A DNA stretch of 64,000 nucleotides from an uncultured Actinomycetes bacterium (lineage in GTDB: Bacteria > Actinomycetota > Thermoleophilia > Gaiellales > JAICJC01). The notes under the pieces are model-generated. The model was not told the DNA's origin and did no database searches. It saw only the letters and a program-made list of their open reading frames with translations. This document shows, piece after piece, positions 1 through 64,000 of the stretch. Both the position numbers and the translations under genes were made by a program. Position 1 is the first letter of the stretch. Each line of letters starts with the position of its first letter. The DNA lies in assembly GCA_963843705.1 (NCBI GenBank), contig CAWJLQ010000009.1:56770-120769 (forward strand), written 5' to 3'.

Positions 1-2
1 GC

Positions 3-263
3 TACCTGCCGATGCTGGTCCAGCCCCTGCTCGTGCTCGAGGCCAGCGCCGCCGGGCTCCAGACCGTCCGCCGCCGCGCCGCCGACCGCGGCGTCCCGGT
101 CGCCATCTCCACGGCCGAGCTGTTCGCGACCGGCGACGACGCCGCCAACCGGGCGGCGGTCGCAGCCGTCGCGACCGAGGCGCTCGACCTGGTCGGCATC
201 GGCCTGCGCGCCCCCCACCGTGACGCGGACGCGATCCTGCGCGGGCTCCGCCGCCACGCCTGA
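3..263 (+). CDS. DUF2000-family protein, C-terminal part (5' truncated by window)
   Basis: Frame is open from the window edge: YLPMLVQPLLVL...ELFATGDDAANRAAV...LDLVGIGL resembles DUF2000 proteins as I recall them. Confidence 0.65.
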   Translation, partial: YLPMLVQPLLVLEASAAGLQTVRRRAADRGVPVAISTAELFATGDDAANRAAVAAVATEALDLVGIGLRAPHRDADAILRGLRRHA

Positions 264-384
264 GACCCGCCGCCCCGACCGTCCCGCACCGCGTGCCGCG
301 ATGGTGCACGATTCCCCCGTGCTGGTGTCGGAACTCGTGGACGCCGAGGGCATCTACGCCGCCGTGCTCTGACATGATCCCGGC

Positions 385-969
385 ATCGGCGAGCTGCTCC
401 TGATCAGGCACGGCGAGACCGAGTGGAGCCGGTCCGGCCGGCACACGGGCCGCACGGACATCCCGCTGACCGACGCGGGCGTGGCCGCCGGTGAGGCGCT
501 CGCACCGGCGCTCGCCCGTCGCGACCTGGCGGCCGCGTTCACCAGTCCGCTCGTCCGTGCGAGCCGGACGGCCGAGCTGGCCGGGCTGACCGGCGCGACG
601 ACGGATCCCGACCTGGTCGAGTGGGACTACGGCGGCTACGAGGGGATGACGACGGCCCAGATCCGGGAGACGAGACCCGGCTGGTATCTGTGGCGCGACG
701 GCGTCGTCCCCGGCGACGCCGCCCATCCCGGCGAACGGCTGGATCAGGTGGGTGCGCGCACGGACGCGGTGCTCGGCCGGGTGCGGCCGCTGCTCGACGG
801 CGGCGACGTCGCCCTCGTCGCCCACGGCCATCTGCTGCGCGTGCTCACCGCGCGCTGGCTCGGCCTCGAACCCGCCGCCGGCCGCCTGTTTCGCCTCGAC
901 ACGGCCACGCTCAGCGCCCTCGGGACGGAGCACGGCCAGCCGATCATCTCCGCCTGGAACGTCCCCTGA
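385..969 (+). CDS. Histidine phosphatase (phosphoglycerate mutase family); start codon atypical
   Basis: In frame upstream of the ORF-track start: (ATC)GELLLIRHGETEWSRSGRHTGRTD with the RHG catalytic motif; also TSPLVRA, EWDYGGYEG and VAHGH motifs. Confidence 0.9.
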   Translation: MGELLLIRHGETEWSRSGRHTGRTDIPLTDAGVAAGEALAPALARRDLAAAFTSPLVRASRTAELAGLTGATTDPDLVEWDYGGYEGMTTAQIRETRPGWYLWRDGVVPGDAAHPGERLDQVGARTDAVLGRVRPLLDGGDVALVAHGHLLRVLTARWLGLEPAAGRLFRLDTATLSALGTEHGQPIISAWNVP

Positions 970-971
970 AC

Positions 972-1547
972 CTACGTTCGGGCGTATCCGCGCGCGCGGC
1001 GAACCGGCTCGGCGAGGTCGGGGGAGAGGGACGCCACGAGCCGGTCGGAGATCGGCTCCCAGCGCACGTCGAGCGTCTCCGCCTCCTGACGGCGGAGGGC
1101 TGCGCCGGCGTCGGCGAGCAGCAGGTAGCGGATGTCGAGGTGGCGGTGCGCGGGCATGTCCGGCCGGGCCGGGATGGCGTGCGCGTCGACGTCGAACGGC
1201 GCCGGCGCGTCCGGGTGCGGCTCGGCGTCGACGCCGGTCTCCTCCCGCACCTCCCGCACCGCGGCGCGCAGCGGGTCGCCCGCGTCCGCCGGGTCGAGGT
1301 GGCCGCCCGGCGGGAGCCACAGCCCGAGCTTGCGGTGCAGAACGAGCAGCAGGCGCGGAGGGCCCGCCACGGAGATCACGAAGCCGGCCGCCGTGAAGTG
1401 CGCGGGCAGCGTGGCCGGGCTGGTCGGATCGGCGGGCGCTTCGAGCGCCCTGCGCATCTCGGCGAGCGCGCCGAGCTGGCGTTCCTCGAGCGGCGCGAAC
1501 CGGTCGAGGGCGGCGGCGATGATGGGGCGGCGGTCGGTGGTCGTCAT
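972..1547 (-). CDS. NUDIX hydrolase
   Basis: HFTAAGFV...HRKLGLWLPPGGH...AAVREVREETG Nudix box. ATG at 1547 overlaps the upstream stop. Confidence 0.9.
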   Translation of the reverse strand: MTTTDRRPIIAAALDRFAPLEERQLGALAEMRRALEAPADPTSPATLPAHFTAAGFVISVAGPPRLLLVLHRKLGLWLPPGGHLDPADAGDPLRAAVREVREETGVDAEPHPDAPAPFDVDAHAIPARPDMPAHRHLDIRYLLLADAGAALRRQEAETLDVRWEPISDRLVASLSPDLAEPVRRARGYART

Positions 1548-2854
1548 CAGTAGTCGGGGAAGTCGCGTGCGGTGACGAAGGTGTAGCGCGCGACGACGCG
1601 GCCGGCCGCGTCCAGCCCAACGAGCCGAGCGGGGAGGTTGCCGGCGGCGAAGAGCGCGTCCGGAAGCACGGCGAGGTACGCGCGGCCGCGTACGTGCACG
1701 GACAGGCTCGACCCGTCCTGCAGCGCGATCCGCGCCCGGTGGACGCGGGCCGGCGCGTACCCGTAGACGACGTGCAGGCCGATGTTCGTGTCGAAAGCGG
1801 GCGCGAAGCCGCGGGCGTGCTTCGCGCACGCCTGCATCCCGGACGGCGAGGCCTGCGCCAGGGTGTCGGCGATCAGGCACAGCGCCCGCCGGCGGGCAGG
1901 GTTGACCTGCACTGACAGCCGCACCTCGGCGGGGCGGCCGTCGGTGAGGTTGCCGCCGGGTGTGTGCACGGCGCCAAACCCGATGGTCGTGCTCGCGCCG
2001 CGGGGTGGCGCCGGGGCGGCGGGTGCGGGCAGCAGACGGGGTGCGAGCATGTCGCCGCGCAGCGCCAGCCGGGCGACGACGTTGCCGGCGGCGTCGCGCG
2101 CGACGAGCGCGGTCGGAGCGTTCGCCGGCCCGGCGTCGGCGCCCTTCAGCGGGAGGGCGAAGTAGCGCACGGCCGCCGGTCGGGCGCCGGACAGCGGCAC
2201 CCGGGTGTTGCCTTGGCGGCGCACCAGCGTGAGCGACGCGGTCGCCGCCGGGACGGTGCCGTCGAGCTGCTGCGGCGGGAAGTGCAGGCGCCCGCCGGCG
2301 TCGCGCCACGCCCACAGCGAGTCGTCGCCGAGCCGGATCCGGGGCGCGAGCGGCCCGTGGACGCACGCGTAGGTGTAGCCGGTTGCGCCGCCGCTCTCGC
2401 GCAGCAGGTCGCCGGTGCAGTAGCCGCCGTCGGCGGTCGGCGCGACGTAGCGCCGGGCGAGCGTCCAGCGGGTGACGCCGCGCGCGTTCGCCGCGTCGGC
2501 GATGCGCAGGCGGGCGACCAGGCGCGCCTTGCCGGCCAGCACGTGCGTCCCGTGCGGCCAGTGGAACACGCCGCGGAGGTCGCGCCGGATCGTGACCGGT
2601 GCGGGCTGGTCGGAGTGGATGAGGCCGAGCACGAAGCGGCCCGGGACGACGTGGGCGAGCGCCGACCCGCCCAGAACGGCCACGAGCGCGGCGGCGATCA
2701 GGCCCGACCGCACCGCGAGCGTGGACGGGCGCCGGAGCAGGCGCGCCGGCCGGCGGCTGCGGAAGACGACGTCGTCCCAGTCGGCGGAGTCGTCGGCAGG
2801 CAGCGGCGTGTGCAGCTCGAGCAGGTTGGCGACGAAGGGATCGCGGTCGGTCAT
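1547..2854 (-). CDS. Membrane-anchored hypothetical protein, putative anti-sigma factor
   Basis: Overlaps the ECF sigma stop. Short N-terminal region, one hydrophobic helix (GLIAAALVAVLGGSALA), large C-terminal region with two 'DAAG.VVAR' repeats. Confidence 0.6.
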   Translation of the reverse strand: MTDRDPFVANLLELHTPLPADDSADWDDVVFRSRRPARLLRRPSTLAVRSGLIAAALVAVLGGSALAHVVPGRFVLGLIHSDQPAPVTIRRDLRGVFHWPHGTHVLAGKARLVARLRIADAANARGVTRWTLARRYVAPTADGGYCTGDLLRESGGATGYTYACVHGPLAPRIRLGDDSLWAWRDAGGRLHFPPQQLDGTVPAATASLTLVRRQGNTRVPLSGARPAAVRYFALPLKGADAGPANAPTALVARDAAGNVVARLALRGDMLAPRLLPAPAAPAPPRGASTTIGFGAVHTPGGNLTDGRPAEVRLSVQVNPARRRALCLIADTLAQASPSGMQACAKHARGFAPAFDTNIGLHVVYGYAPARVHRARIALQDGSSLSVHVRGRAYLAVLPDALFAAGNLPARLVGLDAAGRVVARYTFVTARDFPDY

Positions 2855-3366
2855 CGGCTCTCCTCGGCCATCGCACGCAGCGCGGCGTGCGCGGCGTTCA
2901 GGGTCGCGCCGACGGTGCCCGGCTGGATGTCCAGCGCCGCGGCGATGGCGGCGTAGTCAAGGTCGGCGTAGTAGCGCAGGAAGAGCACCGTGCGCTGGCG
3001 CTCCGGCAGGCGCATGACCATGGCCCGCACGCCGCCATGGTCGTCGTTCTCTGCGGCCGCCGCGCGCTCGGGAAGCGCCTCGGCCGGGACGAGCGTGCGT
3101 GCCCGGCGGCGGTCGCGGGCTGCGTTCACGACCGCCCGCCACAGCCAGCCCTCCAGCGACCCGTGGCCGCGGAACGACGATCGCGCCCGCAGGGCGCGGG
3201 CGAAGCCATCCTGGACGGCGTCGTGGGCGCCCTCGCGGTCGCCGGTGATCGCCCACGCCACGCGCACGAGCTGCGCGTGCCGGCTGCGGTAGACCGCCTC
3301 GATCTCTTCCGGGTCGGCCCCGCCGGAGCGTGCGGCGCCGGACGGCAGCGTGGAGGTGCGCGTCAT
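2851..3366 (-). CDS. ECF RNA polymerase sigma-70 factor
   Basis: Region 2 (AHDAVQDGF...WLWRAVVN) and region 4 (LPERQRTVLFLRYYADL...IAAALDIQPGTV). Confidence 0.9.
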   Translation of the reverse strand: MTRTSTLPSGAARSGGADPEEIEAVYRSRHAQLVRVAWAITGDREGAHDAVQDGFARALRARSSFRGHGSLEGWLWRAVVNAARDRRRARTLVPAEALPERAAAAENDDHGGVRAMVMRLPERQRTVLFLRYYADLDYAAIAAALDIQPGTVGATLNAAHAALRAMAEESR

Positions 3367-3374
3367 GCAGGTAC

Positions 3375-3400
3375 GACGGCGGCCAAGGCGAAAACGTTTA
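3375..3400 (-). promoter_or_regulatory. Putative autoregulatory ECF promoter (TAAAC-N17-CGTC)
   Basis: Minus strand reads TAAAC gttttcgccttggccgc CGTC, 8 nt before the sigma ATG. Matches the general ECF AAC...CGT pattern. Confidence 0.5.
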
Positions 3401-5020
3401 CCCGGCCCGCGCGCCCGGCCCGCGCACGAACCGCCCGGCCAGCGCGCCGGTGTGCTCGCCGCCGCGGACGGTGGCGACGCCGTTCACCCACACGTCGCGC
3501 ACGCCCTCGGCCAGCCGGTGCGGATCGGCGAACGTGGCCGTGTCGCGCACGCGCGCCGGGTCGAGCACGACCAGGTCGGCGTGCATGCCGGCGGCCAGCC
3601 GCCCCCGGTCGCGGACGCCGAGGCGCGCCGCCACGGCGCCGCTCATCTTGCGGACGGCGTCCTCGAGCCCGAGCACGCCCTCGTCGCGGGAGTAATGGCC
3701 GAGCACGCGGGCGAACGTCCCGTAGTCGCGCGGGTGCACCGGCCCGTCGGCGGCCGCCCAGGCGGGGTCGATCCCGCAGCCGTCGGAGCACACCGCCACC
3801 CAGTCGAGCCGCAGCTGGTCGCGCACGTTTCGCTCCGACATCTCGTGGTAGATCGTGAACACCTCGCGCCCCTCCGCCAGCAGCAGGTCGAACACGGCGT
3901 CGATCCAGTCGCCGCCGCGCGCCGCCGCGATCTCGGCCAGGTTGCGGCCGACGTACGCACGGTGCTCGGGCAGCCGCAGCCCGACCGGCACCGTCGTCTC
4001 GGGCGGGCCGGGGTCGTCCACCTCCGGCGTGCCCGCCGCCAGCTGCGCCCGCACCCAGTCGCGCACGCCCGGCTCGGCGAGGCGCTCGAAGAGACGCCCG
4101 TCGGCGGCCAGGCTGACGGGCAGCCGCGCCGAGAGCCCCGTCCCCGAGGCGGCGTAGGGGTACATGTCGGCGGCGATCCGGGCGCCGCCGGCGCGAGCGG
4201 CCTCGATGCGCTCGATCGCCGGCGCCATCAGGTGCCAGTTGCGCTGCCCTCCCGACGCCTTCAGGTGGTAGATCTCGGTCGTCGCGCCGGAGCGGCGGCC
4301 GATCGCGATCGCCTCGTCGAGTCCCTCCAGCAGGCGGTCGCTCTCCGACCGGATGTGCGTCGCGTACATGCCGCCGGCGGCGGCGACGACGCGGGCCACC
4401 TCGACGATCTCTTCGGTCGAGGCGTAGGCGTCCGGCGGGTAGATGAGCGCGTAGGCGACCCCCATCGCCCCGTCGCGCATCGCCTCGGTGGCGACGCCGC
4501 GCATGACGTCGAGCTCGGCAGCGGACGCCGCCCCGGTGCGCATGCCGCAGGCGTACTCGCGCACGGTGCCGCCGCCGATGAAGGACGCGACGTTCGGCGA
4601 GACGCCGGCCTGCTCGAGCGCCTCCAGCCAGTCGCCGAAGCGGCGCCAGCCCCGGATCCGCTCCAGCCACTCGGAGGGGACGCCCTCGATCCACGGGTCG
4701 GGCGCGCCCACCAGGCCGCCGTGCGGCGCCGGCGAGTACGCCTCACCCATCACCTCCGTGGTCACGCCCTGGACGACCTTGGAGAGCGAGCGCCCGTCGA
4801 CGAACAGCGGCCACAGGGAGTGGCTCATGATGTCGATGAATCCGGGGCAGACCACCAGGCCGCGCGCGTCGACGACCTCCGCCGCGGCGCCGAGCTCCCC
4901 CGGCGCGGCCACGGCCGCGATCCGGTCGCCGGCGACGCCGACGTCGGCCGGCCGGCCGGGGGCGCCGGTGCCGTCGATCAGCGTCGCGCCGGTGACGGCC
5001 AGGTCGAGCCGGCCGCTCAC
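3398..5020 (-). CDS. N-acyl-D-amino-acid deacylase family amidohydrolase
   Basis: VDARGLVVCPGFID, THIRSE, IYHLKA, ADMYPY, HPRDYGTFARVL, DLVVLDP motifs. GTG at 5020 overlaps the upstream TGA. Confidence 0.9.
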   Translation of the reverse strand: MSGRLDLAVTGATLIDGTGAPGRPADVGVAGDRIAAVAAPGELGAAAEVVDARGLVVCPGFIDIMSHSLWPLFVDGRSLSKVVQGVTTEVMGEAYSPAPHGGLVGAPDPWIEGVPSEWLERIRGWRRFGDWLEALEQAGVSPNVASFIGGGTVREYACGMRTGAASAAELDVMRGVATEAMRDGAMGVAYALIYPPDAYASTEEIVEVARVVAAAGGMYATHIRSESDRLLEGLDEAIAIGRRSGATTEIYHLKASGGQRNWHLMAPAIERIEAARAGGARIAADMYPYAASGTGLSARLPVSLAADGRLFERLAEPGVRDWVRAQLAAGTPEVDDPGPPETTVPVGLRLPEHRAYVGRNLAEIAAARGGDWIDAVFDLLLAEGREVFTIYHEMSERNVRDQLRLDWVAVCSDGCGIDPAWAAADGPVHPRDYGTFARVLGHYSRDEGVLGLEDAVRKMSGAVAARLGVRDRGRLAAGMHADLVVLDPARVRDTATFADPHRLAEGVRDVWVNGVATVRGGEHTGALAGRFVRGPGARAG

Positions 5021-5826
5021 GACGCTCCCGGACGCCCGAGCGCCAGCCGGCGCTGCGGCCGCCACCCCGGGGCGGGCACGCTCGCGCGCAGCAGCCGGGT
5101 GTACTCCTCCCGGGGGTGGTCGAGCACCTGCGCCGTCGAGCCGCGCTCGACGACGGCGCCGCGGCGCATGACGATCGTCTCGTCGGTGAGCTGGCGCACG
5201 ACCGCCAGGTCGTGGCTGATCAGGACGAACGAGATGCTGGTCGCGTCGCGGATGTCGGCGAGCAGGTTGAGCACCTGCGCCTGGATCGACACGTCGAGCG
5301 CCGACACCGACTCGTCGAGGATGACGACGCGCGGCTCGGCCGCGAGCGCGCGGGCGATCGCGACCCGCTGGCGCTGGCCGCCCGAGAGCGCACGCGGGAG
5401 GGCGCGCACCTGGCGCTCGTCGAGCCCGACCAGCCCGGCCAGCTCGTCCACGCGGGCGCGGCGCGCGCCGGCGCCGCCGCCCCGGTGCAGCCGCACGACC
5501 TCGTCCAGCGACGCCGCCACCGTCTGGCGGGGATCGAGGCTCGAGTACGGGTCCTGGAAGACGATCTGCACCTCGCCGCCGCGGCGGCGGCGCTCCGACG
5601 CCGACCGGGCGGGCTGGGAGCGGTCGCGCCCGCACGCGCGGATCGTCCCCGCCGTCGGCCGCTCGAGCCCGACGATCATCCGGGCGACGGTCGTCTTGCC
5701 CGAGCCGGACTCGCCGACGATCGCGAGCGAGCCGCCCTCGGGCAGCGCGAACTCGACGTCGTCCACGGCGACCAGGGGGCCGAACTCCTTGCGCAGTCCG
5801 GCGACGGTGAGGATCGGCTCAGGCAT
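5017..5826 (-). CDS. Peptide/nickel ABC transporter ATP-binding protein (DppF/OppF-like)
   Basis: GESGSGKT, VFQDPYSSLDP, LSGGQRQR, ILDESVSALD. Confidence 0.92.
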   Translation of the reverse strand: MPEPILTVAGLRKEFGPLVAVDDVEFALPEGGSLAIVGESGSGKTTVARMIVGLERPTAGTIRACGRDRSQPARSASERRRRGGEVQIVFQDPYSSLDPRQTVAASLDEVVRLHRGGGAGARRARVDELAGLVGLDERQVRALPRALSGGQRQRVAIARALAAEPRVVILDESVSALDVSIQAQVLNLLADIRDATSISFVLISHDLAVVRQLTDETIVMRRGAVVERGSTAQVLDHPREEYTRLLRASVPAPGWRPQRRLALGRPGAS

Positions 5827-6808
5827 GGCCCGCCGTGGCCAGCTCGCCGCGCAGCTCCTCGGCCCGCACGCAGCGCACGAGCCCGCCGCCCAGGTGCCGC
5901 AGCGGCGGCCGCGTCTGCGCGCAGCGCTCCTGCGCGTGCGCGCACCGCGACGCGAACGCGCATCCCGGCGGCGCCTCGAACGCCGACAGCGGCCGGCCGG
6001 GGATCGCCCGCAGCCGCGCCGCCGTCTCCGCCACGCTCGGCCGGGCGGCGATCAGGCCGGACGTGTACGGGTGCAGCGGATCGCCGTGCAGGAGCTGCGA
6101 GGGCTGCATCTCGACGATCTGGCCCGCGTACATGACGGTCGTGCGGTCGCAGACGGCCGCCGCCAGGTCGAGGTCGTGGGTGATGAAGAGCAGCGCCAGG
6201 CCGAGGTCGCGGCGGAGCGCGTCGAGGATCGCCATCACCTCCGCCTGGATGGTCACGTCGAGGGCGGTGGTCGGCTCGTCGGCGAGGATCAGGCGCGGCT
6301 CGGTGAGCAGCGCGGCCGCGATCATGACCCGCTGCAGCATCCCGCCGGAGAGCTCGTGCGGGTACTGCCCCAGCCGCCGCTCGCCGTCCTCGATGCCGAC
6401 CTCCTCGAGCAGGTGGACGGCGCGCCGGCGGGCCTGCGCGGCCGGGACGCCGCCGTTCGTGCGCAGCGCCTCGGTCATGAAGTCGCCGATGCGGCGCACC
6501 GGGTTCACGTGCGCCCGCGGATCCTGGAAGATCGTCGCCACCTCGCCGCGGAACTCGCGCAGCGCCGCCCCGCGCAGCGACAGGACGTCGCGGCCGTCGA
6601 ACCGGATCGATCCGTCGACCGCCGCGCGGGCCGGCAGCAGGCGTGCGATCGCGCGGGCGGTCATCGACTTGCCCGACCCCGACTCGCCGACCAGGCCGAC
6701 CGCCTCCCCCTCGGCGATCTCGAGGCCGACCTCCTGCAGCACGGTGCGCGGCTCGCCCTCGACCACCAGGCGCACCGTCAGCCGCTCGACCTCGAGCAGG
6801 GCGGTCAC
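5819..6808 (-). CDS. Peptide/nickel ABC transporter ATP-binding protein (DppD/OppD-like)
   Basis: GESGSGKS, YPHELSGGMLQR, ADEPTTALD and C-terminal HPYT...GCAFASRC domain. GTG start at 6808. Confidence 0.92.
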   Translation of the reverse strand: MTALLEVERLTVRLVVEGEPRTVLQEVGLEIAEGEAVGLVGESGSGKSMTARAIARLLPARAAVDGSIRFDGRDVLSLRGAALREFRGEVATIFQDPRAHVNPVRRIGDFMTEALRTNGGVPAAQARRRAVHLLEEVGIEDGERRLGQYPHELSGGMLQRVMIAAALLTEPRLILADEPTTALDVTIQAEVMAILDALRRDLGLALLFITHDLDLAAAVCDRTTVMYAGQIVEMQPSQLLHGDPLHPYTSGLIAARPSVAETAARLRAIPGRPLSAFEAPPGCAFASRCAHAQERCAQTRPPLRHLGGGLVRCVRAEELRGELATAGHA

Positions 6809-8253
6809 GTCGCGGGCGCCTCCTGCGCGATCGCAGGCCGGCGCTCGGCGGCGTCCAGCCACGGCCGCACCTGCTCGAGGGCTGCGCCGAGGCGGAAGGG
6901 GACGACGTCGTCGTACGTCCGGCCGACGATCTGGACGCCGACGGGCAGCCCGTTGTCGGCGAAGCCGCCGGGCACGACCAGCACCGGGCAGCGGCTGAGA
7001 ATGTTGAACGTGGGCGTGAGCATCGAGACGAAATAGTGCTCCAGGTGGCGGCCGCCGACGTCGAGGCCGTGGCCGACGTAGTCGTCGCCCGCGACCAGGC
7101 CGCGCGCGCCGCAGGTCGGGCACAGCAGCGCGTCGTAGTCCTCGAGCAGCTCCCCGAGGGGCGGGTAGAGCGCCGCCTCGATCTCGATCTTCTCGAGCTG
7201 GGCGCCGGGGTGGGCGTACTCGCCCGTCCAGCGGGCGAAGTCGAGCGCGTAGGCGGTCATCAGGTCGCCGTGCTTCGTGGCCATCTCGTTGATCCAGGCG
7301 GCGAACCCGAGCGCGAAGTGCAGCTCGGCGGCGCGGTGCACCTGCTCGCTCGGCAGGTGCAGGTCGACCTCGTCCACCTGCACGCCCGCCTCCCGCAGCG
7401 CCGCTGCGGCGGCGAGCGTGGCGGCGGCGACGTCCGGGTCGACCGGGTGGTCGCCGAGGTCGACCGAGACGGCGACGCGCAGGCCGGCCGCCGGCTCGAG
7501 CTGCGCGGGGATCTCGAGCTTGGGCCGCAACGAGACGTGATCGTGCGGGTGCGGGCCGGCGAGGACGTTCTCGAAGAGCGCGCAATCCGCCACGGTGCGC
7601 GCCAGCGGGCCGCAGTGGCAGTAGACGTCGAGGTTGAACGGCGCCACCTGCGGTACGCGGCCGTACGGCGGCTTGAACCCGACGACGCCGTTGTAGGCGG
7701 CCGGGATCCGGATCGAGCCGCCGATGTCCGAGCCGCTTGCCAGGGTGGCCGTGCCCGAGGCGAGGGCGGCGCCCGAGCCGCCCGACGAGCCGCCCACGCC
7801 GAAGCCGGGGTTCCAGGGGTTGCGGGTCACCCCCCACAGGCGCGAGTGGGTGAACCCGGCGCACGAGAACTCGGGCGCGGTCGTCCGCGCGTGCACGATC
7901 GCGCCGGAGTCGAGGATGCGCTCGGCGAACGGCGAGGAGTGCTCGGCGACGGTGTCCTTGTAGATCAGCGAGCCCTGCGTCCAGGGCTGCCCCGCCACCT
8001 CCTCCTCTTCCTTGACCGCGGTCGGGATCCCCTCCAGCGGCCGCGGCGCCGGCCCGCGGCCCATGTAGCGGGCCTCGGCCTCCCGCGCCTGCGACCGCGC
8101 GTCGTCGAAGAAGCGGTGGCAGAGCGCGTTCACCGTCGGCTCGACCTGCTCGGAGCGGGCGATGACGGCCTCGAGCAGCTCGACCGGCGAGAGCTCGTGC
8201 GAGCGGAACATCCGCAGCGCGTCGGTTGCGGAGAGATAGTGGAGATCGGTCAT
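6805..8253 (-). CDS. Amidase-signature family amidase
   Basis: GIPTAVK (catalytic Lys), GGSSGGS, GSDIGGSIRIPA. Confidence 0.93.
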   Translation of the reverse strand: MTDLHYLSATDALRMFRSHELSPVELLEAVIARSEQVEPTVNALCHRFFDDARSQAREAEARYMGRGPAPRPLEGIPTAVKEEEEVAGQPWTQGSLIYKDTVAEHSSPFAERILDSGAIVHARTTAPEFSCAGFTHSRLWGVTRNPWNPGFGVGGSSGGSGAALASGTATLASGSDIGGSIRIPAAYNGVVGFKPPYGRVPQVAPFNLDVYCHCGPLARTVADCALFENVLAGPHPHDHVSLRPKLEIPAQLEPAAGLRVAVSVDLGDHPVDPDVAAATLAAAAALREAGVQVDEVDLHLPSEQVHRAAELHFALGFAAWINEMATKHGDLMTAYALDFARWTGEYAHPGAQLEKIEIEAALYPPLGELLEDYDALLCPTCGARGLVAGDDYVGHGLDVGGRHLEHYFVSMLTPTFNILSRCPVLVVPGGFADNGLPVGVQIVGRTYDDVVPFRLGAALEQVRPWLDAAERRPAIAQEAPAT

Positions 8254-9116
8254 GCGGCGCTCCTTTGCGCGTCGTCGGTCAGTCGCTCGCCGAGCAGATT
8301 CACCGCCACGACCACGATCATGATCGCGACGCCCGCCGCCAGCGACTCGGCGGGATAGCCCTGCAGCACGCCCGTCTCGCCCTCGGCGACCATCACACCC
8401 CAGTCGGCCTGCGGCGGCTGCACGCCGAGGCCGATGAACGAGATCGCCGCCAGGTCGACCATGGCGTACCCGAACAGCACCGTGCCCTGCGCGACGATCA
8501 GGCGCAGGATGTTGGGGACGAGATGCCGGGCGCAGATGGCGACGCCCGAGAACCCCTGCACCTCGAGCGCCTCGACGTAGGCCTGGCCGCGCTCGCGCAG
8601 GGCCGCGCCGCGCAGCACGCGGGCGACGTAGGGCATGTAGGCGACCGCGAGGGCCGTCGCCGCGGCCACCAGGCTGGGCCCGAACACGGCTGCGGCCAGC
8701 ACGGCGAGCAGGATGCCCGGGAAGGCGAAGAGGACGTCGAGCACGGCCGAGACGGCGGTATCGAACCAGCCGCCGATCCAGGCCGTGGCGACCGCGGTCG
8801 CCGTCCCGATCGCGACCGCGGCGGCGGCGACGGCGAGCGGGCCGAGCACCGACGTGCGCGCACCCGCGAGCACGCGCGCGAGCAGGTCGCGGCCGTTGCC
8901 GTCGAAGCCGAGCAGGTGGCCGCCGGCCGGCCCCAGGTAGGCCTTGGTCAGGTCGGCCGCGTTGGGGTCGTAGGGTGCGAGCGCCCGCCCGAACACGGCG
9001 AGCACCAGGGCGGCGACGATCACCGCCGCGCAGGTGTAGCCCAGGACGCCGGCGTGGGTGCGGCGGCGGACGCCCGACCGGCGCAGGCGCTGCGTGAGCG
9101 TGGACGCAACCGTCAC
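8250..9116 (-). CDS. Peptide ABC transporter permease (DppC-like)
   Basis: HLLGFDGNGRD, YVEAL, RHLVPN, GLGVQPPQADWG. Confidence 0.92.
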   Translation of the reverse strand: MTVASTLTQRLRRSGVRRRTHAGVLGYTCAAVIVAALVLAVFGRALAPYDPNAADLTKAYLGPAGGHLLGFDGNGRDLLARVLAGARTSVLGPLAVAAAAVAIGTATAVATAWIGGWFDTAVSAVLDVLFAFPGILLAVLAAAVFGPSLVAAATALAVAYMPYVARVLRGAALRERGQAYVEALEVQGFSGVAICARHLVPNILRLIVAQGTVLFGYAMVDLAAISFIGLGVQPPQADWGVMVAEGETGVLQGYPAESLAAGVAIMIVVVAVNLLGERLTDDAQRSAA

Positions 9117-10060
9117 TGGGCGCGGCTCCCGAGCGTCACCCGCGGGTCGAGCAGCGCGTAGGCGAGGTCGACGAGGGTGTTCACCACGACGAACGTGGCC
9201 ACCAGCACGAGCGAGATGCCCTGCACGACGGCGAAGTCCTTCGACTGCGCCGAGGTGACCAGGTAGGCGCCGAGGCCGTTCAGGCTGAAGGCGGTCTCGA
9301 CCACGGCGTCGATCGCGATCAGCGAGGCGATCGTCAGCCCGGCGATCGTCGTGATCGGGATCGCGGCGTTCCGCAGCACGTGCCGGCGCACGACCGTGGC
9401 GTAGGGGATGCCGCGCGAGATCGCCGTCTGCACGTGCTCCTTGCCCGCCTCCTCACGGACGGCCGCACGGGTCACGCGCGCCACCAGGGCGAGCGAGCCG
9501 ACCGCGAGGCTGATCGCGGGCAGCGTCAGGTGCTGCAGCTGGCCGATCGGGCCGGAGCCGTTGCCGAGCGCCGGGAACCAGCCCAGGTCGACCGCGAACA
9601 CGGTGATCAGGACGACCGCGGCGACGAACGACGGCAGTGCGGCCGAGAGCGTGGTGACGACGACGACGCCGGTGTCGACGACCCCGGGGCGCAGCGCGCC
9701 GAGCACGCCCAGCGCGACGCCGGCCACCACGATCAGCACCGACGCATAGGCCACCAGCTCGAGCGTCGTGCCCATCCGGGACGCGATCAGGGTCGACACG
9801 TTCTCGCGCAGGATGATCGAGATGCCGAGGTCGCCGTGCAGCGCGCCCGTGAGCCAGTCCCAGTAGCGGACGAGGAAGGGGTCGTCCAGGTGGTAGCGGT
9901 GCTTGAGGATGGCCACGCTCGACGCCGGCAGCGACCGGCCGCCCGAGAGCGTCGCGATCGGATCGCCGGGGGCGATGTCGAGCGCGCTGAAGATCACGAA
10001 GCTCGACACGAGCAGCGTGGCCGCCAGCATCAGGGCGCGCCGTGCCAGGAACGCCGCCAC
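9113..10060 (-). CDS. Peptide ABC transporter permease (DppB-like)
   Basis: PGDP, LHGDLG, HLTLPA, RHVLRNA, DLAYALLDPRV. Confidence 0.92.
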   Translation of the reverse strand: MAAFLARRALMLAATLLVSSFVIFSALDIAPGDPIATLSGGRSLPASSVAILKHRYHLDDPFLVRYWDWLTGALHGDLGISIILRENVSTLIASRMGTTLELVAYASVLIVVAGVALGVLGALRPGVVDTGVVVVTTLSAALPSFVAAVVLITVFAVDLGWFPALGNGSGPIGQLQHLTLPAISLAVGSLALVARVTRAAVREEAGKEHVQTAISRGIPYATVVRRHVLRNAAIPITTIAGLTIASLIAIDAVVETAFSLNGLGAYLVTSAQSKDFAVVQGISLVLVATFVVVNTLVDLAYALLDPRVTLGSRAQ

Positions 10061-10063
10061 GGG

Positions 10064-11698
10064 CTACCCGGCGGCGCCGAGGCCGGCGATCCAGGGCGCG
10101 AACATGTACGAGAACGACGACGCCGGCCCGGTGAGCTTGCGGTTCAGGATCAGGATGCTGTCGGGGTCGGCCACCGGGATCCACGGCAGCTGCTGGACGA
10201 TGATCTTCTGCGCCTGCGCGACCAGCGTGGCCCGCTGGTTGGCGTCGGCCGTGCCGCGGGCCTGGTTCATCAGGCGCGTGACCGTGGCGTTCGAGAAGCC
10301 GTCGTAGTTCTGCGAGCCGTCGGGCATCACCAGTGTCGAATAGAGGCCGGCCGGGTCGGCGTAGTCCGGGTAGTTGACGGTGAAGAACCCGTCGATGCCG
10401 GCGCGGGCCTTGGGGTCGACGAAGAAGTTGATGTAGTTCGCCGCCGAGACGGACTTCAGGTTCACGTGCAGGCCGATCTGGCGGCCGGCGCTCTGGAACA
10501 TCACCGCCTCGGTGTTGATGTTGTTCAGCTGGCTGGACATGCCGAGCGTGATCGTCTTGCCGGTCGCGCCCGCCTGCTGCACGAGCCGCTTGGCCTCGGC
10601 GAGGTTCTGCTTCGGCTCGGGCAGGGCGTTCCACGCCGACTGGAAGACGGAGCGGCCGTAGCCCCAGGTGCCCGGGTTGGCGAGCGTCCGCGGCAGCTGG
10701 GCGGCGCCCTTGTACACGCTCTGGATGAAGCTCTCGCGGTTGATCGCGAGCGACAGGGCGCGGCGCACGAGCACGTTGCCGAGCGGCCCCTTCGCGTTCG
10801 AGACGATGAACGCGTCGGACGAGTAGGACGGGCCGAGGTAGACCTTCAGGTTCGAGGCCGACTTCAGCTGGTCGAGGGTCGAGATGTTCAGCGGGTAGTC
10901 GCCCATGATCTCGCCGGTGAGGAGGCCGGCGGTGGCGGCCGAGTCGGTGGGGACGCCCTTGAAGTCGATCTCGGACACCTTGGGCCGCAGCGCCGCGTCC
11001 CAGTAGTTCGGGTTCGCGGTCACGGAGAGGACGTCGCCCGGGTGCCACGACTTCAGCTTGAACGGGCCGCTGCACATGATGCCGCCGGTCGGCGTGCCGA
11101 AGGCCTTGCCGGCCTTCTCGGTGAAGCGCTTCTCGACGATGAAGCCGGGCGTCGAGGCGAGCTCGCCCGCCAGCCAGTAGTCGGGCTGGGTGAGGGTGAT
11201 GACCACCGTGTGCGGCCCCTGCGCGGCGATCGAGCGCACGCGGCTGAAGACGGCGCCGTAGAACCCGCCCAGCTTGGGGTCGCGCTGGCGGTCGAGGCTG
11301 TAGACGACGTCGGCCGAGGTGACCGGGGTGCCGTCCCAGAAGTGCGCGTCGGTGCGCAGCTGGAAGACCAGCGTGGTCGGGTTGCGGTAGGTGAGCGTCG
11401 AGAGGCCCGGCCCGACGACGCCCTCGGGCGACTGGCGGATCAGGGTGTCGCACATCGACGCGATCACCGTGTTCTCCGGGTAGTCGAAGGCGAAGATCGG
11501 GTCGAGTGAGTTCGTCTCCCGGTAGAGCGCCCAGGTGACGGCGCCCGAGTACGTGCCCTGCGCCGCCGGCGTCGTCGCGTGCAGTGACGAGCTGGCGGGG
11601 GGCGGGGTGGACGTGCCGCCTCCGGCCGACCGGCCGCAGCCGGCCGCGAGGACGAGGACGAGGAGCGCAGCGGCGGATCGGCGCCAGACGGTGTTCAT
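10064..11698 (-). CDS. Peptide ABC transporter substrate-binding lipoprotein (family 5)
   Basis: Lipobox LAAGC, then SLDP, FWDGTPVTSADVVYS and SGPFKL motifs. RBS GGGAGG before the ATG at 11698. Confidence 0.9.
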   Translation of the reverse strand: MNTVWRRSAAALLVLVLAAGCGRSAGGGTSTPPPASSSLHATTPAAQGTYSGAVTWALYRETNSLDPIFAFDYPENTVIASMCDTLIRQSPEGVVGPGLSTLTYRNPTTLVFQLRTDAHFWDGTPVTSADVVYSLDRQRDPKLGGFYGAVFSRVRSIAAQGPHTVVITLTQPDYWLAGELASTPGFIVEKRFTEKAGKAFGTPTGGIMCSGPFKLKSWHPGDVLSVTANPNYWDAALRPKVSEIDFKGVPTDSAATAGLLTGEIMGDYPLNISTLDQLKSASNLKVYLGPSYSSDAFIVSNAKGPLGNVLVRRALSLAINRESFIQSVYKGAAQLPRTLANPGTWGYGRSVFQSAWNALPEPKQNLAEAKRLVQQAGATGKTITLGMSSQLNNINTEAVMFQSAGRQIGLHVNLKSVSAANYINFFVDPKARAGIDGFFTVNYPDYADPAGLYSTLVMPDGSQNYDGFSNATVTRLMNQARGTADANQRATLVAQAQKIIVQQLPWIPVADPDSILILNRKLTGPASSFSYMFAPWIAGLGAAG

Positions 11699-11726
11699 GG
11701 TGTCCCTCCCGGACGTTCGGGCGCGG

Positions 11727-11777
11727 ATCCTCGCAGGTGACCACGCCGATGTCAAGTAGAATGACAACGCTGTGGAC
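11727..11777 (-). promoter_or_regulatory. Sigma70-type promoter (TTGACA-N17-GAGGAT) with adjacent putative TetR operator
   Basis: Minus-strand TTGACA at 11755-11750 and GAGGAT at 11732-11727. Imperfect palindrome GACAACGCTGTGGAC at 11763-11777 lies in the divergent gap. Confidence 0.5.
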
Positions 11778-11809
11778 AACACGGCCCGCCCGGGATAGGA
11801 TGCGCGGCC

Positions 11810-12457
11810 ATGGCAACCGCCTCGCGCCGGCGCCTCGACCGCAGCCTGATCGTCACGGCCGCGCTGCGTGTGATCGACCGGGACGGTCTCGAGGGCCTCA
11901 CGCTGCGCCGCCTGGGCGCCGAGCTCGGGGCCGATCCGACCGCGGTCTACCGCCACTTCCGCGACAAGGACGAGATCCTCCTGGCGGTCGCGGACAGCCT
12001 CCTGACCGCGATCGCCGATACCTTCACCGTCACGGGTGACTGGCGCGACACGCTGCGCCGGCTGTCGATGCAGGCGTGGGAGATGTACCACGCGCACCCG
12101 CACTTCGCCGCCCGGCTGGCTCGTGCACCGGAGGTGCTGGAGGGGCAGGAACGGCTGGCCGAGATCGCGCTTGCGGCGCTGCGCAGCGCCGGCCTCGAGG
12201 ACGCCGACGCCGCGATGTGCGACCACATCCTGGTGAACTACACCGCGGGCGTCGCGAGCATCGAGGCCGAGCTGCGCGCCGCCAGCCCCGCCGCGGACGT
12301 CTGGCGGCGGAGCTACGCGATGCTGCCCGCCGACGCCTTCCCCAACTGCGTCGCGCTCGCATCGCACATGTTCGGCGACCCCCGCCGGCACTTCGAGCTC
12401 GGGCTCGACCTGCTCCTCGACGGCATCGCCCGGATGGCGGACGGCGGCGGCGGGTAG
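11810..12457 (+). CDS. TetR family transcriptional regulator
   Basis: LTLRRLGAELGADPTAVYRHFRDKDEIL HTH and TetR-class C-terminus (FELGLDLLLDGI). Divergent from the ABC operon. Confidence 0.93.
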   Translation: MATASRRRLDRSLIVTAALRVIDRDGLEGLTLRRLGAELGADPTAVYRHFRDKDEILLAVADSLLTAIADTFTVTGDWRDTLRRLSMQAWEMYHAHPHFAARLARAPEVLEGQERLAEIALAALRSAGLEDADAAMCDHILVNYTAGVASIEAELRAASPAADVWRRSYAMLPADAFPNCVALASHMFGDPRRHFELGLDLLLDGIARMADGGGG

Positions 12458-12479
12458 GCGAGGCCCCCCGGCTGCCGAT

Positions 12480-13838
12480 CTAGCCAAGCCGGCGCCGGAT
12501 GGCGTGCGCGGCCGCCGTGCCGGTCGTGACCGCGGTGTCGACGTAGGTCGTGCCCAGGTAGTCGCCGGCCAGGAAGACGTTGCCGAGCGAGCGCTCGAGC
12601 GCCGGCTGGAGCAGGTGGCGGCCGGGCCGCGGATGCGGCAGGCCGTGCGGCCACCGCCTCACCTGCACCTCCTCGACGTGTCCGGCCAGGGCGGGGAAGA
12701 GCTCCTCGACGTCGCGGGTGTACGTACGCGCCACCTCGTCGTCGTCGCAGCCGGCGAGGGCGCCGGCCAGGCCCGCCGCCGAGTAGACCATGAGCGTCCC
12801 GCCCGGCGCACGCGCCCCGCCGGTACGGGTGACGTTCGCCGTGTTGAAGAGCATGTTGAAGGAGCGCTTCGGCGTCGCCAGCGCGTAGATGTGGTCGTAG
12901 GGCATGGGCCCCGGCTCGCGGGTCAGGAACGCGCCCACGACGTACGGCCCGTAGGCGATCCCGGCCAGGGCGGCGGCGGTGTCGTCCGGGAGCCCGGCGA
13001 TCACCCGTCCGGCGGCGAACGCCGGCACCGCCACGACGGCGAAGCGCGCGGCGATCGACCGTGAGCGCCCGTCGGCCGTGTAGCGCACCGTGACCCCCGC
13101 GTCGTCCTGCGCGACCTGCTCGACCGGGCAGGCGGTGCGCACCCGCGGCCCGAGCGCGCCCGCGATCGCCTCCGGCAGCCGCGCCGATCCGCCGAGCACG
13201 TTTCGGGTCAGCCCGCCCTCGCGGTCCCAGACGAGCTGAAAGTAGCCGATGCCGTAGCCGGCCGACACCTGCTCCGGCTCGCCCGAGGAGCGCTGGATGG
13301 TGGGCCGGAAGATCGCGTCGACCTCGGCGGGCACGTCGCCGAGGAAGTCGGCGAAGGTGCGGTCGTCGCGGTAGGCGAGGATGCGGGCGCGCCTGGCCGC
13401 CTCGGTCTCGCCGGGCCGGCGCCGCGCCATCCGGCCGTACTCGAGCACCGCCAGGCGCACGCGCGCACCCGCCCGCACGAGCGCGACCCGCTCGGTCCGG
13501 GTCAGGGGCAGCCGGAAGGGGTAGGTCTCGACGCGCCCGCCCGAGAGCACCCGCCCGTTCATCGCCAGCGCCGTCAGCACACCCGGTACGGGCGCCGCCT
13601 CGACGCCCGTTGCACTCAGCAGCCGGCCGGTCGCCGACTCGGGCCCGGCCAGCACGTGGCCGCCGAAGTTCAGCCAGTACGGGTCGCGCGGCAGCGACAG
13701 CAGCCGGCCGCCGGCGCGGCCATCCGCCTCCAGCACGACGACGTCGCGGTCGCGCAGCTCCCACGCGGCCGCGAGGCCGGCCATGCCACCGCCCACGACG
13801 ACGATCTCGGCGTGCTCGGCGTCGGCGCTCGCGGGCAT
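12480..13838 (-). CDS. FAD-dependent oxidoreductase (flavin amine oxidase / protoporphyrinogen oxidase-like)
   Basis: VVVGGGMAGLAAA...LEADGRAGGR Rossmann fold and C-terminal FLAGDY. Confidence 0.85.
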   Translation of the reverse strand: MPASADAEHAEIVVVGGGMAGLAAAWELRDRDVVVLEADGRAGGRLLSLPRDPYWLNFGGHVLAGPESATGRLLSATGVEAAPVPGVLTALAMNGRVLSGGRVETYPFRLPLTRTERVALVRAGARVRLAVLEYGRMARRRPGETEAARRARILAYRDDRTFADFLGDVPAEVDAIFRPTIQRSSGEPEQVSAGYGIGYFQLVWDREGGLTRNVLGGSARLPEAIAGALGPRVRTACPVEQVAQDDAGVTVRYTADGRSRSIAARFAVVAVPAFAAGRVIAGLPDDTAAALAGIAYGPYVVGAFLTREPGPMPYDHIYALATPKRSFNMLFNTANVTRTGGARAPGGTLMVYSAAGLAGALAGCDDDEVARTYTRDVEELFPALAGHVEEVQVRRWPHGLPHPRPGRHLLQPALERSLGNVFLAGDYLGTTYVDTAVTTGTAAAHAIRRRLG

Positions 13839-13859
13839 CGGCCAACCGTAGCGCCGGCG

Positions 13860-14993
13860 TCAGTCCAGTGCCGGGAGCCGGTCGAGGAACGCCCCGATGC
13901 CCTCGATCACGTGCTCGAACCGGAGCGAGTGGAAGATGTCGAAGCCGTGCTCGGCCCCGGGCAGCTCGGCGTAGACGATCGGGTTGCGGGCACGGGCGCG
14001 CAGCTCGCGAGCGAAGTGCCGGGCGGACGCCGCCGGGACGAGGCTGTCGCCGTCACCGTGGATGATGAAGAAGGGCGGCGCCTGTGCGTGGGCGTGCGCC
14101 CCAGGTGACGATGCCACCGGGCCGTCCGACTCGCGGGGGCCGAAGTAGCCGTACAGGCAGACGGCCGCGCTGACCGACGTGTCGGCGGACTCGAACCCGG
14201 GCTGGAGCCTTGCGTCCTGCGGCGTCAGCGCCGCCATCGCTGCGAGGTGCGCCCCGGCCGAGCTCCCCGCCACGACGATCACTCCCGGGTCGCCGCCGTA
14301 CTCGGCGGCGTGCGCCCGCAGCCAGACGATCGCACGCTTGGCGTCGACGAGCGAGTTCGGGAACCGGCCCGGCCGCCGCACCCGGTATCCGGCGCTCGCG
14401 CACAGCCATCCCCGGTCGGCGAGCGTATGCAGGAGCGGGCGGGCCTCGCGGCTCTTCCCGCCCATCCGGAAGTGCCCGCCGTGGAGGTGGAGCAGGATGG
14501 GGGCGCCGCGCGGATGCGAGCGGCTCCGGTAGAGGTCGAGCCGCGTGCGGCGGCCGACGGCCGCGTAGGCGACATTGCGGATGCGCTCGACGCCTCGAGG
14601 CCGCACCGGCAGCGGGGCGACCACGACCCGCGCCCGCCGCCGCCAGGGAAGACCCTGGACGGGCGCGTCAGCGCCGATGCCCTCGCGTAGCGCGGTCGCG
14701 ACGGCGGGACCGGTCGCGATCCCGCGCCGGATCACGAGGCCAAGCCCTGCCGAGATCACTCCCGCGAGCACGAGCACGCCGGCTGCGCCGGGTGCGTGGA
14801 GGTCGCCGTTCACCCACGCGAGCAGCGTGACCGCGAGCACCCAGGCGAACGCCACGAAGGGCAGCTCGTTCAGGGCCGCCGTGATGACGAGGAGCGCCGG
14901 CACGCGCGCGCGCAGCCGCGCAGGCGCAAGCACGAGCGCCGTCTCGATCCCGACGGTCAGGTACGCGGACCAGAGGTAACCGGGAGCGTTCAT
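13860..14993 (-). CDS. Membrane-anchored alpha/beta hydrolase (HSL-type esterase/lipase)
   Basis: HGGHF, GSSAGAH, HGDGD and AEHGFD motifs; N-terminal TM helices. ATG at 14993 chosen from the promoter position. Confidence 0.88.
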   Translation of the reverse strand: MNAPGYLWSAYLTVGIETALVLAPARLRARVPALLVITAALNELPFVAFAWVLAVTLLAWVNGDLHAPGAAGVLVLAGVISAGLGLVIRRGIATGPAVATALREGIGADAPVQGLPWRRRARVVVAPLPVRPRGVERIRNVAYAAVGRRTRLDLYRSRSHPRGAPILLHLHGGHFRMGGKSREARPLLHTLADRGWLCASAGYRVRRPGRFPNSLVDAKRAIVWLRAHAAEYGGDPGVIVVAGSSAGAHLAAMAALTPQDARLQPGFESADTSVSAAVCLYGYFGPRESDGPVASSPGAHAHAQAPPFFIIHGDGDSLVPAASARHFARELRARARNPIVYAELPGAEHGFDIFHSLRFEHVIEGIGAFLDRLPALD

Positions 14994-15007
14994 GCCGGAG
15001 GTCGTGT

Positions 15008-15034
15008 CTACCCGCACGCCGCGGCTGCGAAACC
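15008..15034 (-). promoter_or_regulatory. SigB/SigF-type promoter (GGTTT-N16-GGGTAG)
   Basis: Near-consensus match to the actinobacterial SigF promoter GGWWT-N16/17-GGGTAY, 14 nt upstream of the esterase ATG. Confidence 0.65.
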
Positions 15035-15224
15035 GGCCTCAGGGGGGACTCCCGGTGCGGGCGACCAGCGTGAGGGGGCTGTCGTTGGCGGCCACCCGCA
15101 CCAGGGCTCTGGGCTCGTCGCGGCGATGAGCTCGACCTGGAAGGGATCGGCGAGCCGGCCGCCGGCGGCACGGACACGGCAAGACACAAACCCATCGCAT
15201 CACGATAGTATCTCCGGCTCCGGC

Positions 15225-15251
15225 CGTTAGGGCCGCATCCGTTCGTGGTAT
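15225..15251 (+). promoter_or_regulatory. SigB/SigF-type promoter (CGTTA-N16-TGGTAT)
   Basis: Same spacing and the same CGTGGTAYGGA core as upstream of both sigma genes. Confidence 0.5.
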
Positions 15252-15263
15252 GGAATGGAAGGG

Positions 15264-16121
15264 ATGCGCCGCACCGCCAGCGACCCGCGCGACCCCGAGC
15301 TGCGGCGCCGTGGGCGGCAGCTCGTCCAACTCGCCCGTCAGGCGACGTCCGACTTCCTCTCGGACGGCTGCATGGACTACGCAGCCTCGATCAGCTTCCA
15401 CGTCCTCCTGTCCATCTTCCCGCTGGCGATCCTGGTCACATCGGTGAGCGGCGCGTTCGTGCTCGGAGGCCCGTCCGACCAGCAGAAGGTGGTCGACCAG
15501 ATCGTCCAGCTCGTCCCGCTGTCGGCCTCCGGCCAGCGGGAGGTGCACCACCTGATCGTGAGCGCGACGTCGACGTCGGGGGCGTTCAACGCCGTCAGCG
15601 CGGTCGGCCTCGTCTGGGCGGCGAGCGGGATGATGGCCGCGCTGCGTTCCGCCCTGAACCGTGCGTGGGGCGTCGACGACCGGCGTCCGTTCCTGCGCGG
15701 AAAGTTCTGGGACGTCCTGCTGGTGGCGGGAGCGGGGGTGGCCTTCACCGCCGCCACGACGCTCGTCATCCTCTCGCACGTCTCCATCGCCGGCGTCGGG
15801 CTCGGCGGCGTCGTGACCGAGACGGTGGGGCCGTTCGTGGCCGTCTTCATCGGCTTCGGATTCCTCTTCCGCTTCGTGCCCGCCTTCCGTCCGCGGCTGC
15901 GCAGCGTCGCCATCGGTGCCGCGGCCGGTGCGGTCGGGTTCACGGCACTCGAGCACGGCTTCGCGCTCTACGTCGCGCACCTGGCCAGCTACAACCGCGT
16001 GTACGGCACGCTGGCGACGCCGGTGGCCCTGCTCTTCTTCGTGTACCTGACGGCGATCACGATGCTCTGGTGCGCAGAGCTCGCGGCGATCCTGGACGGA
16101 TCGCACAGCCGCCGCGACTGA
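15264..16121 (+). CDS. YihY/virulence factor BrkB family membrane protein
   Basis: AASISFHVLLSIFP, ALNRAW, YNRVYGTLA, LWCAEL motifs. Alternative start at 15255. Confidence 0.88.
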   Translation: MRRTASDPRDPELRRRGRQLVQLARQATSDFLSDGCMDYAASISFHVLLSIFPLAILVTSVSGAFVLGGPSDQQKVVDQIVQLVPLSASGQREVHHLIVSATSTSGAFNAVSAVGLVWAASGMMAALRSALNRAWGVDDRRPFLRGKFWDVLLVAGAGVAFTAATTLVILSHVSIAGVGLGGVVTETVGPFVAVFIGFGFLFRFVPAFRPRLRSVAIGAAAGAVGFTALEHGFALYVAHLASYNRVYGTLATPVALLFFVYLTAITMLWCAELAAILDGSHSRRD

Positions 16122-16469
16122 CCGCCCGTGCGGTCACGCCGCCGCCGCGAGCGTCGACATGCCGAACGCGCGGGCGCCCCTGCCCCGAGCCGGCGTCCGG
16201 GTGGTCGTACTCGCGGAGGACTCGAGATCGCTGTAGAGCGCCAGCCATCCGTCGGCCCGGCGTCAGCGGCCGGCTTCGCGCCGGGCGGGCTCCCGCCACT
16301 CCGGCCGCCGGCTTCCGGGCGCCCACCCCGCCTTCGGCCTCCTCGACGGCCAGACCGATCTCGACGTTCCTGCCCGCTGCGTGTGCCGCCCACCGGTCGC
16401 GGCTTCCGCGTTGGTCTGCCCGTTCACGGCCGGATGAAACATTGGTGCGGCATGCGGAGCATCGGGAGA

Positions 16470-16496
16470 TGATTGAGCCGGGATGCGCCGTGGTAC
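16470..16496 (+). promoter_or_regulatory. SigB/SigF-type promoter (TGATT-N16-TGGTAC)
   Basis: Directly upstream of the in-frame GTG at 16506 of a SigB/F sigma gene; suggests autoregulation. Confidence 0.55.
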
Positions 16497-16505
16497 GGAC
16501 GATCT

Positions 16506-17297
16506 GTGTCCACGGCCTCCCGTCGAGGCGCAGGCGTGCCGCTCGAGCGGACGGGCGACGCGCGGCTCGCGGCGCTCGCGCGCAGCGGCGACGCCGCCGC
16601 CCGCGAGATGCTGATCCGACGTCACGGGCGCCTCGTCCGCCGGCTGGCGCGCGGATTCGGATCCTCCGGCTTCTCGCAGGACGACCTCATGCAGACCGGA
16701 TATGTCGCCCTCATCCTGGCGGTCGAGCGGTTCGACCCCGGCCGGGGCGTCCAGTTCGGCACCTACGCCGCCGCGCTCATCCGGGGAGAGCTGCAGCACA
16801 TGCTCCGCGACCAGGGCTGGAGCATCCGCGTGCCGCGCTCGCTGCAGGAGATCGGCAGCGCCGCGGTCCGCCAGCGGGAGCTGCTTGCCCAGTCAGAGGG
16901 CCGTCAGCCGTCGGTTGCCGACATCGCCTCGTCCCTCGGCCTGGCGCCCGGCTCGGTGCGCGACGGGCTGGCCGCCCGGGGCGCCTATCGCGCCGACGCG
17001 TTGGGCGCGGACGAGGATGAGCGGGTCGGCGCGGGCGACGCCGGCTACGAGCGCGTCGAGCGCTCGCTCGACCTGGCCGCCGCCCTGCCGAGGCTGCCCG
17101 TGCGTCAGCGCGAGATCGTGCTGCTCCGGTTCGAGCACGACATGACCCAGCGCGCGATCGCGGAGCGGCTGGGGCTGAGCCAGGTGCACGTGTCCCGGCT
17201 GCTGCGCGCCGCCCTGGCGACGCTGCGAGGGCTGCTGGAGGACGCGCCGGCGCCGCCACCGCGTGCCGCGGCCCCGCCGGTCTCGGCATTGGAGTAG
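16506..17297 (+). CDS. SigB/SigF/SigG-family RNA polymerase sigma factor
   Basis: DDLMQTG, AVERFDPGRGVQFGTYA, GELQHMLRDQGWSIRVPRSLQE, MTQRAIAERLGLSQVHVSRLL. Start uncertain (16473/16506/16536). Confidence 0.92.
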   Translation: MSTASRRGAGVPLERTGDARLAALARSGDAAAREMLIRRHGRLVRRLARGFGSSGFSQDDLMQTGYVALILAVERFDPGRGVQFGTYAAALIRGELQHMLRDQGWSIRVPRSLQEIGSAAVRQRELLAQSEGRQPSVADIASSLGLAPGSVRDGLAARGAYRADALGADEDERVGAGDAGYERVERSLDLAAALPRLPVRQREIVLLRFEHDMTQRAIAERLGLSQVHVSRLLRAALATLRGLLEDAPAPPPRAAAPPVSALE

Positions 17298-17306
17298 GCT
17301 GATGCC

Positions 17307-17738
17307 ATGGCGAGAAAGGACGCGGCGTCGCTTTCGGATGTTCAACGGGTCGCGGAATTTCGGGTGGCGCTGCGCCGCTTCGAGGCCCGCAGCGATCTGG
17401 CCGCCCGGGCGGCCAGCCTCACCCCGCAGCGGTACCTGCTGCTCGTGGCCATCAAGGGCGCCCCCGACGGCCGCGAGCAGGCCTCGGTCAGCGAGCTCGC
17501 TGACCGGCTCGAGATGCCGCAGACCACCGTGAGCGATCTCGTGACGCGCGCCGAGGACGTGGGACTTGTGGTGCGCGAGCCCTCGGCGCTCGACGGCCGG
17601 GTGGTGCACGTCCGCCTGACCGCTGAGGGCGACCGCCGGCTGGCCGACTGCCTCGACTCGCTCGACGAGGACCGGGCGGAGCTCGAGCGCGCCCTGGCCG
17701 CAGCCACCCGGCGCATCCGCTCGATCCGGCGCGCCTGA
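17307..17738 (+). CDS. MarR family transcriptional regulator
   Basis: LTPQRYLLLVAI, VSELADRL, DGRVVHVRLT winged HTH. Confidence 0.9.
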   Translation: MARKDAASLSDVQRVAEFRVALRRFEARSDLAARAASLTPQRYLLLVAIKGAPDGREQASVSELADRLEMPQTTVSDLVTRAEDVGLVVREPSALDGRVVHVRLTAEGDRRLADCLDSLDEDRAELERALAAATRRIRSIRRA

Positions 17739-17898
17739 CGCTCACGCGGCGTCGGACGGCCGCGCGGCGGCCGGCGAGCGGCCCGTCGTAATCCGTCGGG
17801 TCAATTCCTCGACTTCCATCGGTATACGAGATATACTCGCGCGGTGGAGGGGGACTCCCGGCCGTTCGGAGCCGGACGAATTCCCAAGGAGTGTCAGG

Positions 17899-19770
17899 AT
17901 GAAGAGGCAGGTGTGGGTGGTGGCGGCCGTGGCCGCCGTGGCGCTGCTTGGCGGCAGCGCGAGCAACGCGCAGGCGACCGACGGCAGCGGCAATCCCGTC
18001 GTCGCGGCGGTCGGCGACATGGCGTGCGCGCCGGCCGATTCGCACTTCAACGGCGGCGCGGGTGAGTCGTCCAACTGCGGCGAGGTGCGCACGTCGCAGC
18101 AGATGGAGACCGACTCGAGCATCGACTACCTGCTCGGCCTGGGCGATTACCAGTACGGCTGCGGGACGCCGGCGGAGTTCGCGCAGAGCTACGGCCCGTC
18201 GTGGGGGTTCTTCAACAACATCATCGATCCGTCGGCGGGGAACCACGAATACTCGACGGTGACCAACTCGGCGACGGGCACCGCGTGCCCGGACTCCAAC
18301 AACGCGGGGCAGGACTACTTCGCCTACTTCGGCGCACGTGCCCACCCGGCGACGGCCGGTGAGTACTCGTTCGACCTCGGCAAGTGGCATCTGATCTCGC
18401 TGAACGCCAACTGCTCGAAGACGAACGTGGGCGGGTGCGGGAAGACGAGCCCGCAGACGCAATGGCTCTCCGCCGACCTGGCCGCGAACGACCAGCCGTG
18501 CGTGCTGGCCTACTGGCACCAGCCGCGGTGGACGGCGACGGCGAAGAACAACTCCACCTACAACACCTGGTGGAACCTGCTCTACGCCGCCCACGTGGAC
18601 GTGGTGCTGAACGGTCACATCCACACCTATGCGCGCTTCGCGCCCCTCAACCCGAGCGGCGCCGTGGACAACGCCAACGGCATCGAGGAGGTGATCGTCG
18701 GCACCGGCGGCGAGTCGCTCCAGGCGGCGGCCAAGACGGCGAACCCCTACCCGCTGGCCAACCAGCGTGCCTTCGGCTACCTGCGGATGGTGCTCCAGCC
18801 GACCGGCTACAGCGCCACGTTCGTGAACTACAAGGGCGCCGTCAAGGACTCGTTCTCGGGGACGTGCCACGGGCAGGCCGCGCCGCCGAAGCAGCTGACG
18901 GTCAGCCAGTCCGCGTCCTCGGGCGTCCAGGCCGACTCGCCGGCGAGCTACGCGGTCACCGTGTCGAACCCGGGCAGCTCGGCGCAGACGAACGTGACGC
19001 TCACCGACACCGCGCCCGCGAACGCGCAGTCCGTCTCGGCCTCGGCGTCGCAGGGATCCTGCTCGGGTGCGGCCACGATCACGTGCAACCTGGGCACGCT
19101 CGCCGCCGGCGGCTCCGCGACGGTGACGGTGAACGCGACTCCCATCCTGCCGCCGACCGCCACGAACGCCGCCTCGGCGAGATCCGACCAGACGACGACC
19201 GCCGTCAACTCCACGAAGGTCGTGAGCGTCAGCCCGGCGCCGGGCACGAGCTACGTCGGTGTGACGAACACCGGCTTCGCGTCGCCGTCGCCGGCACTGG
19301 CGATGGGCGACACGCTGCAGTGGAGCTTCGTGGGTCCGGGCTCGCACAGCGCCACCGACAAGACGACCGGCCTGGGCCTGTGGCCCGACACGGGCCTGGT
19401 GGCGCCGGTCGCGTTCCGTACCGCGGCCTTCGCGTCGGCCGGTGACTTCACGTTCACCGACACGGCGACGGGGAACACGATCAAGCTGAACGTGCCGATG
19501 ACGGCCACGCCGTCGACCGGGTCCGCGAGCACGTCGTTCACGTTGACGTGGGCGGCGAGCGCGCCGTCGTCGGGCTACTCCGAGGACGTCCAGGTCACCT
19601 ACCCGGGCACGTCCAAGTGGGTGACGTTCATCAAGTCGAGCACGGCGACGTCGGCGACGTTCGTCCCCAACCACGGCACGGGAACGTACAAGTTCCGGGC
19701 CCGGTTCAAGAAGACGAGCGGCGGCGGCGCGTCGAAGTACACGACCAACGCGTCGATCAAGGTGAGCTGA
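17899..19770 (+). CDS. Secreted metallophosphoesterase with DUF11-like and additional C-terminal beta domains
   Basis: Signal peptide; calcineurin-like motifs VGD, LGDYQY, GNHE, YWH, NGHIH; then YAVTVSNPG..TNVTLTDT..CNLGTLAAG (DUF11-like). RBS AAGGAG. Confidence 0.88.
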   Translation: MKRQVWVVAAVAAVALLGGSASNAQATDGSGNPVVAAVGDMACAPADSHFNGGAGESSNCGEVRTSQQMETDSSIDYLLGLGDYQYGCGTPAEFAQSYGPSWGFFNNIIDPSAGNHEYSTVTNSATGTACPDSNNAGQDYFAYFGARAHPATAGEYSFDLGKWHLISLNANCSKTNVGGCGKTSPQTQWLSADLAANDQPCVLAYWHQPRWTATAKNNSTYNTWWNLLYAAHVDVVLNGHIHTYARFAPLNPSGAVDNANGIEEVIVGTGGESLQAAAKTANPYPLANQRAFGYLRMVLQPTGYSATFVNYKGAVKDSFSGTCHGQAAPPKQLTVSQSASSGVQADSPASYAVTVSNPGSSAQTNVTLTDTAPANAQSVSASASQGSCSGAATITCNLGTLAAGGSATVTVNATPILPPTATNAASARSDQTTTAVNSTKVVSVSPAPGTSYVGVTNTGFASPSPALAMGDTLQWSFVGPGSHSATDKTTGLGLWPDTGLVAPVAFRTAAFASAGDFTFTDTATGNTIKLNVPMTATPSTGSASTSFTLTWAASAPSSGYSEDVQVTYPGTSKWVTFIKSSTATSATFVPNHGTGTYKFRARFKKTSGGGASKYTTNASIKVS

Positions 19771-19775
19771 CCGAC

Positions 19776-19849
19776 AGGGGTGCCTGGCCCGGTGAATAAC
19801 CGGTGCCAGGCACCCCTACGCACGGCGGTGCATACCGGTGCCTGGCACC
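19776..19849. repeat. REP-like palindromic element (GGTGCCWGGCACC core, 3 copies) between convergent genes; probable terminator hairpin
   Basis: AGGGGTGCCTGGC (19776-19788) pairs with GCCAGGCACCCCT (19805-19817). Third copy at 19835-19849. 22 nt are identical to 56360-56381. Confidence 0.75.
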
Positions 19850-19850
19850 A

Positions 19851-22151
19851 TCATTCATGCTGGAGCCGGGCGGCGGCGACGGCCGCCTGCCCGAACGAGA
19901 TGCCGCCGTCGTTCGGCGGCAGCCGCTCCGGGGAGAGCACGCGCAGGCCGTCCCGCTCGAGCAGCGCCGACGTCGACTCGAGCAGCAGCCGGTTCTGGAA
20001 CACGCCGCCGGAGAGCACCGCGACGTCGATGCCCCGCCCGGCGGCGACGGCCGTGCACGCGGCCGCGGTCGCGCGGGCGACCGCCGCGTGGAACCCGGCG
20101 GCGACGTCCGGGACGGCGACGCCCGCGGCCAGGTCGGCGGCGATCGCGCGCACGGCGGGCCGCGGGTCGAGGTCCGGGCCGAGCTCGTACGCGCGCGCGG
20201 TCCCGCACGACGCGGCCGCCTCCAGCTCGACCGCCGCCTCGCCCTCGTAGGTCACCTCCAGGCACAGGCCGCACAGCGCCCCGACGGCGTCGAAGAGCCG
20301 GCCCATGCTGCTCGTCACGGGCGAGGTCTCGGCGCTCGCGCCGATCCGGGCCACGACGCTCCAGCGGTCGGCGTCGATGCCGTCGCCGAGCCACGCCGGA
20401 GGTGGCTGCGGCGCACCGAAGGCCTCGGCCAGCCACGCCGCCGCCATCCGCCACGGCTGCCGGATCGCGGCCGCACCGCCCGGCATCCGCACCGGGCGCA
20501 GCCACCCCGCCCGCTCGAACCCGCGCAGGTCGCCGGCGAGCAGCTCGCCGCCCCAGACCGTCCCATCGGCGCCGTAGCCGGTGCCGTCGTAGATCGCTCC
20601 CACCGCGGCGCCCTCGAGCCCGTGCTCGGCCAGGCAGGCGGCCAGATGGGCGTGGTGGTGCTGGACGGCGAGCGGCTCCGCGTCGTCGCGCTCGAGGGCG
20701 TAGGCGGTCGAGAGGTAGCCGGGGTGCAGGTCGTGCACGACCACCTGCGGCCGCACCGCGAACAGCCGCTCGAAGTGGCGCACGCCCTCGCGGTAGGCCT
20801 CCAGCGCCGCCGCGTGCTCGAGGTCGCCGATGTGGTGCCCCACCCACGCGCGCGCGCCGCGGGCGAGACAGAACGTGCTCTTCTGCTCGGCGCCGCACGC
20901 GAGCAGCGGCCGCGCCGCCGGGACGGGCAGCGCGAGGTGCGCGGGCACGAACCCGCGCGAGCGCCGCAGGACGCCGTCGCGGCCGCGGGCGCGGCGCACG
21001 ATCGAGTCGTCGGTGCGCGACTGGATCGGGCGGTCGTGGACGAGGAAGCACCCGGCGATCCCGGCCAGCCGCTCCAGGGCGTCCTCGTCGAGGTAGGCGA
21101 TCGGCTCGTCCGAGACGTTGCCGCTCGTGAGCACGATCGCGCCGGGGCCGCCCGCCGCCGCCAGGTCGTCGAGGAGCAGGTGGTGCAGCGGCGAGTAGGG
21201 GAGCATCACGCCGAGATCGGGCGCGCGCGGCGCCACGGCCGCCGCGACGGCGGCCCCGGGCAGGCGCCGGGCGAGCACGATCGGCCGCGCGGGCGACTCG
21301 AGCAGGCCCTGCTCGCCCGGATCGAGCCTGACCAGGCGCCGGGCCGCATCGACTCCCGCCACCATGACGGCGAACGGCCTTCGCTCCCGGTGCTTGCGCG
21401 CCCGCAGCGCCCGCACGGCATCCTCGTCGGCGGCGGCGCAGGCCAGGTGATAGCCGCCGATCCCCTTCACCGCCACGATCCCGCCGCCGGCGATCGCGGC
21501 GGCGGCCGCCGCGACGGCGTCGGGGGCTCCCGCGAGCCGCACGTCGACCCCGTCGGCGTCCACCAGTCGCGCGCGCGGGCCGCACGCGGGGCAGGCGTTC
21601 GGCTGCGCGTGGAAGCGGCGGTCGCCCGGATCGTCGTACTCGCGCCGGCAGGCCGGGCACATCGTGAACCCGGCCATCGTCGTCAGGGCGCGGTCGTAGG
21701 GGACGCCGCGCACGATCGTGAAGCGCGGGCCGCAGTTGGTGCAGTTCGTGAACGGGTAGCGGTGGCGGCGGTCGCCCGGATCGCGGACCTCGGCCAGGCA
21801 CTCCGCGCACGTCGCGCTGTCGGCCGTCACGAGCGCGGCCGGCGCCCCCGCCCGCGCGCTCTCGAGGATGCGGAACCCGCGTCCACCCTCGACGGCGACA
21901 TGCTCGCGCACGACCCGCTCGATCGCGGCGAGCGGCGGTGCGTCCGCAGCCAGCCGGGCGGCGAACCGTTCGAGCGCGCCGGCCGTGCCCTCGGCCTCGA
22001 TCAGGACGCCGCGCTCGTCGTTTCGGACGTGGCCGCTCAGGCCCTCCTCGTGGGCGATGCGGTAGACGAACGGGCGGAACCCGACTCCCTGCACGGTGCC
22101 CTCGACGCGCAGCCGCTCCCTGACAGCGGTCGTCTGCGGGGCCGGCTTCAC
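19851..22151 (-). CDS. hypF: Hydrogenase maturation carbamoyltransferase
   Basis: GTVQGVGFRPF acylphosphatase domain, two CxxC-x18-CxxC zinc fingers, KGIGGYHL, QHHHAH, PPNDGGISFGQ. GTG at 22151. Confidence 0.97.
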   Translation of the reverse strand: MKPAPQTTAVRERLRVEGTVQGVGFRPFVYRIAHEEGLSGHVRNDERGVLIEAEGTAGALERFAARLAADAPPLAAIERVVREHVAVEGGRGFRILESARAGAPAALVTADSATCAECLAEVRDPGDRRHRYPFTNCTNCGPRFTIVRGVPYDRALTTMAGFTMCPACRREYDDPGDRRFHAQPNACPACGPRARLVDADGVDVRLAGAPDAVAAAAAAIAGGGIVAVKGIGGYHLACAAADEDAVRALRARKHRERRPFAVMVAGVDAARRLVRLDPGEQGLLESPARPIVLARRLPGAAVAAAVAPRAPDLGVMLPYSPLHHLLLDDLAAAGGPGAIVLTSGNVSDEPIAYLDEDALERLAGIAGCFLVHDRPIQSRTDDSIVRRARGRDGVLRRSRGFVPAHLALPVPAARPLLACGAEQKSTFCLARGARAWVGHHIGDLEHAAALEAYREGVRHFERLFAVRPQVVVHDLHPGYLSTAYALERDDAEPLAVQHHHAHLAACLAEHGLEGAAVGAIYDGTGYGADGTVWGGELLAGDLRGFERAGWLRPVRMPGGAAAIRQPWRMAAAWLAEAFGAPQPPPAWLGDGIDADRWSVVARIGASAETSPVTSSMGRLFDAVGALCGLCLEVTYEGEAAVELEAAASCGTARAYELGPDLDPRPAVRAIAADLAAGVAVPDVAAGFHAAVARATAAACTAVAAGRGIDVAVLSGGVFQNRLLLESTSALLERDGLRVLSPERLPPNDGGISFGQAAVAAARLQHE

Positions 22152-23365
22152 GTCTCGACCAGCTCGCGCAGGAGGTGGTACGCGCTGGCCTGGGCCTCCT
22201 GGATGCGGGGGATGTGCTGCGAGGGCGTCACGACGATGTGGTCGGCCAGCCCCTCGGCGGCGACGCGGCCGCCGTCGTAGCCGACCAGCGCGATCGTGAC
22301 GAGGCCGCGGCGGCGGGCCTCGGCGAGCGCCTCGAGCACCGAGCGCGAGTTGCCGCTGGTCGAGATCGCGAGCAGCACGTCGCCCTCCCGGCCGTGGGCG
22401 ATCACCTGGCGCGAGAACACCGCGTCGGCGCCGATGTCGTTCGCGAGCGCGGTGATGATGGCGGTGTCTGCGGTCAGGTCGAGGGCCGGCCGTGGCGGCC
22501 AGCCGCATTCGCGCGGCGGCGAGACCAGGTCGGCGACGACATCCATCGCGTCGGTGGCGGACCCGCCGTTCCCGAGCGCCAGCAGGCGCCCACCGGCCGC
22601 GAACGCCGCGGCGGCGGCATCCGCGGCGGCGGCCAGCGCCGTGCCGCTTCCGGCGAGCGTCTGCTCGCGCAGGCGGCCGACCTCGTCGGACTTCATCCGC
22701 ACCGACGCGGCCACGTCGGCGAGCACGGCGCCGAGGTCGTCCTCGCGCTCGGCCAGGAACGGGTACAGGAAGCCGGCCGCGCCGGCGTCGTGGCTGCGCC
22801 GCTCGGTCCTCCCCTCGAGCAGGCCGCGATGCTCGAAGAAGACGTGCACCAGCTCCCACACGACGTGGTAGAGCGTCTCGGCCAGCTCCTGGCGCACGAA
22901 CGGGTCGGCGCTCACGGGCACGTACTCCTCATCCGCGCCGAGCGGTGCGAACGCGATCGTGAGGCAGCCGCGGCGGCGGGCGAGGTCGACGCCGCGGGCG
23001 AGCTCGACGCCGTCGTCCGGGTCGCCGAACGCGATCACGATGTCGTCCGGCTCGGCCGCGAGGTCGAGCTCGGCGCAGACGCCGGCGGCGGCGCCGACGA
23101 TGCCGAGCGCGGGCAGCGCCCGCTTGCCCACGATCACCGGGTGCACGAACTCGACGGTCACGTGGCGGACGTCCGAACGCGCCTGCGGCGTCAGCCCGAA
23201 CGCGATCAGGCGGCCGCCGCGCGCGAACCGCTCGGCCGCGCGATGGCACAGCGCCGCGATCCGGTCGGACTCGGCCGTGAAGAAGCGCGCGCCGGCATCG
23301 AGCCGCTCGGCCAGCCCGGCGTCGAGCCGCCCGCGTGCGTCCGCGGCCGGACGCACCGGCGTCAC
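22148..23365 (-). CDS. Tandem SIS-domain GmhA-like (phosphoheptose isomerase-like) hydrogenase-associated protein
   Basis: HVTVEFVHPVIVGKRALPAL, GNGGSATDA, ISTSGNS, PRIQEAQ. Lies inside the hyp operon. Confidence 0.85.
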   Translation of the reverse strand: MTPVRPAADARGRLDAGLAERLDAGARFFTAESDRIAALCHRAAERFARGGRLIAFGLTPQARSDVRHVTVEFVHPVIVGKRALPALGIVGAAAGVCAELDLAAEPDDIVIAFGDPDDGVELARGVDLARRRGCLTIAFAPLGADEEYVPVSADPFVRQELAETLYHVVWELVHVFFEHRGLLEGRTERRSHDAGAAGFLYPFLAEREDDLGAVLADVAASVRMKSDEVGRLREQTLAGSGTALAAAADAAAAAFAAGGRLLALGNGGSATDAMDVVADLVSPPRECGWPPRPALDLTADTAIITALANDIGADAVFSRQVIAHGREGDVLLAISTSGNSRSVLEALAEARRRGLVTIALVGYDGGRVAAEGLADHIVVTPSQHIPRIQEAQASAYHLLRELVET

Positions 23366-24048
23366 GCCGGTGTCCGCACCCGCCGCCCGGCGAGCGCGCG
23401 CAGCCACCCGCGCAGCTCCTCGACGCCCTCGCCCGTGCGCGCGCTCGCGAGGATGCGCTCCGCCCCGGGGTTGACCGCGTCGATGTGGTGGAGGAGCGTG
23501 TCGAGATCGAGCTCGATGTGGGGCAGGAGGTCGAGCTTGTTCACGACGATCAGCTCGCAGCTTCGGAACATCAGCGGGTACTTGAGCGGCTTGTCCTCGC
23601 CCTCCGTCACCGAGCACACCATCGCCCGCGCGTCCTCGCCGACCCGGAACTCCGCCGGGCAGACGAGGTTGCCGACGTTCTCGATCACGAGCAGGTCGAT
23701 CTCCGCGAGCGGCAGCTCGGCGAGCGCCGAGCGGACCATGTTCGCGTCCAGGTGGCACTCGCCGCCGAAGCCCGCGCCGGTGTTCAGCTGGGTCACGGGC
23801 ACGTGCAGGCTGGCCAGCCGGTCGGCGTCGAGCGAGCCCTGCACGTCGCCCTCGAGCACGCCGACCCGGACGCCCTCGATCGGCTCGGCCAGCGCGCGCT
23901 CGAGGAGCGACGTCTTGCCCGCCCCCGGCGCGCTCATCAGGTTGAGGACGGTGACGTCGTGGCGGTCGAAGTCGGCCCGGTTGGCTGCGGCGATCGTGTT
24001 GTTGGCGTCGAGGGCGTCCTCGACGATCCTCACCCTGGTGCGATGCAT
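23362..24048 (-). CDS. hypB: Hydrogenase nickel-insertion GTPase
   Basis: SAPGAGKT, ECHLDA, ENVGNLVCPAEF, EGEDKPLKYP, NKLD. ATG at 24048. Confidence 0.97.
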   Translation of the reverse strand: MHRTRVRIVEDALDANNTIAAANRADFDRHDVTVLNLMSAPGAGKTSLLERALAEPIEGVRVGVLEGDVQGSLDADRLASLHVPVTQLNTGAGFGGECHLDANMVRSALAELPLAEIDLLVIENVGNLVCPAEFRVGEDARAMVCSVTEGEDKPLKYPLMFRSCELIVVNKLDLLPHIELDLDTLLHHIDAVNPGAERILASARTGEGVEELRGWLRALAGRRVRTPA

Positions 24049-24386
24049 GCCGCCTCCTCCACGTCGATCTCGTCCACGACCAGCTCCTCGCCGGCCTCGA
24101 TGGTAACGTCCGCCGCTCCGCACCGTGGGCAGCGGAAGGCGGGGATGTCCGGCTCCCATCCGCACGCGCAGGCGCCGCAGCGCAGGCGCACGTCGATCTC
24201 GGCGAGCTCGAGCCGGGCGCCCTCGCAGACCGTGTCGCGGGCGCAGATGTCGAACGAGAACCGCAGCGAGTCGGGCACGACCTGGCGCATCCGCCCGACC
24301 CGCACCCGCACCGCGGTCACGCGGCGGCCGTCGGCATGACGCTCCGCCGTCGCGACGACGGCGCTCGCGATCGAGAGCTCATGCAT
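24030..24386 (-). CDS. hypA: Hydrogenase nickel chaperone
   Basis: N-terminal MHELSI and CxxC...CPRCG zinc site. Confidence 0.96.
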   Translation of the reverse strand: MHELSIASAVVATAERHADGRRVTAVRVRVGRMRQVVPDSLRFSFDICARDTVCEGARLELAEIDVRLRCGACACGWEPDIPAFRCPRCGAADVTIEAGEELVVDEIDVEEAACIAPG

Positions 24387-24882
24387 GCTGCAGCTCGGCC
24401 ACCGTCTCGAGCACGACGTCGGCCGCACGGGCGATGGACGCCTGCACCGCGTCCGAGAGCCCGAAGCCGACGTCCTCGACGACCTCCGGCTCGCAGGCGA
24501 CGACGAACACGCGGCCCGGCCAGCCGCCGACGTGCTTCACGAAGCGCAGCACCGTCTGCGGATCCATGCCGTGGGGGTCGAGCACCTGGCCGTCCTCGAT
24601 CTGGCCGTCGACGTCGTCCGCCTCGGCCTCCATGACATAGAGCGTTCCCGCCTCGCCCCCCTGCCGGCTCACGTCGACGAGGATCAGCGCGTCGTAGCCG
24701 CGCATCACCTCGTACGCCAGGTCGAGCCCGCCGGTGCCGAAGTCCATCACGTGCACTCCGGGGGGAAGCGTACGGCCGGCGAGCGCCTTCGCCACCTCGC
24801 CGCCGAAGCCGTCGTCGCGCATCCATGCGTTGCCGATGCCGGCGACGAGGATCTGGGTGGTCCGCTGGGCGGTCTCGGTCAT
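24379..24882 (-). CDS. Hydrogenase maturation endopeptidase (HybD/HupD family)
   Basis: GIGNAWMRDDGFG, LILVD, PHGMDP. Confidence 0.92.
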   Translation of the reverse strand: MTETAQRTTQILVAGIGNAWMRDDGFGGEVAKALAGRTLPPGVHVMDFGTGGLDLAYEVMRGYDALILVDVSRQGGEAGTLYVMEAEADDVDGQIEDGQVLDPHGMDPQTVLRFVKHVGGWPGRVFVVACEPEVVEDVGFGLSDAVQASIARAADVVLETVAELQHA

Positions 24883-25181
24883 GGCAGCTGCACCTCGTGT
24901 GCGAAGAAGAAGAGATAGCGGCCGGTCTCGCGCATGAGCTCCTGGCCGGGATCGTCGTCCACGGTGACGGCCAGGTGGACACGGTCGTCGTAGTCGACGT
25001 AGATGCGCTCGAGCGTGGCCCGGCGGCCGTCGAGCATGCGGTCGAAGGGGTCGCGCTCGGTGCCGGGCCGCAGGACGAGGGTGGCGCCGCGCTCGAACGT
25101 GACGCCGCCGACCGTGGCCCGCTCCTCGCCGGGAACGTCGTTCGCGCCCGGGAGGGCGCCGGGGCGGGGGCCGCTAGCCAT
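24879..25181 (-). CDS. Hydrogenase-associated protein resembling the C-terminal domain of HhaC
   Basis: LRPG...LDGRRATLERI...HLAVTVDDDPG...GRYLFF resembles the HhaC C-terminus as I recall it; has its own RBS GGGAGG. Confidence 0.65.
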   Translation of the reverse strand: MASGPRPGALPGANDVPGEERATVGGVTFERGATLVLRPGTERDPFDRMLDGRRATLERIYVDYDDRVHLAVTVDDDPGQELMRETGRYLFFFAHEVQLP

Positions 25182-25968
25182 CGCCCGCCTCCCGCAGGCC
25201 GGAGTGCAGCCGCACGATCTCCTCGGGCGTCGTCCGGAGCGCGCGCTCGAGCATCTCGCGCACCGCGCCGTCCTGGGCCGCCGCCTGCTCGCGCTCGGCG
25301 TCGGTCAGCGCGTGCACGTGCAGGACGAGCGCCTCCTCGATCTCGGTGTTGTCGAAGAGGTCGCCGCCGCTGCGCGGAGAGATCCGGGGATGGTCGGGCA
25401 GGACGATCGCGGCCCCGAGCACGACGTCGTCCTCGGGCGTCGCCAGCACGGGCCAGATGTTGACGCTCTCGCACCCGGCCTCGAGCGGCGAGACGAACCG
25501 GCCGGCCGAGATCCGCACGAGCACGTGGGTGGAGACCAGCGAGCGTTCCAGCGCCGCCGCGCGGTCGAGTCCCGGCGTGGCGGAGGCGGTGTTGTGCACG
25601 CACGCCCGCACGCGGACGCGGCCGCCGTCGGCGGCGTCGCTTCGCAGCGTGAAGCGCCCGCCGGGGAACTCCGCCGTCGCCCGCCCGCCGACCGCCGCCG
25701 GGCCGAGCTCGACGCGGCGCTCGCGGGCCTCGTGCCGCGCACCCGTAGGGGCGAGGTAGCGCAGCGTGGCCGAGAGCGTCGCGCCGGGCCCAGGCTCGGC
25801 CAGGCATTCGACCCGCGCATGGTCGAAGGCGCCGGCGCACTCGGCGGCGTAGGCGGGCGGGTACACGATCCCGAACGGCGTCGGGGTCGCGTTCTTGGCG
25901 GCCCCCGGGGTGTACGGGTACAGGGCGTAGCCCTCGTAGAGCAGCGTATGCACGAGCTCATCCAGCAT
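25174..25968 (-). CDS. Hydrogenase-associated protein, HhaC N-terminal part
   Basis: LLYEGYALYPY, NIWPVL, IVLPDHPRI, DLFDNTEIEEAL motifs typical of group 1h cluster HhaC. Confidence 0.75.
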   Translation of the reverse strand: MLDELVHTLLYEGYALYPYTPGAAKNATPTPFGIVYPPAYAAECAGAFDHARVECLAEPGPGATLSATLRYLAPTGARHEARERRVELGPAAVGGRATAEFPGGRFTLRSDAADGGRVRVRACVHNTASATPGLDRAAALERSLVSTHVLVRISAGRFVSPLEAGCESVNIWPVLATPEDDVVLGAAIVLPDHPRISPRSGGDLFDNTEIEEALVLHVHALTDAEREQAAAQDGAVREMLERALRTTPEEIVRLHSGLREAGDG

Positions 25969-26635
25969 CCGGATCCTCCAGCAGCTCGGAGACGGCGGCG
26001 TCGAAGCTGTGCAGCCCGCGGCCCGAGCGGCGCGCGTTCAGCGCCGCCAGCGTCTCGGGCTGCAGCCGCACCCACCCGCCGCCGGGGTAGTGCTCGTCCA
26101 TCATCGCCCGCCACACCGAGAGCCGCATGCGGAAGCGGGCGGTGGCGCTCCACGGCACCGGCACGACCTGGAGCCGGCCCTCGCCGTCGCGGTAGAGGAT
26201 CGTGCCGTTGAAGTGGAAGCTCATCGGCACGGCGCCGTCGGCGAGCGCGTAGAAGTACTTCGCCGCCGCCACCTCGAGGTCGTAGGTGCAGGGGACGTCC
26301 AGCGAGAAGTCGCCGGCGCCCGTGAACCCGGGCACGAGCGCGACCAGCCGGGCCAGGTGCAGGCCGTGATCGGGCGGCGCCCACGACTCGGCCGGCCCGA
26401 AGAGCTCGGCCAGGCGGGCGCGCGTCTCCGGGTCGTAGCTGCGCCGGGCGGGGTCGATCATCACCTGGACGACGAGCGCCATCGACTGGATCTCGTAGCC
26501 GCTCGCGTCGGCGACCGTGCCGGCGAAGACGAGCGTGGGCGCAGCGGCGTGGGGCAGATGCGTCGCCGTCGAGACGGCGAACTCGGGGTCGGGCACCGTG
26601 GCGGGGCGCTGCTCCGACGTGGAGGGCGCGCTCAC
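25958..26635 (-). CDS. DUF6084 family protein (HhaB-like)
   Basis: PARRSY, ELFG, VPCTYDLEVAAAKYF, FHFNGTI, WRAMMDEHYP. GTG at 26635. Confidence 0.82.
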   Translation of the reverse strand: MSAPSTSEQRPATVPDPEFAVSTATHLPHAAAPTLVFAGTVADASGYEIQSMALVVQVMIDPARRSYDPETRARLAELFGPAESWAPPDHGLHLARLVALVPGFTGAGDFSLDVPCTYDLEVAAAKYFYALADGAVPMSFHFNGTILYRDGEGRLQVVPVPWSATARFRMRLSVWRAMMDEHYPGGGWVRLQPETLAALNARRSGRGLHSFDAAVSELLEDPDAG

Positions 26636-27264
26636 GCCGGCGACCCCGCCGCCCGGCGCAGGCCGGCGAAGAATTCGGGCACGGCCGTCTCGATGGCGGC
26701 GCCGCCCGAGATGCCCTCCCAGCGCGCCTTGATCATCCCCACCAGCCGGTAGCAGTCGTCCACGGGGGCGACGACGTACTCGTGGGGCGTGGCCAGGCGG
26801 TGTGCGATCAGGGCCTCGGCATCGGTCTCGAGATCGTCGAGGACCGGGTTTCGCTCGACCAGCGCCGCCCATGCGTCCAGCGCCAGCTCGGACTCGGTCG
26901 CTCCCGCCGGGCTGGGGTAGAAGGCGACCATCCCGCCGGTCACGCTGCTGCGCAGGAAGAACGCGAGTCCGATCGGGATCTGGAACCCGGCCCAGAGCTC
27001 GTCCGGGCAGTCGAAGTCGGTCAGCCAGACCGTGCGGGTGCCGGCGGGCCGGTACTCCGGATCGCCGGAGTGCAGCCCCCAGCACGCCTCGCAGGAGCAC
27101 ACGATGCGGCGCTCCTCCAGGTGCAGCAGGTGGCGGTGGTCGTCGGGGATGCGGGCGTTGCAGATCTCGCAGCGCTCGTCCGGCCGCCGGCTGGGGTCGG
27201 GCGCCGCCGCCGGGCTCGGCCGGGCCAGCGCGCGCATCGACGCGACCAGGTCGGAGCGGCTCAC
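26632..27264 (-). CDS. DUF5947 family protein (HhaA-like)
   Basis: ERCEIC...HRHL...CSCEAC, QIPIGLAFF, FYPSPAGATESEL, PVDDCYRLVG. GTG at 27264. Confidence 0.82.
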   Translation of the reverse strand: MSRSDLVASMRALARPSPAAAPDPSRRPDERCEICNARIPDDHRHLLHLEERRIVCSCEACWGLHSGDPEYRPAGTRTVWLTDFDCPDELWAGFQIPIGLAFFLRSSVTGGMVAFYPSPAGATESELALDAWAALVERNPVLDDLETDAEALIAHRLATPHEYVVAPVDDCYRLVGMIKARWEGISGGAAIETAVPEFFAGLRRAAGSPA

Positions 27265-28151
27265 ACCGCCACCCGCACCCCGCCGGCCTCGAGCAGCGGC
27301 ACGGGGCGCAGCTGGAGCGGCTCGCCTCCCGCCGCCCGGCCCGCGCGGGGGAGGTCGAACTCCACCCCGCACGACGGGCAGCGCAGCATCCCGTCGGCCA
27401 GCGTGCCCGCGCACAGCGGCTCGCCGCAGGCGGCGCACCCGTCCACGTAGGCGAGCAGCGAGCCGGCGACGTTCGCGACCAGCAGGGAGACGCCGTCGGC
27501 CTCGAGCGCGCGCACGCCGCCCGGCTCGAGCTCCTCCGCCGCGGTGAGGGGCACCCACCGCGGCGGAGGTTCGGCCGCCGCGACCGGTTCGAGCGCCCCG
27601 CCGGCATGGAGGACGGGGAGCTCCAGCGAGAAGCGGGTGCGGCGGCCGCTCGGGGGGGTCTCTGCGACGCCCTGGACGTCGAGGCCCGCCAGGTCGGGCG
27701 CATGCTCGTCCAGCGCCTGCTTGATGGCCAGCTCGAGCGTCGCCCGCGACGCGGCGCAGCCGTTGCAGCTGCCCGTCAGCGCGAGCCTGGCCACGCCGTC
27801 CTCGAGCCCGAGCAGCTCGACGTCGCCGCCGTGCGAGGCCATGTACGGCCGCACCGTGGCGAGCGCCTCGGCCACCCGCTGCTCGAGCGCGACCGGGTAG
27901 AGGTCGTGGATCAGGAGCAGGCTCGACACGGTGCCGTCCTGCACGAGCGCATCGCGCACGATGGCGCCGGGCCCACCGGATTCGTCGAGCGCGGCCATGA
28001 TCCGGGCCAGCCCCTCGCCGTACATGGCGATCACCGCGCCCACCAGCTCCGCGGCCACGTCGCGGGCATGCGGATCGGCCAGGCCGTCGAGCTCCGCCTG
28101 GAGCTCGGAGACCCGGGCGACGAGGTCGTCGGGGACGCCGTCGCCGGTCAT
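27261..28151 (-). CDS. hhyE: NifU-domain Fe-S protein with C-terminal Rieske-like domain (HhyE-like)
   Basis: LLLIHDLYP, VRPYMASHGGDVEL, GSCNGC NifU motif. Directly after hhyL. Confidence 0.8.
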   Translation of the reverse strand: MTGDGVPDDLVARVSELQAELDGLADPHARDVAAELVGAVIAMYGEGLARIMAALDESGGPGAIVRDALVQDGTVSSLLLIHDLYPVALEQRVAEALATVRPYMASHGGDVELLGLEDGVARLALTGSCNGCAASRATLELAIKQALDEHAPDLAGLDVQGVAETPPSGRRTRFSLELPVLHAGGALEPVAAAEPPPRWVPLTAAEELEPGGVRALEADGVSLLVANVAGSLLAYVDGCAACGEPLCAGTLADGMLRCPSCGVEFDLPRAGRAAGGEPLQLRPVPLLEAGGVRVAV

Positions 28152-28152
28152 G

Positions 28153-29931
28153 TCACGCGAGCCCGGTCGGGGTGTGGACCACCTTTCGCACCTTTCCGGC
28201 GCCGGTGTACATGTGCACGCCGCAGGGCAGGCACGGGTCGAAGCTGCGCACGGCGCGCATGATGTCCACGCCCTTGAAGTTCTCCGGGCCGTTCTCCTCG
28301 AAGATGGGCGTGTTCTGGACGGCGTCCTCGTACGGGCCGGGGGTGCCGTAGGTGTCGCGCGGGCTGGCGTTCCACGGCGTCGGCGGGTACGGCTGGTAGT
28401 TCGCGATCTTGCCGTCGCGGATCACCATGTGGTGCGAGAGCACGCCGCGGGCCGCCTCGTGGAAGCCGCAGCTGACGGCCTGGTCGGGCACCTTGAACTC
28501 GCGCCACGACTTCGTCCGCCCGGCCCGCACCTCCTTGAGCGCCCGCTCGAGGCAGTGCAGCCCGACGAGCGCGGCGTAGGCCTGGTGGTACGACCGCGCC
28601 CGGTCGCGCTCGACGGCGTTGGACTTCTCCGGCACCTTCCACTCGAGCTCCATCTCCGGCAGCGCGGCCGACTTCGGGAGCACCATCTGGATGGAGTCGC
28701 CCGTGGCCTTGAGGTAGCCGAAGTCGACGATGCCGGCCTTGGCGGTGCACCACTGGCGGGCGAACGGGCCGCCGCCGGTGTCGCAGCAGACGTGCTCGCC
28801 GGTGCGCTTGTCGAAGATGCGCGGCGACACCACCCAGCTGTACTTGTCGGCGAAGTCGCGCTTCTGCGGCTTGGGCAGCGTCTGCTTGTTCCACGGGTGG
28901 TTCTTGTCGACCGGGTTCCCCAGCGGGTCGTGGGTGACGAAGGTGGGCTCGTTCTCCCAGCCGTCGAAGTACGAGCTCCCGAGCAGGATGCGGATCATCA
29001 GGTTGATCTCGACCAGGTCGGTGGTGACCAGCTCGCCGTTGATCGCGATCCCCGGCGTGATGTAGCGGTGGCGGCCCCACTCGGTCATCGTCTTGTAGTC
29101 GTAGTCGACGTAGTCGGGGTCGTCGAAGCAGCCCCAGTTGACGAGGTTCGTCTCGCGGTAGCCGACCATGTCGTACCCCGGCAGCTCCTGCAGGAAGAAG
29201 TCGTACAGGTCGTCGTGCATGGGCACGGTGCGCTTGACGTAGTCCATGTAGCGCATCAGGCGCACGTAGTAGTCGGTCAGCGTCTGATGGGTGATGTCCG
29301 CGCTGCAGCCGCCCGGCATGATCGTCGAGGGATGCGTGTGCCGACCGCCGAAGAGGCAGTACATCTCACGCGTGTAGCGCGCCACCTGGAGCGTCTCCAG
29401 ATAGAAGCTGCCGGTGAACGGGTTGAGCGCCCGCATGATGTCGGCGATCGTCGCGTAACCGTGGATGTCCTTGTGCGGCGCCGACGTGTTCTCGGCCTTG
29501 GCGAGCAGGGTCGGGTTCGTGTCCTTCACCATCTGCTCGCAGAAGTCCACGTTCGCCATGCAGTCGTTGAAGATCGCGTGGTCGAACATGTAGTCGGCCG
29601 ACTCGGCCAGGTTGAACGCGAGATCGCCGAGCGGCGGCGGCTTCACCGAGTAGGCCATGTTCTGGTTCAGGCACGAGCACGTGCAGTGGTTGTCGCCGCA
29701 GATCCCGCAGATGCGGCTGGTGATGAAGTGCGCGTCGCGTGGGTCGATGCCCTTCATGAAGATGTCGAACCCGCGGAACACCATCGAGGTCGAGTAGCAC
29801 TTCAGCACCTGGCGGTTCGTGAAGTCGATCTCCGTGTGGATCCCGAGGCTGCCGACGATGCGCGTGATCGGATCCCACGACATCTCCTTGACGACGACCT
29901 TGCGCTCGCCGGACGTCTCAACTGTTGCCAT
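28153..29931 (-). CDS. hhyL: Group 1h [NiFe]-hydrogenase large subunit
   Basis: WDPITRIVGSLG, L1 SRICGICGDNH and L2 SFDPCLPCGVH, the group 1h signatures. RBS GGAGGAG before the ATG at 29931. Confidence 0.97.
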   Translation of the reverse strand: MATVETSGERKVVVKEMSWDPITRIVGSLGIHTEIDFTNRQVLKCYSTSMVFRGFDIFMKGIDPRDAHFITSRICGICGDNHCTCSCLNQNMAYSVKPPPLGDLAFNLAESADYMFDHAIFNDCMANVDFCEQMVKDTNPTLLAKAENTSAPHKDIHGYATIADIMRALNPFTGSFYLETLQVARYTREMYCLFGGRHTHPSTIMPGGCSADITHQTLTDYYVRLMRYMDYVKRTVPMHDDLYDFFLQELPGYDMVGYRETNLVNWGCFDDPDYVDYDYKTMTEWGRHRYITPGIAINGELVTTDLVEINLMIRILLGSSYFDGWENEPTFVTHDPLGNPVDKNHPWNKQTLPKPQKRDFADKYSWVVSPRIFDKRTGEHVCCDTGGGPFARQWCTAKAGIVDFGYLKATGDSIQMVLPKSAALPEMELEWKVPEKSNAVERDRARSYHQAYAALVGLHCLERALKEVRAGRTKSWREFKVPDQAVSCGFHEAARGVLSHHMVIRDGKIANYQPYPPTPWNASPRDTYGTPGPYEDAVQNTPIFEENGPENFKGVDIMRAVRSFDPCLPCGVHMYTGAGKVRKVVHTPTGLA

Positions 29932-29939
29932 CTCTCCTC

Positions 29940-31004
29940 CTACCAGCGCTTGGCGTAGCCGGTTGAGAGGCGCGCGCCGCGGCGGCGCCACTCCGGCTCG
30001 ACGTCGTAGTTGTTCTTCATGTGCCGCATGCGGAAGTAGTGGATCATGGGGCCGTAGCTGAACCGCTCGAAGTTCGCGGCCGCCTTGCCCCACTTGTCGG
30101 GCTCCATGAACGGCATGTACTTGTCGGGGAAGCCCGGCATCGTGCAGGCCATGCAGATGCCGCCGACGTTCGGGCAGCCGCCGATGCCGTTGACCCATCC
30201 CCGGACGGGGACGTTGCACTTCGTGACCGGCCCCTTGCATCCGAGCTTCACGAGGCAGCGGTGGTCGGAGCCGTACTCCTCCGCGAACCGGCCCTGCTCG
30301 ACGAAGCCGGCGCGATTGCAGCCCTCGCGGGTCGTGCGCCCGAAGAGCCACTTCGGCCGCAGCTGGTCGTCCAGCTCCGGCGCCGGCGCCATCCCGGCCA
30401 GGTGGAACACGAGATACATCAGCGTCTCGGTCATGTTGTCGGGCTGGGCGGGGCAGCCCGGGATGCAGACGACGGGCAGGCCGGCCGTCGACTTCCACTT
30501 CCAGCCCAGGTAGTCGGGCAGGCCCATGGCGCCCGTGGGGTTGTTCTTCATCGCCGGGATGCCGCCGTAGGTGGCGCACGTGCCGACGGCGACCACCGCC
30601 GCGGCCTTCGGCGCCAGCCGGTCGACCCACTCGTTGGTCGTGATCGGCTGGCCGGTGTCGGGGTTCACGCCGAACCCGGACCAGTGGCCGTCGCCGTTGA
30701 TCTCCTCGTTGCCGATCGACCCCTCGACGACGAGCACGAACGGGTCGAGCTTGCCCTCCTCGGCGTCGTACCAGGCCTGGATGTACTCGTCGCCGACCTC
30801 GAACGCGATCACCTGGTTGTGGATCACGACCTTGGGCATGCCGGGGATGACGCCCTGGATGATGTCCTCGAGGCTGGGGCTGGTCGCCGACGTCATGGCG
30901 ACCGAGTCGCCCTCGCAGGAGAGCCCCGTCGTCATCCAGAGGACGTGCGCGGTCACCTGCTCGGTCGCCGTCTGGTTGGGTGCGTATTCGATTCCGCTCG
31001 CCAT
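29940..31004 (-). CDS. hhyS: Group 1h [NiFe]-hydrogenase small subunit (no Tat signal)
   Basis: GLSCEGDS, GTCATYGGI, PGCP, CLVKLGCKGP..KCN, GGCPNVGGICMACTMPGFPD. Adjacent to hhyL. Confidence 0.96.
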   Translation of the reverse strand: MASGIEYAPNQTATEQVTAHVLWMTTGLSCEGDSVAMTSATSPSLEDIIQGVIPGMPKVVIHNQVIAFEVGDEYIQAWYDAEEGKLDPFVLVVEGSIGNEEINGDGHWSGFGVNPDTGQPITTNEWVDRLAPKAAAVVAVGTCATYGGIPAMKNNPTGAMGLPDYLGWKWKSTAGLPVVCIPGCPAQPDNMTETLMYLVFHLAGMAPAPELDDQLRPKWLFGRTTREGCNRAGFVEQGRFAEEYGSDHRCLVKLGCKGPVTKCNVPVRGWVNGIGGCPNVGGICMACTMPGFPDKYMPFMEPDKWGKAAANFERFSYGPMIHYFRMRHMKNNYDVEPEWRRRGARLSTGYAKRW

Positions 31005-31040
31005 CGCCTTCCTCTCCTCGGAGTCCGCCCGTCCGTCGCC

Positions 31041-32147
31041 TCAACAGATCCGCGGCAGCGGATCGCCCACCAGCTGGTCCATCACCCTCCGGCCGCCGAA
31101 GGCCGTCTCCACGAGCACCATCCCCGGCGGCTCGCTGCGCACCTCGCCGATCGCCGCCGCCCCCTCGCTGCCCGCGGCCGAGCGCAGGGCGGCCAGGGCG
31201 GCGTCCGCGCCGTCGGGCGCGACGAACGCCACCAGCCTGCCCTCGTTGGCGACGTACATCGGGTCGATCCCGAGCAGCTCGGCCGCGGCCTTGACGACCG
31301 GCGCCACCGGGACGTCCGCCTCGCGCACCACCACCGCCACGCCGGAGGCGCGGGCGAGCTCGTTCAGCACCGAGGCGACCCCGCCGCGGGTGGCGTCGCG
31401 CATGCAGTGCAGGCGGTCGCCGGCGGCATCGAGCAGCGCGTCCACCGCGGGCCAGAGCGAGCGGGTGTCCGACTCGATCTCGGCGTCGAGGTCGAACTGG
31501 TTCCGCGCCAGCATGATGGCCGTGCCGTGCTCGCCGATCGGCCCCGAGACGAGCACGTGGTCGCCGGGGCGGATGGCGTCCGGCGCCACCCGGGCGCGCG
31601 GATCGATCACGCCGATGCCGGTGGTGCAGACGTACATGCCGTCGGCGGCGCCGCGCTCGACGACCTTCGTGTCGCCGCCGACGACCTCGATGCCGGCGGC
31701 CGTCGCCGCGGCCGCGATCGCCTCGATCTCGGCCCGGAGCACGTCGGCGTCCAGGCCCTCCTCGAGGATCAGCGAGACCGTCATCGCCACCGGCCGTGCA
31801 CCCGAGACGGCCAGGTCGTTGACCGTGCCGTTCACGGCCAGCTCGCCGATCGACCCGCCCGGGAAGCGCAGCGGCCGCACGACGAAGCTGTCGGTGGTCA
31901 TCGCCAGCCGGGCTCCGCCGATCTCGACCGCGCCCGCGTCGGCGAGCGCCGCGAGCGCCCCCGACTCCTCGGGAGCGAACGCCGGGACGAGCAGGGCGTC
32001 GATCAGCGTCTGGGTGGCCTTCCCGCCCGCGCCGTGTGCGAGCGTCACCTGCTTGTCGCGGAACCGCGGGCGGCGCGAGCGGACGTGCTCGATCCGGTCG
32101 AGCACCTGCTGCTCGCGGTCGCTCGGGGCCTCACCGGCGGTCTTCAC
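31041..32147 (-). CDS. hypE: Hydrogenase maturation carbamoyl dehydratase
   Basis: LAHGAGG, TTDSFVV, GGDTKVV, MRDATRGG, C-terminal PRIC. GTG at 32147. Confidence 0.97.
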   Translation of the reverse strand: MKTAGEAPSDREQQVLDRIEHVRSRRPRFRDKQVTLAHGAGGKATQTLIDALLVPAFAPEESGALAALADAGAVEIGGARLAMTTDSFVVRPLRFPGGSIGELAVNGTVNDLAVSGARPVAMTVSLILEEGLDADVLRAEIEAIAAAATAAGIEVVGGDTKVVERGAADGMYVCTTGIGVIDPRARVAPDAIRPGDHVLVSGPIGEHGTAIMLARNQFDLDAEIESDTRSLWPAVDALLDAAGDRLHCMRDATRGGVASVLNELARASGVAVVVREADVPVAPVVKAAAELLGIDPMYVANEGRLVAFVAPDGADAALAALRSAAGSEGAAAIGEVRSEPPGMVLVETAFGGRRVMDQLVGDPLPRIC

Positions 32148-33259
32148 ACGACCTCCCGCTCGCGCGCCAGGCGGCCGTAGTTGTAGTAGGCCGCGCACGC
32201 CCCCTCGGGCGACACCATGCACGTCCCGATCGCGTGCTCGGGCGTGCACGCCGTGCCGAACACCTTGCACTCCCACGGCTTGATGACGCCTTTCAGCACC
32301 TCGCCGCACTGGCACGCCTTCGGGTCGGCGACGCGCACGCCGGGCACCTCGAAGCGGGCCTCGGCGTCGAAGTCGCGGTAGGCGTCGGAGAGGCGCAGCG
32401 CGCTCTGCGAGATGAAGCCGAGGCCGCGCCACTCGAAGTGCGGCCGCAGCTCGAACACCTCGGCCATCACCTCGAGCGCGCGCAGGTTGCCCTCGCGCGG
32501 CACGACCCGCGTGTACTGGTTCTCGACCTGGCACCGCCCGGCGCGCAGCTGCCGCAGGATCATCAGGATCGACTGCAGGATGTCGAGCGGCTCGAAGCCC
32601 GAGATCACGACCGGGCGGCCGTAGTCGGCGGGGATGAAGTCGAACGGCCGGGCGCCGACGACGGTGCACACGTGGCCGGGGCCGATGAACCCGTCCAGCC
32701 GCAGGTCGGGGGACTCGAGCAGCGCCCGCAGCGGCGGCACGATCGTGACGTGGTTGCAGATGCACGAGAAGTTGCGCAGCCCCTCGGCCTTGGCCCGCTT
32801 CAGCGTCAGCGCGGTGGAGGGGGCGGTGGTCTCGAAGCCGATGGCGAAGAACACCACCTCGCGGTCGGGATGCTCGCGCGCGATCCGCAGGGCGTCGAGC
32901 GGGGAGTAGACCATGCGCACGTCGGCGCCCTTCGCCTTCGCGTCGAGCAGCGTCTCCTCGGAGCCCGGGACGCGCAGCATGTCGCCGAAGCAGGTGAAGA
33001 TGACGCCGTCGCGGCGGGCGACGGCGATGCCGTCGTCGACGCGGCCCATCGGGATCACGCAGACCGGGCAGCCGGGGCCGTGCACCAGCTCGACGTTCGC
33101 CGGCAGCAGGTCGTCGATGCCGTACTTGTAGATCGAGTGGGTGTGGCCGCCGCAGACCTCCATCACCTTGTAGTGGCGCCCCGGCTCGAGCTCGGACAGG
33201 ATCTCCCCGGCGAGCGCGCGGCCGAGCTCGGCGTCGCGGAACTCGTCGACGAACTTCAT
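32144..33259 (-). CDS. hypD: Hydrogenase maturation protein HypD
   Basis: MEVCGGHTH, GPGCPVCV, GFETT, PGHV, CMVSPEGAC. Confidence 0.97.
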   Translation of the reverse strand: MKFVDEFRDAELGRALAGEILSELEPGRHYKVMEVCGGHTHSIYKYGIDDLLPANVELVHGPGCPVCVIPMGRVDDGIAVARRDGVIFTCFGDMLRVPGSEETLLDAKAKGADVRMVYSPLDALRIAREHPDREVVFFAIGFETTAPSTALTLKRAKAEGLRNFSCICNHVTIVPPLRALLESPDLRLDGFIGPGHVCTVVGARPFDFIPADYGRPVVISGFEPLDILQSILMILRQLRAGRCQVENQYTRVVPREGNLRALEVMAEVFELRPHFEWRGLGFISQSALRLSDAYRDFDAEARFEVPGVRVADPKACQCGEVLKGVIKPWECKVFGTACTPEHAIGTCMVSPEGACAAYYNYGRLAREREVV

Positions 33260-33492
33260 GCGCGGTCCTCCTCGAGGCGGCCGATGGCGACGCCGGCGTG
33301 GACGAGCACCCGGTCACCCGGCTCGACCGGCCAGACGAGGTCGCAGGCCACGTCCTCGGTGGCGTCGGCGTCGTCTGCGCACAGCGCGAACGCGTCGGCG
33401 TCGACGCGCAGGACGCGCATCGGCACGCCCGTGTCGCCGCAGGTGATGCAGCCCGGCGTTGCGTCGCAGGCAGGGGCGGGATCGGCGCTCAT
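33256..33492 (-). CDS. Atypical HypC/HupF-family chaperone (CITCGD N-terminus)
   Basis: PGDRVLVHAGVAI HypC core. Lacks MCLAIP and has GCITCGD instead. ATG at 33492 overlaps the hypC stop. Confidence 0.8.
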   Translation of the reverse strand: MSADPAPACDATPGCITCGDTGVPMRVLRVDADAFALCADDADATEDVACDLVWPVEPGDRVLVHAGVAIGRLEEDRA

Positions 33493-33770
33493 TCGATCAC
33501 GCTCGCCCGCAGCTCCTCCAGCTCCTGCTCGTACTCGGCCCCCATCTGCTCGAGCAGGCGCAGCGTCGCGTGCGCCTCCTCCTCGTCCACCTTGGACAGG
33601 GCGAAGCCGACGTGGATCAGCACCCAGTCGCCGGGGCGGGCGCCTCCGCCCTGGTCGTCCTGGAGCAGGCTGACGTTGATGTTGCGGCGGACGCCGACGA
33701 CGTCGACGCGCGCGATCTGGTGCTCGGGATCGACCAGTTCCACGATCTGCCCGGGTATGGCCAAGCACAT
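33489..33770 (-). CDS. hypC: Hydrogenase maturation chaperone HypC
   Basis: MCLAIPG and GDWVLIHVGFA. Confidence 0.97.
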   Translation of the reverse strand: MCLAIPGQIVELVDPEHQIARVDVVGVRRNINVSLLQDDQGGGARPGDWVLIHVGFALSKVDEEEAHATLRLLEQMGAEYEQELEELRASVIE

Positions 33771-33858
33771 GGAGCACTCCCCTTCCTGGTCGGCCGGGCG
33801 ACGCGCCGAGTGCCCGGCAGGAGTCGTATATCACCCTCTGGAAACGGGTTCTCGTCCG

Positions 33859-33945
33859 TGGTAATCCGGGTGACGGTAATCACGATTACCATACTTCCCG
33901 CCCTCGGGAGGCGACCGCATCCGGACGGCGGAAGCGGCGTACACT
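33859..33945. promoter_or_regulatory. Divergent promoter region with Crp-like site and GGTAATC/GATTACC palindrome
   Basis: GGTGA-N6-TCACG at 33869-33884; GGTAATC-ac-GATTACC at 33875-33890; candidate -10 TATGGT (minus, 33893-33888) for hypC and TACACT (plus, 33940-33945) for crp. Confidence 0.6.
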
Positions 33946-33961
33946 GTGACCTTCAGCAGGC

Positions 33962-34804
33962 GTGGACGGGAGGTTCGAACTGGGACCCGACGCCAGCGAC
34001 GGCGTCCACCCGCGATGGACCGGCCGGCGGGCGGCGCCCGAGCGCCCGAGCTCGTACCGCTACCTGCTCGACCTCGACCTCGACCTGGCCGACGCATTCG
34101 ACGTCCGCATGCGCCTCGTCGCCCGGCCGGCCGTGACGGCGGTGACGTGCGAGGTGGCCGCCGGCGAGCTCGACCTGGCCGGGCCGCAGACCCAGCCGGC
34201 GCAGCTGGGCGTGCTCGTGCTGGCCGGCGTCGTCGTCGTGAGCGTGCGCGTCTGCGACCGCGTGGCCGCGGAGCTGGTCGGCGCCGGCGACCTGCTCCAG
34301 CTCTGCGGCGGCGGGGACGACGACCTGGTCGAGTGCGACGTCGGCTGGCGGGCGCTCGTGCCCAGCCGGTTCGCCCTGCTCGACGAGGCGTTCGCGGAGC
34401 GCACCCGGCCGTGGCCGCAGGTCACCCAGGCGCTGCTGCAGCGGACCGCCCGCCGGATGCGCAACCTGCAGATGCAGCGCGCGATCGCCTCGCAGCCGCG
34501 GCTCGAGGTACGGCTCGCGCTTCTGCTCTGGCACCTGGCCGCCCGCTGGGGCCGGGTCGAGCCCGGCGGGATCCGGCTGCCCCTGCCGCTCACGCATCAG
34601 CTGCTGGGGAAGCTGGTCGGCGCGGAACGGCCGTCGGTGTCGAACGCGCTCGGCCGGCTCGCCCACGCCGGGCTCGTCACCGGGCGCAGCGACGCGTGGC
34701 TCCTGCACGGGTCGATCGAGCGCCAGCTCGCCGCGCTCGGCGAGCCCAGCGAGGGCCGCGCCCACCGCCTCGCGGCCACGATCGGGTCGGGGCGGGGAGG
34801 GTGA
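33962..34804 (+). CDS. Crp/Fnr family transcriptional regulator
   Basis: cNMP-like N-domain (AELVGAGDLL), then RLALLLWHLAARWG and LPLTHQLLGKLVGAERPSVSNAL Crp-type HTH. Start uncertain. Confidence 0.85.
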   Translation: MDGRFELGPDASDGVHPRWTGRRAAPERPSSYRYLLDLDLDLADAFDVRMRLVARPAVTAVTCEVAAGELDLAGPQTQPAQLGVLVLAGVVVVSVRVCDRVAAELVGAGDLLQLCGGGDDDLVECDVGWRALVPSRFALLDEAFAERTRPWPQVTQALLQRTARRMRNLQMQRAIASQPRLEVRLALLLWHLAARWGRVEPGGIRLPLPLTHQLLGKLVGAERPSVSNALGRLAHAGLVTGRSDAWLLHGSIERQLAALGEPSEGRAHRLAATIGSGRGG

Positions 34805-35868
34805 CGCTGGAGCGGGTCGAGTTCACGTCCGAGCAGCGCGTCACCGAGCGCCGCATCGTCCACGTGGTGTGGCTGACGAGCGGTCTCGGCTGCGACGGCG
34901 ACTCGGTGGCGATGACCGCCGCCACGAGCCCCAGTCTGGAGGACCTCCTGCACGGGACGCTCCCCGGCATGCCCCGGATCGTGATCTACAACCCGGTGCT
35001 GGCCTTCGAGACCGGTGAGGAGTTCATGCGCGCCTTCCGTGCCGCCGCGGACGGGGAGCTCGACCCCTTCGTGCTGGTGCTCGAGGGCTCCGTGCCGAAC
35101 GAGGACATCAACGGCGACGGCCACTGGGCCGGCTTCGGCGTCGACCCGGAGACCGGCCAGCCGATCCTGACCACCGCGTGGATCGACCGCCTGGCGCCGC
35201 GGGCGGCCGCCGTGCTCGCGATGGGCACGTGCGCCGCCTACGGCGGCATCCCCGCGATGCGCGGCAACCCCACGGGCGCGATGGGGCTGCGCGACCACCT
35301 CGGCCACGGCTGGCGGTCACGGCTCGGCATTCCGATCGTGAACCTGCCCGGCTGCCCCGTGCAGCCGGACACCATCACCGAGACGCTGCTGCACCTGGCA
35401 CAGCACGTCGCCGGCGTCGAGGCGATGTTCGATCTGGACGACCAGGGCCGGCCCGAGTGGCTCTTCCCGCGCACGGTCCAGGAGGGCTGCGGCCGCGCCG
35501 GCTATGCGGTGGACGGCGTCTTCGCCGAGGATCCGTCCGACACCCGCGGCTGCCTGGTGAAGCTCGGCTGCATGGGCCCGGTGGCGAGGTGCAACGTGCC
35601 GATCAGGGGGTGGATCAACGGCGTCGGTGGGTGCCCGAACGTGGGCGGCATCTGCATCGCCTGCACGATGCCGGGGTTCCCCGACCGGTTCATGCCGTTC
35701 GTGCAGCCGAGCCCGCTGGGCGAGCTGGCGGCGGCCGGACGCCGGTTCACCTACGGCCCGATCCTGCGGCGGCTGCGGCGCAGCGCGATGCGGGAGCACT
35801 TCGACCGCGAGCCCGAGTGGCGCCGGGCGGGCGACACGCTCGCGAGCGGCTACGAGCCGCGCTGGTAG
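34801..35868 (+). CDS. Second group 1h-type hydrogenase small subunit (HhyS paralog) with no adjacent large subunit
   Basis: GLGCDGDS, GTCAAYGGI, PGCP, CLVKLGCMGP..RCN, GGCPNVGGICIACTMPGFPD. Colinear with hhyS. GTG overlaps the crp stop (GTGA). Confidence 0.93.
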   Translation: MTLERVEFTSEQRVTERRIVHVVWLTSGLGCDGDSVAMTAATSPSLEDLLHGTLPGMPRIVIYNPVLAFETGEEFMRAFRAAADGELDPFVLVLEGSVPNEDINGDGHWAGFGVDPETGQPILTTAWIDRLAPRAAAVLAMGTCAAYGGIPAMRGNPTGAMGLRDHLGHGWRSRLGIPIVNLPGCPVQPDTITETLLHLAQHVAGVEAMFDLDDQGRPEWLFPRTVQEGCGRAGYAVDGVFAEDPSDTRGCLVKLGCMGPVARCNVPIRGWINGVGGCPNVGGICIACTMPGFPDRFMPFVQPSPLGELAAAGRRFTYGPILRRLRRSAMREHFDREPEWRRAGDTLASGYEPRW

Positions 35869-35872
35869 GCCG

Positions 35873-36220
35873 GTGCCGACCCGGCTCGTCTTCCGGTGCG
35901 AGTTCTGCGAGGCCGTCCCCGACGCCGAGACGCAGCTCACGCTCGAGTTCCAGCTGCGCGAGCTGGAGTTCGGCGCCTACGTGGACGCTCCGCCGGGCGG
36001 ATGGCTGACCTGGTACGGCAGCGGCCCGCTGGGGCCGCGCCGCTATGCCTGCGACCGCCACCGCGGTGAGCTGATCGCCTACATCCGTACGCACTACGGC
36101 GCGATCGCGCCGAACCCGTGGCGGCGCCCGCCCTTCCCGATGACGACGCGGACGGCCGACACGGAGCGCGCCATCCGCCACGGCGGCCTGTCCGGGATGC
36201 CGAAGTGGGGCCGCTGGTGA
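35873..36220 (+). CDS. Small hypothetical protein with CxxC...CxxH motif
   Basis: GTG 4 nt after the hhyS2 stop; GC3-rich codons; FRCEFC ... YACDRH. Confidence 0.75.
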   Translation: MPTRLVFRCEFCEAVPDAETQLTLEFQLRELEFGAYVDAPPGGWLTWYGSGPLGPRRYACDRHRGELIAYIRTHYGAIAPNPWRRPPFPMTTRTADTERAIRHGGLSGMPKWGRW

Positions 36221-36498
36221 GCGCGGCCGGCGCGTTCGGGCGGCCCGTCGCGGCGGGCGGCGCCGAGAAGCCGTTCGGCGAGCTCACACTCGCGGATGTT
36301 CGTGCCCGCGCCTCCGAGCTGCGGGACGCGGCCGGCTGGGGGCCGACCGCGCGGGTGGCTCCGGTCGCGCGCGCCTGGGCCGACCTCGCCCGCGCGATGG
36401 AAGCCGCGGGCGCGGGCCGCGTGGCCGACCTCGGCGCCGAGGCCGAGGCGATGGCCGGCCGGTTGTGGGTCGTCCCGCCAGGCGGCAGCCTGCTCTAG
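36217..36498 (+). CDS. Small hypothetical helical protein
   Basis: GTGA overlap with the previous gene; KPFGELTLADVRARASEL...LWVVPPGGSLL. Confidence 0.7.
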   Translation: MSAAGAFGRPVAAGGAEKPFGELTLADVRARASELRDAAGWGPTARVAPVARAWADLARAMEAAGAGRVADLGAEAEAMAGRLWVVPPGGSLL

Positions 36499-36586
36499 CG
36501 ACACCGGGGCCAGGCCCCGCAACGTCGGCCGTTGCACTTCCGTGACGCTTCCGTGCCGGCGCCCGGCCCGTCGCCCCCGGCGGGTG

Positions 36587-37360
36587 CTAGCCCGAGACGG
36601 GCTCATCGATGAGCTCGCGCATCGTCGCCAGTGCGGCCGCCAGCAGCCGTGAGACCTGCATCTGGCTCACGCCGAGCTCCTCGGCGATCGCGCTCTGCGT
36701 CAGTCCGCGGCCGAACCGCAGAAGGATCAGCCGGCGCCGGAACGGGGGTAGCCGGGCGAGCACGGCCGCGATCGCCGCCCGGTGCTCGGCGCGGGTCAGG
36801 TCGGGATCCTCCGCCGCGAGCCGTTGCGGGCGGGCGGCGACGTCCGAATCGTCGAGTGCGGGCAGCGCCCAGTACGCGTCCCGCGCCGCCAGCGCCTCGG
36901 CGACCGCCGACGTCCCGGTGCCGAGCGACTCGGCGACCTCCGCGTGCGTGGGCAGCCGGCCGAGCCGGTGGCTGAGCCGATCGCGCTCGCGCGCGGCGTT
37001 CCGGCTCGCATCCTGGAGGTCGCGCGGCATCCGCACCGCCCAGCCGTGGTCGCGCAGGACGTGGCGCAGCTCGCCGTGGATGCGTGCGCCGGCATAGGTC
37101 GTGAACCGGACGCCGCGATCGGTGCGGAAGCGGTCGATCGCGACGATCAGCGCGACGACCCCCGCCTGGGCGAGGTCGTCGTCGGGGATGCCGGCGCCTC
37201 GATAGCGGCGGGCCGCGCGGCGCGCGAGCCGCTGGTGGCGGAGGACGAGCTCCTCGCGTGCGCCCGTATCGCCCGACTGGCTCCACGTCGCCAGCAGCTC
37301 GTCGCTCGCGTGGGCGAGGCGCGCGGAGCGGGGCCGGGGGCGCAGACTGGGCGACGACAA
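36587..37360 (-). CDS. SigB/SigF/SigG-family RNA polymerase sigma factor
   Basis: DDLAQAG, AIDRFRTDRGVRFTTYA, GELRHVLRDHGWAVRMPRDLQ, LTQSAIAEELGVSQMQVSRLL. TTG at 37360 chosen from the promoter position. Confidence 0.92.
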   Translation of the reverse strand: MSSPSLRPRPRSARLAHASDELLATWSQSGDTGAREELVLRHQRLARRAARRYRGAGIPDDDLAQAGVVALIVAIDRFRTDRGVRFTTYAGARIHGELRHVLRDHGWAVRMPRDLQDASRNAARERDRLSHRLGRLPTHAEVAESLGTGTSAVAEALAARDAYWALPALDDSDVAARPQRLAAEDPDLTRAEHRAAIAAVLARLPPFRRRLILLRFGRGLTQSAIAEELGVSQMQVSRLLAAALATMRELIDEPVSG

Positions 37361-37372
37361 CGGATGTACTCC

Positions 37373-37399
37373 GTACCACGATAGAAGTTCGCCCAAACC
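37373..37399 (-). promoter_or_regulatory. SigB/SigF-type promoter (GGTTT-N16-TGGTAC)
   Basis: Upstream of the second sigma gene; shares CGTGGTACGGA with 16489-16499. Confidence 0.6.
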
Positions 37400-37470
37400 T
37401 CGGCCTGTCCGGCTCGCCTCCGGACGGGGCTCCGCGACGCGCACAGCCGCCGCCGAATACGATCACCCCG

Positions 37471-37914
37471 GTGCCCGATCGTCCGCTTCCCACCGGCCAG
37501 GCCGCGCTCGACCTCGAGCTCGCCCATCTGTTCGTTTCGATGCCGATGCGCCTCGACCGGCCGCGCAGCACCGAGTACGGCATGCCGCCGCTGCACGGCG
37601 TCTTCGGCGGCGTCTCCGCCGACGAGCACGGGTGGCTGTTCGTCTGGGTGGCGTATCTCCCGTCGGCGGGCTCGGCACCGCACATCTCGGTGTGGCCGGC
37701 GGCGCAGGTCGGCGCGTCGTTCGACCTCGTCCTGCCGGCGACCGCCGAGCTCGAGGTGATCGCGCGCGTCGACACGGCCGAGCGCGCGGCCGCCCGGCTG
37801 AAGCACCACCTGGCCGGGATCGCGCAGAGGCGGATCGACCCTGACGTCGAGTATCTGCACCGCGCGGTGGCGGCCTACCGGCAGGACCTGCGCAGGCGCC
37901 GCGACGGCGCCTGA
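37471..37914 (+). CDS. Hypothetical protein
   Basis: GTG 7 nt after a TACGAT -10 box; host-like codon bias; ends 12 nt before the MFS gene. Confidence 0.65.
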   Translation: MPDRPLPTGQAALDLELAHLFVSMPMRLDRPRSTEYGMPPLHGVFGGVSADEHGWLFVWVAYLPSAGSAPHISVWPAAQVGASFDLVLPATAELEVIARVDTAERAAARLKHHLAGIAQRRIDPDVEYLHRAVAAYRQDLRRRRDGA

Positions 37915-37926
37915 GCCGGGACGGCC

Positions 37927-39378
37927 GTGCCCGACCCGGTCCCGGCAGCCCCAGCCGACCGCCGCAGGTGGATCCTGATCGCGACGATCGTCGGGTCGTC
38001 GATGACGTTCGTCGACGGCACGGTCGTGAACATCGCCCTGCCGACGATCGGCCGCGATCTGGGGGCCGGCCTTGGCGCGCAGCAGTGGGTGATGCTGTCG
38101 TACTCGCTCGCCGTCGCCTCGCTCTACATCGTCTCGGGCGCGCTCGGCGACCGGTACGGCCGCTGGACGCTGTTCGTCGCCGGGATCGCCGGGTTCGCCG
38201 TCGCGTCGGCGCTGGCCGGGCTCGCTCCGGACACGAGGCTGCTCGTCGCCGCCCGCGTCCTGCAGGGCGTGGCCGGCGCGCTCCTCACGACCAACAGCCT
38301 CGCGCTCCTGCGGGCGACGTACGGCGAGGACAGCGGCCGGGCGGTCGGCACGTGGACGGCGTGGAGCGGCATCGGCACGATGATCGGGCCGCCGCTGGGC
38401 GGGCTGATCGTCGAGTACGCGTCATGGCGCCTGATCTTCTTCCTGAACCTGCCCGCGGCGGTCGCGGCGCTCGCGCTCGCGTTCGCGGGCCGCAGCCGCG
38501 AGCGGCCGCCCGAGGAGGTGCGCCCGCTGCAGTGGTCCGCGGCCGCGGCGATCGCCCTCACGTTCGGGTCGCTCACCTTCGCGTTGATCGAGGGCGCGCA
38601 GGCCGGCTTCCGCACGGTGTGGTGGGCGTTCCTGGTGTCGGTCGCCGGGCTCGTGCTGCTGGTGGCGCTCGAGCGCCGGTCGGCCATGCCGCTGCTCCCG
38701 ACCGAGCTCCTGCGCGAGCGGCTGTTCGTCGTCGCGAACGCCTACACGCTGCTGGTCTACGCCGCGCTGGGCGGCACCACGTTCTACCTCGCCCTCTACC
38801 TGCAGTCCGCCGCCGTGGGGTACACGCCCGCGCGGGCGTCGCTCGTGTTCCTGCCGATCAGCATCGTCATGTTCGTCCTCGCGGCGCGGTTCGGCCGCCT
38901 GGCCGACCGCGACGGGCCCCGCCGCTACCTCACGGCCGCCCCGCTCGTGATGGCGGCCGGGTTCGGGCTGCTCACGCTCGTCACCTCCACGAGCGCGCTC
39001 GTCCCGTTGCCGGGGGTGCTGGTGATGGCGCTCGGGCTGGCGATGCTCGTCGCGCCGATCACGGCGACGGCGCTGCGGGCCGCACCCGATCACTTCTCGG
39101 GCGTCGCGGCCGGCGTGAACACGACGGTGTCGCGGCTGGGCGGGTTGATCGCCACGCCGCTCGTGGGGGTCGTCATCACCCTGGTGTTCGCCGCGTCGGC
39201 GCCGCACCCCGACGCCGACCCGTTCGCGATCCACGCGCGGGCGGCGGCGCAGCGCGACGCCACCGTCCGTGCGTTCCGGGCCGGCATCGGCCTCTCGGCC
39301 GTCCTGTGCGTCGCGGGGGCGATCCTGGCCGCTCGGGGGCTGCGGTCAGAAGAGCGTCCCGGCTCGCTCCGGGAGTGA
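37927..39378 (+). CDS. MFS transporter, DHA2 (EmrB/QacA-like)
   Basis: DGTVVNIALPTI, GALGDRYGR, WRLIFFLNLP; about 14 TM segments. Confidence 0.93.
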   Translation: MPDPVPAAPADRRRWILIATIVGSSMTFVDGTVVNIALPTIGRDLGAGLGAQQWVMLSYSLAVASLYIVSGALGDRYGRWTLFVAGIAGFAVASALAGLAPDTRLLVAARVLQGVAGALLTTNSLALLRATYGEDSGRAVGTWTAWSGIGTMIGPPLGGLIVEYASWRLIFFLNLPAAVAALALAFAGRSRERPPEEVRPLQWSAAAAIALTFGSLTFALIEGAQAGFRTVWWAFLVSVAGLVLLVALERRSAMPLLPTELLRERLFVVANAYTLLVYAALGGTTFYLALYLQSAAVGYTPARASLVFLPISIVMFVLAARFGRLADRDGPRRYLTAAPLVMAAGFGLLTLVTSTSALVPLPGVLVMALGLAMLVAPITATALRAAPDHFSGVAAGVNTTVSRLGGLIATPLVGVVITLVFAASAPHPDADPFAIHARAAAQRDATVRAFRAGIGLSAVLCVAGAILAARGLRSEERPGSLRE

Positions 39379-40488
39379 ACGCGCGTCGGCGATGTCGGCG
39401 GCGTCGCGCCCGATGCCGCGCAGCGCTCCGGTGATCGGGTTGCGGAAGCCGGCGAAGTGCAGCCCCGGAACGCCACGGTGGACGTCGGCGCCGTGATGCA
39501 GCGGCAGGCCGTCGCCGCCGAGCACGCCCAGGTGGCCGACGATGCCCTCGAGCGCCGGGCGGTAGCCGGTCGCCGCGATCACCGCGTCCACCGGCAGGAA
39601 GTCGCCGCCCTCGAGCTGCGCGCCGCCGGGTGCGAGCGCGAGGACGGCGGGGACGATCGGGATCCGGCCCGCCTTGACGGCCGCCACGAAGCCGTGGTCG
39701 AGGATCGGCAGCGCGCCACGGCGGCGGTGGCGGCGAAAGACGCCGTCGCGCGGGCGCGGCAGACCCACCTCGTCCAGGTCGCCGAGGAAGCGTCGCCGCT
39801 CGATCCCGGCGACGGCGTCGGCCAGCCGCGCCGGCAGATGGGCGAGCGGGACGGCGGCGACCTGGGCGGGCAGCCCCAGCGCCTGGCGGGGCACGATCCC
39901 CGGCGCCGTGCGCACCGCCAGGGCGACGCCGTACGCGCCGCCGCCCGCGAGGTCGAGGGCGATGTCGGAGCCGGAGTTGCCCGCGCCGACCACGAGCACG
40001 TGCGCACCCGCGAACCGCTCGGCGTCGCGGTAGTCGTGCGAGTGGAGCAGCGCGCCGGCGAAGGTCTCCATCCCCGGCCACGGCGGGATGAACGGAACGC
40101 CGTTGTACCCGGTGGCGATCACGACCGCCGCGGCCGGGAGCACGCCGGCCGTCGTGTCCAGCTCGAACCCTCGGGGCGCGCGGTCGACGCGCAGGACGTC
40201 GATGCCGGTCTGGATCTCGACCCGGCGCTCGGCCGCGTACCGCTCGAGGTACTCGACGAAGGCGTCACGCGCCACCCAGCGGCCGGCTGTGCGGGGGATG
40301 CGCATCCCCGGCAGGCCCGAGAGCGACCGCACCGTGTGCAGCCGCAGGCTGGAGTAGTGCGCGCGCCAGGCCGCGCCGGGCGCCGGCGCGCGCTCCAGCA
40401 CGACCGCCTCGACGCCGCGGGCGCGGAGCAGCGCCGCCGTCGCCAGACCGGCCGGGCCCGCTCCCACGATGACAGTCGGCGCCGCCAT
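39346..40488 (-). CDS. Flavin-containing monooxygenase (FMO/YUCCA-like)
   Basis: GAGPAG, WRAHYSSLRLHT, FAGALLHSHDY (FxGxxxHxxxY), GAGNSG, AATGY. Confidence 0.9.
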   Translation of the reverse strand: MAAPTVIVGAGPAGLATAALLRARGVEAVVLERAPAPGAAWRAHYSSLRLHTVRSLSGLPGMRIPRTAGRWVARDAFVEYLERYAAERRVEIQTGIDVLRVDRAPRGFELDTTAGVLPAAAVVIATGYNGVPFIPPWPGMETFAGALLHSHDYRDAERFAGAHVLVVGAGNSGSDIALDLAGGGAYGVALAVRTAPGIVPRQALGLPAQVAAVPLAHLPARLADAVAGIERRRFLGDLDEVGLPRPRDGVFRRHRRRGALPILDHGFVAAVKAGRIPIVPAVLALAPGGAQLEGGDFLPVDAVIAATGYRPALEGIVGHLGVLGGDGLPLHHGADVHRGVPGLHFAGFRNPITGALRGIGRDAADIADARSLPERAGTLF

Positions 40489-40556
40489 GCGGCGGTATCC
40501 TCGCATCGCCGGTCCGCGGGTCGAGAGAGAAGGGGCTTGGCCCGCTTCCGGGCGGA

Positions 40557-41354
40557 TCACCGCACCGGCGAGCGGTGCCCGATCCGGCGCGAGATCTCCT
40601 CTGCCGTCGCCCGCAGCACCGCCCCGAGGCGGGCGATCAGATCGTCCATCGACACCATCGACCGGTGGACGGCGAGGTTCACGGCGGCCACGGGCTCGCC
40701 CCCGTTGGTGCGCACGGCGACGGCGATCGAGCGCAGCCCGTAGGCCAGCTCCTCGTTGTTCACGGCCAGGCCGGTCGCGCGGATCCGGCCCAGCTCGTCC
40801 AGCAGGCACTCGCGGCGGGTGAGCGTGTTCGGGCCGCGCTGGACGAGCTCGGTCGCGTCGAGGACGGCGTCGAGCGCCCGCTCGGGCAGGTACGCCAGGA
40901 TCACCTTGCCCATCGACGTGCAGTACGCCGGCAGGCGCGCGCCGACGTGCAGGTTGAGGTCGATCTGGCTCTGGCCCGGGCGGGGGCTGCGTACGCGGTC
41001 GATGTAGACGATGTCGGCCCGGTCGAGGATGGCCATGTTCACCGTGTGGCCCGTCTTGTCGGACAGCGCCTGCAGGTGCGGCGCGGCGATCTCGCGCAGC
41101 TCCATCGAGTTGATGGCCGAGAAGCCCAGGTCGAGCACCCGCATCCCGAGCCGGTACTTGCGCGTCGCGACGTCCTGCTGCAGGTAGCCCAGCCGGTGCA
41201 GGGTCGACACGTACCGGTGCACCGTGCTGCGGTTCAGGCCGAGCAGCCGGGCGAGGTCGCTGATGCCGAGCAGCGGCTCCTCCGGCCGGAACGCCTGGAG
41301 GATGCCGAGCCCGCGCTCGAGCGATTGCGTCTGTGCCCGGCGCTCGGCGCTCAT
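40557..41354 (-). CDS. IclR family regulator (PcaR/PobR-like)
   Basis: QSLERGL, STVHRYV, GARLPAYCTSMGK, EELAYGLRSIAV. Divergent from the pca/pob operon. Confidence 0.92.
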   Translation of the reverse strand: MSAERRAQTQSLERGLGILQAFRPEEPLLGISDLARLLGLNRSTVHRYVSTLHRLGYLQQDVATRKYRLGMRVLDLGFSAINSMELREIAAPHLQALSDKTGHTVNMAILDRADIVYIDRVRSPRPGQSQIDLNLHVGARLPAYCTSMGKVILAYLPERALDAVLDATELVQRGPNTLTRRECLLDELGRIRATGLAVNNEELAYGLRSIAVAVRTNGGEPVAAVNLAVHRSMVSMDDLIARLGAVLRATAEEISRRIGHRSPVR

Positions 41355-41380
41355 GCGGCCATTCAATCACGGCCGGCCTC

Positions 41381-41432
41381 GTTCCGCATAATGAAACGCT
41401 GTCTTGACATGAGAAAAGGCCACTGCCATCAT
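41381..41432 (+). promoter_or_regulatory. Putative IclR operator and sigma70 promoter of the aromatic operon
   Basis: Imperfect palindrome GTTCCGCATAATGAAAC (41381-41397), then TTGACA (41404)-N17-CATCAT (41427). Confidence 0.6.
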
Positions 41433-41467
41433 CGGCCGCCAGACCACCCGTCGGGAAGGGGAAGGAC

Positions 41468-42808
41468 ATGTCGCAAGGAGAAGTGACCGACTCGAGCCGT
41501 CGGCTCAGCCGACGGCAGCTCGTCCTGCGGGGAGGCGCCGGCGCCGGCGGCCTCCTGATCGCCGGCACGGCGGCGGCGTGCGGCGGCTCCGGGTCGAGCG
41601 GGAGCGGCGGCTCGGGCGGGACCGCCGGCACCTTGAAGATCGGCTTCACGAGTCCGCTGACGGGCCCCGCCGCCGGCTTCGGCGAGCCCGACCCCTACGT
41701 CGTCGGCCTGGCCAAGAAGGCCTTCGCGAAGGGCATCACCGTCGCCGGCAAGACCTGGGACGTGCAGATCATCGAAAAGGACAACCAGGCCACCCCGTCG
41801 GTCAGCGCGCAGGTCGCGAACGACCTGATCCACTCCGAGGGCGTCGACCTCCTGCTGGCGACGTCGACCCCCGAGTCCGTCAACCCCGCATCCGATGCCG
41901 CCGAGGCCGCGGGCGTCCCCTGCATCTCGACCATCGTCCCGTGGGAGGCGTGGTACTTCGGCCGCGGCGCGAAGCCGGGTCAGCCGTCCCCGTTCCGGTT
42001 CACCTACCACTTCTGCTTCGGCACCCAGCAGTTCGCGGACACCTACACCCACCTGTGGCCGCAGGTGCCGACGAACAAGGTGGTCGGCGTGATGTGGCCG
42101 AACGACGCGGACGGCAACGCGATCCGCGAGAACCTCGGCCCGCTGCTGAAGAAGGCCGGGTACACGATCGTCGACCCGGGCGGCTATCAGGACGGCACCA
42201 ACGACTACTCGTCGCAGATCGCGCTCTTCAAGTCGAAGAACTGCCAGATCTTCAACACGTTCCCGATCCCGCCCGACTTCGCCACGTTCTGGCGGCAGGC
42301 GGCGCAGCAGGGCTACACCCAGATGGTGAAGATCGCCCAGATCGCGAAGACGGGGCTCTTCGAGTCGCAGGTGGACGCGCTCGGCAGCCTCGGCACGAAC
42401 CTCGCCACCGGCTTCTACTGGGGCTCCACCTGGCCGTACTCGTCGTCGCTGACCGGCATCTCGAGCGCCGACCTCGCCTCCGGCTACGAGGCCCAGGCGA
42501 ACAAGCAGTGGAACCAGCAGATCGGCCCCAGCATGGCCCTGTTCGACGTCGCCAACGCCGTCTTCAAGGCCAGCGGCGACCCGAAGAACAAGGTCAAGGT
42601 CGCAAACGCCATGAAGAACCTCTCGGTCGACACGCCGCTGGGGACGCTCAAGTGGGGCTCGGGGCCGGTGCCGAACGTCGTCGTCACCCCGATCCCCGGC
42701 GGCCAGTGGGTCAAGGGGACGAAGTACCCGCACGAGTTCCGCTTCTGCGAGAATTCGGACGACCCCAACATCCCGGTGGCTGCCAAGCTGGTTCCGTACA
42801 CCTCATAG
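41468..42808 (+). CDS. Branched-chain-family ABC substrate-binding protein (Tat/lipoprotein), probably for aromatic compounds
   Basis: SRRQLV twin-arginine signal with TAAAC lipobox; LKIGFTSPLTGPAAGFG. Confidence 0.88.
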   Translation: MSQGEVTDSSRRLSRRQLVLRGGAGAGGLLIAGTAAACGGSGSSGSGGSGGTAGTLKIGFTSPLTGPAAGFGEPDPYVVGLAKKAFAKGITVAGKTWDVQIIEKDNQATPSVSAQVANDLIHSEGVDLLLATSTPESVNPASDAAEAAGVPCISTIVPWEAWYFGRGAKPGQPSPFRFTYHFCFGTQQFADTYTHLWPQVPTNKVVGVMWPNDADGNAIRENLGPLLKKAGYTIVDPGGYQDGTNDYSSQIALFKSKNCQIFNTFPIPPDFATFWRQAAQQGYTQMVKIAQIAKTGLFESQVDALGSLGTNLATGFYWGSTWPYSSSLTGISSADLASGYEAQANKQWNQQIGPSMALFDVANAVFKASGDPKNKVKVANAMKNLSVDTPLGTLKWGSGPVPNVVVTPIPGGQWVKGTKYPHEFRFCENSDDPNIPVAAKLVPYTS

Positions 42809-43548
42809 TGCCCGAGACGACCGCGCATGCGCTCGTCGAGGCGGTGGGAGTACGCAAGCGCTTCGGGGCGCTGACGGTGATCGACGGCGTCGACTTCTCG
42901 GTGGCCGAGGGTGACGCCGTCGGCATCGTCGGTCCCAACGGCGCGGGCAAGACGACCCTGCTCAACATCATCTCCGGGGCGCTGCGCCCGGACGGCGGGA
43001 CCGTGCGCCTGGCCGGGGCGGACGTGACCCGCGCGAGCGCCGACCGCCGCTGCCGGCTCGGTATCGGCCGCGCCCACCAGATCCCACGCCCATTCACGGG
43101 CATGACGGTGTTCGAGAACGTCTTCGTCGGCGCCAGCGCCGGCGCCCGCCGCGGCGGACAGGCAGCGTGCGACGTCTGCACCGAGGCGCTGCACGCATGC
43201 GGCCTGCTGCCGCTCGCCAACCGCCGGGCGGAGAGCCTCGGCCTGCTCGACCGCAAGCGGCTCGAGACCGCCAGGGCGCTCGCCACCCGGCCGCGGCTGC
43301 TCCTGCTGGACGAGATCGGGGCCGGACTCACCGACGCCGAGGCGGCGGTGCTGCTCGAGATGATCGCGGGCGTGCGCGCGCAGGGGATCGCGATCGTGTG
43401 GATCGAGCACGTCGTCCACATGCTCGTCCAGGCGATCGACCGGCTCGTGTGCATGGACGCCGGCCGGGTGCTGGCCGAGGGCGATCCGGCGACGGTGATG
43501 AGCGACGCCCGCGTGATCGACGCCTACCTGGGGACGCGGGTCGCATGA
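42808..43548 (+). CDS. ABC ATP-binding protein (LivG-like)
   Basis: GPNGAGKTT, LLLDEIGAGL, WIEH. Confidence 0.9.
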   Translation: MPETTAHALVEAVGVRKRFGALTVIDGVDFSVAEGDAVGIVGPNGAGKTTLLNIISGALRPDGGTVRLAGADVTRASADRRCRLGIGRAHQIPRPFTGMTVFENVFVGASAGARRGGQAACDVCTEALHACGLLPLANRRAESLGLLDRKRLETARALATRPRLLLLDEIGAGLTDAEAAVLLEMIAGVRAQGIAIVWIEHVVHMLVQAIDRLVCMDAGRVLAEGDPATVMSDARVIDAYLGTRVA

Positions 43549-44267
43549 GCCTGCTCGAGGTCGACGGCGTCGACGCGGGCTACGGCCTGCTCCAGGCTGT
43601 GCGCGGCGTCTCGCTCACGCTGGAGAAGGGCGAGACGCTCGCGCTCGTGGGAGCGAACGGCGCCGGCAAGACCACCCTCCTGCGCACGATCGCCGGCGCG
43701 CATCCGGCCGCGGCCGGCCGGGTGTCGCTGGACGGGCGTGACGTCACCCGCACCCCCGCCTACCGGCGTGTGGCCATGGGGATCGCGCTCGTGCCGGAGG
43801 GGCGCAGGCTCTTCCCGGCCATGACCGTCGAGGAGAACCTGCGCATGGGCGGCGCCACCCGCCGGCCCGGGCGGTGGAACGTCGAGTCGGTGCTCGAGGC
43901 GTTCCCGCTGCTCGCGCCCCTGCGGAGGCGGCGCGCGGCGAACCTGTCCGGCGGCGAGCAGCAGGCGGCCGCCATCGGCCGGGCGCTCATGAGCAACCCG
44001 ACCGTGCTCCTGCTCGACGAGGTCTCGCTCGGCCTGGCGCCGGTCGCCGTCGAGGCGGTCTACGCGTCGCTGCGGACGGTCGTCGGAGAGGGGACGACGG
44101 CCGTCGTCGTCGAGCAGGATCTCGAACGGGCGCTCGGCTTCGCCGAACGGGTCGTGTGCATGCTCGAGGGCCGCGTCGTGCTCGAGGGCGCGGCCGAGGC
44201 GGCCGCGCGCGACACGATCACGGCGGCCTACTTCGGCCTCGCGGCCGCGGGCGGAGGCGGCGCATGA
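43545..44267 (+). CDS. ABC ATP-binding protein (LivF-like)
   Basis: GANGAGKTT, VPEGRRLF, LSGGEQQ, LDEVSLGLAP. Confidence 0.9.
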   Translation: MSLLEVDGVDAGYGLLQAVRGVSLTLEKGETLALVGANGAGKTTLLRTIAGAHPAAAGRVSLDGRDVTRTPAYRRVAMGIALVPEGRRLFPAMTVEENLRMGGATRRPGRWNVESVLEAFPLLAPLRRRRAANLSGGEQQAAAIGRALMSNPTVLLLDEVSLGLAPVAVEAVYASLRTVVGEGTTAVVVEQDLERALGFAERVVCMLEGRVVLEGAAEAAARDTITAAYFGLAAAGGGGA

Positions 44268-45142
44268 CCTGGGTCAACGTGGTGGTGCAGGGCATCCTGC
44301 TCGGAGGCGTCTACGCGCTGCTGGCCTGCGGGCTCGCGCTGATGTACGGCGTGATGCGGATCATCAACCTCGCCCACGGCGACCTCGCCGTGGTCGGCGC
44401 GTACCTGGTGACGGTCGTCCTCGACCACGCCGGCGTGTCGGCCTTCGTCGCCTTCCTGGCCGTGCTGCCCGTGATGCTCGCGCTCGGCTACCTGCTGCAG
44501 CGGACGGTGCTCGAGCGCAGCCTGCGAGCCGGGATCCTGACGCCGATCCTGGCGACGTTCGGGCTCTCCGTGGCGATCCAGAACATCCTCCTGCGCGAGT
44601 TCTCCCCAGACGTGCGGTCGCTGGGCGGGAACGCCGGGTCGCTGACGACGGCCAGCTGGCGGATCACGGACCAGCTCTCGATCTCCGCCATCGGGGCGCT
44701 GACGCTGGCGATGGCCGTGGCCGTGGTCGCCGGCCTCCACCTCTTTCTGCACCGCACGCGGTTCGGCTCGATGATGCGCGCCTGCGCCCAGGACGTCGCC
44801 TCGGCGGAGCTGGTGGGCATCGACTCACGCCGCGTGTACGCCTGGGCGACGGCGCTCGCCGTCGGCATCGCGGCGCTCGGCGGGCTCTTCCTCGGCATCC
44901 GTTCGACGTTCGACCCGACCGCGGGCCCGACGCAGCTGATCTTCGCCTTCGAAGCCGTCGTCATCGGCGGGCTCGGGTCGCTGTGGGGAACGCTGGCGGG
45001 CGGGATCGTGCTCGGGGTGTCCCAGACGATCGGCGCGAAGATCGACCCGCAGTACGCGATCCTGTCCGGCAACCTCGTCTTCCTGGCCGTGATCGCGACC
45101 CGCCGCGGCGGCCTGCTGGGCGAACGGGGAGGGGCGGAGTGA
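44264..45142 (+). CDS. ABC permease (LivH-like)
   Basis: GVMRIINLAHGD, VVIGGLGSLWG. Confidence 0.9.
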   Translation: MTWVNVVVQGILLGGVYALLACGLALMYGVMRIINLAHGDLAVVGAYLVTVVLDHAGVSAFVAFLAVLPVMLALGYLLQRTVLERSLRAGILTPILATFGLSVAIQNILLREFSPDVRSLGGNAGSLTTASWRITDQLSISAIGALTLAMAVAVVAGLHLFLHRTRFGSMMRACAQDVASAELVGIDSRRVYAWATALAVGIAALGGLFLGIRSTFDPTAGPTQLIFAFEAVVIGGLGSLWGTLAGGIVLGVSQTIGAKIDPQYAILSGNLVFLAVIATRRGGLLGERGGAE

Positions 45143-46173
45143 CCGGCGCGGCCATGGCCACGGCCCCGCGGGGGCGTGTCCGGCGCTGGTCGCGGCTCTC
45201 GGCCGGGTCGACCGCCGTGGCCGGCGGCATCGCGCTCGTGCTCGCGCTCGCGCCGGAGTTCTCCGGGGCGAACACGATCCTCGACCTGACCAACCTGATG
45301 ATCCTCGTCGTGATGGCGGTGATGTGGAACGCGCTCGCCGGCTTCGGAGGCCTGGTCTCGATCGGTCAGCAGGCCTTCATCGGCCTGGGCGCGTACGCCA
45401 CCGTCTACCTGGTCCATCACGGCCAGCACCCGTATGTCGCGATGCTCGAGGCGACGCTCTTCTGCGGGCTGCTCGCACTGCCGCTCTCGGTCTTCATGCT
45501 GCGTCTGCGCGCGGCCCAGTTCGCGATCGCGATGTGGGTCGTCGCCGAGGTGCTCGCGATCCTGGTCACGCTCGACTCGAGCCTCGGCGCCGGCACCGGC
45601 ACCTCGCTGATCGAGTTCAACTACTACGACCCGACGCAGCGGGTGCACTTCACGTACTGGTGGGCGCTGGGGGCGGCGGTGGCCTCGCTCGTCGTCGTCT
45701 TCGTGCTGCTGCGAAGCCCGTTCGGCGCCTCGTTGCAGGCGATCCGCGACGACGAGGTGGCGGCGCGGTCGCTGGGCGTCCGCGTGACCGAGGTGAAGAC
45801 GGTGCTGTTCGTGCTCGCGGCGCTCGGCTGCGGCGCGGCCGGCGCGGCCACGCTGGCCAACATCCTCTTCATCGAGCCGACCGCGATCTTCTCGATCCAG
45901 TACACGGCCTACATGATCTTCATGGTGCTCGTCGGCGGGCTCGGCAGCTTCGAGGGGCCGATCCTGGGCGCGATCGCGCTCTGGATCATCCAGACGGAGT
46001 TCATCTCGAACGGCACCGTGTACCTGGCCGGGATCGGCGCGACCGCGATCCTGTTCGCCATCTTCCTGCCGCGCGGCGTGTGGGGCACCGTCACCGACCG
46101 CTTCGGCGTCGTGCTCCTGCCGGTCGGCCGCGAGCTCGTCGTCGAGGAGCCGCAGGAGGAGGACACCGGATGA
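45139..46173 (+). CDS. ABC permease (LivM-like)
   Basis: WNALAGFGGLVSIGQ, AIRDDEVAA, VGGLGSFEGPILG. Confidence 0.9.
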   Translation: MTGAAMATAPRGRVRRWSRLSAGSTAVAGGIALVLALAPEFSGANTILDLTNLMILVVMAVMWNALAGFGGLVSIGQQAFIGLGAYATVYLVHHGQHPYVAMLEATLFCGLLALPLSVFMLRLRAAQFAIAMWVVAEVLAILVTLDSSLGAGTGTSLIEFNYYDPTQRVHFTYWWALGAAVASLVVVFVLLRSPFGASLQAIRDDEVAARSLGVRVTEVKTVLFVLAALGCGAAGAATLANILFIEPTAIFSIQYTAYMIFMVLVGGLGSFEGPILGAIALWIIQTEFISNGTVYLAGIGATAILFAIFLPRGVWGTVTDRFGVVLLPVGRELVVEEPQEEDTG

Positions 46174-47276
46174 GGGTCACGGCGGCGGTGACCGAGGCCA
46201 AGGGCGCACCGTTCACGCTCGAGCAGCTCGAGCTGGGCGACCCGCGCCCGGACGAGGTGCTGGTGCGGATCGCTGCGGCGGGGATCTGCCACACCGACCT
46301 GATCGTGCGCGACCAGTGGTATCCGGTGCCGCTCCCGGCCGTGCTCGGCCACGAGGGCGCGGGCGTGGTCGAGCGGGTCGGCTCGGCGGTGACGGCGGTG
46401 GCGCCCGGCGACCGGGTCGCGCTCAGCTACGGGTCGTGCGGCCGCTGCCCGTGTTGCGTCACCGGGCGCCCGTTCTACTGCCACGACTTCTTCGCGCGCA
46501 ACTTCGGGGCGGCCCGCCAGGACGGCACGAGCGCACTCTCCCGCAACGGCGTCCTGGTCCACGCGCACTTCTTCGCCCAGTCGAGCTTCGCCACCCACTC
46601 GGTCGCGACCGAGCGCAACCTCGTCCGCCTCGACGGCGACGTGCCGCTCGAGATCGTCGCCCCGTTCGGTTGCGGCATCCAGACCGGGGCCGGGGCCGTC
46701 CTGAACGTGCTCGACCCTCCCGCCGGGAGCGCGATCGCGGTATTCGGAACCGGCAGCGTCGGCCTGGCGGCGATCCTCGCCGCCCGCGTCGCGGGTTGCA
46801 CCACGATCGTGGGCATCGACCGCAACGAGCGCCGCCTGGACATGGCGCGCGAGCTCGGCGCGACCCACACGGTCGCCGCCGAGCGCGCCGACGCCGTCGC
46901 CGAGGTGATGCGGATCACCGGATACGGATCCGACTTCAGCCTCGAGACGACGGGCTCCCCGCTGGTCTTCCGGCAGGCGGTGGAGTGCACCGCCCCCACC
47001 GGCGTGTGCGGCCTGATCGGCGCGCCCGCGTTCGGCACCGAGGTCGCGTTCGACATGAACAGCATCCTCGTCTCGGGGCGTACGATCCGGGGCATCGTCG
47101 AGGGCGATAGCGTGCCCTCGGTCTTCCTGCCCCGGCTCATCGAGCTGTGGCGCCAGGGCCGCTTCCCCGTGGAGCGGTTCATGACCTTCTACGACTTCGA
47201 CCAGATCGATCGGGCCGCCCGGGACGCCGAGGCCGGCGAGGTGATCAAGCCGGTGCTTCGCACCGGCAGCAGCTGA
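46170..47276 (+). CDS. Zn-dependent aryl/benzyl alcohol dehydrogenase
   Basis: GICHTD, LGHEGAG, structural Zn Cys cluster, FFAQSSFATH, PFGCGIQTGAG typical of XylB/AreB-like enzymes. Confidence 0.88.
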   Translation: MRVTAAVTEAKGAPFTLEQLELGDPRPDEVLVRIAAAGICHTDLIVRDQWYPVPLPAVLGHEGAGVVERVGSAVTAVAPGDRVALSYGSCGRCPCCVTGRPFYCHDFFARNFGAARQDGTSALSRNGVLVHAHFFAQSSFATHSVATERNLVRLDGDVPLEIVAPFGCGIQTGAGAVLNVLDPPAGSAIAVFGTGSVGLAAILAARVAGCTTIVGIDRNERRLDMARELGATHTVAAERADAVAEVMRITGYGSDFSLETTGSPLVFRQAVECTAPTGVCGLIGAPAFGTEVAFDMNSILVSGRTIRGIVEGDSVPSVFLPRLIELWRQGRFPVERFMTFYDFDQIDRAARDAEAGEVIKPVLRTGSS

Positions 47277-47286
47277 GGAGGAACGC

Positions 47287-48762
47287 ATGAGCGCGACGGA
47301 CACGCGAGCGAAGGACTGCCGCCACCTGATCGGCGGGCAGTGGGTCGACGCCGCCGACGGCGGCCGCTTCGACGATCTCGACCCGTACACGGGGGGCATC
47401 GTCGCCTCGGTCGCCTCGGGCGGGCGTGAGGACGCCCGCCGCGCGATTGAGGCCGCCCACGAGGCGTTCGCGGCCTGGTCGCAGGCCGGCCCCGGCCAGC
47501 GCCAGGCCGTGTTCCTGAAGGCCGCGGACGTGCTCGAGTCGCGCCGCGACGAGGTCGTCGAGTGGCTGGCCAAGGAGACCGGCTGCAGCTTCGGCTTCGG
47601 CATGTTCCAGATGGGCTTCGTGCCCGGGCTCTTCCGCCAGGCGGCCGGAGCGGCGTACGCGCCGCTCGGCCAGGTGCTGCCCTCCGACCTGCCGGGGGCG
47701 TTCGCCATGGGCGTGCGCCGGCCGGTCGGCGTCGTCGGTGCGATCTCGCCGTGGAACGCGGCGCTGATCCTGTCGGCGCGCGCGATCGCGGCGCCGATCG
47801 TGTTCGGCAACACGGTGGTGCTCTCGCCGTCCGAGGAGTCGCCCTACGTCGGCGGCCTGCTCTGGGGCGAGATCTTCGCCGAGGCCGGGCTGCCCGACGG
47901 CGTCCTGAACATCGTCGCCCACGACCGCGGCGGGGCCGCCGCGATCGGCGACGAGATGGTCGAGAACCCGCGCGTGCGCCGGATCAACTTCACCGGCTCG
48001 ACGGCGACCGGCCGCAAGCTGGCGGAAGCCGCCGGGCGGCATCTGAAGCGGGTCGTGCTCGAGCTGGGCGGCCAGAATCCCCTGATCGTCCTCGCCGACG
48101 CCGACCTCGAGTACGCGGTCAACGCGACGGCGTTCGGCGCCTACCTGCACCAGGGTCAGATCTGCATGTCGGCGCGGCGGATCATCGTCGAACGGCCGAT
48201 CGCCGAGCGGTTCACGGCCGCGCTGGCCGAGAAGGTCGCGGGCCTCGGCGTCGGCGACCCGCGCGAGCACACGACCATCATCGGTCCGCTCATCAACGCG
48301 GCGGCGCTCGAGACCGTCAGCCGCCGCGTGGACGACGTCGTCAAGGCGGGCGCCAGGCTCCTCGCCGGGGGCGGGGCCGACGGCGCCTGCTACCGGGCGA
48401 CCCTCCTCACCGACGTGCCCCGCGACAGCGAGTTCGCCCAGGTCGAGACGTTCGGCCCGGTGGCGTCGATCGAGGTGGTCGAGAGCGCCGACGAGGCCGT
48501 CGCGGCGGCCAACGCCACCAGCTACGGGCTCGCCTCCGGGATCATCACCACCGATCCCGACAAGGGGCTCGCGCTCGCCGGGCGGCTCCAGACCGGGATC
48601 GTGCACGTGAACGACCAGCCTGTCCACGACGAGCCGCAGATGCCCTTCGGCGGCGTCAAGGACAGTGGCTGGGGCCGCTTCGGCGGCACGTTCGCGATGG
48701 ACGAGTTCACGGAGATGCAGTGGGTGACCGTGCAGTCCGGGACCCGGCCCTTCCCGTTCTAG
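47287..48762 (+). CDS. Aromatic aldehyde dehydrogenase (vanillin/benzaldehyde dehydrogenase-like)
   Basis: ISPWN, FTGST, LELGG, HQGQICMS, ETFGP, PFGGVKDSGWGRFGG. Confidence 0.9.
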   Translation: MSATDTRAKDCRHLIGGQWVDAADGGRFDDLDPYTGGIVASVASGGREDARRAIEAAHEAFAAWSQAGPGQRQAVFLKAADVLESRRDEVVEWLAKETGCSFGFGMFQMGFVPGLFRQAAGAAYAPLGQVLPSDLPGAFAMGVRRPVGVVGAISPWNAALILSARAIAAPIVFGNTVVLSPSEESPYVGGLLWGEIFAEAGLPDGVLNIVAHDRGGAAAIGDEMVENPRVRRINFTGSTATGRKLAEAAGRHLKRVVLELGGQNPLIVLADADLEYAVNATAFGAYLHQGQICMSARRIIVERPIAERFTAALAEKVAGLGVGDPREHTTIIGPLINAAALETVSRRVDDVVKAGARLLAGGGADGACYRATLLTDVPRDSEFAQVETFGPVASIEVVESADEAVAAANATSYGLASGIITTDPDKGLALAGRLQTGIVHVNDQPVHDEPQMPFGGVKDSGWGRFGGTFAMDEFTEMQWVTVQSGTRPFPF

Positions 48763-48776
48763 GCCGGGGGACGAGC

Positions 48777-49586
48777 GTGGCGGAGATCATGAGCCTCGAG
48801 GAGGCGGTTGCCGAGCTCGTCTCGGACGGCGACGCCGTGGCCCTGGAGGGGTTCACCCACCTGATCCCGCACGCCGCCGGCCACGAGCTGATCCGCCAAC
48901 GCCGCACGGGGCTCACCCTGATCCGGCTGACGCCCGACGTGGTCTACGACCAGATGATCGGCATGGGCTGCGCGGCCCGGCTCGTCTTCTCGTGGGGCGG
49001 GAACCCGGGTGTCGGGTCGCTGCACCGGCTGCGCGAGGCGGTCGAGCACGGCTGGCCGGTCCCGCTCGAGATCGAGGAGCACTCCCACGCCGGCATGGCC
49101 GCCGCCTACGCCGCCGGCGCGGCCAACCTGCCCTTCGCCGTGCTGCGCGGCTACGCCGGCACCGACCTCGTCGAGCACACGCGCGCCGCCTGGGTCACCT
49201 GCCCGTTCACGGGCGAGCGGCTGGCGGCGGTGCGCGCGCTGCGGCCCGACGTCGGCATCGTCCACGCCCAGCGCGCCGACCGCAGCGGCAACGTGCAGCT
49301 GTGGGGGATCAGCGGCGTGCAGAAGGAGGTCGTGCTCGCCTCGGCGCGCTCGCTGGTGACGGTCGAGGAGATCGTGGACGAGCTCGACCCGGTGCCCGGG
49401 GCGGTCTTCCTGCCCGCGTGGACCGTGACTGCGGTCGCCGTCGCCCCGGGCGGCGCGCATCCGTCGTACGTGCACGGCTACTACGACCGCGACAACGCGT
49501 TCTACAGGAGCTGGGACACGATCAGCCGCGACCGCGGGGTGTTCGCCGAGTGGATGCGCGAGCACGTGCTGGAGGTCGCCGCATGA
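48777..49586 (+). CDS. pcaI: 3-oxoadipate CoA-transferase subunit A (glutaconate CoA-transferase-like type)
   Basis: LEGFTHLIP, FSWGGNPGVGSLHR, EEHSHAG; pca context. Confidence 0.9.
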   Translation: MAEIMSLEEAVAELVSDGDAVALEGFTHLIPHAAGHELIRQRRTGLTLIRLTPDVVYDQMIGMGCAARLVFSWGGNPGVGSLHRLREAVEHGWPVPLEIEEHSHAGMAAAYAAGAANLPFAVLRGYAGTDLVEHTRAAWVTCPFTGERLAAVRALRPDVGIVHAQRADRSGNVQLWGISGVQKEVVLASARSLVTVEEIVDELDPVPGAVFLPAWTVTAVAVAPGGAHPSYVHGYYDRDNAFYRSWDTISRDRGVFAEWMREHVLEVAA

Positions 49587-49723
49587 CCAACACTCGCCTG
49601 CGGCTCGCGTTCGTGGGGGAAACCATGCTTCCCCCACGAGCCCCCGTCTTCTGGAAGCGCGGGGAACCTTCCGGTTCCCCACACCCCTCCCCCGCGCACC
49701 CGTCGACCAAGGTCGCCGCGTGA
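49573..49723. repeat. ~137-bp double-hairpin insertion flanked by direct repeat AGGTCGCCGCRTGA (REP/MITE-like)
   Basis: Direct repeat at 49573-49586 and 49710-49723. Hairpins TCGTGGGGGAA/TTCCCCCACGA (49611-49639) and GGGGAACC/GGTTCCCC (49661-49680). Confidence 0.75.
49583..49723 (+). CDS. Possible 46-aa mini-ORF spanning the insertion
   Basis: ATG overlaps the pcaI stop (ATGA) and its TGA overlaps the pcaJ GTG (GTGA); no homology recognised. Confidence 0.35.
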   Translation: MTNTRLRLAFVGETMLPPRAPVFWKRGEPSGSPHPSPAHPSTKVAA

Positions 49724-50487
49724 GCGAGTGGACGGCCGAGGAGATGATGGCGGTCGCCGCCGCCCGCAGGCTGCACGACGGCACGGTGTGCTTCGTCGGC
49801 ATCGGCCTGCCCAGCCGGGCTGCGAACCTGGCGCGGGCCACCCACGCCCCCGGCTGCGTGCTGATCTACGAGAGCGGCACGATCGGCGCGAAGCCGGTGA
49901 ACCTGCCGCTCTCGATCGGCGACGGGGAGCTGGCGGAGACGGCCGACACCGTCGTCTCCGTGCCCGAGATCTTCAGCTACTGGCTGCAGGGCGGGCGGAT
50001 CGACGTCGGCTTCCTCGGCGCCGCCCAGATCGACCGCTTCGCCAACCTGAACAGCACGGTGATCGGCGACTACGACCACCCGAAGGTGCGCCTGCCCGGC
50101 GCCGGCGGTGCGCCCGAGATCGCCGCCTCGTGCAAGGAGACGCTCGTGATCATCACCCAGTCGCCGCGCACGTTCGTTGAGCGGCTCGACTTCCGCACGT
50201 CGGTCGGCTTCGGCGACGGCCCGGGGTCGCGGGAGGCGCTCGGCTTCACCGGCCGCGGCGTGTCCGCCGTGATCACCGACTTGGGCGAGCTCGAGCCCGA
50301 CCCGGACACGTGCGAGCTCACGCTCACGCGCATCCATCCGGGCGTGGACGTGGACGGCGTCGTGGCGGCGACCGGGTGGGAGCTCGCGGTCTCGCCCGCG
50401 CTGGCGGCGAGCGCTCCTCCCACGCCGGCCGAGCTCGAGTCGCTGCGCTCGCTGCGCACCGCCGAGGAGCGGGAGCCGGCCGGATGA
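49720..50487 (+). CDS. pcaJ: 3-oxoadipate CoA-transferase subunit B
   Basis: CFVGIGLPS, LIYESG, GFLGAAQIDRFANLN, RLPGAGGAPEIA. Confidence 0.9.
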   Translation: MSEWTAEEMMAVAAARRLHDGTVCFVGIGLPSRAANLARATHAPGCVLIYESGTIGAKPVNLPLSIGDGELAETADTVVSVPEIFSYWLQGGRIDVGFLGAAQIDRFANLNSTVIGDYDHPKVRLPGAGGAPEIAASCKETLVIITQSPRTFVERLDFRTSVGFGDGPGSREALGFTGRGVSAVITDLGELEPDPDTCELTLTRIHPGVDVDGVVAATGWELAVSPALAASAPPTPAELESLRSLRTAEEREPAG

Positions 50488-51197
50488 GCGCGCCCCGGAT
50501 CCGGCGGATCGCCGACGGCGAGGAGGGGACGGTGCATCCGCCGTACGCCCACGACGACTACCGCTCCACCCGCCTGCGCGCGCCGCGGAGGCCGCTGATC
50601 CTGCTCCCCGAGGACATGCACGACCCCTCCGGGCCCGTGTACGGCGACGGGCCGATCGCCGAGACGGACGCCGACCTCACCCGGCAGCACGACGGCGAGC
50701 CGCTGGGCGAGCGCATCATCGTGACGGGGCGCGTGCTCGGGGGCGACGGCCGCCCGGTGCCGAACGCCCTCATCGAGATCTGGCAGGCGAACGCAGCCGG
50801 CCGCTACATCCACCAGCGCGACCAGCACCCGGCTCCGCTCGACCCGAACTTCACCGGGGCGGGGCGCGTGCTGACGGATGCCGACGGCGCCTACCGGTTC
50901 ACGACCGTGAAGCCGGGCGCGTACCCGTGGCGCAACCACCCGAACGCCTGGCGGCCGGCCCACATCCATCTATCGGTGCTCGGGCGCGCCTTCACCGACC
51001 GGCTGGTGACGCAGATGTACTTCCCCGGCGATCCGCTCTTCGACGCCGACCCGATCCTCCAGTCGATCCGCGATCCGCGCCTGCGCGAGCGGCTGATCTC
51101 GCAGTTCGACTGGGAGACGACGACGCCCGAATGGGCGCTCGGGTTCCGCTTCGACATCGTCCTCGGCGGCCGCGACGGCACGCCCTTGGAGGGGTGA
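50484..51197 (+). CDS. pcaH: Protocatechuate 3,4-dioxygenase beta subunit
   Basis: WQANAAGRY, KPGAYPW and WRPAHIH iron ligands; TQMYF. Confidence 0.96.
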   Translation: MSAPRIRRIADGEEGTVHPPYAHDDYRSTRLRAPRRPLILLPEDMHDPSGPVYGDGPIAETDADLTRQHDGEPLGERIIVTGRVLGGDGRPVPNALIEIWQANAAGRYIHQRDQHPAPLDPNFTGAGRVLTDADGAYRFTTVKPGAYPWRNHPNAWRPAHIHLSVLGRAFTDRLVTQMYFPGDPLFDADPILQSIRDPRLRERLISQFDWETTTPEWALGFRFDIVLGGRDGTPLEG

Positions 51198-51202
51198 GCG
51201 CG

Positions 51203-51700
51203 ATGGCCCGGGCGACGCCGTCGCAGACCGTGGGGCCGTTCTTCGCGTTCGGCCTGTGCGTGCGCGACCAGCACCACCTGGTGGCGGACGGCCACCCGGG
51301 CAGCGTGACGATCGCGGGCTGCGTGCTGGACGGCGCTGGCGACCCGGTGATCGACGCGATGGTGGAGGTGTGGCAGCTCGACGAGCGCGGCGAGCGTCGT
51401 GACGGCTTCGGCTTCGGCCGCTGCGGCACCGACGCCGAGGGCCGGTACGCCTTCGTCACGGTGAAGCCGGGCGGTGAGGGCGCTCCCCACCTCGCGATAC
51501 TCGTCTTCGCGCGCGGTCTGCTGAAGCCGGTGCGCACCCGCATGTACTTCCCGGGCGAGCCTGCGAACGCCGACGATCCGCTCATCGCGGCGCTCGAGCC
51601 GGCGGAGCGCGAGGCGCTGACCGGGATCGCCGAGGACGGCGGGATCCGGTTCGACATCCACCTCCAGGGCGAGCGCCAGACGCCGTTCTTCGCGCTGTGA
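51203..51700 (+). CDS. pcaG: Protocatechuate 3,4-dioxygenase alpha subunit
   Basis: TPSQTVGPFF, APHL, FARGLL, FDIHLQGERQTPFF. Alternative GTG at 51194. Confidence 0.94.
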   Translation: MARATPSQTVGPFFAFGLCVRDQHHLVADGHPGSVTIAGCVLDGAGDPVIDAMVEVWQLDERGERRDGFGFGRCGTDAEGRYAFVTVKPGGEGAPHLAILVFARGLLKPVRTRMYFPGEPANADDPLIAALEPAEREALTGIAEDGGIRFDIHLQGERQTPFFAL

Positions 51701-53013
51701 CGACCTTCGCCGCCCTGTTCATCCCGCCCGAGCTGGAGCGCGCGGTGTCCGACCGGGCGTGGCTCGAGGCGATGCTCGAGGCCGAGCGGGCGCTGGTCAA
51801 TGCAGGCGCGATCGCGGGGGTCGTGCCGGCGCATCTGGCCGGGCCGATCGCCACCTGCTGCCGCCCCGACCTGTACGACATCGAGGCGCTCTGCCGCGAC
51901 GGGCGCACGGCGGGCAACCCGGTCGAGCCGCTGGTGCGCGAGCTGCGCGCGCAGGTCGGCGGCGAGGCGGCCGGGTTCGTCCACTGGGGAGCGACGAGCC
52001 AGGACATCCTCGACTCGGCGGCGATGCTGGTGGCCGCCCGCGGCCTCGACCTGATCGCCGGCTGGCTTGCGGCCGCCGCCGAGCGGTGCGCGGTCCTGGC
52101 CGCGGAGCACCGGTCGACCGCGATCGCGGGCCGCACGCTCCTGCAGCAGGCGGTGCCGACGACGTTCGGGCTGACCGCCGCCGGCTGGCTGCTCGGGCTG
52201 CGCGACGCCCGCGAGCTCGTCGCCGGTGTGCGGGCGGGGCGGCTGTGGGCGCAGCTGGGCGGTGCGGTCGGATCGTTCGAGGTGCTGGGGGAGCGGGCGC
52301 CGGACGTGCTGCGCCTGTACGCCCACGAGCTGGGGCTGTCCGAGCCGCCCGCGCCGTGGCACGCCCGGCGCACGCCCCTGATCCACCTGGGCGCTGCGCT
52401 GGCGGCGGCAACCGCCGCCGCGGCGAAGATCGCGCAGGACGTCGTCCTGCTCTCGCAGACCGAGGTGGCCGAGGTGCGTGAGGGCACCGGCGGCGGCTCG
52501 TCGACGATGCCCCACAAGCGCAACCCGGCCGGTTCGGTGCGGGCGCGGGCGTGCGCCGTGCACGCGCGCCGGCACGCGGCGGCGCTGGTCGCGGAGGGGC
52601 CGCACGAGCTCGAGCGCGCGGCCGGGGAGTGGCACGCCGAGTGGGACACGCTGGCGAACGCACTTCGCTTCACCGGCGCCGCCGTGGCCTCGGCGGCCGA
52701 GGTGCTGGCGGGGCTCGAGGTGGATGCCGCCCGCATGCGCCGCAACCTCGACCTGACGGGCGGACTCGTGATGGCGGAGCGGATCACCCACCTCGCCGCC
52801 GGCCGCATCGGCCTGCCGGCCGCCCGTCGGCTCGTCGAAGCCGCCGCCGCGCAGGCGCGCACCGAGGGCATCGCGTTCCGCAAGGCGCTGGGCGACACGC
52901 AGGGCCTGCCCCTGCGGGTCGAGGAGATCGACGCCGCGCTCGACCCGGTGTCGGGCCTGGGGCCGGCCGTCGCGCTGGTCGACCGCATACTGGACGGAGG
53001 GGTGGGAACATGA
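51697..53013 (+). CDS. pcaB: 3-carboxy-cis,cis-muconate cycloisomerase
   Basis: [43 protein letters not shown]. Confidence 0.94.
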
Positions 53014-53390
53014 CCGACGACCGCTACGTGCGGGGCATGCGCGTCCGGCGCGAGGTGCTGGGCGACGACCACGTGGACGCGGCCACCGCCGCCGCGACCG
53101 ATCTCACCGCCGACTTCCAGGAGCTGATCACCCGGTACGCCTGGGGCGAGATCTGGTCGCGGCCGGGCCTCGACCGCCGCACCCGCAGCTGCATCACGAT
53201 CACGGCCCTGGTCGCCGGCGGGCACCATCGCGAGCTCGCCATGCATCTGCGCGCGGCCCGCGGCAACGGGCTCTCCTGGGAGGAGATCCGCGAGGTGCTC
53301 ATGCAGACCGCCGTCTACTGCGGCGTCCCGGCGGCGAACACGGCGTTCGCCGTCGCCCAGGGCGTGCGCGACGAGGAGGCGGGAGCGTGA
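53010..53390 (+). CDS. pcaC: 4-carboxymuconolactone decarboxylase (stand-alone)
   Basis: [34 protein letters not shown]. Confidence 0.95.
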
Positions 53391-54565
53391 CCCGGGCGGT
53401 GCTCTTGGCCGCGGTGCGCACCCCGGTGGGGCGCTACGGCGGCGCGCTCGGCGGCGTGCGTGCGGACGACCTGGCGGCCGTCGCGGTCGGGGCGGCCGTC
53501 GAGCGGGCCGGGGTCGACCCGGCCGCGATCGACGACGTCTACCTGGGCTGCGCCAACCAGGCCGGTGAGGACAACCGCGACGTCGCCCGGATGGCCGTGC
53601 TCCTGGCCGGCCTGCCGCAATCGGTGCCCGGCGTGACGCTCAACCGGCTGTGCGCGTCGGGTCTCTCGGCGGTGGTCTCGGCCTGTCACGCGATCGTCGC
53701 CGGCGACGCCGACCTGGTGGTGGCGGGCGGCGTCGAGTCGATGACGCGGGCGCCGCTCTCGATGCCCAAGCCGGCGCGCGCCTTCGAGCGCGGCCACCGC
53801 ACGGTCTACGACACCACCCTGGGTTGGCGCTACCCGAACCCGCGGCTCGAGGCGATGTTCCCGCTCGAGAGCATGGGCGAGACGGGCGAGAACGTGGCCG
53901 AGCGCTACGGCGTCTCCCGGGACGACCAGGACGCCTTCGCCCTGCGCTCGCAGGAGCGGTGGGCGGCCGCCGACGCGGCCGGACGGTTCGCCGACGAGCT
54001 GGTGCCGGTCGCCGACCTCGAGCGCGACGAGCACCCGCGCCCGGAGTCGACGGCTGCGGGGCTGGCGGCCCTCAAGCCCGCGTTCCGCAGGGAGGGAAGC
54101 GTCACGGCCGGCAACTCGAGCGGGATGAACGACGGCGCCGCGGCGCTCGTGATCGCGAGCGAGGAGCGGGCGGCCGCGCTCGGGGCGCCGCCGCTGGCGG
54201 TGTTCCGCGGCAGCGCGGCGGTGGGCGTCGACCCGCGGGTGATGGGCATCGGGCCGATCCCCGCGGTGCGCAAGCTGCTCGAGCGCACCGGCGTGGCGGT
54301 CGCGGACATCGACCTGGTCGAGCTGAACGAGGCGTTCGCCTCGCAGAGCGTCGAGGTGGTGCGCGAGCTGGGTCTCGACCCCGATCGCGTGAACGTGAAC
54401 GGCGGCGCGATCGCGATCGGGCATCCGCTGGGCATGAGCGGCGCCCGGCTGGTCGTCTCGCTCGTGCACGAGCTGCGCCGCCGTGGGGGCGGCCTCGGGC
54501 TGGCGACGCTCTGCGTCGGCGTCGGCCAGGGCCAGGCAGCGCTCTTCGAGGTGCCTGGGGAGTGA
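53387..54565 (+). CDS. pcaF: Beta-ketoadipyl-CoA thiolase
   Basis: [41 protein letters not shown]. Confidence 0.9.
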
Positions 54566-55749
54566 CGCCGGCGCGCACCCAGGTGGGGATCGTCGGCGCC
54601 GGGCCGGCGGGGCTCGTGCTCGCCCAGCTCCTGCGCACGCGCGGGATCGAGTCGGTCGTGCTCGAGGCCCGCAGCCGCGACCACTGCGAGCACCGCATCC
54701 GCGCGGGGGTGCTCGAACAGGGCTCCGTCGACCTGCTGCGTGCGATCGGCGCCGGCGACCGGCTCGGCCGCGAGGGCATCGTCCACCACGGCGTGAACAT
54801 CCAGTTCGACGGCGAACGCCACCGCATCCCGCTGTCCGACCTGACCGGCGGTGCCGTGATCGTGATCTACGGGCAGACCGAGGTCGTGAAGGACCTGATC
54901 GCGCTGCGGCTGGGGCAGGGCGACCCGCTCCACTTCGAGGTCGAGGACGTCGCCCTGCACGACCTGGACACCGAGGCGCCTCGGATCACCTACCGGCACG
55001 ACGGCGCCGGGCACGAGCTGCGCTGCGACATCGTCGCCGGCTGCGACGGGTTCCACGGCGTCTCCCGGCCCTCGATCCCGCCTGACCTGCTGCGCTTCAC
55101 CGAGCGCGAGTACCCGTTCGGCTGGCTCGGCATCCTCGCCGACGTCGCGCCGTCCAGCGAGGAGCTCGTCTACGCCACCCACGAGCGCGGGTTCGCGCTG
55201 CTCAGCCTGCGCTCGCCGACGCTCAGCCGGCTCTACGTCCAGGTCGACCACGACGAGGACGTCGGGGAGTGGCCGGACGAGCGCATCTGGGCCGAGCTGC
55301 AGGCGCGCCTGGGCACGCCCGGGTGGGCGCTGGCCGAGGGGCCCGTCCTGGAGAAGGGCGTGACGGGCATGCGCAGCGTGGTCGTCTCGCCGATGCAGCA
55401 CGGCCGCCTCTTCCTGGCCGGCGACGCCGCCCATATCGTCCCGCCGACGGGCGCGAAGGGCCTGAACCTGGCCATCGCCGACGTCGAGCTCCTGGGCGAG
55501 GCGATCGCGGCCTGGTACGCGGGCGATCGCGGTCGGCTCGACGGCTACTCGGCCGCCTGCCTGCCGCGGGTGTGGCGGGCGGAGCACTTCTCCTGGTGGA
55601 TGACCTCGATGCTGCACCTGCTGCCCGGCGGCGACCCGTTCGACCGCGAGCTGCAGCTCGCCCAGCTGCGCTACCTGGTGGCGTCGCCGGCGGCGGCGAC
55701 CACGCTGGCCGAGAACTACGTGGGCCTGGCCGGGCGCATGATGCGCTGA
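54562..55749 (+). CDS. pobA: 4-hydroxybenzoate 3-monooxygenase
   Basis: [52 protein letters not shown]. Confidence 0.96.
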
Positions 55750-56366
55750 TGCCGCGCCGCAACCGGGTCACGCCGCTCGGCGAGCTGGTCGCGGCGCCCG
55801 CCCGCGGCCTCGTCTACGGGAACCGCGGCTGCCTGCACGACGCGGAGGGTCGCATCCGCCGCCGCTACGCCGTGCGGCGCTGGATCGCCTGCCGGCTCGA
55901 GTTCAAGGGCTGGCAGCGCGGCCCGATGATGCAGCCCGGCAAGTTCACCGAGCTCTTCTTCCTCGACGAGGCCACCGCCCTGGCCGCCGGCCACCGGCCG
56001 TGCGCGCTCTGCCGCCGGCAGGACTACGACCGCTTCGGGGCGATCTGGGCGGGGCTGCACGCGGGCGAGGCGGGGGCGGACGCGATCGACGCCCGCCTGC
56101 ACGCCGAGCGCGTGGCCGCGGGCGGCGGGCACCGCACCCACGCCGCCGCGTTCGCCGACCTCCCCGACGGCGCCTTCGTGCTCGTCGACGGCGATCCGTA
56201 CCTCGTGCGCGGCGACCGGCTGCTGCTGTGGTCGCCGTCCGGGTACGCCGGCCGCCGGCCGCGCCCCGCCGGCGCCGCGACGGTGATCACCCCGCCCTCG
56301 CTCGTCTCGGTGCTGCGCGCGCGCTGGTCGGGCGCCGTCCCCTTCCTCCACCCGTCGGCTGAATAA
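55749..56366 (+). CDS. Conserved hypothetical protein with Ada-like metal-binding motif
   Basis: [44 protein letters not shown] coupling to pobA. Confidence 0.75.
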
Positions 56367-56381
56367 CCGGTGCCAGGCACC
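56360..56381. repeat. REP-like element copy
   Basis: TGAATAACCGGTGCCAGGCACC is identical to 19793-19814 and again lies at a convergent gene junction. Confidence 0.7.
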
Positions 56382-56395
56382 TTTCTGCACCCGCG

Positions 56396-56764
56396 CTAGC
56401 CGCCGCTCGTCAGGCCGATCACCCGCCCCTCCGGGTCGCTGAAGAGGCCGATGACGAGGTCCGGCATCACCTGCTCGGGGCCCATCATGCGCGTGCCGCC
56501 GAGCCGCTCGGCGTGGTCGAGGGCGGCGCCGACGTCGGGGACGGCGACGTAGAACGTGACGTGGCCGGCGTAGCCCTCCGGCGCCTGGCCGATGCCGCCG
56601 CCGATGCCGACACCGTCGGCGGTCAGGTTCGCCTCGCGGTCGACGACGCCGTAGCCCATCGGGTTGGACGTGTCGATCTCCCACCCGAACAGGTCGGAGT
56701 AGAAGCCGCTGAGCTTTGCGAGGTCCTTGCCCATCACCTCGAAGTGGACGACCGGCTGTCCCAT
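56396..56764 (-). CDS. VOC (glyoxalase/bleomycin resistance) family protein
   Basis: PVVHFEV, FYSDLFGW, TFYVAV, FSDPEG. RBS AAGGAG. Confidence 0.92.
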   Translation of the reverse strand: MGQPVVHFEVMGKDLAKLSGFYSDLFGWEIDTSNPMGYGVVDREANLTADGVGIGGGIGQAPEGYAGHVTFYVAVPDVGAALDHAERLGGTRMMGPEQVMPDLVIGLFSDPEGRVIGLTSGG

Positions 56765-56793
56765 CCATCACTCCTTTCGCGGGACCCGAAAGG

Positions 56794-56818
56794 CTAGATG
56801 ATTGAATCAATCATCTAG
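56794..56818. promoter_or_regulatory. Perfect 25-bp AT-rich palindrome, putative operator
   Basis: CTAGATGATTGA-A-TCAATCATCTAG between the divergent VOC and YrdB genes, overlapping the -10 TAGGCT. Confidence 0.7.
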
Positions 56819-56827
56819 GCTCGGCGC

Positions 56828-57148
56828 ATGCGCGCCGCCAACCTCGCCCTCCGGTTCCTGCTCGAGCTGGTCGCCCTGGCCGGGCTGGCGGAGGGCGGCG
56901 ACGCGGTCGCGGGCTGGCCGGCGGCGGTGGCCGCGGTGGTCGCGGGAGCGGCCGTCTGGGGCCTGTGGTGCGCGCCGCGGGCGCGGCGGCGGCTCGCGCG
57001 GGCGCCGCGGACTGCGGTCGAGGCGGCCGTGTTCGGCCTCGGCGCCGCCGGGTTCGCGGCCGCCGGACGCGCACCGCTCGCGGTCGGCTTCGCCGTCGTC
57101 GCGGCCGCGAACTGGGTGCTGCTGCTCGCCCAGGGCGAGGATCCCTAG
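56828..57148 (+). CDS. YrdB (DUF2568) family membrane protein
   Basis: NLALRFLLEL, VWGLWCAPRA, VEAAVF. Confidence 0.8.
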   Translation: MRAANLALRFLLELVALAGLAEGGDAVAGWPAAVAAVVAGAAVWGLWCAPRARRRLARAPRTAVEAAVFGLGAAGFAAAGRAPLAVGFAVVAAANWVLLLAQGEDP

Positions 57149-57498
57149 TCGAGCCGGGCGAGGAACGCGCGCAGCTCGCCCGCCGACCCCGGAGAGATCG
57201 CCGGCAGGTCGTGGATGCCGTAGGCGGCCAGCGCTTCCTGCAAGCCGCGCCGGCGGCCGACGATCGCGAGCGTGTAGCCGTGGCGCGCGAACTCCTCGGC
57301 CTGCTCGGCCGCCTGCTCCAGCATGGGGCCGGCGACGGCGTCGGGATACGCCTGCCCGGGCAGCTGCACGGCGCCCCATCCGGCCCGGGCCAGCTCGGCG
57401 AGGCCGTCGATCCCGCCGGCGGAGGGGTTCACGAGCTCGTCGGCGATCAGCGCGACGCGGTAGCCGCGGGCGTCGCCCGCGTCCGTGCGCTCAGCCAC
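57145..57498 (-). CDS. Hypothetical protein
   Basis: Overlaps the upstream gene by 8 nt; host-like codons; RVALIADELVNP...GWGAVQLP. Confidence 0.65.
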   Translation of the reverse strand: MAERTDAGDARGYRVALIADELVNPSAGGIDGLAELARAGWGAVQLPGQAYPDAVAGPMLEQAAEQAEEFARHGYTLAIVGRRRGLQEALAAYGIHDLPAISPGSAGELRAFLARLD

Positions 57499-58042
57499 GG
57501 CGCGCGTCCGCGAGGGCGGCGACGGCGGCCCGCTCGGCGGCCTCGTCGTGGCCCGGCAGCTGGTGCGTGACGCCGGTCGCCCGCGGCAGCGGCACGCCGC
57601 GGGCCGCCAGCTCGGCCTCGAGCTCCTCGAGGAAGATGCCGCTTCCCGGCGAGAGCTCCTCGGTGCCGTCGGGCCACTCGGGCCGCCCGTGCCGGGCGGG
57701 GTCGGAGCTCGTCACGTGCACGCCCATCGACGGGCTGCCCTCGAGCCCGACAAGGATGACGTCGTCGCCCCGGCGCACGTGCAGCTCGATCGCTCCGGCG
57801 ACCGACGCGGCCAGCCGCCGGCAGTGGCGCCGGTAGGCGGTCGTGTCCAGCTGCTCCTTGACCGCCCAGAACCGGTGCAGGCCGGTGAACGCGAGCTCGG
57901 GGCAGGGCATCTGGACGAGCCGCCAGCCGCGCTCGCGCAGCACCTCGACGAGCGGCGAGTAGACGCCGGGGCAGCGCGCCCCGCCCGACACCTTGGAGTT
58001 CTGGTTCAGCAGGCAGTGGGCGACGAACGCGACGCCGGGCAC
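57491..58042 (-). CDS. DUF523/TudS-related (thiouracil desulfurase-like) protein
   Basis: AHCLLNQN, QMPCPE, GLEGSPSMG (family motif is usually SPSCG). Confidence 0.75.
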   Translation of the reverse strand: MPGVAFVAHCLLNQNSKVSGGARCPGVYSPLVEVLRERGWRLVQMPCPELAFTGLHRFWAVKEQLDTTAYRRHCRRLAASVAGAIELHVRRGDDVILVGLEGSPSMGVHVTSSDPARHGRPEWPDGTEELSPGSGIFLEELEAELAARGVPLPRATGVTHQLPGHDEAAERAAVAALADARRG

Positions 58043-58066
58043 CGAGCCAGTGTACCGGCGGCCCAG

Positions 58067-59548
58067 CTAGGGCCGGAAGCGGGGCGGCGGCGGCCGGCAC
58101 TGGCGCAGCGCCTGCGAGCGCATCCGGGCGACGACGGCGGCGTCGGCCGGGTCCGTGGCCACGTTTCGGAGCTCGAACGGGTCGGTGCGCAGGTTGTAGA
58201 GCTCCTGGAAGCCGCCGGTGTAGAGCGTGTACATGTAGCCGGTGGCGCGGATGCCGCAGAAGGACGGGGCCAGTGACGGCGGGTTCGCGGCCATGTGCTC
58301 GGTCAGGAAGCTGGTCGGCCAGGCCGGCGACGGCGTCCGGTGCGCGAGCAGTGGCAGGAAGCTGCGCCCCTCGGTGGCGGGGTGCGGCGCGCCGGCGATG
58401 TCCGCGAGCGTCGGCGCCCAGTCGACGTTCACGATCGAGTGGCTGTCCGTGGAGGGGGTGGTCGTGTCGGGCTCGTAGCGGACGACGAGGGGCACGCGCA
58501 GCGACTCGTCGTAGGGCACCTGCTTGCTCCCGATCGAGAGTCGGTGCTCGCCCCATTCGACGCCGTTGTCCGAGGCGAACATGATCACGCTGTGGGCCAG
58601 GCGGTGCGTGGCCCGCAGCGTCGCGACGATGCGGCCGACCTGCCGGTCGATCGTCTGCAGCGTCTGGTACTCCGCCTCCCGCTCGGCGTGGATCTGGGCG
58701 CCCTGGACGGTGTCGAACCGCGGCAGGGAGCGGATCCACGGCGGCTTGTCCGAGACGTCCGCCTCGTTGTAGCTCGGCGGGCGGTACTGGGGCAGGTGCG
58801 TGAACGAGTTGACGTAGCGGCGCTGCGGGATCGACGGCCGGTGCGGCGCGAAGGGCGCGTAGTAGACGAAGACGGGCTTCGACGCCGGCGCGGAGGCGAT
58901 GAACCGGGTCGCCGCGTCGCCGAAGTAGCTGGTCGAGTAGGCCGAGACCGGCTTCGGCAGCCGGCAGCCGCGGGCGCCCGCCGGGCATGCGCCGGGCGCG
59001 TTCGTGAACACCAGGTACGGCTGGTAGGCGGGCTCGTAGTCGAACGCCACCCACCGGTCCCAGCCGGGCGGGACGCCGCCGCCGTAGGCGTTCAGGTACT
59101 TGCCGAAGAGCCCGGTGTCGTAGCCGTCGGCGTGCAGCCAGGTCGCGATCGTCGAGCGTTCGTCGCCGGCGGCGCGAAACGCCGGCGCGCCGCCGTTCGG
59201 CCGGTGGTTGTCCCAGACATGGGTCGTGTGCGCGTAGTTGCCGGTGAGGACGCTCGCGCGGCTCGGGCAGCACAGCGAGTCCGAGACGAAGGAGTTCGTG
59301 AAGGTGACCCCGTGGCGGACGAGCAGCCTGCGCACGTTCGGCATCGACCACAGCGTGTCCCAGCGCTGGTCGTCGGTGAGGATGAGGACGATGTTCGGCC
59401 GCTTCGTGCGGGCGACCACGACGTGGCGGCGCGTGGCCGTGGAGCCGCCGCGGTGCGCCGCCCAGGCGATCACGGCTGCCGCGGCGGCGACCAGGATCAG
59501 GACGGCCGCTCCGGCAGCCGCTCCCCTGCCCCGCAGCCTTCGCATCAT
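58067..59548 (-). CDS. Secreted/anchored Cys-type sulfatase (N-acetylglucosamine-6-sulfatase-like)
   Basis: RPNIVLILTDDQ, CCPSRAS, GKYLN, APH, SDNG, ELYNLRTDPFEL; N-terminal TM/signal. Confidence 0.9.
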   Translation of the reverse strand: MMRRLRGRGAAAGAAVLILVAAAAAVIAWAAHRGGSTATRRHVVVARTKRPNIVLILTDDQRWDTLWSMPNVRRLLVRHGVTFTNSFVSDSLCCPSRASVLTGNYAHTTHVWDNHRPNGGAPAFRAAGDERSTIATWLHADGYDTGLFGKYLNAYGGGVPPGWDRWVAFDYEPAYQPYLVFTNAPGACPAGARGCRLPKPVSAYSTSYFGDAATRFIASAPASKPVFVYYAPFAPHRPSIPQRRYVNSFTHLPQYRPPSYNEADVSDKPPWIRSLPRFDTVQGAQIHAEREAEYQTLQTIDRQVGRIVATLRATHRLAHSVIMFASDNGVEWGEHRLSIGSKQVPYDESLRVPLVVRYEPDTTTPSTDSHSIVNVDWAPTLADIAGAPHPATEGRSFLPLLAHRTPSPAWPTSFLTEHMAANPPSLAPSFCGIRATGYMYTLYTGGFQELYNLRTDPFELRNVATDPADAAVVARMRSQALRQCRPPPPRFRP

Positions 59549-59600
59549 GTCGCCGAAGAGCGTACTTCGGGCGGTCGGCCCGGGCAGCAGTCGCGCCCGG

Positions 59601-60320
59601 TCAGACCGGATCGGACGAGGCCGCCGCGCCCGCGGAGTCCGACAGCACCCGCCCGTCACGGAGCCGCACCGTCCGCGGCGCCGTCTCGGCCACGGCGGTC
59701 TCGTGCGTCACGATCACCACCGTCTGGCCCTGCTCGGACGCCAGCCCGCGCAGGAGCGCCAGGATCTCCTCGCCGGTGGCCGAGTCGAGGTTCCCGGTCG
59801 GCTCGTCCGCCAGCAGGGCGTCGGGGTCGTTGGCCAGCGCCCGGGCGATCGCGACGCGCTGCTGCTCGCCGCCGGACATGCGCGACGGGAGGTGGTCGGC
59901 CCGGTGGCCGAGCCCGACCGCGTCGAGCAGCGTCCGTGCGCGCGCGTGCCGCTCGGTCCCGCCCCGGGCCGCGATCGCGGCTTCGACGTTGTGGTGGGCG
60001 GTGAGCGTCGGGATGAGGTTGAACTGCTGGAAGACGAACCCGATCGTGTCCCGGCGCAGGCGGGACAGCTCGCCACCGCTCATGCGCGCGACGTCCCGCC
60101 CCAGGCAGTGGATCGTCCCCGACGTGGGCCGGTCGAGCGCGCCGAGGATCTGCAGCAGCGTCGTCTTGCCCGACCCGCTCGCACCGACGACGGCCACGAG
60201 CTCGCCGGGCTGGATGACCAGGTCGACGTCGGCCAGCGCGGTCACACCGCCCGGGTACGTCCGGCCGACGCCGGCGAGCTCGTACACCGGGGTCGCGGCC
60301 GGCATGCGGGCGGCGTCCAT
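59601..60320 (-). CDS. ABC ATP-binding protein (LolD/MacB-like)
   Basis: GASGSGKTT, IGFVFQQFNLI, MSGGEQQR, ADEPTGNLD. Confidence 0.92.
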   Translation of the reverse strand: MDAARMPAATPVYELAGVGRTYPGGVTALADVDLVIQPGELVAVVGASGSGKTTLLQILGALDRPTSGTIHCLGRDVARMSGGELSRLRRDTIGFVFQQFNLIPTLTAHHNVEAAIAARGGTERHARARTLLDAVGLGHRADHLPSRMSGGEQQRVAIARALANDPDALLADEPTGNLDSATGEEILALLRGLASEQGQTVVIVTHETAVAETAPRTVRLRDGRVLSDSAGAAASSDPV

Positions 60321-60322
60321 CG

Positions 60323-61855
60323 CTACTCCACCGTCCGCAGGGCTGCCGCCGGGCTGAGCCGGGCGGCCCGCGAGCCGCCCACGGCGCCGGCCACGAGCCC
60401 GCCGAGCACCGCCAGGCAGATCGCGGCGACGATCAGCTGCGCGTCCGCCGACGTGGTGATCTTGACGAGCTCGGAGCCGGACGTGACCTGTGGGCTGCCG
60501 AGGCCGAACGGGCCGCCGCCGCCGAACGGGCCGCCCCCTCCGAGCGAGCTGCGAGCGCCCGTCGACGCGCCGGGGACGGTGGCCTTGAGCGTCCAGCCGG
60601 CAGCGTTCACCGCGGCGGCCGCGGCGATCCCGATCGCCGCGCCGACGACGCCTCCGATCAGCCCCTGCAGCAGCGACTCGCCGCTGATCTGGCGCACCAC
60701 CTGCCACTGCGACCAGCCGACCGCCTTGAGCGTGCCGATCTCGCGCACGCGCTTGGCGACCGAGGCGAGGGTGAGCAGGCAGGCGATCAGCACGGCCGCC
60801 CCGAGGCCGGCGATCTCGAGCGCGGTGCCGAGCTTCGACGAGAGGCTGCGCGCGTCCGACAGCGAGCCGCCGATGCGGTCGGCCAGGTCCTGGGCGGTCG
60901 TGACCTGCGCGCCCGAGAGGCCGGTCTTGATCTCGTGGGCGACCCGCGCCACGTCACCGGTCGACGCCGCGCGCACCTGGACGCTGTTCACCTGGCCCGC
61001 GTACTTCGCGAGCTTCTGCAGGGTGGCCAGCTCGACGTAGGCGTCCGAGGCCGTGCCGCCGAGCGGCGAGGACGCGATCCCGACGACGTGGAACGTGTGG
61101 CCGCCGAGCGTCACCGACGATCCGACCGTCAGCTTGTTCGTGTTGGCGTAGGCGTTCGAGAGGATCGCCTGGTGGGCGCCGCCGGACGAGGTGAAGTACG
61201 TCCCCTTCGTGATCTGGCTAGGGGTGAGGGCGGCCAGGTCGGGCTGCGTCTGGTCGACGCCGGTCACGGTGCGCGTGTCCGTATGGATCTTGTTGCCGCC
61301 GAACCCCCGGAATACGGGGCCGCCGTTCTGGCCGCTGCCGCCGCTCTGGTTCGTTGCCGGCGGCGCGCCCTGGCTGCGCTTGAACTTCACCTTGGGAGCC
61401 GTCCCGTAGATGTGCGCGTCGGTGAGGGTGAGCGACCCCGCGGCCCCGGCGACGCCCTGGTAGCCGGCGATCGTCTTCACCCGCGACTGCGAGAACGAGA
61501 GCTGGCTCGTGGCGGTGAAGGTGTCGGTGTCGAACTTCTGGCCGGGCTTCAGCTTGCGGAAGTCGAACCCCGCGCCGCCCCGGGCCTGGGCGCGCAGCCG
61601 GTTGCGCTCCGACTGCGACAGGCTGCCGAACGGGCCGCCGCCGTTGTTCGTGAACCCGATCGGCCGGCTGACCGACATGTCCGTGCCGACGCCGGTGAGC
61701 GGTGCGAGCACCGTGCGCTGGGCGTTGTCCAGGCCGGTCGAGAGCGCATTCACCGTGACGACGAGGCCGACGCCGACCGCCAGCCCCAGCGCGGTCAGGA
61801 TGGTGCGCCCGCGGCGGCGGCGAAGCTCGGCCAGGGCGTAGCTCAGGAAGAACAT
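60323..61855 (-). CDS. ABC permease (FtsX/MacB-like)
   Basis: ELRRRRGRTILTALG, large extracytoplasmic loop, KRVREIGTLKAVG, AARLSPAAALR. Confidence 0.9.
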   Translation of the reverse strand: MFFLSYALAELRRRRGRTILTALGLAVGVGLVVTVNALSTGLDNAQRTVLAPLTGVGTDMSVSRPIGFTNNGGGPFGSLSQSERNRLRAQARGGAGFDFRKLKPGQKFDTDTFTATSQLSFSQSRVKTIAGYQGVAGAAGSLTLTDAHIYGTAPKVKFKRSQGAPPATNQSGGSGQNGGPVFRGFGGNKIHTDTRTVTGVDQTQPDLAALTPSQITKGTYFTSSGGAHQAILSNAYANTNKLTVGSSVTLGGHTFHVVGIASSPLGGTASDAYVELATLQKLAKYAGQVNSVQVRAASTGDVARVAHEIKTGLSGAQVTTAQDLADRIGGSLSDARSLSSKLGTALEIAGLGAAVLIACLLTLASVAKRVREIGTLKAVGWSQWQVVRQISGESLLQGLIGGVVGAAIGIAAAAAVNAAGWTLKATVPGASTGARSSLGGGGPFGGGGPFGLGSPQVTSGSELVKITTSADAQLIVAAICLAVLGGLVAGAVGGSRAARLSPAAALRTVE

Positions 61856-61879
61856 GTGACCCAGCCTACGGTGCCGCCT

Positions 61880-61918
61880 CTAAGAGCCCGTTGAACCGAA
61901 CCTAAGAAGTGGCTGAGG
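61880..61918 (-). promoter_or_regulatory. Four hexamers at 11-bp period (MprA/OmpR-type box-like)
   Basis: Minus-strand CCTCAG, TCTTAG, GTTCAA, TCTTAG (plus-strand starts 61913, 61902, 61891, 61880), just upstream of the -10 TAGGCT. Confidence 0.55.
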
Positions 61919-61938
61919 TCCTGCGGTCGCCGTGAGGC

Positions 61939-62970
61939 TCAGGTCTCGCTCGACCGCGCCCAGAGGTTGATGTCGCTCTCCGTGGCGTAGCGGTCGATCT
62001 CGGCCAGCTCGTCTGGGGTGAAGCCGAGCCGCTCGATGGCGGCCACGTTCGCCTCGAGCTGGGGGACGCTGCTCGCCCCCACGAGCGTCGAGGTCACACG
62101 CTCGTCCCGCAGCGTCCAGGCGAGCGCCATCTGCGCCAGGCTCTGGCCGCGGCCGCGGGCGATCTCGTTCAGCGACCGCACCTTGGCCATCGTCTGCTCG
62201 GTGAGCTGGTCCGGCGAGAGCGAGTCGTCGCGGCTGGCGCGTGACCCCTCCGGGATTCCGTCCAGGTAGCGGTCGGTGAGCATGCCCTGGGCGAGCGGCG
62301 AGAATGTGATGCAGCCGATCCCGGCCTCGCCGATCGCGTCCAGCAGGTCGTCCTCGATCCAGCGGTTGAGCATCGAGTAGGACGGCTGGTGGATGAGGAG
62401 GTCGACGCCCATCTGCCGGAGGATGGTCGCCGCCTGCCGGGTGTGCTCGGCGGAGTAGGAGGAGATGCCGGCGTAGAGCGCCTTGCCGGAGCGCACGGCG
62501 TGCGCGAGCGCGCCCATCGTCTCCTCGAGCGGCGTGTCGGGGTCGAAGCGGTGCGAGTAGAAGATGTCCACGTACTCGAGACCCATCCGGCGCAGGCTCT
62601 GGTCGAGGCTCGCGAGCAGGTACTTGCGCGAGCCGTGATCGCCGTAGGGGCCGGGCCACATGTCGTAGCCGGCCTTCGTCGAGATGAGGAGCTCGTCCCG
62701 GAACGGCGCCAGGTCGCGCGCGAACAGCCGGCCGAAGTTCTCCTCAGCCGACCCGTACGGCGGGCCGTAGTTGTTGGCCAGGTCGAAGTGGGTGACGCCG
62801 AGGTCGAACGCGCGGCGCAGGATCGCGGCGCTCGTGTCGAGCGGCCGGTCGTGGCCGAAGTTGTGCCACAGCCCGAGCGACACGGCCGGCACCTCGAGGC
62901 CGCTGCGCCCGCAGCGGCGGTAGGCCATGTGCTCGTAGCGGTCGGGCGCGGGCTCGTAACGTGTGAGCAT
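61939..62970 (-). CDS. mgrA: Aldo/keto reductase, L-glyceraldehyde 3-phosphate reductase-like
   Basis: YRRCGRSGL, LGLWHNFG, HFDLANNYGPPYGSAE, ISTKAGYDMWPGPYG, HQPSYSMLNRW. Confidence 0.88.
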   Translation of the reverse strand: MLTRYEPAPDRYEHMAYRRCGRSGLEVPAVSLGLWHNFGHDRPLDTSAAILRRAFDLGVTHFDLANNYGPPYGSAEENFGRLFARDLAPFRDELLISTKAGYDMWPGPYGDHGSRKYLLASLDQSLRRMGLEYVDIFYSHRFDPDTPLEETMGALAHAVRSGKALYAGISSYSAEHTRQAATILRQMGVDLLIHQPSYSMLNRWIEDDLLDAIGEAGIGCITFSPLAQGMLTDRYLDGIPEGSRASRDDSLSPDQLTEQTMAKVRSLNEIARGRGQSLAQMALAWTLRDERVTSTLVGASSVPQLEANVAAIERLGFTPDELAEIDRYATESDINLWARSSET

Positions 62971-63002
62971 GGCGGCAACATACCCACCGGCGCTGGTTGC
63001 AC

Positions 63003-63054
63003 CGTCCACACTCAACGCCACCCCGAAGAAGGGGGGCGGCGTTGAGTGTGGACG
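63003..63054. repeat. 17-bp-stem inverted repeat (REP-like hairpin)
   Basis: CGTCCACACTCAACGCC (63003-63019) pairs with GGCGTTGAGTGTGGACG (63038-63054). Confidence 0.8.
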
Positions 63055-63106
63055 ACGGTGGGCTCAGGAGGTTGGTCAGGAGCCCCGCTTGTGCCATGCT
63101 CCGCGG

Positions 63107-63610
63107 GTGATCGGTATGGCGCGTCGCGCATCCGAGTGGCTCAAACGACGCGGGTCGGTCGCCGACGGCCCTGGCGGCATATCCGCGCCGTCTGGGGCCG
63201 ACGCACTTGCGAAAGGCGAGGACGGCCTTCGCCGGATGATCTCAGACGCGCGCGGCACGCCTTACGAAGCGTTCCGGACGCTCGAAGAAGCCAGGAACGC
63301 GAGAGACATCGCCCTCGTCATGCAGGGCGACGACGGCGGCTCGATCTATCTCACGTGTCCGGTCAGCCTCGTGCACTGCAACGAGGCAACGCTGAACCTC
63401 CTGTTGCTCGAGCTCGACCAGCGAGTGTGGAAAGACCCCGACTCGGCGGCGCTGTTCTACGAGCGGGCGCCTGTCGGAAGCGCCATCGCCGGCGGCACCG
63501 GAGGCGGCTCCGTGATCAACGGCGTATGGCTGCACCCAGAGCTCGAGGAGAACAACTTGCGCCGCGCAGTCGAGGCCGTCCTCGCCGATCGGCGCGAGCG
63601 CATCACCTAG
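63107..63610 (+). CDS. Hypothetical protein with atypical codon usage
   Basis: Open frame (LVMQGDDGGSIYLTCPV...GGTGGG..GVWLHPEL) with more A/T-ending codons than neighbours; GTG 6 nt after CATGCT. Confidence 0.7.
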   Translation: MIGMARRASEWLKRRGSVADGPGGISAPSGADALAKGEDGLRRMISDARGTPYEAFRTLEEARNARDIALVMQGDDGGSIYLTCPVSLVHCNEATLNLLLLELDQRVWKDPDSAALFYERAPVGSAIAGGTGGGSVINGVWLHPELEENNLRRAVEAVLADRRERIT

Positions 63611-63665
63611 CGCCACACACCGGCGCACCAAGGCGCGGGTCAGCTAAGACCGGTGCCATCCGCGG

Positions 63666-63687
63666 CCGTCCACACTCAACGCCGCCC
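63666..63687. repeat. Third copy of the CGTCCACACTCAACGCC repeat
   Basis: 63667-63687 is the exact reverse complement of 63034-63054 (21 nt). Confidence 0.8.
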
Positions 63688-63821
63688 ACCCCTAAAAAGT
63701 GCCTAAGAATGCGGCGCTTGCCGCCTTCGGGCGTTGCGCCCGGCCGAGGACGTGTCCCATCATGGAATGACCAACCCGGGATGGGATGCCGGGACTGAAG
63801 CCTGCGGAGGAGGATGTCGTC

Positions 63822-64000
63822 ATGAGCGCACGCCTGAAGCGCCGGATTGTGATCGCAGCGGTCGTGCTCGGCGTGGTCGGGCTGGGCGGCACGGCGCTGG
63901 CGGCGTCCTCCTCCAGCGGGAACACGTTCCTCGGCGACGTCGCCAAGCGGCTCGGGATCTCGCAGACGAAGCTCCAGACCGCGATCAACGGAGCGGTCAA
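63822..64000 (+). CDS. Secreted hypothetical protein, 3' truncated by window (absent from the ORF track)
   Basis: RBS GGAGGAGG, then MSARLKRRIVIAAVVLGVVGLGGTALAASSS...DVAKRLGISQTKLQTAI (signal peptide). Confidence 0.75.
   Translation, partial: MSARLKRRIVIAAVVLGVVGLGGTALAASSSSGNTFLGDVAKRLGISQTKLQTAINGAV

Follow-up and report, generated by a model that had tools for sequence, protein, structure and literature searches.

In a Thermoleophilia bacterium, the gene cluster for a group 1h (atmospheric-H2) hydrogenase appears to carry its own control module. Divergent from the cluster lies a gene for a Crp-family regulator, seemingly dedicated to the hydrogenase and co-translated with HhyS2, a sensor-type small subunit that may report H2 or redox state. 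We assign this reading a probability of about 0.5; it is built on the order of the genes and their junctions, on conservation, on the structure of the clade, on the retained ligands, and on a palindrome together with its uniqueness. How might such a module work? A dimer of the regulator would bind GGTAAT-N4-ATTACC between the divergent promoters and control both the hyp-hhy operon and its own. HhyS2, an old paralogue that probably still binds three Fe-S clusters and lacks its own large subunit, is most likely a sensor-type subunit. It would be reduced upon H2 oxidation, probably by drawing on part of the HhyL supply, or upon reduction of the acceptor pool, and would report its state to the regulatory circuit, possibly to Crp, such that hydrogenase synthesis tracks H2 or redox supply. 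Two further proteins, P3 and P4, may be separable accessory modules of the same regulon.

The four genes, all with open reading frames, occupy positions 33962-36498 on the plus strand of the window, by which we mean the whole 64,000-nt stretch of DNA analyzed. crp (33962-34804) encodes a 280-aa Crp/Fnr-family transcription regulator (HTH_Crp_2, E 1.5e-11), hhyS2 (34801-35868) a 355-aa orphan paralogue of the group 1h [NiFe]-hydrogenase small subunit, P3 (35873-36220) a 115-aa protein, and P4 (36217-36498) a mostly helical 93-aa protein, the last two from no known family. A third-position GC frame plot backs crp, hhyS2, and P3; P4 is ambiguous on composition alone. The junctions, read directly from the sequence, are those that the sequence-only reading had described: the crp stop and hhyS2 start form a GTGA overlap (34801-34804) preceded by GGGGAGG, a 4-nt gap separates the hhyS2 stop TAG (35866-35868) from the P3 start GTG (35873), and a second GTGA overlap (36217-36220) joins P3 to P4. 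A convergent sigma factor gene follows. This gene (36587-37444) and the MFS gene downstream were rejected as parts of the cassette, since neither is conserved with it. A promoter/terminator consensus scan of 33650-36700 gave no match, and a public-read search with 33700-36600 returned no RNA dataset and five soil-metagenome DNA rows from two studies, none with half of the words.

On the minus strand runs a complete hyp-hhy set in the order hypC-hypC-hypD-hypE-hhyS-hhyL-hhyE-DUF5947-DUF6084-...-protease-hypA-hypB-SIS-hypF. The operon begins with hypC1 (33489-33770; HupF_HypC, E 2.1e-25), followed by hypC2, a hupF-like gene (33256-33492; HupF_HypC, E 8.4e-12, and frame plot), hypD (32144-33259; HypD, E 1.6e-156), and hypE (31041-32147; AIRS and AIRS_C domains). 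The canonical group 1h small subunit, hhyS1 (29940-31004; Oxidored_q6 and NiFe_hyd_SSU_C), the large subunit hhyL (28153-29931; NiFeSe_Hases, whole-genome search), and a gene for an HhyE-like NifU-Rieske protein (27261-28151; NifU and Rieske domains) come next. Pfam and gene calls place DUF5947, DUF6084, two unknown genes, a HycI-type protease, hypA, hypB, an SIS protein, and hypF in the remainder (19851-27264).

What ties the regulator to this cluster? The intergenic region holds a putative operator, the perfect palindrome GGTAATCACGATTACC (33875-33890), its center 112 nt away from the start of hypC1 and 80 nt away from that of crp, with an additional GGTAAT half-site at 33860-33865. GTAA-N6-TTAC is present in 79/80 hypC1-crp intergenic stretches, compared with 16/80 for the best unrelated 4-mer palindrome. 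With up to one mismatch allowed, the 16-mer palindrome is unique in the 4.2-Mb genome, and its reversed control has 0 matches. Genome-wide, the loose GTAA-N6-TTAC pattern occurs in three places versus four for its reversed control, so a wider regulon is undetectable with it. The cassette had been described as divergent from a group 1h hyp-hhy operon with a shared promoter region; that description holds, and the conserved, genome-unique putative operator supports a tie between the regulator and the hhy cluster.

The regulator resembles Mtb Crp, C. glutamicum GlxR, and cyanobacterial NtcA/PtrA in its C-terminal helix and HTH_Crp_2 domain and in a putative palindromic operator whose 4-bp half-site cores are separated by 6 bp; the NtcA-type consensus reads GTA-N8-TAC. 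Its profile aligned to GlxR and Mtb Crp over residues 133-242, which include a C-terminal Crp-type helix-turn-helix, and its PDB matches to these proteins cover residues about 133-245 only. The N-terminal domain of ~130 aa is unrecognized: Pfam gives HTH_Crp_2 only, cNMP_binding has no match at E<=0.1, and neither sequence nor profile aligned to solved Crp proteins before residue ~133, where a diverged barrel is possible. An Fnr-type cysteine cluster is absent, as the cysteines of the window regulator are unconserved across 10 orthologues. Unlike its Crp/Fnr relatives, the regulator shows neither a recognizable cNMP-binding signature nor conserved Fnr-type cysteines, and from the sequence it appears dedicated to one locus. 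We detected 201 relatives in species-representative genomes, the best 80 of the 201 all belonging to Thermoleophilia-type MAGs, and a dN/dS of about 0.24. For mycobacteria, the available portion of PMC13098282 reports that neither of the global regulators Crp1 and Crp2 bound the huc promoter.

Is the arrangement peculiar to one strain? Of the 81 regulator genes that we counted across 80 Thermoleophilia loci, 79 face hypC1, and HhyS2 follows the regulator in 57 of the 76 loci having at least 2.2 kb of downstream sequence, with the caveat that related loci are kin and not independent samples. Among relatives of the window's genus and order, 12/12 two-copy loci repeat the layout, and the 4-nt crp/hhyS2 overlap of the window recurs in 9/10 refined relative loci. 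Genome G108, flagged as unpublished, is among the eight two-copy genomes in the count, and the totals 26/61 and 51/301 include flagged genomes (G015; G294, G078, G207, G180, G108); no other claim depends on these. Crp also occurs by itself, accompanied just by HhyS2, or accompanied just by P3-P4, and the four genes are therefore not one obligate unit. Of the four-gene synteny suggested from the sequence, the crp-hhyS2 linkage facing hyp-hhy is conserved, but the obligate quartet is not. Because the regulator works without HhyS2 in 19/76 loci, HhyS2 is at most a modulator. Regulator residues that are at least 90% conserved in HhyS2-bearing loci are all kept in five Crp-P3-P4 and two close Crp-only loci that lack HhyS2; hence, no HhyS2-dependent surface is visible. 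Complex prediction for HhyS2 (35-row alignment) and the regulator scored 0.00 in two runs, which carries no weight either way.

HhyS2 and HhyS1 align gap-free over 350 residues at 61% identity. HhyS2 matches the Pfam families Oxidored_q6 and NiFe_hyd_SSU_C (E 6.3e-22 and 2.7e-20), and has as its best solved relative 5aa5_A (HofK; E 1.4e-136, residues 15-352). In domains, length, C-x-x-D motif, and cysteines it is like the group 1h small subunits HofK of C. necator AH (5AA5) and HhyS of M. smegmatis. It differs from them in being co-translated with a regulator, in not being encoded beside a cognate large subunit, and in its fixed substitutions, which relative to HhyS1 are S29G, E31D, H62Y, Q64P, T145A, K153R, I181L, A186V, and L215G. 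Ten cysteines (C31, C144, C185, C230, C251, C257, C264, C278, C285, and C288) are invariant in 55/55 HhyS2 sequences, and residue 34 is always a carboxylate (D in 44, E in 11). In the solved 1h enzyme, as the accessible part of PMC11023054 describes it, three Cys and one Asp hold the proximal cluster. HhyS2 keeps the predicted ligand set for three Fe-S clusters, including this proximal C-x-x-D, with residues assigned to clusters by motif and by that portion of PMC11023054 rather than from coordinates. The cluster-binding segments and the 151-165 stretch are strongly conserved, and an NPTGAMGL stretch is kept. Ligand retention and this last stretch equally fit an ordinary catalytic subunit. The genome contains just two NiFe_hyd_SSU_C genes. 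Its large subunits also number two: one is hhyL, and the other is group 3b-like and has its own delta subunit. HhyS2 thus has no large subunit of its own, and hhyL is the sole one in the genome that plausibly could pair with it. A full-length protein with its Fe-S cysteines in place and no large subunit of its own is what the sequence-only reading had proposed.

Phylogenetic analysis (`quick' IQ-TREE runs with SH-aLRT only, leaving out frameshifted copies and small subunits below about 325-330 aa or above 375 aa in length) places HhyS2 in one monophyletic clade, whose sister group is the HhyS1 encoded in the same genomes. For close pairs, dN/dS ranges over 0.08-0.35 in HhyS2 and 0.02-0.05 in HhyS1; only such pairs are quoted because extreme codon bias (GC3 about 0.97) compresses NG86 dS. 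The clade is old and under purifying selection, weaker than that on HhyS1, in agreement with the separate clade that a tree and dN/dS comparison had been expected to reveal. Could HhyS2 nevertheless be a neutral or decaying duplicate without a function of its own? Its near-invariant columns number 102 versus 202 in HhyS1, and its mean column entropy is 0.91 versus 0.48, as such a fate might predict. Against this, a single old clade has been kept in 57/76 loci across several families with frames intact, all ligands kept, and dN/dS well under 1. We disfavor decay as very improbable, and a strain-specific duplicate, named at the outset as the observation that would undo the proposal, is at odds with this lineage-wide, selected cassette.

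A second possibility is that HhyS2 serves catalysis, forming with HhyL an isoenzyme of shifted cluster potentials or another electron acceptor; it would be co-regulated with Crp and send no signal to it. Its full length, invariant Fe-S ligands, and conserved cluster-binding and 151-165 segments would suit such a subunit, as would the lack, in this genome, of any compatible large subunit other than HhyL. HhyS2 also occurs almost only with closely related HhyL: in HhyS2-bearing loci HhyL shows 84-94% identity, while 11/13 Crp-only loci have a 62-63% HhyL type. However, hhyS2 is translationally coupled to a transcription factor and not to hhyL, its non-synonymous evolution runs at about 2-5x the HhyS1 rate in close pairs, and some members lack the final ~20 residues. 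Other orphan 1h small subunits, moreover, are wired to signaling proteins. We consider an isoenzyme unlikely, if worth serious attention.

These other orphans lend comparative support to the sensor-type reading. A separate orphan clade (support 100) is nested among HhyS1-type sequences, and in genomes of family f8 an orphan-clade gene lies directly upstream of a gene for a PAS-PAS-GGDEF-EAL protein in 4/4 close orthologue loci. Natural fusions of a small subunit to PAS and histidine kinase domains also exist (P0134, with three members, P0128, P0152, and P0154); they are metagenome gene calls, several of them single-member, and some could be frameshift artefacts. Both orphan clades share recurrent substitutions beside the proximal-cluster ligands (S30G, I49L, K154R, and D34E), and H63Y is common to HhyS2 and P0134. 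The PAS-type partners of these orphans have no counterpart in the window's Crp. Of the earlier proposal that HhyS2 signals, then, the PAS-GGDEF-EAL neighbors and kinase fusions support a part. We tentatively suggest, at odds a little short of even, that orphan group 1h small subunits are recurrently evolved Fe-S input modules, plugged at least three separate times into a Crp-family regulator, PAS-GGDEF-EAL proteins, and PAS-histidine kinases. They would provide sensing of H2 flux or respiratory redox state in aerobic atmospheric-H2 oxidizers that have no dedicated regulatory hydrogenase, and possibly no large subunit.

Might HhyS2 itself need no large subunit and work through its three Fe-S clusters, as a sensor of redox state or oxidants or as an electron relay, reading the Hhy acceptor pool and not H2? 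One genome with a PAS-coupled orphan small subunit (97% complete) gave no PF00374 match and no HypD match, and the recurrent changes beside the proximal cluster would be at a site exposed if no large subunit were bound. That genome, however, is a 130-contig MAG from another clade, and every Crp-coupled HhyS2 that we observed lies beside a hyp-hhy cluster, as neither of the two regulators among 81 that do not face hypC has HhyS2. A lone sensor is improbable on this evidence.

P3 and P4 are real, separable modules. P3 has invariant C9, C12, C60, and H63 in a zinc-ribbon-like arrangement, with 36 invariant columns in a 27-sequence alignment, a dN/dS of about 0.27, and 760 database clusters all named `hypothetical'. 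P4 (30-sequence alignment) shows protein-level conservation across 41 related loci, with a dN/dS of about 0.48. Pfam has no family for either, and neither the P3 model (pLDDT 67.9) nor the P4 model (pLDDT 82.1) has a Foldseek PDB match at E<=0.001. A wide VIA-align search with P4 returned generic helical bundles only (Z<=5.7). In the ESM Atlas, the nearest clusters to P3 are unnamed actinobacterial hypotheticals, with weak leads (ZZ finger, Fin) at 0.90 or below, and P4 has no usable match. These proteins bear on the idea that HhyS2 helps in assembly or maturation, or acts as a titrator, holding HhyL or Fe-S clusters during biogenesis, with P3 as a metal-handling partner. The cassette does adjoin hyp genes, hypF follows HhyS2 in some relatives, P3 has its invariant CxxC...CxxH motif, and two of the P3 paralogues examined adjoin NicO-type nickel transporters. 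Yet HhyS2 and P3-P4 occur independently of each other, other P3 paralogues sit in unrelated contexts, including a genome without a detected hydrogenase, and our searches gave no link of small subunits to chaperone roles. A helper function therefore seems quite improbable.

How does the preferred reading, a dedicated regulator with a sensor-type HhyS2, compare with known H2 sensors? Like the group 2b systems (HoxBC/HupUV with HoxJ and HoxA), it would place a hydrogenase-derived Fe-S subunit in a circuit controlling transcription of an energy-conserving hydrogenase. The fused or adjacent PAS partners of the other orphans resemble the HoxB-HoxJ pairing, in which the PAS domain of HoxJ has a role. 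Unlike group 2b, the window cassette has no dedicated large subunit and no kinase, HhyS2 belongs to the 1h clade, with 5aa5_A as its best PDB match, and its partner gene encodes a one-component Crp-family regulator in place of a two-component system. Contact with a signaling protein is the presumed route by which the group 2b sensor passes on its signal, according to the sections available of PMC6978683 and PMC5037454. The latter, in the same sections, lists HydDB group 2c as `diguanylate cyclase-linked (putative)' [NiFe]-hydrogenases, with predicted H2 sensing coupled to c-di-GMP enzymes. The orphan pairs with PAS-GGDEF-EAL proteins are reminiscent of this group; unlike group 2c enzymes, which have complete small and large subunits of group 2, the orphans are 1h-type small subunits only, and the partner in the window is of the Crp family.

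High-affinity O2-insensitive hydrogenases are the main biological sink of atmospheric H2, and how they are regulated is for the most part still to be worked out; even for the mycobacterial model, the available text of PMC13098282 describes the direct regulators as still unidentified. Among the papers listed by a full-text literature search, none describes a pairing of Crp with HhyS, an hhyS that is orphan or a second copy, or a small subunit together with GGDEF. The locus offers, for an abundant soil lineage (Solirubrobacterales and relatives), a concrete regulator candidate together with its predicted operator. It also offers a testable candidate sensor in a small-subunit paralogue without a large subunit. 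The comparative pattern of Crp, c-di-GMP, and histidine-kinase partners suggests that hydrogenase small subunits are reusable as sensor domains. If true, this would provide an O2-stable Fe-S sensor part for synthetic H2 biosensors, and H2 or redox sensing would reach past the sensors known so far, those of group 2b/2c and of [FeFe] group C/D.

The window (G+C ~74%) was mapped from a third-position GC frame plot, a simple gene call and Pfam. Its minus strand carries a complete group 1h hydrogenase cluster: hypC1 (33489-33770), hypC2 (33256-33492), hypD (32144-33259), hypE (31041-32147), the canonical small and large subunit genes hhyS1 (29940-31004) and hhyL (28153-29931), and a NifU-Rieske hhyE-like gene (27261-28151), followed by DUF5947, DUF6084, two unknown genes, a HycI-type protease, hypA, hypB, an SIS protein and hypF, ending at 19851. 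Within the cluster, 100- and 264-aa genes without a Pfam family lie between DUF6084 and the maturation protease (24879-25968, minus strand). On the opposite, plus strand, 191 bp from hypC1, begins a cassette of a Crp-family gene (crp, 33962-34804), the second small-subunit gene hhyS2 (34801-35868), P3 (35873-36220; a 115-aa CxxC/CxxH protein) and P4 (36217-36498; 93 aa), its junctions exactly as described in the sequence-only reading. A 170-aa antisense ORF of no family overlaps P4 (36094-36606, minus strand) and is probably not a gene. The convergent sigma-70-family gene (36587-37444, minus strand) and a 147-aa unknown gene (37471-37914, plus strand) are not conserved with the cassette among relatives.

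Does HhyS2 have a large subunit of its own? A genome-wide search (4.2 Mb in 13 contigs; 97.5% complete) upheld the earlier statement that it does not. HhyS1 and HhyS2 are the genome's only small subunits of 1h type. HhyS2 is a true orphan, because the one remaining large subunit is part of a group 3b-like (sulfhydrogenase/Hyh-type) NiFe hydrogenase, which has gamma and delta subunits of its own beside the alpha subunit, and its own protease (contig C5, ~396050-399310, locus L002).

HhyS2 carries both small-subunit Pfam domains and aligns with HhyS1 gap-free at 61% identity; among solved structures, HofK of the C. necator actinobacterial-type hydrogenase is closest to it (E 1.4e-136). A separate clade, the outcome asked for in the sequence-only reading, was recovered: in a tree of 121 small subunits, a branch with SH-aLRT 94 sets 55 HhyS2 apart as sister to 55 HhyS1 from the same lineage, and clade support is 100 once 15 more sequences are added. 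Between these two groups and the HhyS1 of loci with crp alone lies a branch 1.12 long (support 100). That HhyS2 is full length with its Fe-S cysteine set also held, all ten cysteines being invariant in 55/55 sequences. In the solved enzyme, according to an excerpt of PMC11023054, three Cys and one Asp ligate the proximal cluster. Residue 34 of HhyS2, the carboxylate of the C-x-x-D motif, is D in 44 sequences and E in 11.

Pairs of the most closely related genomes give dN/dS of 0.08-0.35 for HhyS2 versus 0.02-0.05 for HhyS1, one pair (loci L085/L088) showing the opposite trend, and over 939 pairs the median dN ratio is 1.8, with HhyS2 the faster. Near-invariant columns number 102 in HhyS2 versus 202 in HhyS1, and nine positions are fixed differently between them. 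Relaxation falls mostly at residues 1-15, 76-90, 166-180, 196-210 and 241-255, with tight conservation kept in the cluster-binding segments and at residues 151-165. The last ~20 residues are absent from a few members. The single old clade, the intact ligands and dN/dS argue against a decaying copy; HhyS2 is a functional paralogue of long standing, and the constraint on it is weaker or different.

HhyS2 matches occur in 26/61 genomes of relatives (own genome counted), many with two copies ~4.8 kb apart on opposite strands. Among 16 loci fetched, crp-hhyS2 is divergent from hypC-hypC-hypD-hypE-hhyS-hhyL-hhyE in 12/12 two-copy loci, and the 4-nt crp/hhyS2 overlap recurs in 9/10 loci with both starts refinable. 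The crp-hhyS2 layout is shared by many relatives' loci, and the reading of hhyS2 as a strain-specific duplicate fails. An alignment-based scan of one genome per species found 201 regulator relatives, and the titles of the best 80 name only Solirubrobacterales, Solirubrobacteraceae, Gaiellales or uncultured Actinomycetes MAGs. In these best 80 of 201 loci the regulator faces hypC1 in 79/81 genes. From the same 80 loci, 76 regulator genes have at least 2.2 kb of downstream sequence. Four-gene synteny stood in part: the full crp-hhyS2-P3-P4 order is present in 26/76, alongside crp-hhyS2 (22), crp-hhyS2-P4 (8), crp-hhyS2-P3 (1), crp-P3-P4 without hhyS2 (6) and crp alone (13). These loci are related to one another, so the counts describe one lineage and not independent events. 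From this distribution, the regulator is the constant element, and HhyS2 and P3-P4 are separable additions. A distant hhySL type accompanies 11/13 crp-alone loci, its HhyL being 62-63% identical to that of the window. Against direct contact between the regulator and HhyS2, the former does without the latter in a quarter of loci, and it keeps all its conserved residues in the loci lacking HhyS2 that were compared (five crp-P3-P4, two close crp-only). Two variants stand apart: in L040 and L042, from relatives within the same genus, hypF directly follows hhyS2 in place of P3-P4, and L121 (5907-9411) has two regulators in tandem, crp-hhyS2 and then a second crp with P3-P4.

What might the regulator sense, and where might it bind? 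Pfam sees only its HTH. Alignment to solved Crp-family proteins begins no earlier than ~residue 133, whether with the single sequence or with a 35-sequence profile, and the cysteines found in the window protein are not retained across its orthologues. The input domain thus goes unrecognised, and there is no cluster of Fnr type. A GTAA-N6-TTAC palindrome is present in 79/80 hypC1-crp intergenic stretches (54 single-copy, 25 two-copy); the best unrelated 4-mer palindrome reaches 16/80. With up to one mismatch allowed, the putative operator of the window, GGTAATCACGATTACC (33875-33890), has no other match in the genome, and its reversed control has 0. A further GGTAAT half-site is present 9 bp upstream of this palindrome (33860-33865). 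In a search for a wider regulon, the loose GTAA-N6-TTAC pattern occurs genome-wide at chance level. We infer that the regulator is dedicated to the divergent operons and is probably autoregulatory.

P3 and P4 are both genuine genes. Across 27 sequences of P3, 36 columns are invariant, C9, C12, C60 and H63 among them; P4 is conserved across 30 aligned sequences, and dN/dS is ~0.27 and ~0.48, respectively. Searches found no recognisable fold or family for either. The P3 family comprises 760 database clusters, every one named hypothetical and without Pfam domains; it occurs in 14/251 class-level genomes, in several copies in some, and even in a genome without a detected hydrogenase. Of 23 places examined, three besides the window's own adjoin crp or hypC. 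NicO-type nickel transporters are 2/10 scanned neighbours, one beside a paralogue at L190 (738-1848, plus strand), the other beside a paralogue just upstream of hypC-hypC at L192 (1498-2612); other contexts are unrelated. The NicO-type neighbours hint at a metal-related role for P3, and a metal-related or regulator-accessory role for P3/P4 is only a lead.

Orphan small subunits are found elsewhere. In a phylum-wide sample, 51/301 genomes have a 1h-like small subunit and 8 of those 51, own genome included, have two. HhyL was looked for in five of the two-copy genomes: G268 and G305 each have a single HhyL for their two small subunits, and the one HhyL of G217 is split across two contigs. No Crp gene lies beside the orphans of G217 and G268, which directly precede a PAS-PAS-GGDEF-EAL protein (731-738 aa, same strand, 0-3 nt gap). 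In 81 genomes of another Thermoleophilia family, close orthologues of this protein (at least 70% identity) have a small subunit just upstream in 4/4 cases (three genomes of one genus, one of another), and its other paralogues in 0/26 loci. The pairs lie at L136 (4420-7683, plus strand) and, on the minus strand, L134 (4391-7690), L168 (2200-5594) and L169 (~3991-7246). The four PAS-coupled small subunits make up a separate clade (support 100) that sits within HhyS1-type sequences, outside the HhyS2 clade, and is of independent origin from HhyS2. The orphan at L168 (4503-5594) is the only small subunit of G346 (97% complete, 130 contigs), where no match to PF00374, the NiFe large subunit, or to HypD was found. 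In the single-contig genome G431, five small subunits accompany three large ones; one orphan is PAS-coupled, and the other, after furA-katG (Fur-family and catalase-peroxidase genes; L167 6254-7315, plus strand), is 96% identical to the canonical copy and looks like a recent duplicate. In a different family, an orphan at L135 (5897-7423, minus strand) has a ~170-residue C-terminal extension without a Pfam match and a long tree branch.

Longer small-subunit relatives number 42 proteins at E<=1e-20. Among predicted metagenomic fusions, P0134 (761 aa, three member sequences) joins a small subunit to PAS, HisKA_2 and HATPase_c, and P0128 (partial, Thermoleophilaceae) joins one, 82% identical to a PAS-coupled orphan, to a pair of PAS domains and the beginning of a HisKA; both keep all cysteines. 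P0152 and P0154 are predicted hybrid kinases whose end is a diverged small-subunit-like domain that has lost part of the medial set. Two predicted fusions are to CHAT domains; the metagenomic fusions (PAS plus histidine kinase, or CHAT) include P0127 and P0132. The bulk of the others, small-plus-large or HypE-plus-small fusions, may be frameshifted gene calls. Near the proximal ligands, HhyS2 shares S30G, I49L, K154R and D34E with the PAS-coupled clade and H63Y with P0134; independent orphan lineages repeatedly show such substitutions.

What, then, is HhyS2? We put the probability that it is a sensor-type small subunit at about one half. A regulatory role is suggested because HhyS2 is translationally coupled to a transcription factor, because it is long retained with intact ligands yet faster evolving, and because orphan 1h small subunits join signalling proteins three independent times. 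A plain alternative catalytic subunit, giving an isoenzyme, is fully compatible with the sequence features of HhyS2; we consider it the less likely of the two. A stand-alone Fe-S sensor, an assembly factor and a neutral duplicate together take up what probability remains. For the sensor-type subunit, we favour pairing with HhyL over action alone. The orphan-signalling associations resemble kinase-linked group 2b and putative cyclase-linked group 2c sensors, as excerpts of PMC5037454 describe them; the HhyS2 module is not a member of either group, because it lacks the large subunit and the partners that define them. A full-text literature search found no description of a Crp-HhyS module or of orphan 1h small subunits, and we file the HhyS2 module, without a precedent found there, as a candidate form of hydrogenase-based sensing.
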